A stretch of 64,000 nt of DNA from Tubiluchus corallicola (lineage: Eukaryota > Animalia > Priapulida), in assembly GCA_030141605.1 (NCBI GenBank), contig JAQGDQ010000733.1, positions 41,737 through 105,736 of the forward strand. Direction: 5' to 3'. The first letter of the stretch is position 1. Every line of letters begins with the position of its first letter. The notes below the pieces were generated by a model, which saw only the letters and a program-made list of their open reading frames with translations, ran no database searches and was not told the DNA's origin. The position numbers and the translations under genes are program-made. Below, in pieces: positions 1 through 64,000 of this stretch.

Positions 1-128
1 TAAACACTTTTCTGTTGTGTGCAGTGCAAATATTTATTATAGATTTTTGGTTCCTATCCATACTTCTCTGTGCCTAAACTCAATCATAACAAAGTGACTG
101 AACAACAACTTCAAAAATGACTTTCACA
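1..128. repeat. Interspersed repeat end, near-identical to ~13568-13696
   Basis: Direct sequence match ending ...gactttcaca; possibly an LTR-like 3' end. Confidence 0.7.
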
Positions 129-216
129 GGTACTAATATAAACTAGAAAAAGCTAAAATAGGAGAGAAAGTCAAATGTATAAAACACACATATAAATGAA
201 AATACGTTACTCTCAC

Positions 217-293
217 CTAGCTACTTGCATAAATTCACTCCGCTGTTTTAACACTGGGTTGGTCTGGTAAGCGTTTGTTAATGGCCCATTACC
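217..293 (-). CDS. STX5: Syntaxin-5 coding exon 3 (GNGPLTNAYQTNPVLKQRSEFMQVA-)
   Basis: tttag| acceptor and |gtgaga donor on the - strand; QRSEF motif follows MxCRDRTxEF as in syntaxin-5; phase 0 start matches the exon 2 end. The gene continues left of the window. Confidence 0.85.
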
Positions 294-321
294 CTAAAAT
301 ATGGAAACATAACAGCATATT

Positions 322-779
322 TAGGGATGAGATTGACAAATTGCAAAAAACTCTGAAACATGCCAGGGGTTTGGGGGCCGCACAGGCAGCAACAAATTGC
401 AATTTTGTGACCATAGAAAGCCTCTAAGTGGACTTAAAATATCAATTACCTTGTTTCATGCATAATTTAAAATACCCAACTATCAAGGATACATGATACC
501 TAATTGTCTCAAAAACGCCTAAGTACTGGCCGCTCCTATGTAAACGTATATAAAAACTGTCTGCAATTGACTCAAATAACTCCACACAATTGATTCTATA
601 TTTTTATACATACAGATATACACGTGGTTACACTGATGTACGTGATGCAAACAAAGTGACGGCCTGCCACCTAGCGGTCAGCTTGTGAAATAATGTAGTG
701 GGTCCGATTTACAATAATGGCACTACTGGTCTTCCAAAAACTCGGAATTCCGAGTATCCGCGGAAAATTCTCATCCCTG
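322..779 (-). mobile_element. hAT-like MITE family A, copy 1
   Basis: TIR (T/C)AGGGATGAG...CTCATCCCTG; reverse-complement match to 6922-7439. Confidence 0.8.
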
Positions 780-1121
780 TTATTTGCTGTTTATAAAGTC
801 ACTTTAAAAAGTTGCAAAAAGAAGTGAAATTTAGTTTTCACGAGAATTATTTTAGTCATGCAAAAAATTAAAAGTCATCTTTTGATTCTTAATTCATTTA
901 CTGTTGAAATATGCAAGCCAGACAATTCCACTATTAAAATTCATCAATGACATTTTTACTTTTAGAAAAAGTGTTTTCTGAAAAGGCCTCCTGGGTCAAA
1001 TTCCATTAGCGTGTTGTATCATCACATTACAGTCTTCCAGCAAGTAAACTGCTTTGCGTATACAAGCATACAACACCGAGTAAACACAACAACACAGACC
1101 CGTCGATCAACTAACGCTTAC

Positions 1122-1249
1122 CATCCTACTGCGCATGTTCTTCGCAGTGGACATGAACTCCGTGGTTCTGTCACGGCACGTCATATCCGGTTCTATTTGT
1201 TCTAATGTTTGAAGTAACGGCACCCCTAGCAGCTCTCTTCTGTCTGTTC
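1122..1249 (-). CDS. STX5: Syntaxin-5 coding exon 2, containing the short-isoform start MTCRDRTTEFMSTAKNMRSRM (ATG 1184)
   Basis: RDRTxEF is the Sly1-binding N-peptide of Sed5/Stx5; ttttcacag| acceptor, ATG|gtaagc donor. Confidence 0.9.
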
Positions 1250-1310
1250 CTGTGAAAAAAATGCACAAATTGAATTGTAGAGTATCATATTTATTGCGCA
1301 TGAACAGAAT

Positions 1311-1620
1311 AAACCATTAGACAACTTCACTCGACAACAATCCCACATAAAGCAATGGACAACCTCACTCGACAATAATCCCACATAAACCAATGGACAA
1401 CCTCGCTCGACAACAATCCCGCATAAACCAATGGACAACCTCGCTCGACAACAATCCCACATAAACCAATGGACAACCTCACTCGACAACAATCCCACAT
1501 AAACCAATGGACAACCTCGCTCGACAACAATCCCGCATAAACCATTGGACAACCTCGCTCGACAACAATCCCGCACAAACCAATGGACAACCTCGCTCGA
1601 CAACAATCCCGCATAAACCA
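1311..1620. repeat. 38-bp minisatellite, about 8 copies, in an STX5 intron
   Basis: Unit tcgacaacaatcccgcataaaccaatggacaacctcgc. Confidence 0.95.
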
Positions 1621-4054
1621 TTTTGTATTGGAAATTCCTCTCTGTTGGGTAATGGCGTTGAATGAAATCTCAAAGTACTTGTAATCTTTCACTACGTAAT
1701 CAGTTACACGTAGCAATACCTGCGGTGGTCAACATCGCTTGTTTACCTGTAAATCTCTTGTATTTGCACTAACATAGCATTGTAAACAACCCGATAATCT
1801 TCTCTGATGCTGGATTCTAATTACAATTTACAGGTTAGGATTACGTCCGGTTTTGCTTTAACCACAAGAAAACTCTTCATTTAAATCTAAAACTATGTCA
1901 AATGTCTACAACTTATTTCTGCCGTGACTAGGAGTTCACTTAGAACTGTTATTTGCAAAGGCAATAACAGCCACATATTTGACAAATTATCGTCGTAATC
2001 CTGCTTTTGTACGCAACAGATCTTATGGCAAATCTTGTCCGCTTACAACGGATTTTGGATAAAACTGATTGCTGCTATGATCGAACATTCAGACAGTTCT
2101 GGCTATAAATGTTCAGACAAATCCGCTGTTAGCCAGACAGGAAGCATAGTTGGCAGGTGAAGTGCTACGCATCACACACGGCAGCATCTAACTAATACCA
2201 ACGAACCAATGTAAAGTACCAGTGTAACATTTACCGCTTTAAAACGTCAGTTAAACGATATCTGTTTACTTCTTATATAAACTAGTCTTGATAACCACCT
2301 ACTGTTCCTGTGTGACACAACAGTCACAACTTTGTGTTCTTTTTGAGTAGAATCCAGAGTGCTTCGTCATCTCATGAGCCGAATCTCCACAAGCCACTCT
2401 TCCTACCCTTTTGAACATTCTTTTATCCATCACTTCTATCCCTACTTTGCGCAATTCTTTTTTTTAAATTGTCTAAAAACCTTCGTTTTTTTGTTCTTTT
2501 TTTCTCAGTATTTGGACGTGCTTATAATGGTGCAAGCACCTAACAAGTTTCACTGCCATTTATTATGTGCACGCTGTCATATAATCATTATTATTAATAT
2601 CTACTTTTTAACTGTGTTTCCTGTATAATGTATTTACACTTCCAAATAAATTTATTATTATTATTATTATTATAGTTACATTTATATTGTGCTTTAATAA
2701 CCTAATTTTATGATAACAAGCTATCTTCTTGAAAACCATATAAATTTTACATGAGTATTAAACCAATTCACTATTATTATATTATTTTCGAACACACATG
2801 TACAGTTAAGTTATATAAGTGGTTCAATTAAAAGAAATTAGTAGACTAGCAGTAAAAGTAAAAATAAATATTCAACACTGACAATAAAAACAACAACAAA
2901 AACAAGCACGGATATTATTTACATACAAGAAAACAAAGCAATTAATTTAAAAAGATACCACACATTCTAACATTTCTCTCAACTGATATTTTGATAAAAA
3001 TTAAAATTTTTGTTTTTCATACAAGTTATAAAATTTTTTGCAAAGTTTATTGTCGCTAGCTGCCTGGAATCTAACTCGCATCCTTTTACAATTATATGAG
3101 TTAATACAAGAAAATTTGTAAATAAATCTTTTAGAGTAACATTATTTTCTATAACAATTGTAATACAAGTTGAAACCCATTATTGACTTTACGTCATATA
3201 ACGTCTGCTTGGATACAAAGTTAATTGTCGAGTTACTACTATTTTTACATATAATTATTTTTATATACTACATAGAATTTAAAGGACAAGAAAAGGGGCA
3301 CCTGAAGTAGGTTTCAGAAAAATCACCTTAAAAATTATATTACTTTATAGCAATTTGATGCATATATCGTACTCGCACTGAAAGGAATTGTCGTTGTACT
3401 CATTTTAAATCTCCCGCAATGCTGTTCCGACATCGCCATTACATGACGTCACTACGCCACGTAAATCAGTGGAAGAAAAGGCAATGTTAAATTATGACCC
3501 AAAAAACTTTCCGTGCAAATCTATTTTACTTAGCATTTCACTTACCTGCTGTAAAGACTTATGTAACTAAACTAATAATTTAAAATATTGTGAAAATTGG
3601 TAAAATGTCACCGACTCACCCTCCAGGGTGCGCCACTGACTAGCCAAAAACGTATTTTTAATCTTATTGAAAAGACACAGTAATTTAAAATTTTACTTGA
3701 TTAGCAACATGTATGCTACGAATGTTCTGATTATTTTTTCAAACTTTACTCAATGTTATCTAAACATGTTTCTAACGACCTACGATTAAAATGGCTGCGC
3801 CTAACGGTCATCGCGGGAGTTCAGATTTAGACGTTTTATACAGCGTTACGGCCGATGCAAGCACTGCACACGAAAAGGTAGTATGTAAGTGGTATAAAAT
3901 TATTCAAGTTCCAACATGCGTAACCGTAATATCCTAGGTAACTATAAAGGCAATGGCAAGAATTGAAATTGTGCACACAAAGTTTGAAAATACATCGAGC
4001 TGTGTCAGTACCCGACAGAAAAAAAGCTAGTAATATTAATAACACTTGTAATAC

Positions 4055-4178
4055 CTGTCTGATTCGAATGTCGCTGATATCCGTTTATGTACGAATGCTG
4101 ATGAGCAGGGTTGTTTAGGGAATCCCGTTCGGAATGAGATTCACCTTCTGACGTACGGCGACGGCGAGGCGTGGTCAT
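4055..4178 (-). CDS. STX5: Syntaxin-5 coding exon 1, long-isoform N-terminus MTTPRRRRTSEGESHSER...
   Basis: Arg-rich N-terminus like the long Stx5 isoform; ends ACA G|gtatta (phase 1), which matches the GA start of the exon at 1249. Additional intervening exons are not excluded. Confidence 0.7.
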
Positions 4179-5570
4179 CGGATCGACGAAACGAAGGCAG
4201 CGATTCTGGGCAAGTCATTCATCCAATCAGTGAGTGATCAGCTTGGATTTTGCAACTATTTAATCATTCTGCATTTAATAATCAAGTAAAAAAAGTTAAT
4301 TTTGGCTGGAAATTTTAATTCCTATACTATTAGGTAATGAGACAGCAGGCTTATTTTACATAGAGGCTGAAGCTGAGTCAGTTGCTACTACATCAGCTGA
4401 CTCGCACAGTAAATCAGCTAGCTCAAGTCAGCTAAAGCTGTGAATTTTTGTTAACTAAAGAAATAAAAATTGTAAGTTAACTGTTAAATATGGAGAAAAA
4501 TTTTTTAAATAATTCATTTGCTCATACACAGATGAAAAATTCAAATAATGCATTAGAGATTATAAAAAAGCAATGGATTTATAGCAAATATTTACAAGGC
4601 TTATCTGATTACAACAAATCAATACTAAAATAATTTCATACGTGTGACTTACGTTGCCTATATGTGTATTTAATTTTGAAATGACCAGTAGTAATGCCAA
4701 CGTCACACGTAGGATGTAACCAAAGTGACAGAGGGGAGTGTTGGCACAACTGAAGCCATAGTGCTCTTACATTCAGCATTATCTCAATTTTTAAACAAAT
4801 ACTGCGTATTTTCACAGAATTCTATACACAAAGTATTGACGAGCAATCGTGGAAGTAGCGCGGATAGTCGTAATGCGCCAAGCAATCGTGTCGAATAGGT
4901 AATCGCTCGGCGAAAACTGGATTCTCATAGAGTGCCAAAATAGAAAGAATATACGGTATACCTATTCATGGGTATCCAAACGAAGTGGTGTAATCGATTT
5001 TGATATCAAATCCTACGAATTCTGACTTTTTCGCAGCTTAAAAATGTTTGCACTGTTTGATAAACTTTGTCCAGATTGTAATTTTGACAATGGTTGTTGA
5101 CACAACTTCTCAACAATTTCACGAAACACGTAATCGGCAATACGAGAAATCTGCTACGCACTTAGTTACTCAACCGAAACAAACAGAGCATGCGCAAAGG
5201 CTGGCTCACAATTTTTGTACAGTAGAATCGTCACCCACGTGCCTACTTGCAATGCACCAAGTCAGTGTATTGCCTGTAGTGTTTGTTATCACTGTTGTGC
5301 AGTGAATTAAAGATTAATGCGTCTGGGCTTGTTAAAATTTATATGTTTCAGATACGTGAATTCATTTAAACTACGTGCTAATTCCTTAAAGTACGTGCGG
5401 CACTTTTTCAATTTATTTTGTGTTAACAACTGTGCATGTTAATGTTATCATTACCTACTTTCGAGATTTTATTGTTAAATTAATTAATTCATTAATGATT
5501 TGAAAATCATGAAAATACAATTCTAGGCAAAAGCAGTTTTGACCCTATGACAAGCCTCCTGTCTTTGCAG
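4179..5570. promoter_or_regulatory. Putative bidirectional promoter region between STX5 and MTR
   Basis: Divergent genes about 1.4 kb apart; CCAATCAG at 4223; NRF1-like GCATGCGCA near 5188; acceptor ttgcag| at 5570 implies an upstream non-coding MTR exon. Confidence 0.5.
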
Positions 5571-5592
5571 ATATTCATTCTATTCCACAAGC

Positions 5593-5793
5593 ATGGTGGC
5601 AAACAAAATTACGGAGGTTCTTCGGGAGAGGATAATGATCATAGATGGTGCAATGGGCACCATGATTCAGCGTCAGAAACTAACAGAGGACAACTTTCGG
5701 GGAGAGGAATTCAGAAACCATTCTGTGAAGCTTCAGGGCAACAATGATATACTCAGCATTACTCGTCCACAATTAATCTACGATATACATTTG
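5593..5793 (+). CDS. MTR: Methionine synthase coding exon 1 (MVANK...[11 protein letters not shown]...[11 protein letters not shown]...DIHL)
   Basis: DGxMGT motif of the Hcy-binding domain; donor TTG|gtgcga. Confidence 0.93.
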
Positions 5794-6149
5794 GTGCGAC
5801 TATAAATAGTGATGTTAACCATTTAATAATTTTGTGACTTTTGTCATATATTTTGTCTAACGACCTTCATAGACAAGATTGCACTTCCATGAATAGTGTG
5901 CAGTCCAAATTATTATGAAGTCATAAGTTAAGGAATAGAATGCAAGTTAAGTTTGAAAGATTTCAACTACGACTTCATGTGTACGTAATGTGTTATGCGT
6001 GATCCGTAATGCGTTGTGCATATACAACAGTTTATATCTAAACTTGTGTAAGTGTTTCTATGTGTACGTAATGCACAATAATAGAAATAATTTCGTTTAC
6101 GACATGGTCTAAGGATAACACCTTAAATACCTCAATACTTATTTCCGAG

Positions 6150-6313
6150 ATGGTCCCGATTATTATTACCCGCACGTTACGTCGATAAACCCGCGTGCTC
6201 GGTCAAAGAACCATCGGTACCATTTTTCAAGTCTTTGGTTTGATTCGGTCGAGAGTTGAAACCCGCTACCTTCCGGGTGGGAAGCAAGCACACTACCATT
6301 GAGCTATGCCACC
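6150..6313 (-). mobile_element. tRNA-derived SINE
   Basis: - strand GGTGGCATAGCTCAATGGTAG (A box) and degenerate B box, followed by ccaaagacttgaaaaatggtacc, which resembles a conserved invertebrate SINE core (MetaSINE-like, recalled from memory). Confidence 0.6.
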
Positions 6314-6921
6314 CGATCACAATCTGCTCGATCCATATTCACTCGAACGTGATGGCTATTGTTTGAATACGCATCACGCAGCAATACACAGATAGGAAAT
6401 CATCATTGCCTAGGTGGTTATAGTGAGTTTTCTACACTATTATTCCTACACATTATTTCTACACTTACATCTTGCTACATTTGCAAACAGCGACCAAAAA
6501 TGGCGGAAAGGACTCCGTGAGCTTTGTTAATGCGCGTAGCATTCACTGACACATGGAAATAGTCAATACGCATTACAGATCACGCATTACGCAGTTCGTG
6601 CACATGGAGTCATTGCTTAACACGTATTTCATAAGTGTAGGAGTTGACCTAATACGTGTGCAGTCATTGTTACCTTGTCGAGCAAAGACTTGGGCACTGA
6701 TGAACACGCTGATTCAGGCGGACTGCAGGGTGATGCGTAAGTGCGAGTGTGATGGAGTGACAGCATTCAGAGTAAAGAGATTGCAAGAAGATGATTGAGT
6801 GAGATTGATGATAAGCTGTGGTGAAGAATAATCATCATTCTTCATCGTCATGTGGTGAGAGACCGAAGATGGGAATTTGGTGAGGGGAGAAGATGTGGGT
6901 TGAAGTAAAAGTCACGAAACA

Positions 6922-7439
6922 CAGGGATGGTAATTTTCCACGGATACGTGGAATTCCGAGTTTTTGGAAGACCAGTAGTGCCATTTTAGTAAATCGCGTA
7001 AATTCGTTGAGAAAATTTTTACGGACCCAGTACATTATTTCACAAGATGACCGCTAGTTGGCAGGCCGTCACTTTGTTTACATCATGTACATCAGTGTAA
7101 CCACGTGTATATCTCTATGTATAAAAATATAGAATCAATTGTGTGGAGTTATTTGAGTCAATTGCAGACAGTTTTTATATACTTTTGCATAGGAGCGGCC
7201 AGTAGTTAGGTTTGAGACAATTAGGTATCATGTATCCTTGATAGATGGGTATTTTAAATTATGCATGAAACAAGGTAATTCATATTTTAAGTTCACTTAG
7301 AGGCTCTCTATGGTCACAAAACTGCAATTTGTTGCTGGCTCCCAGGGGGCTTTGCCCCTCAACCCCATTGCGGGCCTAGGTGGCCCCAAAACCCCCGGCC
7401 TGTTTCAGAGTTTTTTGCAATTTATCATTCTCATCCCTG
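6922..7439 (+). mobile_element. hAT-like MITE family A, copy 2
   Basis: CAGGGATG...CATCCCTG termini; shared internal sequence with other copies. Confidence 0.8.
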
Positions 7440-9160
7440 GAAACCCGGAGGGTAGACCAGTCTACTGGGAAAACCAAAGAACATCACAGGTAGAGTGTGT
7501 GCAAGATAATGGGAAGTTGATTAGAATTGAAGAAAAATTGGTACATGTGTATTGTTACTGTTACACTATCTGTACACAACCCACTATAATCATTAGTGTT
7601 TTTGTCTAATAAAATAAGAAAACTATAAATGAGAATGTGGATGCAGTACTTAATCTATAGCAGTGTTGTCATTTTGATTTTATTTAGAAAATTTGATTTC
7701 AAATGTGATTTATGCTACAGTTACAACTGAGCTGCGGAATGCTATGTTTCAGCGCTCTTAAAGGATGTATACGTTGTATTTATTTTACAATTGTCATTTA
7801 AACTTAGGGACATATAAAAAAGAAATTTGCAAAAACTGTGTATAAAGTATAATTTTAATTTTTATTGCCACTGTATAGAAATATTCAGGTGCGGTGGTGC
7901 CACCATTCACTTTGAAAATTATGATGTAACTGGGGTGGACTTCATGACTTTTCGTTATTACATCGTGGCTTTCCGTGAGTGCACCCTGCTTAAACTAATT
8001 CAGATTTCTGCAGCTTTCCTAATGTTCAGGCAAAAATATCACAAAATTAGCTGTCTATTTTTTTCTAAAAACTTATTATATTGTAACGGATCCGGGTCCT
8101 TTCCAGCCGCGGATCCGTCTCAGGATGTATCGAGCGGCATACAAGTTATGAAATACTTTACAGCAGACGAGAAAAGTAAAAAGAATACGAATGTAAAATA
8201 AACTTTAATGCACAACCAGTAGCTCCATGACATGTGAACAGATTTTTGTATAAAGATCAGCAAACCTACAGCATTTACCCTTACAGGCAGAAAGGCCAGG
8301 TTGGAATCATCAAATTACGGCATGCATTCTGTTTTATACAGGTACATTTGCATTACTGGGCTTCTTCAACCATACCCATTACTAACATTAGGGGGTTGGT
8401 CATAATCTGCCTTCGTAACAATATGTTAAACTATTGAGGGACGTGATTCGTTGCTTTTTATTCAGTCAACGAGCGATGTAGCCGGTGGGAAAATGGGAGT
8501 TAAAAACGGGAGCGCCAAATCGTGAAATGGTGGCGACTTTACCAATTATACCTTGTGCTTGTAAATCACGCTTTTATTAATAAATCGTTCTAACATTTTT
8601 CTCAGACATTGAAAAAAGCCTAACTTCCTGTAAAGCTTGTACTTTCCTTTAAAGCGAAAATTTGTTTCACATGTTAATTGTGTTGCAAAAGATTTAAAAC
8701 GGTAACTGAGTACATTTGTCATTTTGTGCACATTTTTTTGTTTCTGTTTTTTTTATTTTTTCGATACTTAAACTCGTGTGGTAATGAAAATCTGCTACAT
8801 TCCATTCTGCCACGCATAAATTATTGCACAAAGTGATGCGAGTGTTCGATTTTCCTGGCATTACAGTGAATGAACGAAGGAGTGGATGAATAAGTGAACG
8901 AATGAAAAACAGAAGGTGTGAATGAATAAGTAAGTAAGTAAGTAATTTATTGTCATTATAGCATGATACATACAATGAAATTGATGGGGTTTTACGTACT
9001 GCAGTAACTTATAGAAACAACAAGGAGATTAACACAAATAATTCAATCAATAAATCAATGATTGAATGATTAATTGACTAAGTGATGGAACGAGTAAATG
9101 TTAAGCAGCATTACCGGATGTTTCTTCTTTATTAATTAAACTTTTTTCAACATGTTGCAG

Positions 9161-9250
9161 GAGTATCTTGAAGCAGGTGCTGACATTATTGAAACAAATA
9201 CGTTCAGTGGTACCAGAGTTGCACAGGCTGACTATGGAATGGAAGAGATG
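9161..9250 (+). CDS. MTR: MTR exon 2 ([17 protein letters not shown]...)
   Basis: AG/GT boundaries, 90 nt, conserved [11 protein letters not shown]. Confidence 0.95.
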
Positions 9251-9298
9251 GTTAGTAAAAAAAAAATATCGTGTGTGTAAATCTTGTAATGTCTGTGA

Positions 9299-9830
9299 CC
9301 CTGGTTCCTAACCTTTGGGCTCCCTGTACCCCTATTTCATTTTACACTATCTCCTAGTACCCCTTTTCCCGGTATAAGCAAAATGAAGAACTAACACTGA
9401 TGTAATGTCGTGAATATATTTATTGTATGTATTATTCGTAACGCTACAATCAAGCGCAAATAATGAGAGTTCAATGAGATGGCTGCTGTTGCATAGTAGA
9501 AATTAACTTTTTGAATCGGGATTCAGTTTTCGACAGACTGACTCTCATGTCTCCGCGGATGTGATGGCGGTCTCGGGCTTTTGTCTTGATTGTCACCTTC
9601 TGCCTGCTTCACACTGCAAGAAGTTCACTGAAGCCTTACAGTGGACAGGGGTCAAGACCTCGACCGGAAACCACGGTTTGTCTGCAAAGTCGACAGAGAT
9701 GTCTTGATCACCTGCTGATTATTATATAACACTACTTTTTTAAAATTGTCTAAGAGGCTTCTGAGGTACCCCTTGTGGTGTTCACTGGTACCCCCAGTGG
9801 TACTAGTACCCCACTTTGGGAACCGAGGAT
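9299..9830. mobile_element. hAT-like MITE
   Basis: Imperfect TIR cctggttcctaac...ttgggaaccgagg with subterminal gtacccc motifs; the left end resembles the element at ~59232. Confidence 0.55.
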
Positions 9831-10217
9831 CTATGAGCTTCAAGCAATTTTTCTTTCTTTACCTGTCATCAGCATCTTTACTTCTTCATAATTAAACACA
9901 TATAATTTTCTGTTTTTTTTCTATATACTTTGTCATTCTTAAATGTTCATGTTTGTCTGTACTTATCCAATTGTTCCTGTAAAGTGTTTTTTGTGTATCA
10001 TCTGTGTTTGTTACTGCCTCTACCCATTTAGTTTGTTTAAACACCCAGTTGGTTTACATGTCATTTAATTCAGGTGGATTTTTTACTGTGCAGAGTAGTT
10101 TATTTTGCACAATATTGCTTGATGAATTTAATTTGCATGTTACGCAGCATTTTACACTTGTAGTTTCTTAGTGCCATCGGCAAAAATTACTGCATAAATA
10201 ATTGAAATGGTGTAATT

Positions 10218-10717
10218 CAGGGGTGTGCAAATTGCGGCCCGCGGGCCACTTGAGGCCCGCCGAGAGAATTTGTGTGGCCTGCGAAGAGATTTGTCAACCT
10301 AATGAAAGTGCGGCCCAGGCGATTAATTGAGTGTATTGAGTGTATCCAGCTGAAGTCCGTGCCATGATCCCAAAGATAGTGCGGGTAGTTTTTTCTACTA
10401 GATCGAAACCCTTACAAGACGGTTGTAGCTTAATGTCACTGTACTAAACAGACTGTGTGATACACATTACTAATATGTATTGTAATGAAATTACCACTAT
10501 CTGTCCTGAAAGTAGAAATATATGGTTTGTAATATAAATTTTAATAACTTCTAAAATAGTTTCTTGAGTGTAGTAGTAATGATGTACGCAGGTCGGATGC
10601 AAAAAATCGTTATTATGTCCTACTGTACTTGGCTCCTTGATCAAACTGCCTGTGGCCCACAGGAATTGCAGGAAAGTTTAATGTGGCCCTGCTAGTCAGA
10701 TAATTTGCACACCCCTG
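10218..10717 (+). mobile_element. hAT/Charlie-like MITE family B, copy 1
   Basis: TIR CAGGGGTGTGCAAATT; 8-bp TSD GTGTAATT. Confidence 0.92.
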
Positions 10718-11569
10718 GTGTAATTGCCTTCTTGCCTATAGTGCATTATTATCACTAGAATGTTTACACTTAGAAAGATTGAAAGAATTGGATTTTGACT
10801 GGCACACAAAGAAAAAGTACTTACTAATGAATTATTTTGTGTCGAAATTATACAATCGAGGTTTCTTTTACTCAAAAGTGAATATTAGTGACGCCTCCCG
10901 CAAGGGGAGTCGAAATATTATGATTAAGAATTTTTGAGTCATCTCTACAGCTATTTATTTTTATTGTTTTAACTTAAGTTGATGTCCGTATGTTTCTTAA
11001 TTCATGAAGTTATGGTATTTTAGAGTATTTTTCATTGTCTTGTTAGTGAATTGTAGTTGTTCAGAAATATTAATTTTTAGTTTTTGTAAATATTAATTTT
11101 TAGTTTGTGTTTTGTGATGTTTAATTTTGAAAGAGGTTTGTGTCATGAATGGTTGTATTCAGATGGCCTTGAACTTCTGTTTACTTTAGTGCTGTCTGTG
11201 TTGCAGTAAAGCTTGCGGAAATTTTACCAGGTACTGTGGAAAAATTATGCCCGCCACCTTATCTGAGCACCAATAGGTCTGTGTGTGCAGTCATAATAAT
11301 GAGCATTCCATGTAACTTGACTGATATCAGAGTAAATAGTTGTACTGCTAAGCATATACATTTATACAATATACATGCAGGGCTGGTTTCCCTATAGGCT
11401 ACTATAGGCTCTAGCCTAGGGCCCCTCAAGCTTGGGCGCCCATACTTTGCACTGCTGTATAGTTCATATAATTTAAAATAAAATTTCAAGTTTAAAAAAG
11501 GAGGCCAGGAAGTCTGAAAATCCAATTTTAAAGTGGCTCCTCGTTTGAGACAAAAGATCCCTGTTCGAG

Positions 11570-11735
11570 GCCTTTTATTTGAGACAAAGGACCCTTCTTT
11601 TAGGCCCTTTATTTGAGATATGGAGCCCCCTTTGATGCCCTTTATTTGAAATATTGAGCCCCCTTTGATGCCCTTTATTTGAAATATGGAGCCCCATTTC
11701 ATGCCCTTTATTTGAAATATGGAGCCCCATTTCAT
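11570..11735. repeat. 33-bp tandem repeat, about 5 copies
   Basis: Unit approximately cccttttatttgaaatatggagccccatttcatg. Confidence 0.8.
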
Positions 11736-11780
11736 GCTAGCCATGCTTTAGTGAGCTTTTTGTTTTCTTGCTTGCTCTAG

Positions 11781-11850
11781 GTTTACAGAATCAATTATGA
11801 ATCTGCACGAATAGCCAGAAAGGCTTGCGATGATGTCACTCAGAGAACAG
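11781..11850 (+). CDS. MTR: MTR exon 3 (VYRINYESARIARKACDDVTQRT)
   Basis: AG/GT boundaries, 70 nt, phase-consistent. Confidence 0.92.
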
Positions 11851-12169
11851 GTTAGTAGTTAGTTTATCGGCATTTCTAAACGTATCGTAACTTACGCTAA
11901 ATCTACATATTTTTGCAAAATTTTCCGACAGTAAACAAAGCATATTATCAGCTCCTTGCTCGAGTCATTTTAGGGAGGCATCATTTGAATCGTTTCTTTG
12001 TTTAGGAATCACACAATTTTCTGCTGTTCATCCATTATACAGTTTGTTGTTTGTGAGTGTGGAATGTGTGTGCAGTAAGGCAACTTCTAATGTTTAGTAG
12101 ACACAAATTGTATTTTGTTTAGCAGAAATGTGAGGTAGTTAATCAGAACATGGTTTATAAGTATTACGA

Positions 12170-13130
12170 CAGTGGCGGATTTAGGGGATGGGTCCAAGGC
12201 GCCTGGGTCCTCCCTTGCACAGTAACTGTTACAACACGCCAAATTAATATTTTCTCTGAATTATAAGCATTAGAACAATTTGCTAAATCCTAAAGGTGCC
12301 TTATATCTGTAAAAATCATATAACACGAGAAAACAGATGAAAGTTGTGTACATCATGGATGCTGTGTAGAGTATATGAATATATTGGTATATATTTTTGA
12401 GTCAAAAGGTGAGGAGACACCTGTTCTAAACTAGTAAACTTCCTAGAGATGGTTTCTAGGAGGCAGGAAAGTGGTCTGAAATGCAGTAAAATGTATTATT
12501 GTGTGGATGGACCTCGCAGGGGAACTTACACCACCCCCAGACCCAGGAGACACCTGTTCTAAACTAGTGAACTTCCTAGAGATGGTTTCTAGGAGGCAGG
12601 AAAGTGGTCTGAAATGCAGTAAAATGTATTATTGTCCGGGTGGATCTAGCAGGGGGCTTACACCGCCCCCAGACCCAGGAGACACCTGTTCTAAACTAGT
12701 AAACTTCCTAGAGATGGTTTCTAGGAGGCAGGAAAGTGGTCTGAAATGCAGTAAAATGTATTATTGTCCGGGTGGACCTAGCAGGGGGCTTACACCGCCC
12801 CCAGACCCAGGAGACACCTGTTCTAAACTAGTGAACTTGCTAGAGAGGGTTTCTAGAAGGCAAGAAAGTGGTCTAAAATGCACTAAAATGTATTGTTGTC
12901 CTGGTGGACCTTGCAGGGGAGCTTACACCACCCCCAGACCCAGGAGACACCTGTTCTAAACTAGTAAACTTCCTAGAGATGGTTTCTAGAAGGCAGGAAA
13001 GTGGTCTAAAATGCAGTAAAATATCATGTTGTCCGGGAGGACCTCGCACGGGGGGCTTACGCCGCCCCCAGACCCTCTAACTGCTTTTCTGTTGGGCCCA
13101 CCGTTGTTCTAAAACCTGTGACCGCCATTG
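12170..13130. mobile_element. TIR element (CAGTGGCGG...CCGCCATTG) with an internal 132-133 bp tandem repeat, 5 copies (12413-13075)
   Basis: Inverted termini; repeat starts at 12413, 12546, 12678, 12810 and 12943. Confidence 0.75.
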
Positions 13131-14094
13131 AATGATATTTTGAGAAACCACTGTTCCCTTCATCAGGTTACACAAAATTAATTGCACAGATTTCCAGAAT
13201 GTAGTAAGCAAGTAAACAAATTCATACAACAAAATGGAAGGACAGAATGGCTGCTATGATTAGGTACATACAGAAAAAGTACTGTGGAAGTACATTGTAG
13301 TTAGGTGCTGCCATCTATGTGCTAATCTTGTTACATTCTACCAGCTGACTTACCTTCAGTATAATTGTATGGTCCAGTGACTACATACACACTGGTCCTC
13401 TCCCTATCTAAAATTAATGGTTGTTGTGAAGCCTGTGCAACTCTGCATAGGTCAAGTTCTATACGTGTATTCTGACTGTGAAACAGGTTTTACTGACTGT
13501 TTTTGCTTTCTAGTTTTTGCTCAATGTTCAGTGCAGCAGTTTTGCTACTCATGTTTTCTGTAGTTCAATAAACACTTTTCTGTTGTGTGCAGAGCAAATA
13601 TTTATTATAGATTTTTGGTTCCTATCCATACTTCTCTGTGTCTAAACTCAATCATAACAAAGTGACTCAACAATAACTTCAGAAATGACTTTCACACATT
13701 ACCTCTTAATTAGACATCTGTATTCTGCAGGCATTAAAGTGCAATTGTTAAACAAATTTAGCTTACAATTGTTCCATTCTGGAATTCTACGTGATTAAAT
13801 TTATGTAACCCGACGAGGGGACCAGTGAGTTTCTTGAAATATTAATGCTAATAAATCTTGTTGTGGTTAACTATTATTTTCTTTTTATTATAGATACACA
13901 ACAGCGTTCACAAATTTCTAAAATGTCTTATCATGGGAGTTTATATGTATAGCTTTTGTTGGCATTAATAATTTTTTACTGCGTGTTTGCACATTATGCA
14001 CTGTAAGAAGATGCTGTTGTCTCCTACCGAAAAAGGTAGAAGATACTAACAAGTAACTAAAATCACGTTACATGATGGAATCATCAAGTAAGTG

Positions 14095-14720
14095 CAGGGA
14101 CGTATTGACCAATGGGCAAACTAGGCCATAGCCTAAGGCCCAAAGTTTGAGCGGCGCAACGTTTTAGGCACCCAATTTTAAAAAAATTCTTATTCTCCTC
14201 GGAAAATGTGTATCCGTTCATATTCATGTAAAACACATTGTTTAACACACCACAGGCAGTTATGGAGACAAGTTGCTATATAAGTGCCAAATATTGAGCA
14301 AGTACAAGTTATTACACAACAAGCAGTTGCCAAGCCTGGTTACATATAAGCGCAGTTGTATACGTGTAATTAACGATGAACATATGTAAACTAGGTTAAT
14401 AGTATTACTAATACACTACAAATAATTGTTTATTCTGTTCCCTACATTATCAATGATAAATTCACAGTACAGATAAGTGGGACAGATCTAGGAAACTAGG
14501 TTAATAGTATTACTAATACACCACAAGTAATTGTTCCATACATTATCAATGATAAATTCACAGTACAGATGAGTAGGACAGATCTAGGAAACTAGTATTA
14601 CTAATATGCCACAAGTAGTTGTTTATTCTACCAGTACATTATCAATCATAAATTCACAATGCAGATAAGTTGGACAGATCTATCAGCCTACAGCGTCATG
14701 AAGTCTTGATACGCCTCTGA
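14095..14720 (+). mobile_element. MITE family E with an internal ~105-bp triplication; second copy at ~51957-52864
   Basis: CAGGGACGTATTGAC...TTGATACGCCTCTG termini; colinear homology between the copies. Confidence 0.7.
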
Positions 14721-14860
14721 GGAAGTGTATGTAGCACTGCTGTTTTGCAATAACCTTAACAAGTGCTTTGTTTTACGTTTATTCCACCATGCTTATATGC
14801 ATCTTATATGTTATTCTACATGACTGGTGTCATATATATATATATATAGTGTGTTTACAG

Positions 14861-14953
14861 GGCTACAGAGGTACGTGGCGGGAGGAATGGGTCCGACAAA
14901 TAAAACATTGTCACTGTCGCCGTCTGTCGAAGAGCCAGCGTTTAGAAACATCA
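14861..14953 (+). CDS. MTR: MTR exon 4 ([22 protein letters not shown]...)
   Basis: AG/GT boundaries, 93 nt, conserved GPTNKT. Confidence 0.95.
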
Positions 14954-16329
14954 GTAAGTGAGACTTATTTTGGGAATTTTTTGTACGCTTCTGCGTGCTG
15001 GAAACTGGAACCTTGCAGTCATGGCAGGGCATGTTTATTATTGGTTGTAGCAGGACCGGTACCTGTCTTACGATCCAGGATAATCCGTTAATATCAGATG
15101 GTGAATTAGCTGAGATATCTTCGCCACGTTCGGATATTTATACAGTTTGCGCTAATTAATAGACTCACGGTTAATAGACTCAAAAATGCCTAGCACGGGC
15201 CGCTTCTATTCAAATGTAAATAAAAACTGTCGGTAATTGACTCAAATAACTCCACATAATTGACTCAATATTTTTGCTTCACATGCTTCAATAAGACACT
15301 TTCGTGTGACTAATAAGCTTTTATGACTTTTATATCATCTTAGTTTGCTTTTGCCCTATAATACGCATAGAAACAATCATGTTAAGAACCGTTTTGTTTG
15401 TAAGCAAGAACGTTTATCATACGCTAATATGCTAGCCTAATGGTTTGCTTTGGCCCACTACAATTAACCTCGTTACCCAAGAATTCCTGGAAGCTAAACA
15501 TTTAATCACTTGCTTAGCCCTTTTCTTTTGAAGGTCTGGTTGTCTTTTCCAGAAAGTTTAATCAGTTAGTTGTTGCTGTTATGCTAGGGACACAGGTACA
15601 GGTACAGTACAGTACATACGTCACGATAGCAAGCGTGACGATAGCTTTGTCACCCAAAGCTTGGCTTTGACACTGCTACAGTGTTTATTGTCTGACCACT
15701 GCCTGACTTGACTCTTAAATGTTAATGAAAGAGAAACCTCTAGCTAGGTAAGTAAGATTTGTAGCAGGTTTCAAGCAAGCATAAAGAAATTAATCATTAG
15801 AAACACGAGTGAAACCCATAAAACTGTTAATTTACATGATTTAATCAGCATTGAATTTTGCCACTGGAACGTATCTCAGTTCTTTTACATTACTTTCTAT
15901 GGAAGTCTGGATAGTTGAAATTTTCTGCTTTGGTAAGAAAGTTATGTGGGTCTCAAGCAAACAGAAAGAAATTAATCAGTAGAAATTTGAATAAAACTCA
16001 TAAAACATTTTAATTTATGTGATTTAAGCGACACTGATTTGTCCTCTGGAACGCATGGCATGTTAATTCTTTAATTCTTCTACTTTACTTTCCGTGAATG
16101 TCTTGGCTTCGTTTAACAACGTTTCACTTAACGTCGTGTTTTGCTGGAACGCATTAGCGTCGTTAAGGACTTTCTGTAACTGGAAAGGAAAATTCTTGGC
16201 AGTTTAAAATGTTTGTGCATTAGTGTTATGTTAATAACATTTAACTGGCTCACCTTCCCAGTGTGCACCACTGACTCACCAAAAAAACGCATCATTGATC
16301 ACAATGACAATATAAAGAAGAAATTGGGG

Positions 16330-16821
16330 GTATATCGAACAATGAGGTTGATGAAATTAGGGTAAAATGGAACACTGCTTATAAAAAAATATTCGATTTT
16401 AGACAAAATGAAAGCGTCAAATTGTTAATGTATTTTTGTGGCACAATGCCTGCGAATTATTTAATAGATAGTCGAAAATTAAACTTTGTGAGAAAAATTG
16501 TAAACTCTTGCACATTGAGAATTCCAAAGCTATGCTATTATGTAAATAACAGTCAAGTAAATTTAAGATTTAAATATGGCTGTACTGTAGATCTAAACGA
16601 AAATGTAAAATTAAAGGTTAAGAACTCATTCAAAGATTGTTTTAAGATATCTATTATAGCTCCTTACAACACTGCACAATGTAATATAATTACAACGGAA
16701 CTACAATGTGTGGTTATTATAAAGTTGAATGTCTGTAGATATGTTACTTTACTAACATCGCATTACCTGTTTTACTAACATCTTTATCTTTGTAAACTGT
16801 ATATTTTTATACGAAATAAAC

Positions 16822-16861
<40 letters not shown>
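16330..16861 (+). mobile_element. Degenerate LINE 3' fragment with (TAA)n tail
   Basis: RT C-terminal-like translation (WNTAYKKIF...RKLNF), then AATAAA-like signal and (TAA)n. Confidence 0.6.
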
Positions 16862-16862
<1 letters not shown>

Positions 16863-17106
16863 GAGAATTTTTCTGACACCTAAAGTATGAACAAACAATT
16901 TTTTTCACATATAGTCTCTGTATCTTGTGTGTGATTTTGATGAGTCGGATTTGAATTCATGAAGTTTTGGGAAAGACGTTTTGTTAAGTTTTTTGTGCGT
17001 CCAGCCGTGGAATTGAATGTACGACCTCTGACACAGCTGGCACACTTCCACCTTTTGTGAGGAATTGTTGTATTGTAATACATTTTTTGCTTTTTCTTTT
17101 TTTTAG

Positions 17107-17213
17107 ATTTTGATGAATTGGTGGCAGCGTACAAAGAACAGGCTGAAGGATTGGTAGATGGTGGTGCAGACATTTTACTCGTAGAGACAATATTTGATAC
17201 GGCCAATGCAAAG
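17107..17213 (+). CDS. MTR: MTR exon 5 ([11 protein letters not shown]...[10 protein letters not shown])
   Basis: AG/GT boundaries, 107 nt. Confidence 0.95.
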
Positions 17214-17263
17214 GTTTAGCTTCTATCTTTGTGTTACTTATTCTTGAATGAATGATACAAGAG

Positions 17264-17510
17264 CAGGGCCTATTTCAGCCTAGGCGAGGCCAAGGGGAAG
17301 TGGGGCATGTGAGGGCCCATGGGGGGAAGCGTCGTGGGTGGGCGCTACCGTGATTGGCGCCCAGGAATTTTTGAACTGCTATAACGCTGGAGAAGCATTT
17401 TCGAAGAGAAAATATGGAGTTATACAGTTGTTAAAGGAAAGAACAATTGAAAGAAAAACTGCTTCATTCTCAAGACCAGTCCTTAATACTTGTCAATACT
17501 GGCAAACAGT

Positions 17511-17597
<87 letters not shown>

Positions 17598-17643
17598 AAG
17601 AGAGAGAGAGAGAAAGACAGAGAGAAAGAGAGGGAGGGAGAGG

Positions 17644-17738
<95 letters not shown>

Positions 17739-17849
17739 GAGGCAGTATGTTCGTATAAAGCAAAAAATGTTACCTTGGCGCGAGGCCCCCCTGGAGGGTG
17801 AGGCCCCGGGGAAGTATCCCCACTTCCTCCCCTTGAAATAGGCCCCTTG
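17264..17849 (+). mobile_element. hAT-like MITE family C, copy 1, with an expanded (GA)n tract at 17515-17742
   Basis: TIR CAGGGCCTATTTCA; near-TSD ACAAGAG; reverse copy at 28927. Confidence 0.85.
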
Positions 17850-19244
17850 AAACAAGAGTGCTTGTTATATTATTTTTCTTTAGAATTAGGATATTTTCGT
17901 ACTTGTTTATTTTAAAACTTATAGGAAGACAGGATGATTTTTCATATGCCACCCATTTTCAAGTACGGTAAAAAGTATACATATTAATACAATTAATACT
18001 GATAATTTCTGATAATTAAATTGTAGTTTAAAATCTTAATTAACGACAGGCGAGCCCGACTGTTGATGACGTCACAAACTAACATCATTTTTAACATCAA
18101 AAACATTCTACAAGCGTGTTTGCGAAAGCAAAGATTGAAGTACTGTGTTACTATAAGATATTCAGAGTCTAATACTAAAACTAGGCAAGTTTTAAGATAA
18201 AAATTCAAATTTCAAATTGCTGTTGAATATGTGCAGTTCGTCATGAACTAACGCATCTGAACTGAGAGGTGCAGCACCTTTTTTGTCCAATGCGTTTCCG
18301 AAATGCAGGTGCTAGTCTAACTAGCAAATGGGGAAATGCATGGAACAGCTAAGAACTAGTGGCGCAAACGTGAAATTACGTTTATGTGGTAATAATTCTT
18401 TCAGGTAAGTCATTTTTAAAAAAATAGTATGTTTCCTTTCAATATTTTAAAGAGTAGATTGTTTGACCTACGGTTTAAAATTGGGTCCAGTTTTGCTTTT
18501 ATGAACTATAAATATGTTGAGTAGAAAATATGCAAAATAACTAGTCTATTATTTACTAATCTTATGCAATAGATCTACAATGTACCTAGCTTTACATTTT
18601 TTACATACCAGACTGAAATCTTACTTTTGCACATGTCCTTAAAATTTTCTGGTGTGTTTAACTTTTTACGGCAGTTATTGCACTGTTGATGAAATTAGGG
18701 ATAAGGTTAGATCAGGGTAGTCGTAACTCCTTCAGGACCACGCCATTCAAAATAGGTGTTATAAGACGTATGCTTGCTACAGCCCAAATTGTGCAGAGTT
18801 CTGCTGCTATTCCAGGAAAAACCAACCAACAAGCCAGGGACAAATTAAGGTGGTTCCATCTTTTAACAGGAATTTCTCCTTAAAAATAGAGTAGACTTGC
18901 GTCCAAAGTTTATCAGAGTGTTGTGTCTGGTGGTTGAAATTTTCCGCATTAGTCGATTTCACAAAGTGATGCTGTACTTTGTTACAGTGCAGATACTGGA
19001 AGCTTTTTTTTAATTTATTCGTCAAAAATCGATTTTTAATTTGTCTAGGGTAAGCAAATGCATTTCAAATATAATTTTACTTGAAAATCCATTGTGTGAG
19101 GAGTAGGGACATCAAATGTAATGTAATTGTTGCGTAGTAAGAGCAACTTCTTACGATTCTGAAGGAGTTAACGCATGGGCATGCTGAGTTGTTCCCCGGG
19201 GAAACTCATGAGCATGGAGCCCCCTATGCTTCCAATAAATAATA

Positions 19245-19735
19245 TACTATACTATACTATGCTACTATAGTATGCTATGCTATACTCTACTGTACTGTAC
19301 TGTACGGTACTGCACACTATACTGTTCTATACTATACTGTACTATACTATACTATGCTGTGCTGTGCTGTGCTATGCTATGCTATGCTATACTAATCTAT
19401 ACTATACTACACTACACTACACTACACTACACTACACTACACTACACTACACTACACTACACTACACTACACTACACTACACTACACTACACTACACTAC
19501 ACTACACTACACTACACTACTATGCTATGCTATACGCTACGTGATGCGATGCTATACTATAATATGGTATGCTATGGCATGCTATGCTATGCTATGCTAT
19601 GCTATGCTATGCTATGCTATACTATACTATGCTATACTATGCAATGCTATGCTATGCTATACTATACTATACTATATTATGCTATGCTATGCTATACTAT
19701 ACTATACTATACTTGTACTATTCTATACTATACTA
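19245..19735. repeat. Compound pentamer/decamer microsatellite (TACTA, TGCTA, ACACTACACT-like)
   Basis: Direct inspection. Confidence 0.95.
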
Positions 19736-20119
19736 TTAATATTTGTTATTAATAGTATCATGGTCACCTCTGTAACCTCACACGCATGTGAGTGATCTTA
19801 CATAACGCAACAAAAACATTTCTAAGACACCCAAAATGCCTTCTGTTCGCAAACGCTTCGATTAATCATGGATGACCACACATTTGTCCATCATAAAGGC
19901 AAAGTTCTGCTCTCGCACTGCCTCTCCCTGGGAAAAGGCAATTGGGGCCACAGCTCCTTTGCTTCCGTGGCTCCGCCACCCCTGTGTAGGGGTCCCTGTG
20001 CACAGCTTTCCCTATAATGTTGTTAAGATGCCTCTGGGTTAGAATGATGACATCTTAGTATTTAAATAAATTAGTTCTCATGCTCATAGATTTAATGAAG
20101 TAATAATTTTTTATTCCAG

Positions 20120-20179
20120 GCAGCTTTGTATGCCATTCAGCTGTTGTTTGATGAAAGACAGAAGCAATGGCCGGTTTTT
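20120..20179 (+). CDS. MTR: MTR exon 6 (AALYAIQLLFDERQKQWPVF)
   Basis: AG/GT boundaries, 60 nt. Confidence 0.9.
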
Positions 20180-20654
20180 GTAAGCACATGATTTAATTAA
20201 TATTCACACATTGCTGTAATTGTGTCTTGTTAGTTAAGGTGAACAAGTTCTGAGACTGTCATGTAAATGAAAAGTGTTCAAAAATTTACTTTTGTTCACG
20301 TTGAAGAATTGTTTTCTATATTCATCTGTATGCTACTGTATCAGTACCAAAAAGTGCAACACTTTTAAATATCTAATGAACATTTTCGTAATTTTGTTTG
20401 TGCCTGATTAAAAGTTGCAATCTTTTTTTATATAGTATTCTTTTGTATGCGAAATTGTTATTGAAACTTAGCTGTAAAGGTGACAACAATTTTTTTATTA
20501 TTCCGTACGTTTTTTTATTATTTACGAATTGATGCGACAAACCCAGGAATGATTAAATTTTGACACAAAACTCGAAAGACGGGAAATGTGAAAAATTGAG
20601 ATGTAGTCTAAATTTGAACCAGGGACCTTACAAGGTCACTGCCGCAACCACAAG

Positions 20655-22200
20655 GTCAATATGTTTCCCAGTGACTGTGGCAGTTCAAAGTTCAAGAGCT
20701 GGTAAACCATTTCAGCATTTCTAACGTTAGATGTCTCTCACTAAAGTCACTATGTTTCCCATTGACTGTGGCAGGTCAAAGTTCAAGAGCTGGTCAACCA
20801 TTTCAGCATTTCTAACGTTAGATGTCTCTGACTAAAGTCACTATGTTTCCCAGTGACTGTGGCAGTTCAAAGTTCAAGAGCTGGTCAACCATTTCAGTAT
20901 TTCTAACGTTAGACGTCTCTCGCTAAAGTCACTATGTTTCCCATTGACTGTGGCAGTTCAAAGTTCAAGAGCTGGTCAACCGTTTCAGTATTTCTAACGT
21001 TAGATGTGTCTCACTAAAGTCACTATGTTTCCCAATGGCTGTGGAAGTTCAAAGTTCAAGAGCTGGTCAACCATTTCAGTATTTCTAACGTTAGATGTGT
21101 CTCACTAAAGTCACTATGTTTCCCAGTGACTGTGGCAGTTCAAAGTTCAAGAGCTGGTCAACCATTTCAGTATTTCTAACATAAGATGTCTCTCACTAAA
21201 GTCACTATGTTTCCCATTGACTGTGCAGGTCAAAGTTCAAGAGCTGGTCAACCATTTCAGTATTTCTAACGTTAGATGTCTCTCACTAAAGTCAATATGT
21301 TTCCCAGTGACTGTGGCAGTTCAAAGTTCAAGAGCTGGTCAACCATTTCAGTATTTCTAACGTAAGATGTCTCTCACTAAAGTCACTATGTTTCCCAGTG
21401 ACTGTGGCAGTTCAAAGTTCAAGAGCTGGTCAACCATTTCAGTATTTCTAACGTTAGATGTCTCTCACTAAAGTCAATATGTTTCCCATTGACTGTGGCA
21501 GGTCAAAGTTCAAGAGCTGGTCAACCATTTCAGCATTTCTAACGTTAGATGTCTCTCACTAAAGTCAATATGTTTCCCATTGACTGTGGCAGGTCAAAGT
21601 TCAAGAGCTCGTCAACCATTTCAGTATTTCTAACGTTAGATGTGTCTCACTAAAGTCACTATGTTTCCCAGTGACTGTGGCAGTTCAAAGTTCAAGAGCT
21701 GGTCAACCATTTCAGTATTTCTAACATAAGATGTGTCTCACTAAAGTCAATATGTTTCCCATTGACTGTGGCAGGTCAAAGTTCAAGAGCTGGTCAACCT
21801 TTTCAGCATTTCTAACGTTAGATGTCTCTCACTAAAGTCAATATGTTTCCCATTGACTGTGGAAGTTCAAAGTTCAAGAGCTGGTCAACCTTTTCAGCAT
21901 TTCTAATGTTAGATGTGTCTCACTAAAGTCAATATGTTTCCCATTGACTGTGGCAGTTCAAAGTTCAAGAGCTGGTCAACCTTTTCAGCATTTCTAACGT
22001 TAGATGTGTCTCGCTAAAGTCAATATGTTTCCCAGTGACTGGGCAGTTCAAAGTTCAAGAGCTGGTCAACCATTTCAGTATTTCTAACATTAGATGTCTC
22101 TCACTAAAGTCACTATGTTTCCCATTGACTGTGGCAGGTCAAAGTTCAAGAGCTGGTCAACCTTTTCAGCATTTCTAATGTTAGATGTCTCTCACTAAAG
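20655..22200. repeat. 91-bp satellite, about 17 copies
   Basis: atgtttccc recurs at 20661, 20752 and onward. Confidence 0.97.
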
Positions 22201-22239
22201 TGATAATAAAAATCACCTAATTAGTTAGAAGTGGTGCCA

Positions 22240-22607
22240 TTGTCGGTGAGACTTAAAGGGAAAGTCCACAAAGAAGTGGTCAGACCCGCTCTAATATATG
22301 GGCTGGAAGCAGCTTCTCTAAAGAAGACCGAAGAGAAGAAAATGGGTGTGGTGGAGATGAGGATGTTGAGATGGATGGTGGGAATAACAAGAAGAGATAA
22401 AATTAGAAATAATAATATCAGAGGAACAGTAAAAGTAGTGGAAGCCTCGCAAGATTGCGATGGTATGGACACCTGAAAAGAAGAGTCGGTGAAGATCATG
22501 TGGGAAGGGAAGACACAAATGAAGAGATGGTCAACAACAGGAATGCGTGGAGAAGACTCATTCACAACGGCGACCCCGAATAGGGAAAAACTGGGAAGAA
22601 AAAGAAA
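22240..22607 (+). mobile_element. 5'-truncated RTE-clade LINE
   Basis: LKGKVHKEVVRPALIYG...EMRMLRW...RRDKIRN; GAA-rich tail; 15-bp TSD TTAGAAGTGGTGCCA at 22225 and 22608. Confidence 0.9.
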
Positions 22608-23288
22608 TTAGAAGTGGTGCCAGCCTAGTAGTTGTGACACCAGCTTGTAAGCCGTAAGTCCCTGGTTCAAACTCAGGCTGTTCCAAGCTTTTCACATTTC
22701 CTATCTTTAGAGTTTGTTTTCAGAATGTAACTAATTCTGGCCTTGTAGCATCATTAGTGATAGTTGATATAAGGATTGAAATTGTAGATGTAAGTGTGAC
22801 CTGGGTCTATTTAACATTGAAAAATAATGATTTAGTTTCCACGTATAGTAAACTGGAATGGTAATTTGTGAAATCGCACTCAATGTCCGGAATTTTGCCA
22901 AATTTTCATCATGCCACTTCCACCCACTCTGTTAGTGTCTCTGAGAGGCATTTATCACAACTTCAAAAGTCTCAGTTGAATTTTCATATAAACCACTGAT
23001 CTTTATTTATCGTTGCGGCATAAATGAAAACGTAACTAGGTCAATGCACACACTTTAAACTTTCTAGCTAGATGGAGCCACCTTGGCTACAAAATTAAAA
23101 TTTATTAAGTTAGGTTCACACTGGCGTCAATACACTCATTTGCGCATTTATCATTTATGAAAGAAAATGGCGTTCGGGTCAGTGACGGATTCACCGTGTC
23201 AGTAGCAATTTCGGTGTAATTTGGTGGTTATTTTGTTGCTAATCAGTCGAACTACATTGTGTAGGTTTTGAGGAAGCAGTGTATATCA

Positions 23289-24085
23289 TAGGTTACCATA
23301 TTGTCTGAGTTGAAAAAGAGAACACTTTTTCGCACACTTGTAGGTAGGCAAAAATGACCAGTGTAGGGTCTATTAAAACAATGCAAAATAAAATGCAAAT
23401 TATACAAATAGGCCTACATGTATTCTAATAGCAATACCAAATGGCGATACTGCAAAAAAACATTAACACACTGCAACTGTCAGTCGCCTGCTTCTTCTTG
23501 GCTCTTAGAAACAGTTACGCTTGAACTTGACTGAGCCCGAGGCTTAATCGAGCATTCGGCTTCCCAGTAATACTGACCTGCGCGAAAACACGGGTACTTG
23601 GCCTTCATTTCATCTGTAAATGCACACTGTCGTTTCGGCATTGCTACTTTCTAATTAACTTTTACCAGTTGCTCAAAACTACAAAACAGCGAAACTATAC
23701 AAATTTAAAAAAATCACATAAAAACAAACAAAACGGCTCCCGGAAGCTGACGTCATTTTAAGTCGTTAGCGAATACGCCGAGTATCGACAGCGGTGTGAG
23801 TCGTGCGATCTATAGTGATGTGCGCATCGCTTACTTTTGTTCAGTAAATATGTACACAAAGCTTTTACAAGGGTTGCATTTTGAGATGTTAGCAACATCT
23901 TGTATTGAAAATTAACGAGCTTTTCTTTGTCTCGTACTGTCGTACGCCTCCGCAGTTGGCAACGTCCGTACATACTCACGGATTGAGGCAAAACCCGGAC
24001 AAACTGCCGATTTTTTGAAAACCCGCCTGGACAGAGGCCCAAAAAGAGGACGTGTCCGGGGAAACCAGGATGTATGGTGTCCCTA
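23289..24085 (+). mobile_element. hAT-like (TAGGG-type) non-autonomous element family F
   Basis: Termini TAGGTTACCATA...TATGGTGTCCCTA; flanking direct repeat TGTATATCA; truncated relative at ~53900-54170. Confidence 0.8.
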
Positions 24086-24925
24086 TGTATATCAGAGTAA
24101 TGATTCCGAAGAGAATAAACGACTAATTATATCATAATATTACTGAGGTATATATTTTCATTACTGAACGAGTTGAATTCGCTTTGGTTGTGTTTCATAA
24201 ATCAACAATTGGAGGAACTGGTACAATGGTCAACATAGGAATTCATCACCCGTTAAGGTGGATTCATAGATATAAACATAGGACATTTATTTTCTCCAAT
24301 TAGTTCAACATCAAAAGTTTTTTAAATATTAAGTAATTATAATCATGGAGCAGGGCAGGGAAGGACCATAGGTTCATCTAGTCTCCTGCCCTTTCTTATA
24401 AATAGATTAGTATATTAAAAATTAACGGTGATGCTGCAGATAACAAAAACAAATAAGAAAAAAATAATAAAAACAGTATAAATGATACAAATTATCCAAA
24501 AAGAACTGAAAACAAAAAAATAATAAAGTTAGATAGCTAAATCTAAACAAAACAATACAATTATTCAGTAATTAGGATTATCATATGTAGTAGTTTCAAA
24601 TGGGGTCTTATTAACAGGGGAATTTGACCAAGGTTAGTGAGTAAAGTTAAAAACTGAGAGTATGGAAAGAAAAAATAAGCATCAAAAAGTGTAATATTGA
24701 AAAATTTATGAGAAAAAGTAACTATGAGAAAGAGCAACAATTACTTAGGAGATGAGGAGAAAAAAGAAAAAAAACTTGCTAGCTTGCTTATTAGTCTTAC
24801 AAGTTATGTACTACAGGTATATCCATTTAGTAAGATTTTTGTGTATTTTTTGGAAGCAGAAAATAAGCTACCTTCAAAGGTATCTTTTGGCAATGAATTC
24901 AACCAGAAATCTCTTTACCGTTTAG

Positions 24926-25020
24926 GTTTCTGGAACAATCGTGGATCAAAGTGGAAGAACTCTCTCCGGTCAGACTGGTGAAGCGTTTGCAATAAGCGTT
25001 TCACACGTACAGCCATTGTG
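24926..25020 (+). CDS. MTR: MTR exon 7 ([17 protein letters not shown]...)
   Basis: AG/GT boundaries, 95 nt. Confidence 0.95.
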
Positions 25021-25399
25021 GTGCGTGCCCGTTTTTTTATTTGTTTTTATTTGCCAATTTTGTTTCAGTTTGGTGGAGTTAGATTGTTATGTTTTGTTTA
25101 TTTGCTTTATTTATTTTTGTTCCTGATTTCTTGCATCGTAAATCTGAAATTCGCTTGTGCAATAAGCAAGTAAGATGTTGTAGCTTAATATAGTCAGAAC
25201 TTAAAATAAATGCCCTTTCATTTTTTATAAATATCAAAATCCACAACTTAAGCTGAATTCAATTCAATTCAATAGATTTATTTCGCAATATACGTATGCA
25301 TTACAAGTACATTGATAATCAATTTTAGGATATAATTCATGAATGACTGGACTTTTACTTTAAAGCAGCAAATAAAACTATATATTTTTTCTTTTTCAG

Positions 25400-25562
25400 T
25401 TTAGGATTGAATTGTGCTTTGGGTGCGACTCAGATGAGACCGTTTATCGAGCGAATAGGCAACGTGACCAAGAGCTTTGTCATATGTTATCCAAATGCCG
25501 GCCTGCCGAATGCTTTTGGCGGTTACGATGAAACGCCGGAAAAAATGGCGGCTCACATGAGG
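25400..25562 (+). CDS. MTR: MTR exon 8 (LGLNCALG...YPNAGLPN...MR)
   Basis: Zn-ligand GLNC motif; 163 nt; AG/GT boundaries. Confidence 0.95.
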
Positions 25563-26258
25563 GTGAGTAAGACTAAATGCATCCTGCAGGTTTTTCGATG
25601 TTTTTTAAGAATAAAATATTCTGAGACTGTAGTTTAGGATGAATTAAGATAAGTAATGAGAATAGTTTTACTTTAGTCAAAAGACCTATGAAATATATAA
25701 ATATAGTAAGACGACATAAGTTCGCTTGCATAGCAATATCGTCCACAAATCGGCAAATAAGTTTTTCTAGTCATCCACATATCCTGAATCTCTATTTCAT
25801 GAGGATCATTTTGATACCAAGTTCATCGCTCTATGTTATTTCTAAACTGACATAATCCACTGTGAAGTTGAGGTGCAAGCTATGCAGTTAAAAACATAAT
25901 CTTGAAATCGTTAGGAAAGTTGGCCATTGCCTTTTGTCGCGTCTCTACAAAGCACTTAGCAACCGTGCAAACTTTGGTTGCTACGGACTTCGCAAAAGCA
26001 CATTGAAGTTATGTTTAAATTTAGTAGATGGCTCTTCCCGTAAGAATTTCACACATTAATGTCAATCATCAGTCACACGTCATCATACAGTATATGTATC
26101 AATTCTACATTAATATGATTACTGCAATAAAAAAGTGACAATGCCGTCAGCAAATAGATTAATGTTGGATCTGCCCTTCCCCTGAAAAGAGATACATCAG
26201 TACCTAAGCATTCCTGACTAGACGTCGAGATTTGAGTGACCGTCGTTTCAGTCACACT

Positions 26259-26569
26259 TGTGGAGTTTATTCTGGAATATTCCATTGTATAGTAGAACAA
26301 TCTTCTTATCTCGTAGAAGTTTCTAGAACTTTCTATTTCTAGATTATTCCCTGGCACTGATATATAAGGCGGAGCTGGCCACTCAAGTTTATCAGATTCT
26401 CAGATACGCTTTCTCGCTTTCACGTTTCCAGATTACCACATTTACTGTAAACATTTCGCGTTCCTTCATACTTTTGTCTTGTAGAATTCTCGTATAATAA
26501 ACTAGTTTAATTTGACGACGTGTTTTCTGGTTTTGTCTACGAGCCTTCCGAGAGAAACAAAACACAACA
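26259..26569 (+). mobile_element. Probable solo LTR; partial copy at ~45790-45973
   Basis: TGT...ACA termini, TATATAA box, flanks ACACT/ACACC; the second copy ends at the same aaacacaaca. Confidence 0.6.
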
Positions 26570-26796
26570 ACACCACAAAGCTTACAAGAGAAGTGAGCAG
26601 ATTTATCCCGGTACATTCCGTATCCACGATAAATTTCCAAATAATTTGATTCGTTCCGCTAGAACTGTTGAATCGTCGTCGTACATTTCTGAGGATTTCT
26701 GAAAAGAGGAACAGTCTATTCATCTGTAAATGATAACAGTCACTGCACAATTTCTTATGTTTGGGCATCATTATAAATGATATTGTTATGTGCTAG

Positions 26797-26864
26797 GATT
26801 TCGCACGCGATGGACTGGTGAACATTATCGGCGGCTGTTGCGGAACTACGCCCGATCATATCAG
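26797..26864 (+). CDS. MTR: MTR exon 9 (DFARDGLVNIIGGCCGTTPDHI)
   Basis: GGCC Zn-binding motif; 68 nt. Confidence 0.96.
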
Positions 26865-27284
26865 GTAGGCTTAGTTTACGTATCTGAAAATGTTTTTCGT
26901 TTGAAATTGAAGGAGAGGACAAGTCATATGGCATGTTGGTTTACCACTATCACTTTAACTTAGAAAAATGTAGTAAAGAAATTGCTAAAACTTGTCTATA
27001 AAGCATAAACTTAATTTATGCTACCGCTGTATGGAAATTTTCAGGTAGCAGCAATTCACTTGAAAATTACGACATAACTGGTGGACTTTGTGACTTTTCG
27101 TAAGCAGATTGTGACTTTTCGTAAGCTTGCTGCTTAAACTAATTCAAACTTCTGCAGCTTACCTAATATTCGCGCAAAAATATCACAAAATTAGCTATCA
27201 TACTTTTGACGGAAATTGACAGTGCGCTGCTTTTCTTTAGTCTATGAAAGACATCATTGGTGGAAAAATGGGCTTTCCAACCGA

Positions 27285-28575
27285 GCGTGATGTGATCGCA
27301 ATTTTAAAGTGATTTTAATTCAAACTGGGAGCATCCAAGCGTGAAGTGATCACAATTCTAAAGTGATTTTAATTCAAACCGGGAGCATCCAAGCGTGAAG
27401 TGATTGCAATTTTAAAGTGATTTTAATTCAAACTGGGAGCATCCAAGCATAAAGTGATCGCAATTTTAAAGTGATTTTAATTCAAACCGGGAGCATCCAA
27501 GCATGAAGTGATCGCAATTTTAAAGTGATTTTAATTCAAACTGGGAGCATCCAAGGGTGAAGTGATCGCAATTTTAAAGTGATTTTAATTCAAACCGGTA
27601 GCATCCGAGCATGAAGTGATCGCAATTTTAAAGTGATTTTAATTCAAACTGGGAGCATCCAAGGGTGAAGTGATCGCAATTTTAAAGTGATTTTAATTCA
27701 AACTGGGAGCATCCAAGGGTGAAGTGATCGCAATTTTAAAGTGATTTTAATTCAAACGGAGCATCCGAGTGAAGTGATCGCAATTTTAAAGTGATTTTAA
27801 TTCAAACTGGGAGCATCCAAGGGTGAAGTGATCGCAATTTTAAAGTGATTTTAATTCAAACTGGGAGCATCCAAGGGTGAAGTGATCGCAATTTTAAAGT
27901 GATTTTAATTCAAACCGGTAGCATCCAAGCGTGAAGTAGCGTGAAGTGATTGCAATTTTAAAGTGATTTTAATTCAAACCGGGAACATCCAAGGGTGAAG
28001 TGATCGCAATTTTAAAGTGATTTTAATTCAAACCGGTAGCATCCGAGCATGAAGTGATCGCAATTTTAAAGTGATTTTAATTCAAACTGGGAGCATCCAA
28101 GGGTGAAGTGATCGCAATTTTAAAGTGATTTTAATTCAAACTGGGAGCATCCAAGGGTGAAGTGATCGCAATTTTAAAGTGATTTTAATTCAAACCGGGA
28201 GCATCCGAGCATGAAGTGATCGCAATTTTAAAGTGATTTTAATTCAAACTGGGAGCATCCAAGGGTGAAGTGATCGCAATTTTAAAGTGATTTTAATTCA
28301 AACTGGGAGCATCCAAGGGTGAAGTGATCGCAATTTTAAAGTGATTTTAATTCAAACCGGTAGCATCCGAGCATGAAGTGATCGCAATTTTAAAGTGATT
28401 TTAATTCAAACCGGTAGCATCCAAGCGTGAAGTAGCGTGAAGTGATCGCAATTTTAAAGTGATTTTAATTCAAACCGGGAACATCCAAGCGTGAAGTGAT
28501 CGCAATTTTAAAGTGATTTTAATTCAAGCCGGGAGCATCCGAGCGTGAAGTGATCGCAATTTTAAAGTGATTTTA
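27285..28575. repeat. 54-bp satellite, about 24 copies
   Basis: Unit gaagtgatcgcaattttaaagtgattttaattcaaactgggagcatccaagggt. Confidence 0.97.
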
Positions 28576-28744
28576 CTAGTCATACCACATGCTTATCACT
28601 TTTGTCGCTAAATCCTTCTAAATTATTCGCGGACGTTAAAATAAGCCAAACTTCCCAGAATGCCCGGCCTTTCCTTTATAAATGCTCGTTTATTTGTTAA
28701 TCAATTTATTTATTATTTATTGAACATTAATCTTGTGTTTGCAG

Positions 28745-28824
28745 AGCAATTGCTAAGGCTGTACGACATTGTAAACCCAGGCAGCCCCCTACGTCTCTGC
28801 ATGAGGATTATACTTTACTCTCCG
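28745..28824 (+). CDS. MTR: MTR exon 10 (AIAKAVRHCKPR...LLS)
   Basis: AG/GT boundaries, 80 nt, phase-consistent. Confidence 0.9.
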
Positions 28825-28926
28825 GTAAGCTGGATTCAATGATTAGTTTTCTTTCATTCAATTTATTGCATTTCAGAAAACATTTTTTGCGGTCTTCCAA
28901 AGATGAATTTTACATTGTGCAGTAGG

Positions 28927-29415
28927 CAGGCCCTATTTCAGGGGGGGAAGTGGGGATACTTCCACGGGGCCTCACCCTCCAGGGGGGCCTCTTGCCAAGG
29001 TAACATTTTTTTCCTTTATGCGAACGTACTGCCTCCTCTCTTCCTCTCTGTCTCTCTTGCCGCACGAGCACCGTTTGCCTTGTGCGGCTCGGTGCCGATG
29101 TTCAGCTGTTTTCAATTTCGGAATTTCTAACACCGGCTTGTACGGAAGTGAGAGTACGGTATTACATATTGCAAAGATGTTGTTTTTGATTTGACTATTT
29201 GACAAATATTAAGGACTGGTCTTGAGAATAAAGCAGTTTTTCTTTCAATTGTTCTTTCCTTTAACAACTGTATAACTCCATATTTTCTCTTCGAAAATGC
29301 TTTTCCGGCATTCTAGCAGTTCAACCATGGTGGCGCCCCCCCCCCCGCCCCCTTCCCCGAGGGGGCCTCACACGCCCCACTTCCCCGGGCCTCGCTTAAG
29401 CTGAAATAGGCCCTG
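28927..29415 (-). mobile_element. hAT-like MITE family C, copy 2
   Basis: TIRs and 8-bp TSD GCAGTAGG. Confidence 0.92.
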
Positions 29416-29667
29416 GCAGTAGGTGGTGCTTAATAAACTCACTTTGGGATGGAACCAAATTTTTGACCGAATTAACCGAGTGAATCTGTTAACTGACCAT
29501 TACTAGTGAAGAAGCCATCACTCTTCAGCTTACTATGCACTGCAAAGACCGTGAGAACTTATGCTCTTTATCTTTCAAAATTAATTCTATGTTTTAGTTA
29601 CTGTATGACGTTTACGCTTCTGGTAGATTATGGCATCAGTGCTATAACAGTAACAGTTAACTAAATA

Positions 29668-30159
29668 CAGTGTTCCCTCGCTACTTCACGGTTCGTTTAT
29701 CGTGGACTCGCTGTTTCGCAGGTTTTCAAAAATATTAATGTAAGATATTTATCGCGGTATTTTCGCTGTTTCGCGGGTTTTTGCGCTACTCCGTCTAAAG
29801 TATTCTTGCACATGCGTAGTACGTATTGTACAGTATAGTGTATTTATTCGGCGGATGAATACACACCAAAAACGAAATGTAGTACTTGCGCCCGCTTGAG
29901 ATGCTACTTGCCGACGTGAGATTGTACACAACACACGATTGGCTGATTGATGGAAAGCTTATTAAAAAGTACATGTACAGTATGGGAAAAGTTATTAAGG
30001 GAATGGGAAAGGGTTATGTATAAGAGTGTGGGGAGGGTTTATAAAGACTTAAAATAATGTATAACTACTAAAATAAGTATAGCGTCCCTACTTTGCGGAA
30101 ATTCACTTATCGCGAGTGGGCCTGGAACGGAACACCCCCGGATAAGTGAGGGAACAATG
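29668..30159 (+). mobile_element. pogo/Tigger-like MITE family D, copy 1
   Basis: TA|CAGTGTTCCCTC...GAGGGAACAATG|TA. Confidence 0.9.
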
Positions 30160-30577
30160 TATTTATGCAGACGAGTATGTGACAAATTCAAAGCTAAGAT
30201 GCTAAGCTAGCATATTAGTGCACAATGTGGAACGCACCTGCTGATAAACAAGAATGTACTTAACCTGATTGTTTCTGTATATATTATTGTACACAAAAGT
30301 GAATAAAGTTAGCATAAACGTAGTGAAAATTCTTTCATTGCACATAAGTGTCTTATTTTAAGTATGTGCGGCAAAAATATTAAGTATGAAGTCAATTATG
30401 TGGAGTTATCTGAGTTAACTACCGTCAGTTTTTATATACATTTGAATAGGAGTTGCCTATACCAGATGTTTTTGAGTCAGTTAAGTGACTGATTCTATTA
30501 ATCGTGAGTCTAATAAGTGATGCCTAGTGTATTTTCATTTTCATATGTATACAGATATAGAAAATATTGCAACTTAA

Positions 30578-31186
30578 CCCTTATAGGGTCACCGGGGGGT
30601 AAAAAATTACCCCAGACCGGTTTTTTGCATTTTACCCTTTTACCGTACGCATCCCAGTAAACCTTTTCTATGACTTTTTCTGTTTTGTGCACAAAATACT
30701 TTCAGTTATTTATTTTAGGCGCATTGTCTCACCATGAAATAAAAGTGAAAATGCAATACGTTGATTTTTTAAAATTGTCGAAACTTTACTTCGCTTGTCT
30801 ATACATTATACGGGCGATGTATCTGATAAAACAAAATGTCAGTTACTCAAATTACTCCACCTAAAAGAAGAAAGTAGTAGACAATAAATTCAAAATAACA
30901 ATGATTTTTGCACACGCGCTAGCAATGTCGGTTGTCTACAGTTAACCCAGCATAGATAAGGGAACGTAACTAAGTGAATTTAAATTTCGTATTACTAGTA
31001 AGTCACATGACTTTAAGCACAGGTATAATGTATCCTATGGTGGTCAGCATAACCACAAATTATGCTGTTGCTGTTTACTAATGAAACACGGCGGTTTATC
31101 AAAAGTAATTTACGAATTATGGTGGGGGTAATTCCCCCCCCCCCGGTTGCCAAAATCGGTTGTAAAAAATCGTGACCCTATAAGGG
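30578..31186. mobile_element. piggyBac-like MITE
   Basis: TTAA TSD; perfect 15-bp TIR CCCTTATAGGGTCAC. Confidence 0.9.
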
Positions 31187-31290
31187 TTAAAACAGTTGTG
31201 TAATTTCTTACATTTTTGCTTAGTTGTGAATTGTTGCTGAACAACCTGGTAGGCATCTTACACCTTGTTGCTTGGTCTTGCTGTTGACAG

Positions 31291-31403
31291 GTTTGGAACC
31301 CATGCTGATTGGTCCTCACACGTTATTTGTAAACATTGGTGAAAGATGCAACGTGGCCGGTTCACGCAGATTTGCCAATCTCATCAAGAAAGGGAATTAC
31401 GAG
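31291..31403 (+). CDS. MTR: MTR exon 11 (LEPM...[13 protein letters not shown]...NYE)
   Basis: IGERxN start of the pterin-binding domain; 113 nt. Confidence 0.95.
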
Positions 31404-31419
31404 GTACGACTGTTTTAAC

Positions 31420-31486
31420 GAGAAAGAGGGAGAGGAGAGAGGGAGGGAGAGAGAGTGAAAGAGAGAGAGAGAGGGAGAGAGAGAGT

Positions 31487-31541
<55 letters not shown>

Positions 31542-31795
31542 GGAGAGAGAGAGAGAGAGGGGGGGAGAGTGAGTGAGAGAATGAGAGGGAGAGAGAGAGA
31601 GAGAAAGGGAGAGGGAGAGAGAGAGAGGGAGAGGGAGAGAGAGAGGGGGGTTGAGAGTGAGTGAGGGAGAGATTGAGAGAGAGAGGGAGAGAGGGAGGGA
31701 GAGAGAGAGAGAGAGAGGGGGGTTGAGAGTGAGTGAGAGAGAGAGAGAGGGAGGGAGAGATTGAGAGAGAGAGACAGAGAGAGAGAGAAAGAGAA
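31420..31795. repeat. (GA)n-rich microsatellite
   Basis: Direct inspection. Confidence 0.95.
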
Positions 31796-32054
31796 GTGTT
31801 TATCTTTTATTGCTTTGAATTTCTCTTCGCCTGACGCATTTGTCTAGAACAGTGTATTTTGTTATGAACTGACACTGATTGTCGATCTTTAATTCTTGGA
31901 TTATCAAGATGGACAATGTTTTAAAAAGGCAAATCAAAGAATTTAATTATATTTAGTGTTTAATCATGAGCAGTATTAATCACTGTGTGAAAGTATTAAA
32001 ATTATTATGAATGTAACTGAGGAAATTGGAAGGCGTCTTCTATACATTTTTCAG

Positions 32055-32195
32055 GCTGCTTTAGCAGTAGCCAAGGATCAAGTGGAGGCCGGAGCGCAAA
32101 TTCTGGACATTAACATGGACGAAGGAATGCTGGATGGCAAGGCGGCCATGACCAAATTTCTCAACATTATCGCCACTGAACCAGAAATCAGTAAG
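32055..32195 (+). CDS. MTR: MTR exon 12 ([22 protein letters not shown]...EISK)
   Basis: AG/GT boundaries, 141 nt. Confidence 0.95.
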
Positions 32196-32434
32196 GTGAC
32201 GAACTTCGACGAGAAAGTAAAATTAGCTCAGATCACACTCTCTTATCCAAGCTACGCATTTCGTGTCAAAGTCTCCGTGTCGGATGTACAGCAAGCTTTA
32301 TAGAGTAGCAATATTGTTGTGACGTATAGAGATCAAGGCCGTCGGCATGTTTTCTTTTGCCTGCCTAGTTTTGTTCGTCTGCAAAATTGCTTATTTGTCA
32401 TTTTCATCCGACTTTTTGTTCAGCTTAAATGTCA

Positions 32435-32992
32435 TTGTTTGTTGTTTGTTGACATCCTTCGGTCTCGGAAGACAATGGAGTGTGCGCCAAGAGAGTCAGT
32501 TATTGATCACATTGATGGAGCTGCAGCGTCGACTGTGGCTGAGCAGTACGATCCTTGAACGTCTCCAGGGCGCACTGCCTGGGCAAGGTGTATGGAGATC
32601 CTGAGTTGCCCAGACAACAGGAACCCCCTCTCTTCCTCCCTGGTGTAGTCCAAAGGAAAGCGGAGCGATACGTTTGGCACCAGGTTGGCTGCAGGAGCTG
32701 CCGGAGTCAGTGAGCATGCTGCACTGGTCCGCCTTCGGGGCTCCACTCCAGATTTGGAAGGTTTACTCCTCTACACATGGCCGTTGGGTCACTTGACCTC
32801 CTCCGCCCTCTAGCCGTTGGCTGCTTGTGCAGCTCCTCCGCCAAGTGTCAAGATACAGTGTGAGCATCCCGCAAGCCTACAGCACCTAGTATTCCTAGGT
32901 GGTCACCCATCCAAGTACTTACCAGGCTCTATGTTGCTTAACTTCGGTGACCAGACGAGAACCGGTGTTTTCAACGTGATTTGGCCGTAGTT
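32435..32992 (-). mobile_element. 5S rRNA-derived SINE (SINE3), apparently full length
   Basis: 120-nt 5S-like head (32873-32992) without an oligo-T terminator, a ~420-nt GC-rich body, and a (CAA/CAAA)n tail. Confidence 0.85.
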
Positions 32993-33185
32993 GTTATAAG
33001 TTGCGATTATGCGACTTTATCGCTAGACTATCCTTCTTTTTGGATTGAATTAAGAGCCTGAGCTTTTCTTCGTGATTGAAAAAATGTTGTATGACAAAGA
33101 ATTGCGGTTGAAAGAATCAATTTCGACGTTTTATATTACTGTGCTGGCAATATTTTTGACAATTGCACTAATAATTTCTGTCTAA

Positions 33186-33966
33186 AGGCGTGTTCAGACT
33201 AGCGAGTATTCTCTCTGACAACAAACTCGAAAGTGTTAATTACTTTGCGAGTTACTGTGAGTTGCTGTCTAGTGTGAATGCCTCGTGAGTTACTCTCGAC
33301 ACGAGCTGTCTAGTGTGAATGCCTCATGAGTTACTCTCGACACGAGCTGTCTAGTGTGAATGCCTCGTGAGTTAGTCTCGACACGAGCTGTCTAGTGTGA
33401 ATGCCTCGTGAGTTACTCATGACACGAGCTGTCTAGTGTGAATGCCTCGTGAGTTACTCATGACACGAGCTGTCTAGTGTGAATGCCTCGTGAGTTACTC
33501 TCGACACGAGCTGTCTAGTGCGAATGCCTCGTGAGTTACTCTCGACACGGGCTGTCTAGTGTGAATGCCTCGTGAGTTACTTTCGACACGAGCTGTCTAG
33601 TGTGAATACCTCGTGAGTTACTCACGACACGAGCTGCCTAGTGTGAATGCCTCGTGAGTTACTCTCGACACGAGCTGTCTAGTGTGAATGCCTTGTGAGT
33701 TACTCTCGACACGAGCTGTCTAGTGTGAATGCCTCGTGAGTTACTCTCGACACGAGCTGTCTAGTGTGAATGCCTCATGAGTTACTCCCGACACGAGCTG
33801 TCTAGTGTGAATGCCTCGTGAGTTACTCTCGACACTTCTTGCATCTAATAGAGAAGCGAGTGTCAGCATCTACTATTGGACATTAATTTGCAGTGAGTTT
33901 TGCTCTCTATTCTGAACACGCTTGCGACTTACTTTGTTGAAATAACTCGCTAGTCTGAATGCGCCT
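33186..33966. mobile_element. PIF/Harbinger-like MITE with an internal 41-bp array, about 14 copies (33264-33835)
   Basis: TAA TSD; TIR AGGCGTGTTCAGACTAGCGAGT; partial relative at ~48960. Confidence 0.85.
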
Positions 33967-34094
33967 TAAGTCCTCTAAAATAACTATTTATCAAAGTATG
34001 CTTATGAAAATGTCAGGTTTCCAGAATTTTTTTATATTGCCAGATATACTAGTGTTTGTAGCATTCGACACTGTGACATATGCATCTTTTTCTT

Positions 34095-34588
34095 CAGTGG
34101 CGACTCGTGTATAGCTACTGTGGAACTTCAGCACCCCCTATTTTCAGTCAGTATTCTCACTAATATTCAATATGATAAGTCTTTTTTCTTTAGTTCTTTC
34201 TTTATACTTGTGCGGAACCAGAGCACGTGAGGGTAGTACTGTTTGCTTCACAGCCCAGCGCAGTGCGCTCCACCAACGCTGTGTTTGGCTGTTGTGCTGA
34301 GCCCAGGTAGAGAAAGTACTGCCGCTCACACAGTTTGTTGTCAGTTGTCACATTCTTACCGTGAATGGATGAAGCTTGAACTGCAACAATTTAGGCTACT
34401 GTTCACTTGTTTAGGATTTTATCAAGTTTGTGTTTAAACTTTCATCCGTTTGTTTGTTAAAAATTGCAATTACTAATTACAACATTAGAATTACGCATGT
34501 TTTTTACGTTTTACGGCAGTATTAAAACAATTGTTAAAAAATTTTATGAAGCAAAAACCTCACAAATTTTAGCTACAAGCCACCACTG
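34095..34588 (+). mobile_element. hAT-like MITE (CAGTGG...CCACTG); partial relative at ~53705
   Basis: Inverted ends; near-TSD TTTTTCTT/TCTTTCTT. Confidence 0.6.
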
Positions 34589-34732
34589 TCTTTCTTAAAT
34601 CATTTTTTATAACTTCCTTTCTTTTGCCTCTAAATAGGCACTTTTTGCTGAAACATTCAAGATCAAAAACTTGATCCTTAAGATCTGCAAGTTCGTGACA
34701 AAACTAAGCTTCTGACTATAACGCCCTCCATT

Positions 34733-35242
34733 ATGAGCAACTTTGAGTTCGGAACAGTTAAGTTAGCTGGATCGGTTATTGAGCCTTGTGATAATGAAAA
34801 ATATCTTGGTCACATCATTTCTAGGGACAACAGGGACGATCTACGACAAGTAGGCATTTATTACTCTCGAGCAAATAAGCTATGCCGTAAATTTTACTAT
34901 TGCACCAATGCTGTAAAAACACGTCTATTCAATACTTATTCTAATAGCTTCTACTGTATAGCCACCTGGCGGCATTTTCATAATTATAATCTGAACAAAC
35001 TTAAAGTTGCTCATAATAAATCAATGCGAAAATTTTTCAATGATCAGTTTGATCACAGTGTTATGGACATTTCTGTGACGCATAAATTAGTGTACTTTGA
35101 TGTTATTTACAGGAAAAGCATTTACAGTCTAGATACTAGAATTTCAAACAGTAAAAATTTGTTGTGTAGAACGATATTCGCTAGTGATGCTTTATTTACT
35201 TCCAGTATAAGAAAGATTTGGAGAATGAAATTGTACGCTTAA
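34733..35242 (+). mobile_element. LINE (L2/CR1-group-like) RT C-terminal fragment
   Basis: KYLGHII thumb motif; ...KTRLFNTY...Y...W. Confidence 0.8.
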
Positions 35243-35310
35243 TTTTTACATTGTTGATATTCATTGAGCTTTGAGCGAAGTTTTGAGCTTTTCGTTTTTT
35301 ATTTTTGCAG

Positions 35311-35496
35311 GTGCCGTTGTGCATTGATTCGTCAAACTTTGCCGTCGTAGAAGCCGGATTGAAATGTTGTCAAGGCAAGTGCATCGTGAACAGCATCAGT
35401 TTGAAAGAGGGAGAGGATGACTTTTTGCAGAAAGCCCGCACAGTGCGGCGCCACGGTGCGGCCGTCGTCGTGATGGCATTCGATGAGATCGGACAG
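35311..35496 (+). CDS. MTR: MTR exon 13 (VPLCIDSS...[10 protein letters not shown]...MAFDEIGQ)
   Basis: AG/GT boundaries, 186 nt. Confidence 0.96.
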
Positions 35497-35627
35497 GTAG
35501 TGGACTTTACAGGAACCTTTCAGACTTATTTGTGGTTGAATTGGCTTGTGAAAATAATTTTAGACACGTTCTTGCCTGCCTAGAATCATATCTACCGTTA
35601 TCCCAGCTATCCCAGAAAATTTGTCGC

Positions 35628-36040
35628 TGTAGTTCGTCCTTCATAGTCGAAGAGGACCATGACTTCATTCTGACACCATAGGATGGGTACGGAGGTGGCT
35701 TATAAGCCCGATTTTTGCTGAGAACCTCCTCCTGCAGTGAGGACATGAGAATGGTGTATCTTGATAGGCACTGCGTTGTCTGTCTTTTCGAAGCTGTCTT
35801 TTCTCCTGCCTAACTTGGATGCGCCTGGACTCATAGTTGCTCACTCCCGATTTGATGAGGGACCGCCAACGTGATCTCTCCTGTGCCACATCTTCCCAGG
35901 AGTCGGCATTGATGTTGCATTCTTTCAGGCTGGCTTTGAGGGTGTCTTTGTATCTTTTCCGTTGCCCTCCAACTGACCGTTGCCCTTCTTTCAGCTCGCA
36001 GTACATGAGTCTCTTTGGCAGTCTGTGATCTTCCATACGT
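35628..36040 (-). mobile_element. RTE-clade LINE 3' fragment
   Basis: RLPKRLMYCELKEGQRSVGGQRKRYKDTLK and a C2H2 finger CPHC...HLRTH; short 3' UTR. Confidence 0.9.
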
Positions 36041-36309
36041 CGCTGTAGAGAAGGACTGAAGGCACATTTTCTTCAACTGAGCCAAAGCCGATTTTTTACT
36101 TTTGTTTTTTTTGTTTAGTCGCTAGCTAACAAAAGCAAAAAGCGAATGATCGGACATGGTACTGGTCACAGTTCAGAATAAAATATCAAGTTGAATTGGG
36201 ATACTGGACCGAAGTTAATCCAGTGCAGCTGACTTACCGGATAGATTAGCTGCGGAAAAGCTTGTTTTCAAGGATAATCCTGTGAGATTTGGTGCCAAAT
36301 TGGCAGACA

Positions 36310-36608
36310 TGTTGTAATCAATTGTGCGGAGTTATTTGAGCCAATTGCAGACAGTTTTTATATACTTTTGCATAGGAGCGGCCAGTACTTAGGCGTTTTT
36401 GAGACAATTAGGTATCATGTATCCTTGATAGTTGGGTATTTTAAATTATGCATGAAACAAGGTAATTGATATTTTAAGTCCACTTAGAGGCTCTCTATGG
36501 TCACAAAATTGCAATTTGTTGCTTCGCCCCTTGAACCCCCATAGGAGCCTTACCCCTAAACCCCCGGCCTGTTTCAGAGTTTTTTGCAATTTGTCATTCT
36601 CTTCCCTG
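36310..36608 (+). mobile_element. MITE family A, partial copy
   Basis: Matches 7135-7439. Confidence 0.8.
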
Positions 36609-36669
36609 ATGTGATGGCATTACTCTGGATCAACAGCTCAATGTTTAAAGTAAAGTTTTTGCATTTCAG

Positions 36670-36849
36670 GCAGCAGATCGGGATCGTAAAGTAGAGATAT
36701 GCACAAGATCTTACAAATTGCTGACAGAAAAAGCTGGATTTGATCCTCACGACGTGATATTCGACCCAAACATCCTTACTATAGCCACCGGTATTGAGGA
36801 GCATAACAACTACGGCGCTGATTTTATCCAAGCTACTAGAATTATAAAG
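36670..36849 (+). CDS. MTR: MTR exon 14 (AADRDRK...[19 protein letters not shown]...IK)
   Basis: AG/GT boundaries, 180 nt. Confidence 0.96.
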
Positions 36850-36936
36850 GTAAATTGGCTATCTTTTTTTGTTGATCAACTACAGTTTAGGTTGTAAACA
36901 TAGATTCAAATACCACGTGTGCATAGGGAGAAATTG

Positions 36937-36937
<1 letters not shown>

Positions 36938-36972
<35 letters not shown>

Positions 36973-37038
36973 GCGTGTGTGTGTGCGTGTGCGTGTGCGT
37001 GCGCGTGCGTGCGTGCGTGTGGGAGAGGGAGAGGGAGA
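36938..37038. repeat. (GT)n/(GCGT)n microsatellite
   Basis: Direct inspection. Confidence 0.9.
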
Positions 37039-37864
37039 GAATTACATTGACTAAATGCATGAGGAAACTGTCCTGATTGTGCATACTTTCTGCAAGCTGG
37101 GGGGGGGGGAGGGTGTTGGTCAGAAATTTAGAGCACACAAAAATCGAAGCCTATGACAAAAGTTGTTATGCCACTGCAATAAGTCTTCTCACAGTTTTGT
37201 TGTGCGCACGCGCAGTTGCTATAGATCAAAGGTTAAGTGTACCACAGCAACGCATCTTAACTACAACCGTCACGTGACGTATGGATAAAACAAAGTCAGT
37301 TTAGTAACTTCAGTTGTTTTACGTGAACTTTACTTAATTATGCATTAGTCTGTGCATAAAGTGATTTACTAGCAGGATCGTGTTTGAGAACAGGGTAAAA
37401 CAAAGCCGTTTGCAGCATCAGTTCAGTAAGTTTGGTTATTTTACGTGGACTTTACTTAATTAGCCTGTGCATAAAGTGATTTACTAGCAGGATCTTGCAT
37501 GAGAACAAGAAAAATGAACTCGGTAAGGTTCTAACTAGTTGTTAAAACTGTTATTATTACAGTAGCTTGGGCTCCGAGGCATTGTCAAGCATACACAAAT
37601 GTGTTGTCTGATACACTTAACCTTTGACCTTTCCACGATAATCATTCATCGCTGGAACTGTGAAAAGACTTATTAATATCGAACGTAAACCAGTGTCAAC
37701 GTGAGTGGGATTTAGTTTATATTGTGCGTTTGACAGCATTAAAATTCAGTAAGTTTGTTTTTGTATTAGCTTATTCCTTTAATCGTAAAATGTCAGTAAA
37801 AAAGTGAAGTCCCGGCACACGATTTGAATCCAGGCACTTCTGATCAGCACTGTCCTTTACCATT

Positions 37865-38617
37865 GGATATATAAGAGTAAATAAGAGGATATATAAGTGT
37901 TAATATAAGAGTAAAGAAGAGGATATATAAGTGTTAATATAAGAGTAAATAAGAGGATATATAAGTGTTAATATAAGAGGATATATAAGTGTTAATATAA
38001 GAGTAAATAAGTGGATATATAAGAGTATATATAAGAGTATGTATAAGAGGATATATAAATGTTAATATAAGAGTAAATAAGAGGATATATAAGAGTATAT
38101 ATAAATGTTAATATAAGAATAAATAAGAGTATATATAAGAGGATATATAAATGTTAATATAAGAGTAAATAAGAGGATATATAAGAGTATATATAAATGT
38201 TAATATAAGAGTAAATAAGAGTATATATAAGAGGATATATAAATGTTAATATAAGAGTAAATAAGAGGATATATAAGAGTATATATAAGAGGGTACATAA
38301 GTGTTAATATAAGAGTAAATAAGGAGATATATAAGAGTAAATAAGAGGATATATAAGAGTATATATAAGAGGATACATAAGTGTTAATATAAGAGTAAAT
38401 AAGAGGATATATAAGAGTATATATAAGAGGGTATATAAATGTTAATATAAGAGTAAATAAGAGGATATATAAGAGTATATATAAGAGGGTATATAAATGT
38501 TAATATAAGAGTAAATAAGGAGATATATAAGAGTAAATAAGAGGATATATAAGGGTAAATAAGAGGATATATAAGAGTATATATAAGAGGATACATAAGT
38601 GTTAATATAAGAGTAAA
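37865..38617. repeat. Compound AT-rich tandem repeat of ATAAGAG-based 12-mers
   Basis: Shuffled modules ataagaggatat / ataagagtaa / ataa(a/g)tgttaat. Confidence 0.9.
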
Positions 38618-39114
38618 CCTCGAACGCAACTTAGAAAATAATGACATTCGAAACATTTGCAGAAAGAGAGACACTAATGTAATTAAAATGTATATAGGTA
38701 TTGTAAAAGAACTAACCCAAAATGATCTTATAGTAAATTGATTATACATTGATTATAAATATTGGATATATATTTAGAATAAGTAAATCGTAATGCAAAA
38801 TTGTCAGGTTGTTTAGTAAGAAATTTATTTAATGTACATAGTGTAATTTATGTACTTTTTTGTACTTTTGTGCTTTTCTGTACTTTTGTGCCCTGCAAAT
38901 AGAGGGCTTATTGTATAATTTTCAATAAAGATTTTTAATTAATTAATTAATCTGATCAGCAGGCTTTAGGTGTGACTGCTGGACAGAAGGTCCTGAGTTC
39001 GATTCTGGGTATTTCAGATCTTTTGTGTCAGTCTGTAAGTAAATGCAAAATCTGTTAATTATTGAGTATTCTGCATAGGAGAGATTATTATTTAATAAAA
39101 TTTCGTTGTTTCAG

Positions 39115-39231
39115 ACGACGTTACCTGGATGCAGAGTCAGCGGGGGCGTATCGAACTTATCATTCGCGTTTCGTGGAATGGAGGTGGTGCGCGAAGCCAT
39201 GCACAGTGTGTTTCTCTATCATGCGATAAAG
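39115..39231 (+). CDS. MTR: MTR exon 15 ([21 protein letters not shown]...HAIK)
   Basis: 117 nt; donor AAG|gtgaag. Confidence 0.95.
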
Positions 39232-39265
39232 GTGAAGCCAAGTACAAATTTTTGTAATTTTTATT

Positions 39266-40425
39266 TTTTACACGTCAAATGTAGACACAGGAAAGTTCAA
39301 ATATGACTTAGGTAAGTCAAATGTAGACATGGGAAAGTTCAAATGTGACTTAGGTAAGTCAAATGTGGACACAGGAAAGTTCAAATGTGACTTAGGTAAG
39401 TCAAATGTAGACACAGGAAAGTTCAAATGTGACTTAGGAAAGTCAAGTGTAGATACAGGAATGTTCAAATGCGACTTAGGTAAGTCAAATGTAGATGCAA
39501 TTAACGTTAAGAATGTAGTGGAATTGGTTCCCACTTCCCAATGAACAGTGAATCACTAATTAGTTTTTTAAGTAATGCATTAGTACTGCATTAATGAATT
39601 AGTTTTTCTCAAGAAACATAGTTTATTTTAAGAATGTATTGTTTTCTCTAACAATTCCAGTGGTATGCAAAGTTTGCAGAATATTAGTGAACTATTAGTA
39701 GACCTATAAAGTTGTTATTTTAACTTAAGAGCAATTATTAAATTGAAAATAAAGAAGATTAAATTTAACATCGTTAAACTTTAACACCTATCCACATTTG
39801 AGATACCAATGTCACACTTGACTTGACATGTGTCTACATTTGAGTTACCAAAAACGCTTAAGATTTCTTGAAAACCATTGTTAACACATTTGAACTACCT
39901 AAGTCTACATTTGAGTTACCAAGACACATTTGAATTACCTAAGTCTACATTTGAGTTACCAAGACACATTTGAACCACCTAAGTCTACATTTGAGTTACC
40001 AAGACACATTTGAACCACCTAAGTCTACATTTGAGTTACCAAGACACATTTGAACCACCTAAGTCTACATTGCAGCTACCAAGACACATTTGAACCACCT
40101 AAGTCTACATTTGAGCTACCAAGACACATTTGAACTACCTAAGTCTACATTTGAGTTACCAAGACACATTTGAACTACCTAAGTCTACATTTGAGTTACC
40201 AAGACACATTTGAACTACCTAAATCTACATTTGAGTTACCAAGACACATTTGAATTACCTAAGTCTACATTTGAGTTACCAAGACACATTTGAACTACCT
40301 AAGTCTACATTTGAGTTACCAGGACACATTTGAACTACCTAAGTCTACATTTGAGTTACCAAGACACATTTGAATTACCTAAATCTACATTTGAGATAAT
40401 ACAGGTCTACATTTGACATGTAAAA
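39266..40425. mobile_element. Foldback-like element with repeat-built arms (42-bp units left, 40-bp units right, inverted)
   Basis: Terminal IR TTTTACACGTCAAATGTAGAC / GTCTACATTTGACATGTAAAA; subunit TCAAATGTAGAC repeated in opposite orientations. Confidence 0.75.
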
Positions 40426-40634
40426 CCTATATTTTTTTTAATTAGCGCTGTCTTCCATGCAAGGAATCATTGAGCGCTTTTTGGAGAATTACTTTTCTTT
40501 TTCACCATCATTTTTTTCTTGGTATTTAAATTAATTTATTACAAATGTTTAAAATCTGTTTTGAATTTTCTGTTTTCTTTCGGCTTCCTGGTAATTTTTA
40601 CGGCAGTTTTGCAAATTTTGCAAACATTTTACAG

Positions 40635-40775
40635 GCTGGAATGGACATGGGTATAGTGAACGCTGGAAACTTGCCGGTCTACAGCGACATTGAACCCAAA
40701 CTGCTGGACCTGTGTGAAAAATTAGTGTGGAACCGAGATCCGACGGCAACGGAGAAGCTCCTAGAGTACGCACAG
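40635..40775 (+). CDS. MTR: MTR exon 16 ([11 protein letters not shown]...EKLLEYAQ)
   Basis: 141 nt; donor CAG|gtaagg. Confidence 0.95.
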
Positions 40776-41062
40776 GTAAGGCAACTTCACTTTTGTTGTA
40801 TTTGGAATGCGAGTAACACGCATTTGAATGAGTTTTTGTATCTGTCATCAGTGTGAGCTGGGATGGAGTACGCACAGGTAAGGCGACTTCACTTTTGTTG
40901 TATTTGGAATGCGAGTAACACGCATTTGAATGAGTTTTTGTTTCTGTCATCAGTGTGAGCTGGGATGGAGTACGCACAGGTAAGGCAACTTCACTTTTGT
41001 TGTATTTGGAATGCGAGTAACACGCATTTGAATGAGTTTTTGTTTCTGTCATCAGTGTGAGC
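40764..41062 (+). repeat. 102-bp tandem triplication spanning the exon 16 donor
   Basis: GAGTACGCACAG|GTAAGG at 40764, 40866 and 40968. Confidence 0.95.
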
Positions 41063-41195
41063 AAGGATGTTAAATTTCAGTTTGTCGATAATTACACTTC
41101 CAATTAAGTCTCGGTTTGGGCGAAATTTATTTCATAGCTAAAATCTTGGATGATTTTCGGTAGCATTTTACAGAGGTTTTACTAGTATTTATCCC

Positions 41196-41384
41196 ATCTA
41201 TGGCCATATCACGTTGAAAACACCGGTTCTCGTCTGATCACCGAAGTTAAGCAACGTAGAGCCTGGTTAGTACTTGGATGGGCGACCGCCTAGGAATACC
41301 AGGTGCTGTTGGCTTGCGGGATGCCCACACTGTATCTCGACACTAGGCAGAGGAGCTGCACAAGGCAGCCAATGGCTAGAGGGC
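41196..41384 (+). mobile_element. 5S-derived SINE3, 3'-truncated copy
   Basis: 5S-like 41196-41315 plus ~70 nt of the same body as the 32.9 kb copy. Confidence 0.85.
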
Positions 41385-41951
41385 TACTACACAAACAAAA
41401 ATGTTTCTGGTAAACAGGAAATGTTTATATTATGCTCAAAACAGGCACTTTGCATAAACAAACCTAATTTCAAAGTATTAACTTTTAAACTCTGTGATAT
41501 GTTAGTGAAAAATTTGATGATTCTACACAAAATAATGCAACGTGTGCAAGTTTAAGACTATCAACACCAGTGACTCAGGAAAGCCAGTTTCTATTTAAAA
41601 GAAAGATACAGAACATTTTACCATCATTTGGAGAAATATTTAAAAGCAGCTCAGTACTGGCAGCATTCTTCTGTGGCACTTTGTCGTGAAGTTTGGATGA
41701 AAGTTTTTTGCCTTATTACTAAATATTTTATAGCAAGTGTTGCTAAGTGTGAATTACTATTAGAACTATTATTGCTTGGTCTTAGTTACTTACAACAAAC
41801 TAGACAATTCTTAGTGATCTATATATCTGCTTTTATTCTATACGACAAACTGTGAATTAATCTTAGCTTGGTTCAAGTTGAGAAACGTGGCTGGACCATT
41901 TCAGAAGAGTCAACTTTGAATTTGTTGCTGTTCCAATAATTGCTCCCACAG

Positions 41952-42531
41952 ATGAAGTCGCCAATCAAAGTTGGATTTTATCTGATCTCTCTGATCACGG
42001 TGTGTAGTGGATTGAGCGCATGTGGTGATCCGTCTTGGCAGTGCGAATGCAATGAGTTTTTCGGTAATTGGACAGAAATGCTTTGCAATTGGCAAAATTT
42101 GTCCCTATCAGACATACAGAATATTTCAAATACATTACCAAAAAATATCTACACGCTCAAGATTTACAACTATTCAAGCAGTGAATTTCCAGACAAATTT
42201 TTGGCAGGAAAACAGATCGTGTCTTTGTACATAGAGCACTCCAAGAAGCTGAAGCGCATCAATGAAACCAGTATAGCAGCTGACACCTGGAAATTATACT
42301 TGCGTGACCTCGCTGCTTTAGAGACAATTGACTCTATGGCATTCCAAGCAATGACAGGACTGGATTTTCTCGAAATTTGGAGATGCTCCCAGCTGACATC
42401 GATTACTGGGCACTTGTCTTTTACACAAAATCCATATCTGGATAGAATTGACATTGGACAGACATCTATGGAAACACTTAAGGAGCCAAGATTACACAGT
42501 AGCGTACAAATGATTGATTTATACTTGCGGG
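41952..42531 (+). CDS. Nested LRR protein, coding exon 1 (signal peptide, LRRNT, about 5 LRRs)
   Basis: MKSPIKVGFYLISLITVCSGLSA signal-like peptide; Cys cap CGDPSWQCEC...MLC; LxxLxL/IxxxxLxxI repeats; donor CGG G|gtgagt. Confidence 0.85.
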
Positions 42532-42762
42532 GTGAGTTAAATTCAAATTTTTGACTAACAACTTTCAGCAGAGCACGAAGCCAGTGTGGTCAATTGAATA
42601 CATTTATGTGTCATAAGATTTAATGAACACAGTGTCCTTACAATAGGTGAGCAAGTTTGTCTTATGCGATGCTTTAGGTAAAACTTCTTTCACTATTCTT
42701 ATAAGTTTTGTACTTTAATCGTTGTTTTGCTATTGTTGTTATCATTGTTGCCATTTTTATAG

Positions 42763-42989
42763 GAAATAATTTCACGTGCGACTGTGACATCAGTTGGGTT
42801 TTCAACAAACCGTGGGAGCTAGCAAGAGATTTTCAATGCCGACAATCAGAAAATGGAAATTACAAAACAGCTACAAAAGCAGACTTTGACTATTGTTACG
42901 ATGCAACAAACCAAACCACTGAACCGTCTACAACGAGCGTCTTTGCATTAGTATTTTTAGTTTTAGCAAGTCACCTTTTTTACCTGTAA
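42763..42989 (+). CDS. Nested LRR protein, coding exon 2 (LRRCT, Thr-rich stalk, hydrophobic C-terminus)
   Basis: tttttatag| acceptor; phase-1 join gives LYLRGNNFTCDCDISW (LRRCT signature); ends VFALVFLVLASHLFYL*; 807 nt total = 268 aa; ATTAAA at 43015 and AATAAA at ~43704. Confidence 0.85.
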
Positions 42990-44604
42990 AAATGCCAGCA
43001 ATACAGCTATTCTCATTAAAAAGACATTAGCACCGCCACAGTCATTCAGCAAAAGCGCTGCGTGGCTAAAAAGCAGCTACGTTAGAAAGTGATAGTTACG
43101 AATCAATATCCTCAATTTAAAGTAATAATTTCGCCTCATCACAACATAGTGAAAGATTCATCCCAGACTGTAAAAGTTCTGACAGTCTTTCCTGCATGCG
43201 ATTCATTCCTTTTTAAACAAACAAGGTGCTTTGTTTTGAGAGGGGAGATTTTCTGTGTTAAAAAGTCTTGAAGTTGAAAAAGGAAGTTAATTTTTGAAAG
43301 TCAACAAAATTCAAGCTAACAAAGAACTGAGGGAAACCCTCATTAATTGTTATTAGTGTTCTTTTATCCACTGACCAGTGGCCAACCATAAATGCCAGTA
43401 ACTCTATTGCTAAGTGTGTTGTTATAGATAAGAATAGGTAGAAAAACAATTACACTAGTTAGAGATGTAAGTCTTTGTGAAGCAATAAGATGGATCACGT
43501 CAGCGATTAGAAAATTAAGAAGTTGAAGTGATGCTAAACTATTCAGGTTGGTGATTGTGTGTAAAGCAGATAGATGACCGTTTTATATTTATAACATAAT
43601 AATATGCCATAATAATATAATATGTATACACATTCATTATGTGTGCACAATAGCCAGCATTGCTGTTAGATGTTGCGTTTGTCAACAGTAATATTATATT
43701 GCCAATAAAATATAATCAAGGAAATGGTTTGTGTCAGCATTTTTCTCTCCAGATTTCCCGACGTTTGTCAGGATAAATTATTGTTACAATAAATTAATAT
43801 TTTATAATGTAAATATAGATTTTGTTTCTTTAATCTATGGAGGAGTTTGCACAGACTGTGTTTGTTTTAAAGTAAATATTTGCTTATATCTTAAAAGCAG
43901 TCAACTAGTAGACATGTTTTAGCCACGAGCATGCAACTGCATATTACACTTAGCTTTCTAAGTTTTTTTTAACGTGACTCTCAATCAATTAATCAATTTA
44001 TTTCACTCCAGCAATACATATACAATACATCAACATACAATATTATTGAAAAAAAGAAACAGTATAGGTAAAAAATATTGATGAAGTCAAATTAACCAAA
44101 TAAAAGAGTTGCTGTGTGACACCTTGAAAGCTTGGCTTGTTAGGATGGCACGAATGAATGAATGAATGAATGAATGAAATAATGGTTAGGGTTAGTAGCC
44201 GTGATGGAATGGAAAAAATAGTAAGATTAGAGATAGGAAAAAGAAAGAGAAAGGAGGATAAGTGAATGAAAGAATCGCTAGGGTTTGTAAACATGATGGA
44301 ATGGAAAAAACAGTAAGATTAGAGATAGGACGGAAGGGAGGGGAGGAAACGAGAGCAGTGTATGTTTAAATTACATAGAGCTATATTAAAATTGCATATT
44401 ATAAATAATTATATACTATTTTGATGCATTTAATGGGTAACAACTTGAACATAAAACAAAACTTACATGTATGTTAGTTGTTAAAATCATAATAATAAGC
44501 TTAGAGAAGGTTAAACTGTTAAAAGGTTACGTAAACGAGTTTTATTTTACTGTTATTAAAGCCAGGTGTATGATTCTTAGGCATCCAGTATAGCTAACTA
44601 TATA

Positions 44605-45370
44605 CCGTATATACTCGCATATAAGCCGACCCCCTAAAACTGCTTTAAAATGGCCAGTTTTTGCAAAAACCCGTATATAAGCCGACCATCAACTTTTAGC
44701 TTGAAGTCAGCAGTATAGGACATACGTTTTCTTTTTTCTCCAGGCATGGTGTATTGCACAAATAATTTTACAACTAAAATTATCAAAATTCAGCACACTT
44801 TTAAATTCTGTGGCCGCGTGCTCACGTTTGCCTCATTGGTTTGCTGTTCCTCTATAAGCCACGTGACCCTCGTCTCCCCACGCGCTGCCTACCAATTGGC
44901 TGATGACGTCGGCTTGGTTACGGCTCGCAACTGGTGACACACAGTGGTGTATTGCTAAATAAAAAGTAGGTGGACGGCTAGTCTCAAGACTTACCATTTT
45001 ACATTCACAAATTTTAAAGAAATTGACATTATTTAAAACCGTTTTTTGAAAAAAGTAGATTTAATATTAAACCCGTATACATTTTTAATATTTTTTATCT
45101 AATGAATACAAAAAGCAGACATTTATTGAAATGTGAATTTTTTCTAAAAAAAAGTGGGTGGACGGCGATCCCCCACGATCCCCCTCCAATACACCACTGG
45201 CGACACACAACCAAATAAAGAGTCAGATAGCGATGAAAATGTGTGGCTGGAAAATTGGCATTAGTGTCTGTCCTTGTGTTCATTTTGTTTCATGCGCATA
45301 TAAGTCGACCCCCTGATTTCAGTATTGTATTTTATAGTTCTAAATTCGGCTTATATGCAAGTATATACGG
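44605..45370. mobile_element. Tc1/mariner-like MITE containing a nested hAT-like MITE (44942-45199)
   Basis: TA|CCGTATATACTCGCATATAAGCCGA TIR; inner CAGTGGTGTATTG TIR with TSD GTGACACA/GCGACACA. Confidence 0.88.
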
Positions 45371-46163
45371 TATATATATATATTCATATATCACACATGA
45401 ATACATATAAAGGTTATGTACACGAATTTTATTTTGCTGTTATTAAAGCCGGGTATATGATTCTTAGGCATCAAGTATAGCTAACTATATATATATATAT
45501 TCATATATCACGTATAAATACATATAAAGGTTATATAAACGAGTTTTATTTTGCTGTTATTAAAGCCGGGTATATGATTCCTAAGCATCCAGTATAGCTA
45601 ACTACATATATATACATTCATATATCACACATAAATTCCTATAAAAAGCTTAAAGATTTGAGTTCACGGTCATTAAAAATCTGGACGGTGTTTGTCGATC
45701 GAGTTCATGAAAATGATAAGTTGCTTTAACTTTTGAATCGATGAATAACTTAAATAGCAAATGCTTCAAACATTCTCTGATTCTCTCACATTCTCTTGTA
45801 TACTTGTATTTTCAGATACACTATAATTTTTCCAGATTTTCACGTTTACTGTAAACATTTCGCGTTCCTTCATACTTTTGTGTTGTAGAATTCTCGCACA
45901 ATAAACTAGTTTAATTTGATGAAGTGTTTTCTGGTTTTCTCTACGAGCCTTCCGAGAGAAACAAAACACAACAGTTACTATTATGTAAAGTTATAGAGAG
46001 TGAAAAAACTAACCTTTTGTTGAGTCATCTTCATCGATACGATAAGTTGCTCTTTCGTTACCCTTTCATATTGCAGTTGCTCATGTTCCTCTGCAATTTC
46101 CCCATAGTTTCTCCGTTCTCCCGTCTTTCCTCCATTTTTTCTCTAATATCTTTTTATTTCTAG

Positions 46164-46256
46164 GCATTGCAGAAAGGCGGGGAAGCCAAAGAGTTGACGG
46201 TAGAGAGTTGGAGAGACGGCACGGTGGAGGAGCGCTTAGAGCACTCTCTGGTTAAG
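46164..46256 (+). CDS. MTR: MTR exon 17 (ALQKGG...WRDGTVEERLEHSLVK)
   Basis: AG/GT boundaries, 93 nt; start of the cap domain. Confidence 0.92.
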
Positions 46257-46377
46257 GTAATTCATTGCAAGAAGATTATTAGACAAGGGATAACAGATCG
46301 GAACTCTAACTATACTATAGTAATATCACAACTTTGAGATAACGTAGGCAAAACTGTCTGTCGTACACTGTTACAGT

Positions 46378-46592
46378 GATTACGATTGTGATGACGACGA
46401 CGATAATAATGATGATGATGACAATGACCACAATAATGAAGATGACAATGATGATGATGACAATGATGAGGATGACGCTGACGATGATGATGATGAAAAT
46501 GATTACGATGGTGATGATGATGGCGATGATGATGACGATGACGATGAGGATAATGATGACGATGATGTTGATGATGATGATGATGACGGTGA
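46378..46592. repeat. (GAT/GAC)n microsatellite
   Basis: Direct inspection. Confidence 0.95.
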
Positions 46593-46749
46593 CGGGGGCA
46601 GTGGCTTACATTACATATTCGCACATATTACATATTATAACAGTGCATAACAGTCAAGAACTAGAAACAAATCAGATCTGATTTAGATTTGAAGCCAGTG
46701 TGTTCAGTACATAAACTGGCTTCACCATTGGAAACTTTTTACATTGCAG

Positions 46750-46848
46750 GGCATTGATAAATATGTCATCGAAGATGTAGAGGAGGCTAGATCGAACAAG
46801 AGCAAATATCAGCGAACGCTACACGTCATCGAGGGCCCTCTTATGAAG
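46750..46848 (+). CDS. MTR: MTR exon 18 ([14 protein letters not shown]...VIEGPLMK)
   Basis: AG/GT boundaries, 99 nt. Confidence 0.94.
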
Positions 46849-46924
46849 GTACATAAATGCAAATGCTCGTTTATTTCATTTTTATTTCATTTTTATTTCA
46901 TTTTTTAAATCTTTATCTTGTTAA

Positions 46925-47383
46925 CCCTTTCAGTCCCAAATTATTTTTTTAATAAGAAAAAATTTTTTGGTTTGGTACTTTGTTCAGTATGTCCATCTTG
47001 TTTTGCACATAATAAATATTTTTTTCTACCTGTGCCCGCGTGCTAAATATAGCCTGTATCCCACGGGATACATTGGGATTCAATGGAAGCATAAAATGGG
47101 CTTCATTTTGGAACTGCTGATGATTTTTTAAAGTATTTAAGACATTTAGTATGCATGCTATGCTGATCTGCACAAAGTCGTCTCTAAAGTACTGTACCTT
47201 GCACAGTTTTTTATGCTATGTAGATTTTCTAGTTTGCCATTTTATCACCATTTTTAGTCTCTTGTTATTGGCTTAAATCAAAATAACTATTAACAGATCA
47301 AATAACTGTCAGGTTTAAAATTTTATTAATTTTAAAGCAGAAAATATTCTCGTATCCCACGGGATACAACGGGTATGAAAGGG
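46925..47383. mobile_element. piggyBac-like MITE
   Basis: TTAA|CCCTTTCA...TGAAAGGG|TTAA; internal GTATCCCACGGGATAC hairpins. Confidence 0.88.
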
Positions 47384-48290
47384 TTAAGAAGAATGTTTTT
47401 ATCTACTGCTGAATACTGCTTAACTGCAGTCGCTGTGTGAGTACTCGTGACCACTCGGCTGTTTAGGTTTTATTAATATTCTAATTCTTCCACTTCAATT
47501 GCATTATTTTATGAGGTGGCACAAAAAATGTGCTAAAGTGCTTTGATCGCAATATTGTAAGAAGAAAATTGTGTTATCACTTGAAAGCAAGTTCTGTGGA
47601 AGTACACATTGCAAAATGCCTCCAGTTTGCTTAGAAGTTCCGTCATTCTGATGTTGTGTTTAACTGTGTTTATCTAGAAATTAGTCCTTCAATCAATTAT
47701 GATCAAATTTAAAGTGGTTACTTTGCTTTAATCTACAGGATTACGCCTTAAAATGTGAAAGTAATTAACATTAATTGTGTAAATAGTTAATTTACAGATT
47801 TTTGTTGACTGTTAGATATGCATGTAAACTTAGTAAGTGCCGTAGTAAGTGCCGGGCTGGTTACTTAGTTTATAGAGTTCGCTCTGTAAGTAAAAAAAAG
47901 ATTCTGAAGCACCTGGCGGGATAAGTGTTTATATTGCACGGAAACCGGGTGATGCCATTTTTCATCTGAAACGACCGCGCCCAATCGTAAAGCGATCCCG
48001 ACTTTAAATTGATTTTACTAATTACACGAGATGCTTATCACAATTTGATTGTTGAAACTATTTAACGTTTTTTCTCAAATCTTAAAATGAACTCAACTTC
48101 CCGAGAGATTTGGGGCTCGACTTCCCGAGAGATTTGGGGCTCAACTTCCTGAGAGACTTTGCTTTTGCTTTAAAATGCATAATTTCAAAATGAGGCAGGA
48201 TAGGCAGTTTTCCTTTAAATTTCCGGAAGACTGTTTTTCTATTTATACTATATCTACATTAGTTTTACTATTAGTTACTTGTACTTTTAC

Positions 48291-48657
48291 TAGGGGTGAG
48301 CATCGAACGTTCGAGTTCGAACGAGTTTTTTTAGTTCGAACTCGATTCGAATCCAAAACTATAGATTCGAATAATTCAGCACTTCAATCGCACATGTTAT
48401 CATTAAAACGATTGAAACATCATGCAATTAGCATAATTTAGCTGTGATTTCTGCGCACAATTTTAAAGAAATTACTAGTCGTTTTATTGCAGAACAAAAT
48501 CTAGTGATTGGCATGATCTTTGTAAGACTAATTTTTACTGGTGGTTCGAAAACTTGTTCGAAAATCTTTCGATCTCAATTCGAATTCGGTTCGAATTCGA
48601 AACACTGAAGTTCGGTTCGATTCGAATTCGCTTTCTGGTAGAGAATGCTCACCCCTA
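48291..48657. mobile_element. hAT-like MITE rich in TTCGAA motifs
   Basis: TIR TAGGGGTGAGCAT; 8-bp TSD ACTTTTAC. Confidence 0.92.
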
Positions 48658-48679
48658 ACTTTTACACATGTTTCTTCAG

Positions 48680-48871
48680 GGGATGAGCGTCGTTGGCGAC
48701 CTCTTCGGGGCTGGAAAGATGTTTCTGCCCCAGGTCATCAAATCTGCCCGCGTCATGAAGAAGGGCGTCGGCTACCTGATTCCGTTCATGGAGGAAGAGA
48801 AGAAGGAACTACTGGAGAAGAATAGGACTACAGCGGACGTCAACGGACCATGCGTTGAGAATGCGGTTAAC
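48680..48871 (+). CDS. MTR: MTR exon 19 ([28 protein letters not shown]...)
   Basis: Conserved GKMFLPQV; the 3' end is ambiguous (AAC|gtaatt at 48871 or GCG|gttaac at 48865, both phase 0). Confidence 0.9.
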
Positions 48872-49489
48872 GTAATTGACTTTTTCTAGTGCGAGTTGTG
48901 CGGAATGTCTGGTGCGTAATTGCGCAGCTAAGGGACTTTTCTCGCCAAGTAACTTGCAAGTGTGTTCAGACTAGAGAGCAAAACTCGCTGCGAGTTACTC
49001 TCTGGCATTTAGCGTGAACTGAACTCACTCCCATCCTTTCCTATACTTTTCCCTCTAGCAATATTCCACTTAAGAAACGATTATAATGTGTTTCCAGGTT
49101 AATTAATTAGACATGCCGGGTTATGTTCAAGTAAGGTCGGGTTTTTGGTTAGGGCAGCTAGGTGGTATAAAATTAAGTCAAATAGGGGTTACTTTACGCC
49201 GAATCTTCTTCAATCTCGTGAAAATGTTTTTAAAAGTTCCCGTTTTCTTTTATTTAAATTTCGTTGATATCCTGTTAAGCAAGTGGCTGTTGCCTTGATG
49301 TGATTTTGGTGATTGGAAACTTGTCTAGCCTTCTGTCGCTTTGTATTCATGTTGCTAGGAGCACCTTCTCTTTTTTGTCATTGTTCCAGTTGGTTTACGT
49401 TGATGTTCTGTGTGTGTGTGGTCTGTATTACGTATGTGTTATGTCTGTAGATGTCATTTTAACATCTAAGGTTGGGCAGTCAATGTGAC

Positions 49490-50640
49490 TGGGTCCCCTC
49501 AGGGAGGGTTTGAAGGTAGTGAGTAGGGACCGGGTCCCCGCCGGGAGAGTTTGAGAGATAGTGAGTAAGGACCGGGTCCCCGCCGGGAGAGTTTGAAGAT
49601 AGTGAGTAGGGACTGGGTCTCCGCCGGGAGAGTTTGAAGATAGTGAGTAAGGACCGGGTCCCCGCCTTGAGAGTTTGTAGATAGTGAGTAGGAACCGGGT
49701 CCCCGCCGGGAGAGTTTGTAGATAGTGAGTAGGAACCGGGTCCCCGCCGGGAGAGTTTGAAGATAGTGAGTAGGAACCGGATCCCCGCCGGGAGAGTTTG
49801 AAGCTAGTGAGTAAGGACCGGGTCCCCGCCTGGAGAGTTTGAAGATAGTGAGTAGGGACCGGGTCTCCGCCGGGAGAGTTTGAAGATAGTGAGTAAGGAC
49901 CGGGTCCCCGCCTGGAGAGTTTGAAGATAGTGAGTAGGGACCGGGTCCCCGCCAAGAGAGTTTGAAGATAGTGAGTAGGGACCGGGTCCCCGCCGGGAGA
50001 GTTTGTAGATAGTGAGTAGGAACCGGGTCCCCGCCAAGAGAGTTTGAAGCTAGTGAGTATGGACCGGGTCCCCGCCGGGAGAGTTTGTAGATAGTGAGTA
50101 GGAACCGGGTCCCCGCCGGGAGAGTTTGAAGATAGTGAGTAGGGACCGGGTCTCCGCCGGGAGAGTTTGAAGATAGTGAGTAAGGACCGGGTCCCCGCCG
50201 GGAGAGTTTGTAGATAGTGAGTAGGAACCGGGTCCCCGCCTGGAGAGTTTGAAGATAGTGAGTAGGGACCGGGTCCCCGCCGGGAGAGTTTGAAGATAGT
50301 GAGTAGGGACCGGGTCCCCGCCTGGAGAGTTTGAAGATAGTGAGTAAGGACCGGGTCCCCCCCGGGAGAGTTTGTAGATAGTGAGTAGGAACCGGGTCCC
50401 CGCCTTGAGAGTTTGTAGATAGTGAGTAGGAACCGGGTCCCCGCCGGAAGAGTTTGTAGATAGTGAGTAGGAACCGGGTCCCCGCCGGGAGAGTTTGTAG
50501 ATAGTGAGAAGGAACCGAGTCCCCGCCGGGAGAGTTTGAAGATAGTGAGTAGGAACCGGGTCCCCGCCGGGAGAGTTTGTAGATAGTGAGTAGGGACCGG
50601 GTCCCCGCCGGGAGAGTTTGAAGATAGTGAGTAGGGACCG
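49490..50640. repeat. 41-bp GC-rich satellite, about 28 copies
   Basis: Unit gatagtgagtagggaccgggtccccgccgggagagtttgaa. Confidence 0.97.
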
Positions 50641-51307
50641 AAATCTAAATCTTTCCTGGTACCTCACCTGATGACTCTTTTCTTTTGGTGGTAATTTTGT
50701 TTGTGTGCCTTTGCAGTTGTTTGTGTCTTTTTGTTGTTTGTTGATGTTGACATTATTTGAGTTTAATTTGATAAAGTGAGGCAAACTTCGTATAAGCTTG
50801 ACTCAACGGCAGCAAAACAAACATGGCTGCTGCACCACTAGAGCAGTTTAAATTACATCTTGACAACTTGACTAATCCTGTAAGAATTTAAATTAAAAGT
50901 CACTTTGATGCCATTCGTAAACTACAATGTAAAAAATCCTTATCAAATATCAAACTTAAGGTAAGCCGAAAGCGCGCAATCTTTAATTCTAATGAACCCA
51001 ATATCTCACCTGTGCATCTGCAATCAAAGTGATTTTCATCACGCGAGAAGGATATTTTTGAAGATCGTGTGATCTTTGTTTTGCAACTATTAACTCTTTC
51101 GGTTTTTCGGTTTCACTGGCAAGAGATCGCAGTGAGGCAGTGAGAGAAATTTGTGCAGTGAGGCAGCAATGATTTGTTACTTATCATTGAAGAACAAGGT
51201 TTCACGGTCATCTCATTGCTTTGAAACTTTGAATTTTCTATTTGAATTTTGTAGTTTTTTGGCATTTTTTATATTAATATTTACTGCACAACATGTAGCA
51301 TCCCTAA

Positions 51308-51430
<123 letters not shown>

Positions 51431-51506
51431 TAATGGCTGCGCAGGTTTTTGCTTTTTGCATTGTCGTCAAAAACACATCAATTTTATGAGCGTGTTAGTT
51501 AGCAAA

Positions 51507-51775
51507 TGAGGAAAGAGAGAGAAAGAAAAAAAGAGAGAGATAGAAGAGGGAGGGAGAGAAAGAAAGGGAGGAGAGAGAGAGAGAGACAGGAGAGGGAGGG
51601 AGAGAAAGAAAGGGAGGACAGAGAGAGAGACAGGAGAGGGAGGGAGAGAGAGAAAGAAAGGGAGGAGAGAGAGAGCGAGAAGAGAGAAGAGAGAGAGAGA
51701 ATGAGTGAGAGGGAGAGAGGGGAAAAAGAGACAGCAAAGAAAGAGAGAGAAAGAAAAAGAGAGAGAGAGATGAGA

Positions 51776-51813
<38 letters not shown>

Positions 51814-51886
51814 GGGGGGGAGAGAATGGCAGAGAGAGAGAGAGAGGGGGGGGAGAGAATGGCAGAAAGAGAGAGGGGGGGAGAGA

Positions 51887-51939
<53 letters not shown>

Positions 51940-51955
51940 TGAGAGAGAGGGAGAA
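51507..51955. repeat. (GA)n-rich microsatellite
   Basis: Direct inspection. Confidence 0.95.
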
Positions 51956-52056
51956 GCATATTAACCAATAGGCATACTAGGCTTATAGCCTAGGACTCCA
52001 AAGTTTGACGGCGTTACGTTTTAGAGAAAATTCTTATTCTCCTCAGAAAATGTGTA

Positions 52057-52683
52057 CAGTGTTCCCTCACTCTTCGCGGGTGTTCCGTTCCAGGCCCACC
52101 CGTGATAAGTGAATTTCCGCATGTACTTTCCGAAGTAGGGATGGTATACTTATTTTAGTAGTTATACATTATTTTAAGTCTTTATAAACCCTCCCCACAC
52201 TCTTATACATAACCCTTTCCCATTCCCTTAATAACTTTTCTCATACTGTACATGTACCTTTTAAAAAACTTTACTTAAATCTTCATAAAAATGTTTTAAA
52301 CTCTTACAATCTCACGTCGGCAAGTAGCATCTCAAGCGGGCGCAAATCCTACATTTTGTTTTTGGTGTGTATTCATCCGCCGAATAAATACACTATTTAC
52401 TGTAAATGGTAATTTTTTACGGTTTATAATATTCTTTTAATGTTAGAATTAATATTTTTAATGTATTTTTATACATTTTGTGATTTTTTATGCAAAATTC
52501 ATCAAATCTATACATTACTGTACAATACGTACTATTCATGTGCAGAAATACTTTAGACGGAGTACCGCAAAAACCTGCGAAACAGCGAAAATACCGCGAT
52601 AAATATTTTACATTAATATTTTTTTAAACCCGCGAAACAGCGAGTCCGCGATAAACGAACCGCGAAGTAGCGAGGGAACACTG
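52057..52683 (-). mobile_element. pogo/Tigger-like MITE family D, copy 2, nested in a family E element
   Basis: TA TSD; CAGTGTTCCCTC TIR; reverse-complement match to 29668-30159. Confidence 0.9.
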
Positions 52684-52911
52684 TATACTTTCATATTCAT
52701 GTATAGAGCACATTTTATAACACACCACAGGCAGTTAATAGCGTTTCTAATACACCACAGATAATTGTTTAATCTGCCTATTACATAATCAACCATAAAT
52801 TCACAATAGAGATGGGTGGGACAACTATCAGCAGAGGGTGCCGTAAAGTCTTGACACGCCCCTGGGTGTCAGCGTTCATTAAGTTTGCTAAGTAAATACT
52901 TTCTTTTGCAG

Positions 52912-52979
52912 AATTGTTGATCTTGGCGTCATGACACCCTGTGAGAAAATTCTCAAAGCAGCGATAACCGAGCAGGCGG
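52912..52979 (+). CDS. MTR: MTR exon 21 (IVDLGVMTPCEKILKAAITEQA)
   Basis: AG/GT boundaries, 68 nt. Confidence 0.94.
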
Positions 52980-53050
52980 GTGAGTTGTTAAGACAATATT
53001 TTGCAGCCAGATGGCGCACCACGAGCTGATATTCAGCACACACCTGTAGG

Positions 53051-53664
53051 TAGGGATGAGAATTTTCCGCGGATTCTCGGAATTCCGAGTTTTTGGAAGA
53101 CCTGTAGTGCCATTTTTGAAAACTGCGTAAATTCGTTGAGAAAATTTTTCCGGGTTGAACCTCGTTTTCGTCGAAATCGTAATCGAAACTTTCAGCAGCA
53201 TTTTTTCGAGGTTTTTATCCAGCTTACCTTTTATCTCTTAGATGTTAAAAATCGCTGAAAAATTTTGGCTAAAATAGTTCAAATGAAGCGTAAATATCGC
53301 TTATCTGATAATCTGTACGATTTGTAGCATGCCTTTTACGGCAATGCGGCATATCTTCGTTGCAGACAAATGTGAAGCTTTGAGGCCTCCAGACACAAAG
53401 CGTAATTCGAATCAAACCAAGTTTAATTTTATAATTTATGAAATATAGGCAACAAAATATATGCAAATTTGCTAATTTTTTGAAGCTTCACGATCATATG
53501 TATCATGTATCCTAGATATTGTGTATTTTAAATTATGCATGAAACAAGGTAATTGATATTTTAAGTCTACTTAGAGGCTCTCTATGGTCACAAAATTGCA
53601 ATTTGTTGCTTTCCTCAACCCTCTGGCCTGTTTCAGAGTTTTTTGCAATTTGTCATCATCCCTG
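53051..53664 (+). mobile_element. hAT-like MITE family A, copy with a variant interior
   Basis: 8-bp TSD CCTGTAGG; TAGGGATGA...TCATCCCTG. Confidence 0.9.
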
Positions 53665-53899
53665 CCTGTAGGGTGTACTAAGTGCAGAAGGTTGTGGGTT
53701 TAAGCAGTGGCAGCTCATGTATAGGCACTGTGCAGCCCCATTTTCACTCGAGCTTATCGATAACATTCAATATAATGAATCTTTTTTGTTTAATTCTTTC
53801 TTTATGCTTGTAAATCCTTGTACGGAACGAGAGCAAGTGATTGGAACTGTTTGCTTCATGGTTCCAGGGACATAGTGTTTGGCTGTTGTGCACATGCGG

Positions 53900-54170
53900 C
53901 TAGAGTTACCACATTGTCTGAGTTGAAAAAGAGGACACTGTGTAATTAGGCCAAAATGACCAGTCTAGGTTCGCAGTATTGTTTCAGATGTTCGGTTCGA
54001 ATACGCCAAGTATCGACAGCGGTGTGAGTCATGTGACCCATAGTGATGTGTGCATCGTTTACTTTTGTTCAGTAAAAACGTACACAAAGCTTTTACAAGG
54101 GTTGCATTTTGAGATGTTAGCAACATCTTGTATTGAAAATTAACGAGCTTTTCTTTGTCTCGTACTGTCG
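53900..54170 (+). mobile_element. Truncated family F element abutting the 42-bp array
   Basis: Matches 23289-23370 and ~23770-23943; homology stops at actgtcgt. Confidence 0.8.
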
Positions 54171-55166
54171 TCACTTTCGGATCTAATCGGCTTGTCCTGA
54201 CTAAACTTGTTATCACTTTCAGATCTAATCGGCTTGTCCTGACTAAACTTGTTGTCACTTTCAGATCTAATCGGCTTGTCCTGACTAAACTTGTTGTCAC
54301 TTTCAGATCTAATCGGCTTGTCCTGACTAAACTTGTTGTCACTTTCAGATCTAATCGGCTTGTCCTGACTAAACTTGTTGTCACTTTCAGATCTAATCGG
54401 CTTGTCTGACTAAACTTGTTGTCACTTTCAGATCTAATCGGCTTGTCTGACTAAACTTGTTGTCACTTTCAGATCTAATCGGCTTGTCCTGACTAAACTT
54501 GTTGTCACTTTCAGATCTAATCGGCTTGTCCTGACTAAACTTGTTGTCACTTTCAGATATAATCGGCTTGTCCTGACTAAATTTCTTGTCACTTTCAGAT
54601 CTAATCGGTTTGTCCGGACTAAACTTGTTGTCACTTTCAGATCTAATCGGCTTGTCCTGACTAAACTTGTTGTCACTTTCAGATCTAATCGGCTTGTCCT
54701 GACTAAACTTGTTGTCACTTTCAGATCTAATCGGCTTGTCCTGACTAAACTTGTTGTCACTTTCAGATCTAATCGGCTTGTCCTGACTAAACTTGTTGTC
54801 ACTTTCAGATCTAATCGGCTTGTCCTGACTAAACTTGTTGTCACTTTCAGATCTAATCGGCTTGTCCTGACTAAATTTGTTGTCACTTTCAGATCTAATC
54901 GGTTTGTCCTGACTAAACTTGTTGTCACTTTCAGATCTAATCGGCTTGTCCTGACTAAACTTGTTCTCACTTTCAGATCTAATCGGCTTGTCCTGACTAA
55001 ACTTGTTGTCACTTTCAGATCTAATCGGTTTGTCCGGACTAAGTTTGTTCTCACTTTCAGATCTAATCGGCTTGTCCGGACTAAATTTGTTCTCACTTTC
55101 AGATCTAATCTGCTTTTCCTGACTAAACTTGTTCTCACTTTCAGATCTAATCGGTTTGTCCGGACT
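54171..55166 (+). repeat. 42-bp array (about 24 units) of the intron 21/exon 22 acceptor junction
   Basis: Unit aaacttgttgtcactttcag|atctaatcggcttgtcctgact; the last unit runs into the real exon. Confidence 0.97.
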
Positions 55167-55265
55167 CATCACTCCGTCGTTAGATGAAATGGTCCACGTT
55201 GCCCGAGAAATGGAACGAGTCGGATTGAAATTACCTCTTCTCATTGGAGGTGCTACGACGTCAAA
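55145..55265 (+). CDS. MTR: MTR exon 22 ([16 protein letters not shown]...[10 protein letters not shown])
   Basis: SxL and GG motifs of the B12 domain; 121 nt; its acceptor is the last unit of a 42-bp array. Confidence 0.95.
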
Positions 55266-55805
55266 GTATGTTTTTACTTAGTTTATACATTAGCAAAAAA
55301 AATTTTATTTATTATTAGTGAAGCACGAAAATATGTATGTTTATGTATTAGTAGAAAGTAAAAGTAAAAATATGTGGAAACTGAGTTGTTTGAAGGCCGA
55401 GTTTGTGAAAAATTGAGGTTAAAAATCGATCAATTTCGCTTTGATCATAGGGTCCCTTATATGAGAGGTAATTTACCTGGGTTTCTATTACGCGGGACCT
55501 GAAGATATCGTCCCTTATAACCGAAAGTCCCTTATATCTGAGTACCTTATATACGAAGATTTTTACATACGAAAAACGTTACGAAAAATAGGGACCGGTG
55601 TTGGTGGTCCCTTATAAGCAAGTACATTATACCCGAGGTAGACTGTAATTGTAAAAAGTTACGGGGGGGGGGGGGATGCATAGAATGTTCTGGATTCTGT
55701 TATTTTTTTTCCATTTTCTCTCTACAAGCTTGACTGGCTGTGTTTTTTCAAATTTAGTTTACAGTAATTCGGATTAAAGCAGCAGGTGTTTTGTTTTTTT
55801 GGCAG

Positions 55806-55887
55806 GACCCACACGGCCGTAAAGATTGCACCAAGATATAGTCAACCCGTCGTGCACGTCCTGGACGCTTCAAAAAGCGTCGTTGTG
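55806..55887 (+). CDS. MTR: MTR exon 23 ([11 protein letters not shown]...DASKSVVV)
   Basis: AG/GT boundaries, 82 nt. Confidence 0.95.
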
Positions 55888-56351
55888 GTAGGTTTCTGTA
55901 AACTGACGTTTGCGTAAAATTCTCGTTTCAAAGCTTATTTATTGCGGTTGAAATTCATTTTTGAAGCTTCCAGTTTTCCTCAAACACTCGGTCAGAATGT
56001 GTCGGAGAGACATGATTTCCGGAATTTGAGTGCAATTTTGTTTTCCGTTCTGTTTGGTTTCGCCTGGTTGTGAAAACGTGATCTTTCTGCTATCGACAGC
56101 CATTTTCATATCAATGTCTCAAGTTATTTATTTATAACCTTGTGTGTTGTGTTGTCCGTTATAAAAACATAATGGAAATCAGAACTCATAGATGCAGCCA
56201 CTAACCTACATATGCTTCAGAATGAACTTTTGTACTTGAAGGAGAAGAAAAGGGAATTTTAAAGTAGCTCCTAAAAGACTTTCTTTACAAAATTATATTA
56301 CTTGGTGTTACGCTTATCTGCTTGAAAAATTTATGTAATTCGAAAGGAAAA

Positions 56352-56792
56352 TACTGACTACTCATTACTCAATACTCACTACTACTACTTACTACTCTTT
56401 ACTCAATACTCACTACTACTACTTACTACTCGTTAGTCAATACTCACTACTACTACTTACTACTCGTTAGTCAATATTCACTACTACTACTACTGACTAC
56501 TCAGTACTCACTACCCCACTACTACTACCAACTGCTGATTACTCATTACTCACTACTGCTGCTGCTACTGCTGCTGCTGCTGCTGCTACTGCTGCTACTG
56601 CTACGATGATGACGACGACTACTACTACTACTACTACCATTACTGATTACTCAGTACTCACTACTGCTGCTACTACCGCTACCGCTACTACTACTACTTC
56701 TACTACTACTACTGACTACTTAATACTCATTACTACTACCGCTACTACTACTACCACTACTCATTACTCAGTACTCACTACTACCGACTCTC
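56352..56792. repeat. Degenerate (ACT)n/(GCT)n microsatellite
   Basis: Direct inspection. Confidence 0.9.
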
Positions 56793-57163
56793 TACTAAGT
56801 CACTTAATTTCTCTTTCGTTCATCGTAACCCAGGATTTAGTAGGTTATGCTGTTGTCCAAGAAAATGTGCGTGTCTTTTCAGAACTTTGATTACATGGTG
56901 TTTTGTACAAATATTTCATTCTTTTGTTGTTAGAATCTAAGTGATACTAGTGACATTCATTTTTAAGTGAACCGTTTTTTTGTAATTTTTGTAATTTGTA
57001 ATTTTGTAATTATCTTTTAAACAATCGAAAATATTACTGATTATAGTAAAGTACAATTTTCTGTAACAGTGTTGATTTTAATTGTAATTTTTTAAATAAT
57101 TTGATTAATTGTGAACGTATATCGTACGTAGTAGTGAAATATTGGTATGTTTTCATTTCTTAG

Positions 57164-57262
57164 TCGTCTAACTTCATGGACGAGAATCTTAGAGACGAAT
57201 TTGCTGCGGAGATCGCAGAAGAATACGAAGAGATCAGGGAGGAACACTACGAAAATTTGAAG
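57164..57262 (+). CDS. MTR: MTR exon 24 (SSNFMDENLRDEF...EEYEEIREEHYENLK)
   Basis: AG/GT boundaries, 99 nt. Confidence 0.92.
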
Positions 57263-58542
57263 GTTTGAATGCGAAGCCACTCGAGTTTTGTGTTAAAATC
57301 TCAGTGAATCCCTAGACGAAAATGTTTAACTCTTGCTCGTTTGTAAAGATTTTAGCTTTTTTCTTTTAGCATTATCGTGCAAATTCTAAATTGCAAAATT
57401 AACAATTCCTGAATAACTAAGCTCGCACATTATTAAGTTTTCAAAAAAAAATTTTTTTTCTGTGTGGAGAGAAAAATACAGTAAGTCATCGCTTAACGAC
57501 GCGCTAGTGTGTTCCAACAAAGTGCGATATTAAGCGAAACGTTGTTAAACGAAGCCAAGACTTCCATAGAAAGTAATATAAAAAAATTGGTAGTCAAATA
57601 TTCAATATGAATCAATAAGTAGAACTGTGTGTTTTAAAAAAGTATACTTTTGAATTTATTGTTAATTCTCTTATATAAATTAATATTTTAAGATATTTTT
57701 TCTTATTTTAACTGCTCAAAGGAATTTAAGCATTACTTCATTTCTAAAATTCATTAAAACTCTTTGCAGTGCATAGTAAGCTGATGACTCATGCTTCTAT
57801 ATCAGTAATACTACAGCCATCGGTTAATAGGTTCAGTCGGTTAATTGGGTCAAAACACGTCGGTCCCAAAGTGAGTCTATTAAGAGGCACCTATTGTATT
57901 TGAATATCATTCGTGCGCTTGGACACGAAAACCGTCCATAACGCCAGCATAGCTAAAACTACGTTATGATCCTTCGAAGTAGAATGAACCGAAAATTTGG
58001 TCAAATGTTAGTTTTTTGTATTTTGTAAAAACCGACGCTAAACATGTTGGACTTTTATATTCCAGCATCAAATTATCGAGAAAGTGTTCAAAAATGCAAA
58101 AATTTAATTTTACAACTCACTGCCCACTTTTCTGTCTAGAAACTAGTACTGCAATTGCAAAAAACTCCTATTTTCATACAGTAGCTTGGTTGAAGCAGTC
58201 ATTTTGCTTTGGGTTACTTCTGTTGACACGCTCAGGTCTTTGTCAGGAAGAGCCATCTACTGGATTTAAACAAAACTTCAATGTGTTCTTGCAAAGTCCG
58301 TAACAACCAACATTTGTGCGGTTGCTAAGCGTTTTGTTGAAACGCGACAGAAAACAATGGCTGAGTTTAACAGCGATTTTCTTATCTCAAGATTATGTTT
58401 TTCTGTGTGCAGCCTGCACCTCACTGAATAACTAAGAAATCTTTATTGCCGACTTATGCACGATTGTGCTACGCAAGTACACATTTAAAAACTATGTAAA
58501 ATTTCAGTAACAAATATACGTAAGTTTATGATAATTGTATAG

Positions 58543-58618
58543 GATAGGAGATACCTTTCTCTGGAGGTGGCCAGGCAGCGACGAGTGCAGATTGACTGGA
58601 CAGCTGACACTGCACCTG
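58543..58618 (+). CDS. MTR: MTR exon 25 (DRRYLSLEVARQRRVQIDW...P); the gene continues beyond the window
   Basis: AG/GT boundaries, 76 nt; linker before the reactivation domain. Confidence 0.9.
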
Positions 58619-58663
58619 GTAATTTTATTGATTTTTTTCATTGATAAACAAATACAGTTAGAT

Positions 58664-59165
58664 CAGGGGTGTGCAAATTGCGACCCGCGGGCCACTTGCG
58701 GCCCGCCGAGAGAATTTGTGCGGCCCGCGAAGAGATTTGTCAACCTAATGAAAGTGTGGCCCGGGCGATTAATTGAGTGTATCCAGCTGAAGTCCGTGCC
58801 ACGATCCCAAAGATAGTGCGGGTAGTTTTTTCTACTAGATCGGATGGCATTAACCCTTACAAGACGGTTGTAGCTTAATGTCACTGTACTACACAGACTG
58901 TGTGATACACATTACTAATATGCATTGTAATGAAATTACCACTATCTGTCCTGAAAGTAGAAATATATGGTTTGTAATATAAATTTTAATAACTTCTAAA
59001 ATAGTTTCTTGAGTGCAGTAGTAATGATGTACGCGGGTCGGATGCAAAAAAAATCGTTATTAGGCCTTTCTGTACTTGGCCCCTTGATCAAACTGCATGT
59101 GGCCCGCAGGAATTGCGGGAAAGTTTAATGTGGCCCTGCTAGTCAGATAATTTAAAGCACCCCTG
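58664..59165 (+). mobile_element. hAT/Charlie-like MITE family B, copy 2
   Basis: 8-bp TSD AGTTAGAT; near-identical to 10218-10717. Confidence 0.92.
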
Positions 59166-59704
59166 AGTTAGATTGTCTTTTGCTTTTGCAAGTTTTTTTC
59201 GCATGTGTAGCCTAAAGTGTTTGCTATGCAGCAGTGGTTCCTAACTTGGGGTGCAAGTACCCCTTCAGGGCACGAAAAACCTAAGCCATGAGAATGCGAA
59301 AGTTGTGTCGTGTAACACGTCACAAAGTTCTTTTTTGCCGTACAGGTACGCGTACGGAGTACGAATTTTATGGGAGTAACTTCCTCGTGGTGTGAGAAAA
59401 GAGTGTACTACAAGATTTAAATCCTTAAACATCTTGATTGGTTGTATTTTGTAAAATGGTCCTTGGTTTTGCAACACAATAGCGTTTTTCTGATAATTCA
59501 CTGCGCACTGTCAAGCGTTATAACGGGGTTAATTTATTCTGCAAATAGGCATTTGGCACAGCAAACGCAAAACGCATTGGCAGTAGGCAAGGTTGGCGAT
59601 TTTCGGAAAAGCCCACGTTGGGGCTACTTCACAGTTCGACTGTGAGTTCGTCTTCTGATTTGACATCCAATCACCTTTGTTCTTGCATTTTATTCTTGAA
59701 TTTG

Positions 59705-62700
59705 GAAATGTGTAAATTGAAAACAAGGGCTTTTAATAAGTAGAGAATACTACAAATAAATACACGTGTAAATTGGAAATAAGGGCTTTTAATAAGGAGT
59801 ATAAGTAGAGAGAATACTACAAATAAATACCTGTGTAAATTGAAAATAAGAAATTTTAATGTGTATAATTAGAGAGAATACTACGAATAAATACATGTGT
59901 AAATTGGAAATAAGGGCTTTTAATAAAGAGTATAAGTAGAGAGAATACTACAAATAAATACACGTGTAAATTGGAAATAAGGGCTTTTAATAAGGAGTAT
60001 AATTAGAGAGAATACTACAAACAAATACACGTGTAAATTGGAAATAAGTGCTTTTAATAAGGAGTATAAGTAGAGAGAATACTACAAACAAATACACGTG
60101 TAAATTGGAAATAAGGGCTTTTAATAAGGAGTATAAGTAGAGAGAATACTACAAACAAATACACGTGTAAATTGGAAATAAGGGCTTTTAATAAAGAGTA
60201 TAAGTAGAGTGAATACTACAAACAAATACACGTGTAAATTGGAAATAATGGCTTTTAATAAAGAGTATAAGTAGAGAGAATACTACAAATAAATACACGT
60301 GTAAATTGGAAATAAGGGCTTTTAATAAAGAGTATAAGTAGAGAGAATACTACAAACAAATACACGTGTAAATTGGAAATAAGGGCTTTTAATAAAGAGT
60401 ATAAGTAGAGAGAATACTACAAACAAATACACGTGTAAATTGGAAATAAGGGCTTTTAATAAAGAGTATAAGTAGAGAGAATACTACAAACAAATACACG
60501 TGTAAATTGGAAATAAGGGCTTTTAATAAAGAGTATAAGTAGAGAGAATACTACAAACAAATACGTGTAAATTGAATAAGGCTTTTAATAAGAGTATAAG
60601 TAGAGAATACTACAAAAAATACACGTGTAAATTGGAAATAAGGGCTTTTAATAAAGAGTATAAGTAGAGAGAATACTACAAACAAATACACGTGTAAATT
60701 GGAAATAAGGGCTTTTAATAAAGAGTATAAGTAGAGAGAATACTACAAACAAATACACGTGTAAATTGGAAATAAGAGCTTTTAATAAAGAGTATAAGTA
60801 GAGAGAATACTACAAACAAATACACGTGTAAATTGGAAATAAGGGCTTTTAATAAGGAGTATAAGTAGAGAGAATACTACAAACAAATACACGTGTAAAT
60901 TGAAAATAAGGGCTTTTAATAAAGAGTATAAGTAGAGAGAATACTACAAACAAATACACGTGTAAATTGGAAATAAGGGCTTTTAATAAGGAGTATAAGT
61001 AGAGTGAATACTACAAACAAATACCTGTGTAAATTGAAAATAAGAAATTTTAATGTGTATAATTAGAGAGAATACTACGAATAAATACACGTGTAAATTG
61101 GAAATAATGGCTTTTAATAAAGAGTATAAGTAGAGTGAATACTACAAACAAATACCTGTGTAAATTGAAAATAAGAAATTTTAATGTGTATAATTAGAGA
61201 GAATACTACAAATAAATACACGTGTAAATTGGAAATAAGGGCTTTTAATAAAGAGTATAAGTAGAGAGAATACTACAAACAAATACACGTGTAAATTGGA
61301 AATAAGGGCTTTTAATAAGGAGTATAAGTAGAGAGAATACTACAAATAAATACACGTGTAAATTGGAAATAATGGCTTTTAATAAGGAGTATAAGTAGAG
61401 AGAATACTACAAACAAATACACGTGTAAATTGGAAATAATGGCTTTTAATAAAGAGTATAAGTAGAGAGAATACTACAAACAAATACACGTGTAAATTGG
61501 AAATAAGGGCTTTTAATAAGGAGTATAAGTAGAGAGAATACTACAAACAAATACACGTGTAAATTGGAAATAATGGCTTTTAATAAAGAGTATAAGTAGA
61601 GAGAATACTACAAACAAATACACGTGTAAATTGGAAATAATGGCTTTTAATAAGGAGTATAAGTAGAGAGAATACTACAAACAAATACACGTGTAAATTG
61701 GAAATAATGGCTTTTAATAAAGAGTATAAGTAGAGAGAATACTACAAACAAATACACGTGTAAATTGGAAATAAGGGCTTTTAATAAGGAGTATAAGTAG
61801 AGTGAATACTACAAACAAATACACGTGTAAATTGAAAATAAGAAATTTTAATGTGTATAATTAGAGAGAATACTACGAATAAATACACGTGTAAATTGGA
61901 AATAATGGCTTTTAATAAAGAGTATAAGTAGAGAGAATACTACAAACAAATACACGTGTAAATTGGAAATAATGGCTTTTAATAAGGAGTATAAGTAGAG
62001 AGAATACTACAAACAAATACACGTGTAAATTGGAAATAATGGCTTTTAATAAGGAGTATAAGTAGAGAGAATACTACAAACAAATACACGTGTAAATTGA
62101 AAATAAGGGCTTTTAATAAAGAGTATAAGTAGAGAGAATACTACAAACAAATACACGTGTAAATTGGAAATAAGGGCTTTTAATAAGGAGTATAAGTAGA
62201 GAGAATACTACAAACAAATACACGTGTAAATTGGAAATAATGGCTTTTAATAAAGAGTATAAGTAGAGAGAATACTACAAACAAATACACGTGTAAATTG
62301 GAAATAAGGGCTTTTAATAAGGAGTATAAGTAGAGAGAATACTACAAACAAATACACGTGTAAATTGGAAATAAGGGCTTTTAATAAGGAGTATAAGTAG
62401 AGAGAATACTACAAACAAATACACGTGTAAATTGGAAATAAGGGCTTTTAATAAGGAGTATAAGTAGAGAGAATACTACAAACAAATACACGTGTAAATT
62501 GGAAATAAGGGCTTTTAATGAGTATAAGTAGAGAGAATACTACAAATAAATACACGTGTAAATTGGAAATAAGGGCTTTTAATGAGTATAAGTAGAGAGA
62601 ATACTACAAACAAATACACGTGTAAATTGGAAATAATGGCTTTTAATAAGGAGTATAAGTAGAGAGAATACTACAAACAAATACACGTGTAAATTGGAAA

Positions 62701-64000
62701 TAAGGGCTTTTAATAAGGAGTATAAGTAGAGAGAATACTACAAACAAATACACGTGTAAATTGGAAATAATGGCTTTTAATAAAGAGTATAAGTAGAGAG
62801 AATACTACAAACAAATACACGTGTAAATTGGAAATAATGGCTTTTAATAAAGAGTATAAGTAGAGAGAATACTACAAACAAATACACGTGTAAATTGGAA
62901 ATAATGGCTTTTAATAAGGAGTATAAGTAGAGAGAATACTACAAACAAATACACGTGTAAATTGGAAATAAGGGCTTTTAATAATGAGTATAAGTAGAGA
63001 GAATACTACAAACAAATACACGTGTAAATTGGAAATAAGGGCTTTTAATAAAGAGTATAAGTAGAGAGAATACTACAAATAAATACACGTGTAAATTGGA
63101 AATAAGGGCTTTTAATAAAGAGTATAAGTAGAGAGAATACTACAAACAAATACACGTGTAAATTGGAAATAAGGGCTTTTAATAAAGAGTATAAGTAGAG
63201 AGAATACTACAAACAAATACACGTGTAAATTGAAAATAAGGGCTTTTAATAAGGAGTATAAGTAGAGAGAATACTACAAACAAATACACGTGTAAATTGA
63301 AAGTAAGGGCTTTTAATAAGGAGTATAAGTAGAGAGAATACTACAAACAAATACACGTGTAAATTAGAAATAAGGGCTTTTAATAAAGAGTATAAGTAGA
63401 GAGAATACTACAAACAAATACACGTGTAAATTGGAAATAAGGGCTTTTAATAAGGAGTATAAGTAGAGAGAATACTACAAATAAATACCTGTGTAAATTG
63501 AAAATAAGAAATTTTAATGTGTATAATTAGAGAGAATACTACGAATAAATACATGTGTAAATTGGAAATAAAGGCTTTTAATAATGAGTATAAGTAGAGT
63601 GAATACTACAAACAAATACCTGTGTAAATTGAAAATAAGAAATTTTAATGTGTATAATTAGAGAGAATACTACGAATAAATACATGTGTAAATTGGAAAT
63701 AAAGGCTTTTAATAAAGAGTATAAGTAGAGAGAATACTACAAATAAATACACGTGTAAATTGGAAATAAGGGCTTTTAATAAGGAGTATAAGTAGAGAGA
63801 ATACTACAAACAAATACACGTGTAAATTGAAAGTAAGGGCTTTTAATAAGGAGTATAAGTAGAGAGAATACTACAAACAAATACACGTGTAAATTGGAAA
63901 TAAGGGCTTTTAATAAAGAGTATAAGTAGAGAGAATACTACAAACAAATACACGTGTAAATTGGAAATAATGGCTTTTAATAAAGAGTATAAGTAGAGAG
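59705..64000. repeat. 67-bp satellite, more than 60 copies, running off the window; begins after a hAT-like left end at ~59232
   Basis: CACGTG recurs at 60363, 60430 and onward; interspersed variant units (gaaattttaatgtgtataatt). Confidence 0.97.

What the first reader, a model, noticed from the sequence alone, without database searches (positions are those of the whole stretch)
54171..55265. A satellite made of MTR's own splice acceptor: 22 decoy 3' splice sites, all leading to a stop codon
Seen: the 42-bp unit is 20 nt of intron end (aaacttgttgtcactttcag) plus the first 22 nt of exon 22 (AT CTA ATC GGC TTG TCC [G/T]GA CT). There are 24 junctions from 54180 to 55144: the first reads GG, 22 are intact ttttcag-type decoys, and the last is the true acceptor. 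Most decoys have TGA where the exon has GGA. The two 41-bp units hit TAA. The three GGA-type decoys read through into a downstream TGA. So every upstream acceptor truncates the protein inside the B12-binding domain. The same T also makes CTGAC, a branch-point consensus about 22 nt before each next AG. Established: the spliceosome usually takes the first AG after a branch point, and premature stops trigger NMD. Inference: the array arose through cctgact (intron)/ccggact (exon) microhomology. The gene must either skip about 1 kb of near-identical acceptors or lose transcripts to NMD, so copy number could act as a length-dependent dial on MTR expression.
Basis: partly seen in the sequence, partly recalled or inferred. 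Interest (0 to 1): 0.8.

Follow-up and report, generated by a model that had tools for sequence, protein, structure and literature searches.

The report
Splice-acceptor "mirage" repeat in methionine synthase
In an animal's methionine synthase gene, the end of one intron and the start of the next exon are repeated head to tail 23 extra times, a repeat type already known from lancelets and some human genes; it is likely a tolerated by-product of a repeat-rich genome that splicing would mostly skip, not a control switch.

Summary
In detail: a 42-bp array (54166-55166) copies the intron 21/exon 22 junction of MTR. It has 24 junctions: one reads GG, 22 are AG decoys, and the last is the true acceptor. 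Every decoy would give a premature stop. The 25 exons in the window give an unbroken 945-aa frame, 70% identical to a full-length homologue. Contigs of one public DNA sample hold the array units. The dial reading is not supported. The stop is one base copied by the repeat. The same gene has a second such array on the donor of exon 16, and 2 among 12 arrays is within chance (P 0.13). The ancestral intron flank is missing, replaced by a mobile-element fragment, so the microhomology origin cannot be seen. This is a known kind: amphioxus "mirages" (PMC3087553), human F7/CBS arrays (PMC1557585) and CBS 844ins68, where the downstream junction copy is used (PMC2630376). Splicing here is inferred, likely to the last AG by exon definition. 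The scan has noted such arrays in at least 6 genomes. One hint remains: the nearest decoys look weakened.

The parts
5571..58618 (+). MTR (B12-dependent methionine synthase), 25 exons modelled in the window; the gene presumably continues past the window's modelled part
   Evidence: tblastn with MetH homologues; joined exons give 945 aa with no stop, 663/943 identical to P0188
52980..55144 (+). intron 21, 2165 nt, of which the last 1 kb is the array
53998..54171 (+). fragment of a high-copy interspersed element that abuts the 5' edge of the array and replaces the ancestral intron flank
   Evidence: 94.8% copy at 23770-23943; in that copy and in loose ends of all four runs the element goes on with other sequence after 54171
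54166..55166 (+). 42-bp minisatellite ('mirage'): 20 nt of intron end plus 22 nt of exon 22, 23.9 copies
54179..54180 (+). first junction, GG instead of AG, behind the element's pyrimidine-rich end
54221..55102 (+). 22 AG decoy acceptors; their use would give exons of 1043 down to 163 nt, each with a premature stop
55019..55144 (+). edge units 21-23, the most diverged (5, 3 and 3 differences from the consensus); 21 and 22 are GGA-type and lack CTGAC; 23 carries two G>T changes
55119..55123 (+). CTGAC branch-point consensus of the true acceptor (A at -23); predicted, not mapped
55145..55265 (+). exon 22, 121 nt, B12-binding domain; true acceptor AG at 55143-55144, donor at 55266
   Evidence: a 266-nt contig of run X1 covers 55137-55402 with no difference
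40764..41069 (+). second, donor-side mirage in the same gene: 102 bp x 3, the last 12 nt of exon 16 plus 90 nt of intron; decoy donors after 40877 and 40979; their use would give a TGA

Best explanation
The array is a 'mirage' minisatellite, a tandem copy of MTR's intron 21/exon 22 junction, that likely arose as one of this genome's many local duplications and is likely tolerated because splicing would mostly pick the last AG. Shown: the repeat anatomy, the stops, the intact reading frame, a second junction array in the same gene, and the element fragment at the 5' edge. Inferred: a first 42-bp duplication was amplified and homogenised, edge units were left more diverged, and a later rearrangement joined a mobile-element fragment to the 5' end. 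Also inferred: with introns of 2165 and 540 nt, exon 22 is recognised across the exon from its own donor at 55266, which favours the nearest acceptor (121-nt exon). Only two decoys would give exons within the gene's 60-223 nt range (163 and 205 nt), and both lack the CTGAC branch consensus. Any rare decoy use would make a premature stop and be cleared by NMD, a side effect and not a design.
For: 14 arrays of period 30 or more cover 20% of the window. 2 of 50 exon boundaries tested have local copies of themselves. Random placement of the 12 arrays inside the gene gives a mean of 0.65 junction-spanning arrays, P(2 or more) = 0.13. Spliced at the last AG, the frame is open for 945 aa and 70% identical to a full-length homologue, GDVHDIG motif included. 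In run X1 the exon-22 contig (depth 175) starts at 55137, the base where a graph of the window's own array branches, and a 114-nt contig resembling units 22-23 has depth 221. This suggests, roughly, that both chromosome copies carry the array's 3' end. The true acceptor has the most pyrimidines in its upstream 40 nt (29; decoys 25-27) and the most open predicted branch region (0.67; decoys 0.17-0.50, 150-nt window). No strong donor lies in the consensus unit (all at or below 0). [quoted passage not shown]
Against: The splicing outcome is inferred, not observed. The true acceptor is not locally stronger: a crude matrix from the gene's other 24 acceptors scores it 0.4, against -0.1 to 5.7 for the decoys and 2.2-13.5 for the other real sites, and junction 20 is identical to it from -28 to +10. 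In human data, upstream 3' sites are preferred overall, and under exon definition that preference is only 'significantly reduced', not shown reversed (PMC9225289 section 9). In human 6-16 and CBS intron 13, two pseudo-sites are used besides the authentic one (PMC1557585 passage), so leak occurs in such arrays. The pyrimidine-tract accessibility of the true site is not higher than that of the decoys (0.51 against 0.49-0.66). Contig depth is no true copy number, and the runs that hold the array are one sample.
Confidence: 0.72

Rival explanations
1. Leaky but unselected: the nearest decoys take a measurable share of splicing, those transcripts are lost to NMD, and the array is a mildly harmful load that may scale with its make-up.
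For: Weak and near-identical acceptors; leak to the two nearest pseudo-sites in human 6-16 and CBS intron 13 (PMC1557585); upstream 3' sites often win in human data (PMC9225289); every decoy gives a stop.
Against: The two nearest decoys lack CTGAC and have the least open predicted branch region (0.17, 0.18); more distant decoys need exons of 247-1043 nt, outside the gene's range; amphioxus mirages give normal mRNA.
Confidence: 0.17
2. Adaptive dial: copy number is maintained to tune MTR level through decoy use and NMD.
For: All decoys lead to stops. One unit pair present once in the window has about twice single-copy depth in X1 (387 against 175), a weak hint that array make-up varies. A CBS VNTR is reported as associated with lower CBS activity (title seen in reference lists only).
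Against: The stop is one copied base; 57% of random 14-codon intron stretches have a stop. Junction arrays occur at a chance rate in this gene. Under exon definition added distant copies would matter little, so length would be a poor dial (inference).
Confidence: 0.04
3. Selection has trimmed the array's edges: the first AG was lost, the two nearest decoys lost their branch point and the last unit gained pyrimidines, because those alleles splice better. This can hold together with the best explanation.
For: First junction is GG behind a long pyrimidine tract. Chance that two of three GGA units sit just before the last unit is 0.011 under random order. Unit 23 has two G>T changes.
Against: The test is post hoc. 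G is the exon's own base, and edge units escape homogenisation without selection (described for BflGb6, PMC3087553). It is one locus.
Confidence: 0.2
4. The array is an assembly artefact, or marks a dead allele or pseudogene.
For: No contig spans the whole array, so its length is unverified.
Against: Units carry distinct variants that recur in X1 contigs (92 nt and 114 nt); a 72-nt contig of X4 (42 + 30, the size of a closed unit) matches with no difference; the reading frame is intact.
Confidence: 0.04

Closest known systems
Amphioxus 'mirage' minisatellites: globin BflGb6 (3' end of an intron plus 5' part of exon 2), BflGb9, Adh3, troponin C, PGBD5 (PMC3087553 passages; PMC3902484 passage; the Adh3 paper itself not read)
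   Same: Tandem copies of an intron/exon boundary in the intron; most units keep the AG; unit size within the Adh3 range (10-72 bp); homogenised core with diverged edge units; both acceptor and donor forms occur, here in one gene.
   Different: More copies than BflGb6 (23 extra against 3-6); another animal group; 5' flank replaced by a mobile-element fragment; splicing and length instability not shown here.
Human CBS 844ins68 (PMC2630376 passages)
   Same: Duplication of an intron-end/exon-start junction; the downstream copy is strongly favoured and normal mRNA is made. The paper's text calls the sites 'donor' sites, but the junction is intron 7/exon 8 and its cited source is titled on 3' splice site selection.
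   Different: One extra copy of 68 bp, not an array.
Human donor-side VNTRs: F7 intron 7 (37 bp), CBS intron 13, 6-16, lamin B2, PDGF (PMC1557585: abstract, Discussion, passages)
   Same: Minisatellite reiterating an authentic splice site; the site nearest the exon is used, with at most the next two leaking. The exon 16 array here is of this form.
   Different: These repeat donors; the exon 22 array repeats an acceptor with its branch consensus.

Membership tests
mirage (splice-junction minisatellite) | Head-to-tail copies of a unit that spans an intron/exon boundary | tested here: met
   20 nt intron + 22 nt exon, 23.9 copies
mirage (splice-junction minisatellite) | The authentic copy is continuous with the real exon; the extra copies lie in the intron | tested here: met
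   Only the last junction gives the open MTR frame
mirage (splice-junction minisatellite) | Many but not all units keep the AG or GT | tested here: met
   22 of 23 extra junctions keep AG
mirage (splice-junction minisatellite) | Homogenised core, edge units more diverged | tested here: met
   12 of 21 units of 42 bp equal the consensus; units 21-23 differ at 5, 3 and 3 places
mirage (splice-junction minisatellite) | Regular splicing is not disturbed | not testable with these tools
   No transcript of this gene was available; inferred from the intact frame
mirage (splice-junction minisatellite) | Length instability between haplotypes | tested here: inconclusive
   One unit pair at about twice single-copy depth in X1; contig depth is no copy number and no contig spans the array
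regulated unproductive splicing (AS-NMD switch) | The stop-bearing site is used in a regulated share of transcripts | not testable with these tools
   Needs RNA with and without NMD block
regulated unproductive splicing (AS-NMD switch) | Conservation of the unproductive element in relatives | tested here: inconclusive
   No relative's intron 21 end was obtained; units 96% alike suggest a young array

The most novel reading that the evidence does not exclude
The array is a splicing rheostat that selection has tuned at its edges: decoys close to exon 22 divert some MTR transcripts to NMD, so the number and order of branch-point-bearing units sets methionine synthase level allele by allele, while the lost first AG and the branchless nearest decoys cap the loss.
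Probability: 0.08. Interest if true: 0.6.

Novelty: new member of a known kind. Interest (0 to 1): 0.2.

Why it matters
As it stands it is one more mirage and changes little. It is a tidy natural test of 3' splice-site choice: 22 near-identical acceptors at 42-nt steps, three lacking the branch consensus and one identical to the true site over 38 nt. A minigene could separate distance to the downstream donor from local site strength. If array length did set MTR level, it would be an acceptor-side VNTR acting through NMD on a core metabolic gene, but nothing here shows that.

Tried and rejected
Sequencing runs: 4 listed, no RNA holder listed; this says nothing on expression. X3, the only other sample, has no cover on the array or exon 22, so it gave no second allele. 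Copy number from summed contig depth: about 3290 single-copy-equivalent letters seen against 5757 expected from a graph of the window's array; rejected as a measure, because the tool's contigs are simplified and I do not know which short ones are laid. Zygosity of the element/array junction could not be read. X1 differs from the window at full depth at 55987-55988; whether it is another animal or an assembly error is open. Taxon: two protein searches with single exons returned mainly bacterial or unnamed MetH proteins, so the animal group is not established here. Remnants of the unit elsewhere in the window: only 9-10 nt chance hits among the top 20 shown. The array as coding sequence: some frames are open across most of it, but Pfam gives only matches with no valid stretch; rejected. 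Local acceptor strength as the way the true site is chosen: not supported by the matrix. Recursive splicing: junctions read AG|AT, not AG|GT; rejected from the sequence. PMC3265369 (passages) concerns exonic duplications that create introns, a different case. PMC5188458 gave only a table row and reference titles. A search for methionine synthase + minisatellite + splice site + intron found 0 papers; that is the only search for this gene's array, and the library lacks most subscription journals. One search listed nothing on acceptor arrays acting through NMD among the 12 of 32 shown (listing only). Earlier scan notes near this place or on look-alike DNA: none.

Full report
Observation. Tandem Repeats Finder reports a 42-bp array at 54166-55166 with 23.9 copies and 96% matches. 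Each unit is 20 nt of intron end plus the first 22 nt of the following exon. There are 24 junctions from 54180 to 55144; the first reads GG, the next 22 read AG, and the last opens the real exon. My first translation took exon 21 one base too long; corrected, splicing from the donor at 52979 to any junction but the last gives a stop. Of the 22 decoys, 17 have TGA at once, 2 (41-bp units) reach TAA and 3 (GGA units) read on to a later TGA.

The gene. The exon after the array matches B12-dependent methionine synthases. tblastn placed most exons, and I set GT/AG boundaries by inspection. After correcting the end of exon 19, the 25 exons from 5571 to 58618 give 945 codons with no stop, 663 of 943 residues identical to P0188, an unnamed 1259-aa homologue. 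Exons are 60-223 nt and introns 379-5388 nt. The stops in the decoys fall inside the B12-binding domain (weak fragment hits). The animal group was not established by my searches; earlier scan notes on this genome say likely priapulid, which I did not test.

Is the array real? I laid 4 of 4 listed runs on the two ends of the array. X1, X2 and X4 are one sample and may be the source animal, so they check the assembly, not the population. In X1 a 266-nt contig covers 55137-55402 with no difference at depth 175. It begins at the same base where a 31-mer graph of the window's own sequence branches because of the array. Contigs of 92 nt (depth 387) and 114 nt (depth 221) carry variants seen in units 10-11 and 22-23, and a 72-nt contig of X4 matches the consensus unit exactly. 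In X2 the unit has depth 88 against 4.8 for one single-copy contig nearby, in line with roughly twenty copies, though the tool warns that depth is no copy number. No contig spans the array, so its length rests on the assembly.

The 5' edge. The DNA at 53998-54171 is part of a high-copy interspersed element. A 94.8% copy lies at 23770-23943, and in that copy and in loose ends of all four runs the element continues with other sequence exactly after 54171. The element's last bases (TGTCGT) resemble the unit's TGTTGT, so a microhomology-guided join is likely. The ancestral intron flank is therefore missing.

How unusual is it in this genome? Fourteen arrays with period 30 or more cover 20% of the window. 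Of 50 exon boundaries tested, 2 have local copies of themselves: this acceptor, and the donor of exon 16, which is repeated in a 102-bp x 3 array at 40764-41069 whose decoys would also give a stop. Placing the 12 arrays that lie inside the gene at random, and rejecting placements wholly inside or across an exon, gives a mean of 0.65 junction-spanning arrays and P(2 or more) = 0.13. No special mechanism is needed. That all decoys end in a stop is one base copied by the repeat; 57% of random 14-codon and 35% of 7-codon stretches of this gene's introns hold an in-frame stop.

How splicing likely copes (inferred). Local strength does not single out the true site. A crude matrix from the other 24 acceptors scores it 0.4, against -0.1 to 5.7 for decoys and 2.2-13.5 for the other real sites, and junction 20 is identical to it from -28 to +10. 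What differs is position and upstream context. The true site gives a 121-nt exon. Only junctions 23 and 22 (163, 205 nt) would give exons in the gene's range, and both lack CTGAC, though they keep a CTAAT at -37; the first decoy with CTGAC gives 247 nt. The true site has the most pyrimidines in its upstream 40 nt (29 against 25-27). It also has the most open predicted branch region (0.67 against 0.17-0.50; junctions 22 and 23 lowest), while its pyrimidine tract is not more open than those of the decoys (with an 80-nt window the branch values are 0.56 against 0.23-0.54). The consensus unit holds no good donor; GGT-type units hold a moderate one (3.7, real donor of exon 22 4.0), which the exon itself also has. 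With flanking introns of 2165 and 540 nt, recognition across the exon should favour the nearest acceptor. Human data support this rule in general (PMC9225289 abstract) but only partly for 3' sites, where the upstream preference is reduced rather than shown reversed (section 9; passages). I therefore put 0.72 on a tolerated array spliced mostly at the last AG, 0.17 on real leak, 0.04 on an adaptive dial and 0.04 on artefact or dead allele.

A residual hint. The first AG is lost, the two nearest decoys lack the branch consensus (0.011 under random order) and the last unit has two G>T changes. This could be selection against decoy use. It is post hoc, G is the exon's own base, and edge units are known to escape homogenisation (PMC3087553), so I give it 0.2, compatible with the main reading.

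What is known. An earlier-findings search gave the lead 'mirage', and I checked it in the papers. [quoted passage not shown] PMC3902484 (one passage) says the same for PGBD5, Adh and troponin C. PMC1557585 (abstract, Discussion, passages) covers donor-side arrays in F7, lamin B2 and PDGF (authentic site only) and in 6-16 and CBS (two pseudo-sites also used). PMC2630376 (passages) describes CBS 844ins68, a duplicated intron 7/exon 8 junction where the downstream copy is used. I did not open supplements of these papers; the BflGb6 alignment is in one and could refine the unit comparison. One search found no paper on an MTR array. The scan has 17 earlier findings with these words in at least 6 genomes, 8 shown; these are unchecked notes and are not counted as support.

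Verdict. Real, correctly described, a new member of a known kind. Four of six listed mirage features are met, one is inconclusive and the splicing outcome could not be tested. Interest 0.2.

Noticed in passing
window 40764-41069: Donor-side mirage of MTR exon 16: 102 bp x 3, two decoy donors identical around the junction to the real one (GTAAGG); their use would add 26 codons and a TGA.
   Followed up: yes
window 53998-54171 and 23730-24100: High-copy interspersed element; a truncated piece abuts the array and a longer copy lies in intron 6. Its end resembles a MITE-type terminal repeat (recalled, not tested).
   Followed up: partly
window 55376-55647: Very high-copy interspersed element in intron 22, summed contig depth thousands of times single copy in X1.
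   Followed up: no
window 59742-64000: 67-bp tandem array of at least 64 copies with strong strand asymmetry (GC skew about 0.38), running to the window's end inside or after MTR intron 25.
   Followed up: no
window 20655-22201, 27284-28575, 33264-33835, 49487-50640 and others: Many young minisatellites with unrelated units (33-132 bp) in MTR introns; the 41-bp unit at 49487 contains GTGAGT, a donor-like word, but is not a copy of an MTR exon boundary.
   Followed up: partly
window 55987-55988: Run X1 differs from the window at two adjacent bases at full depth: another animal or an assembly error.
   Followed up: no
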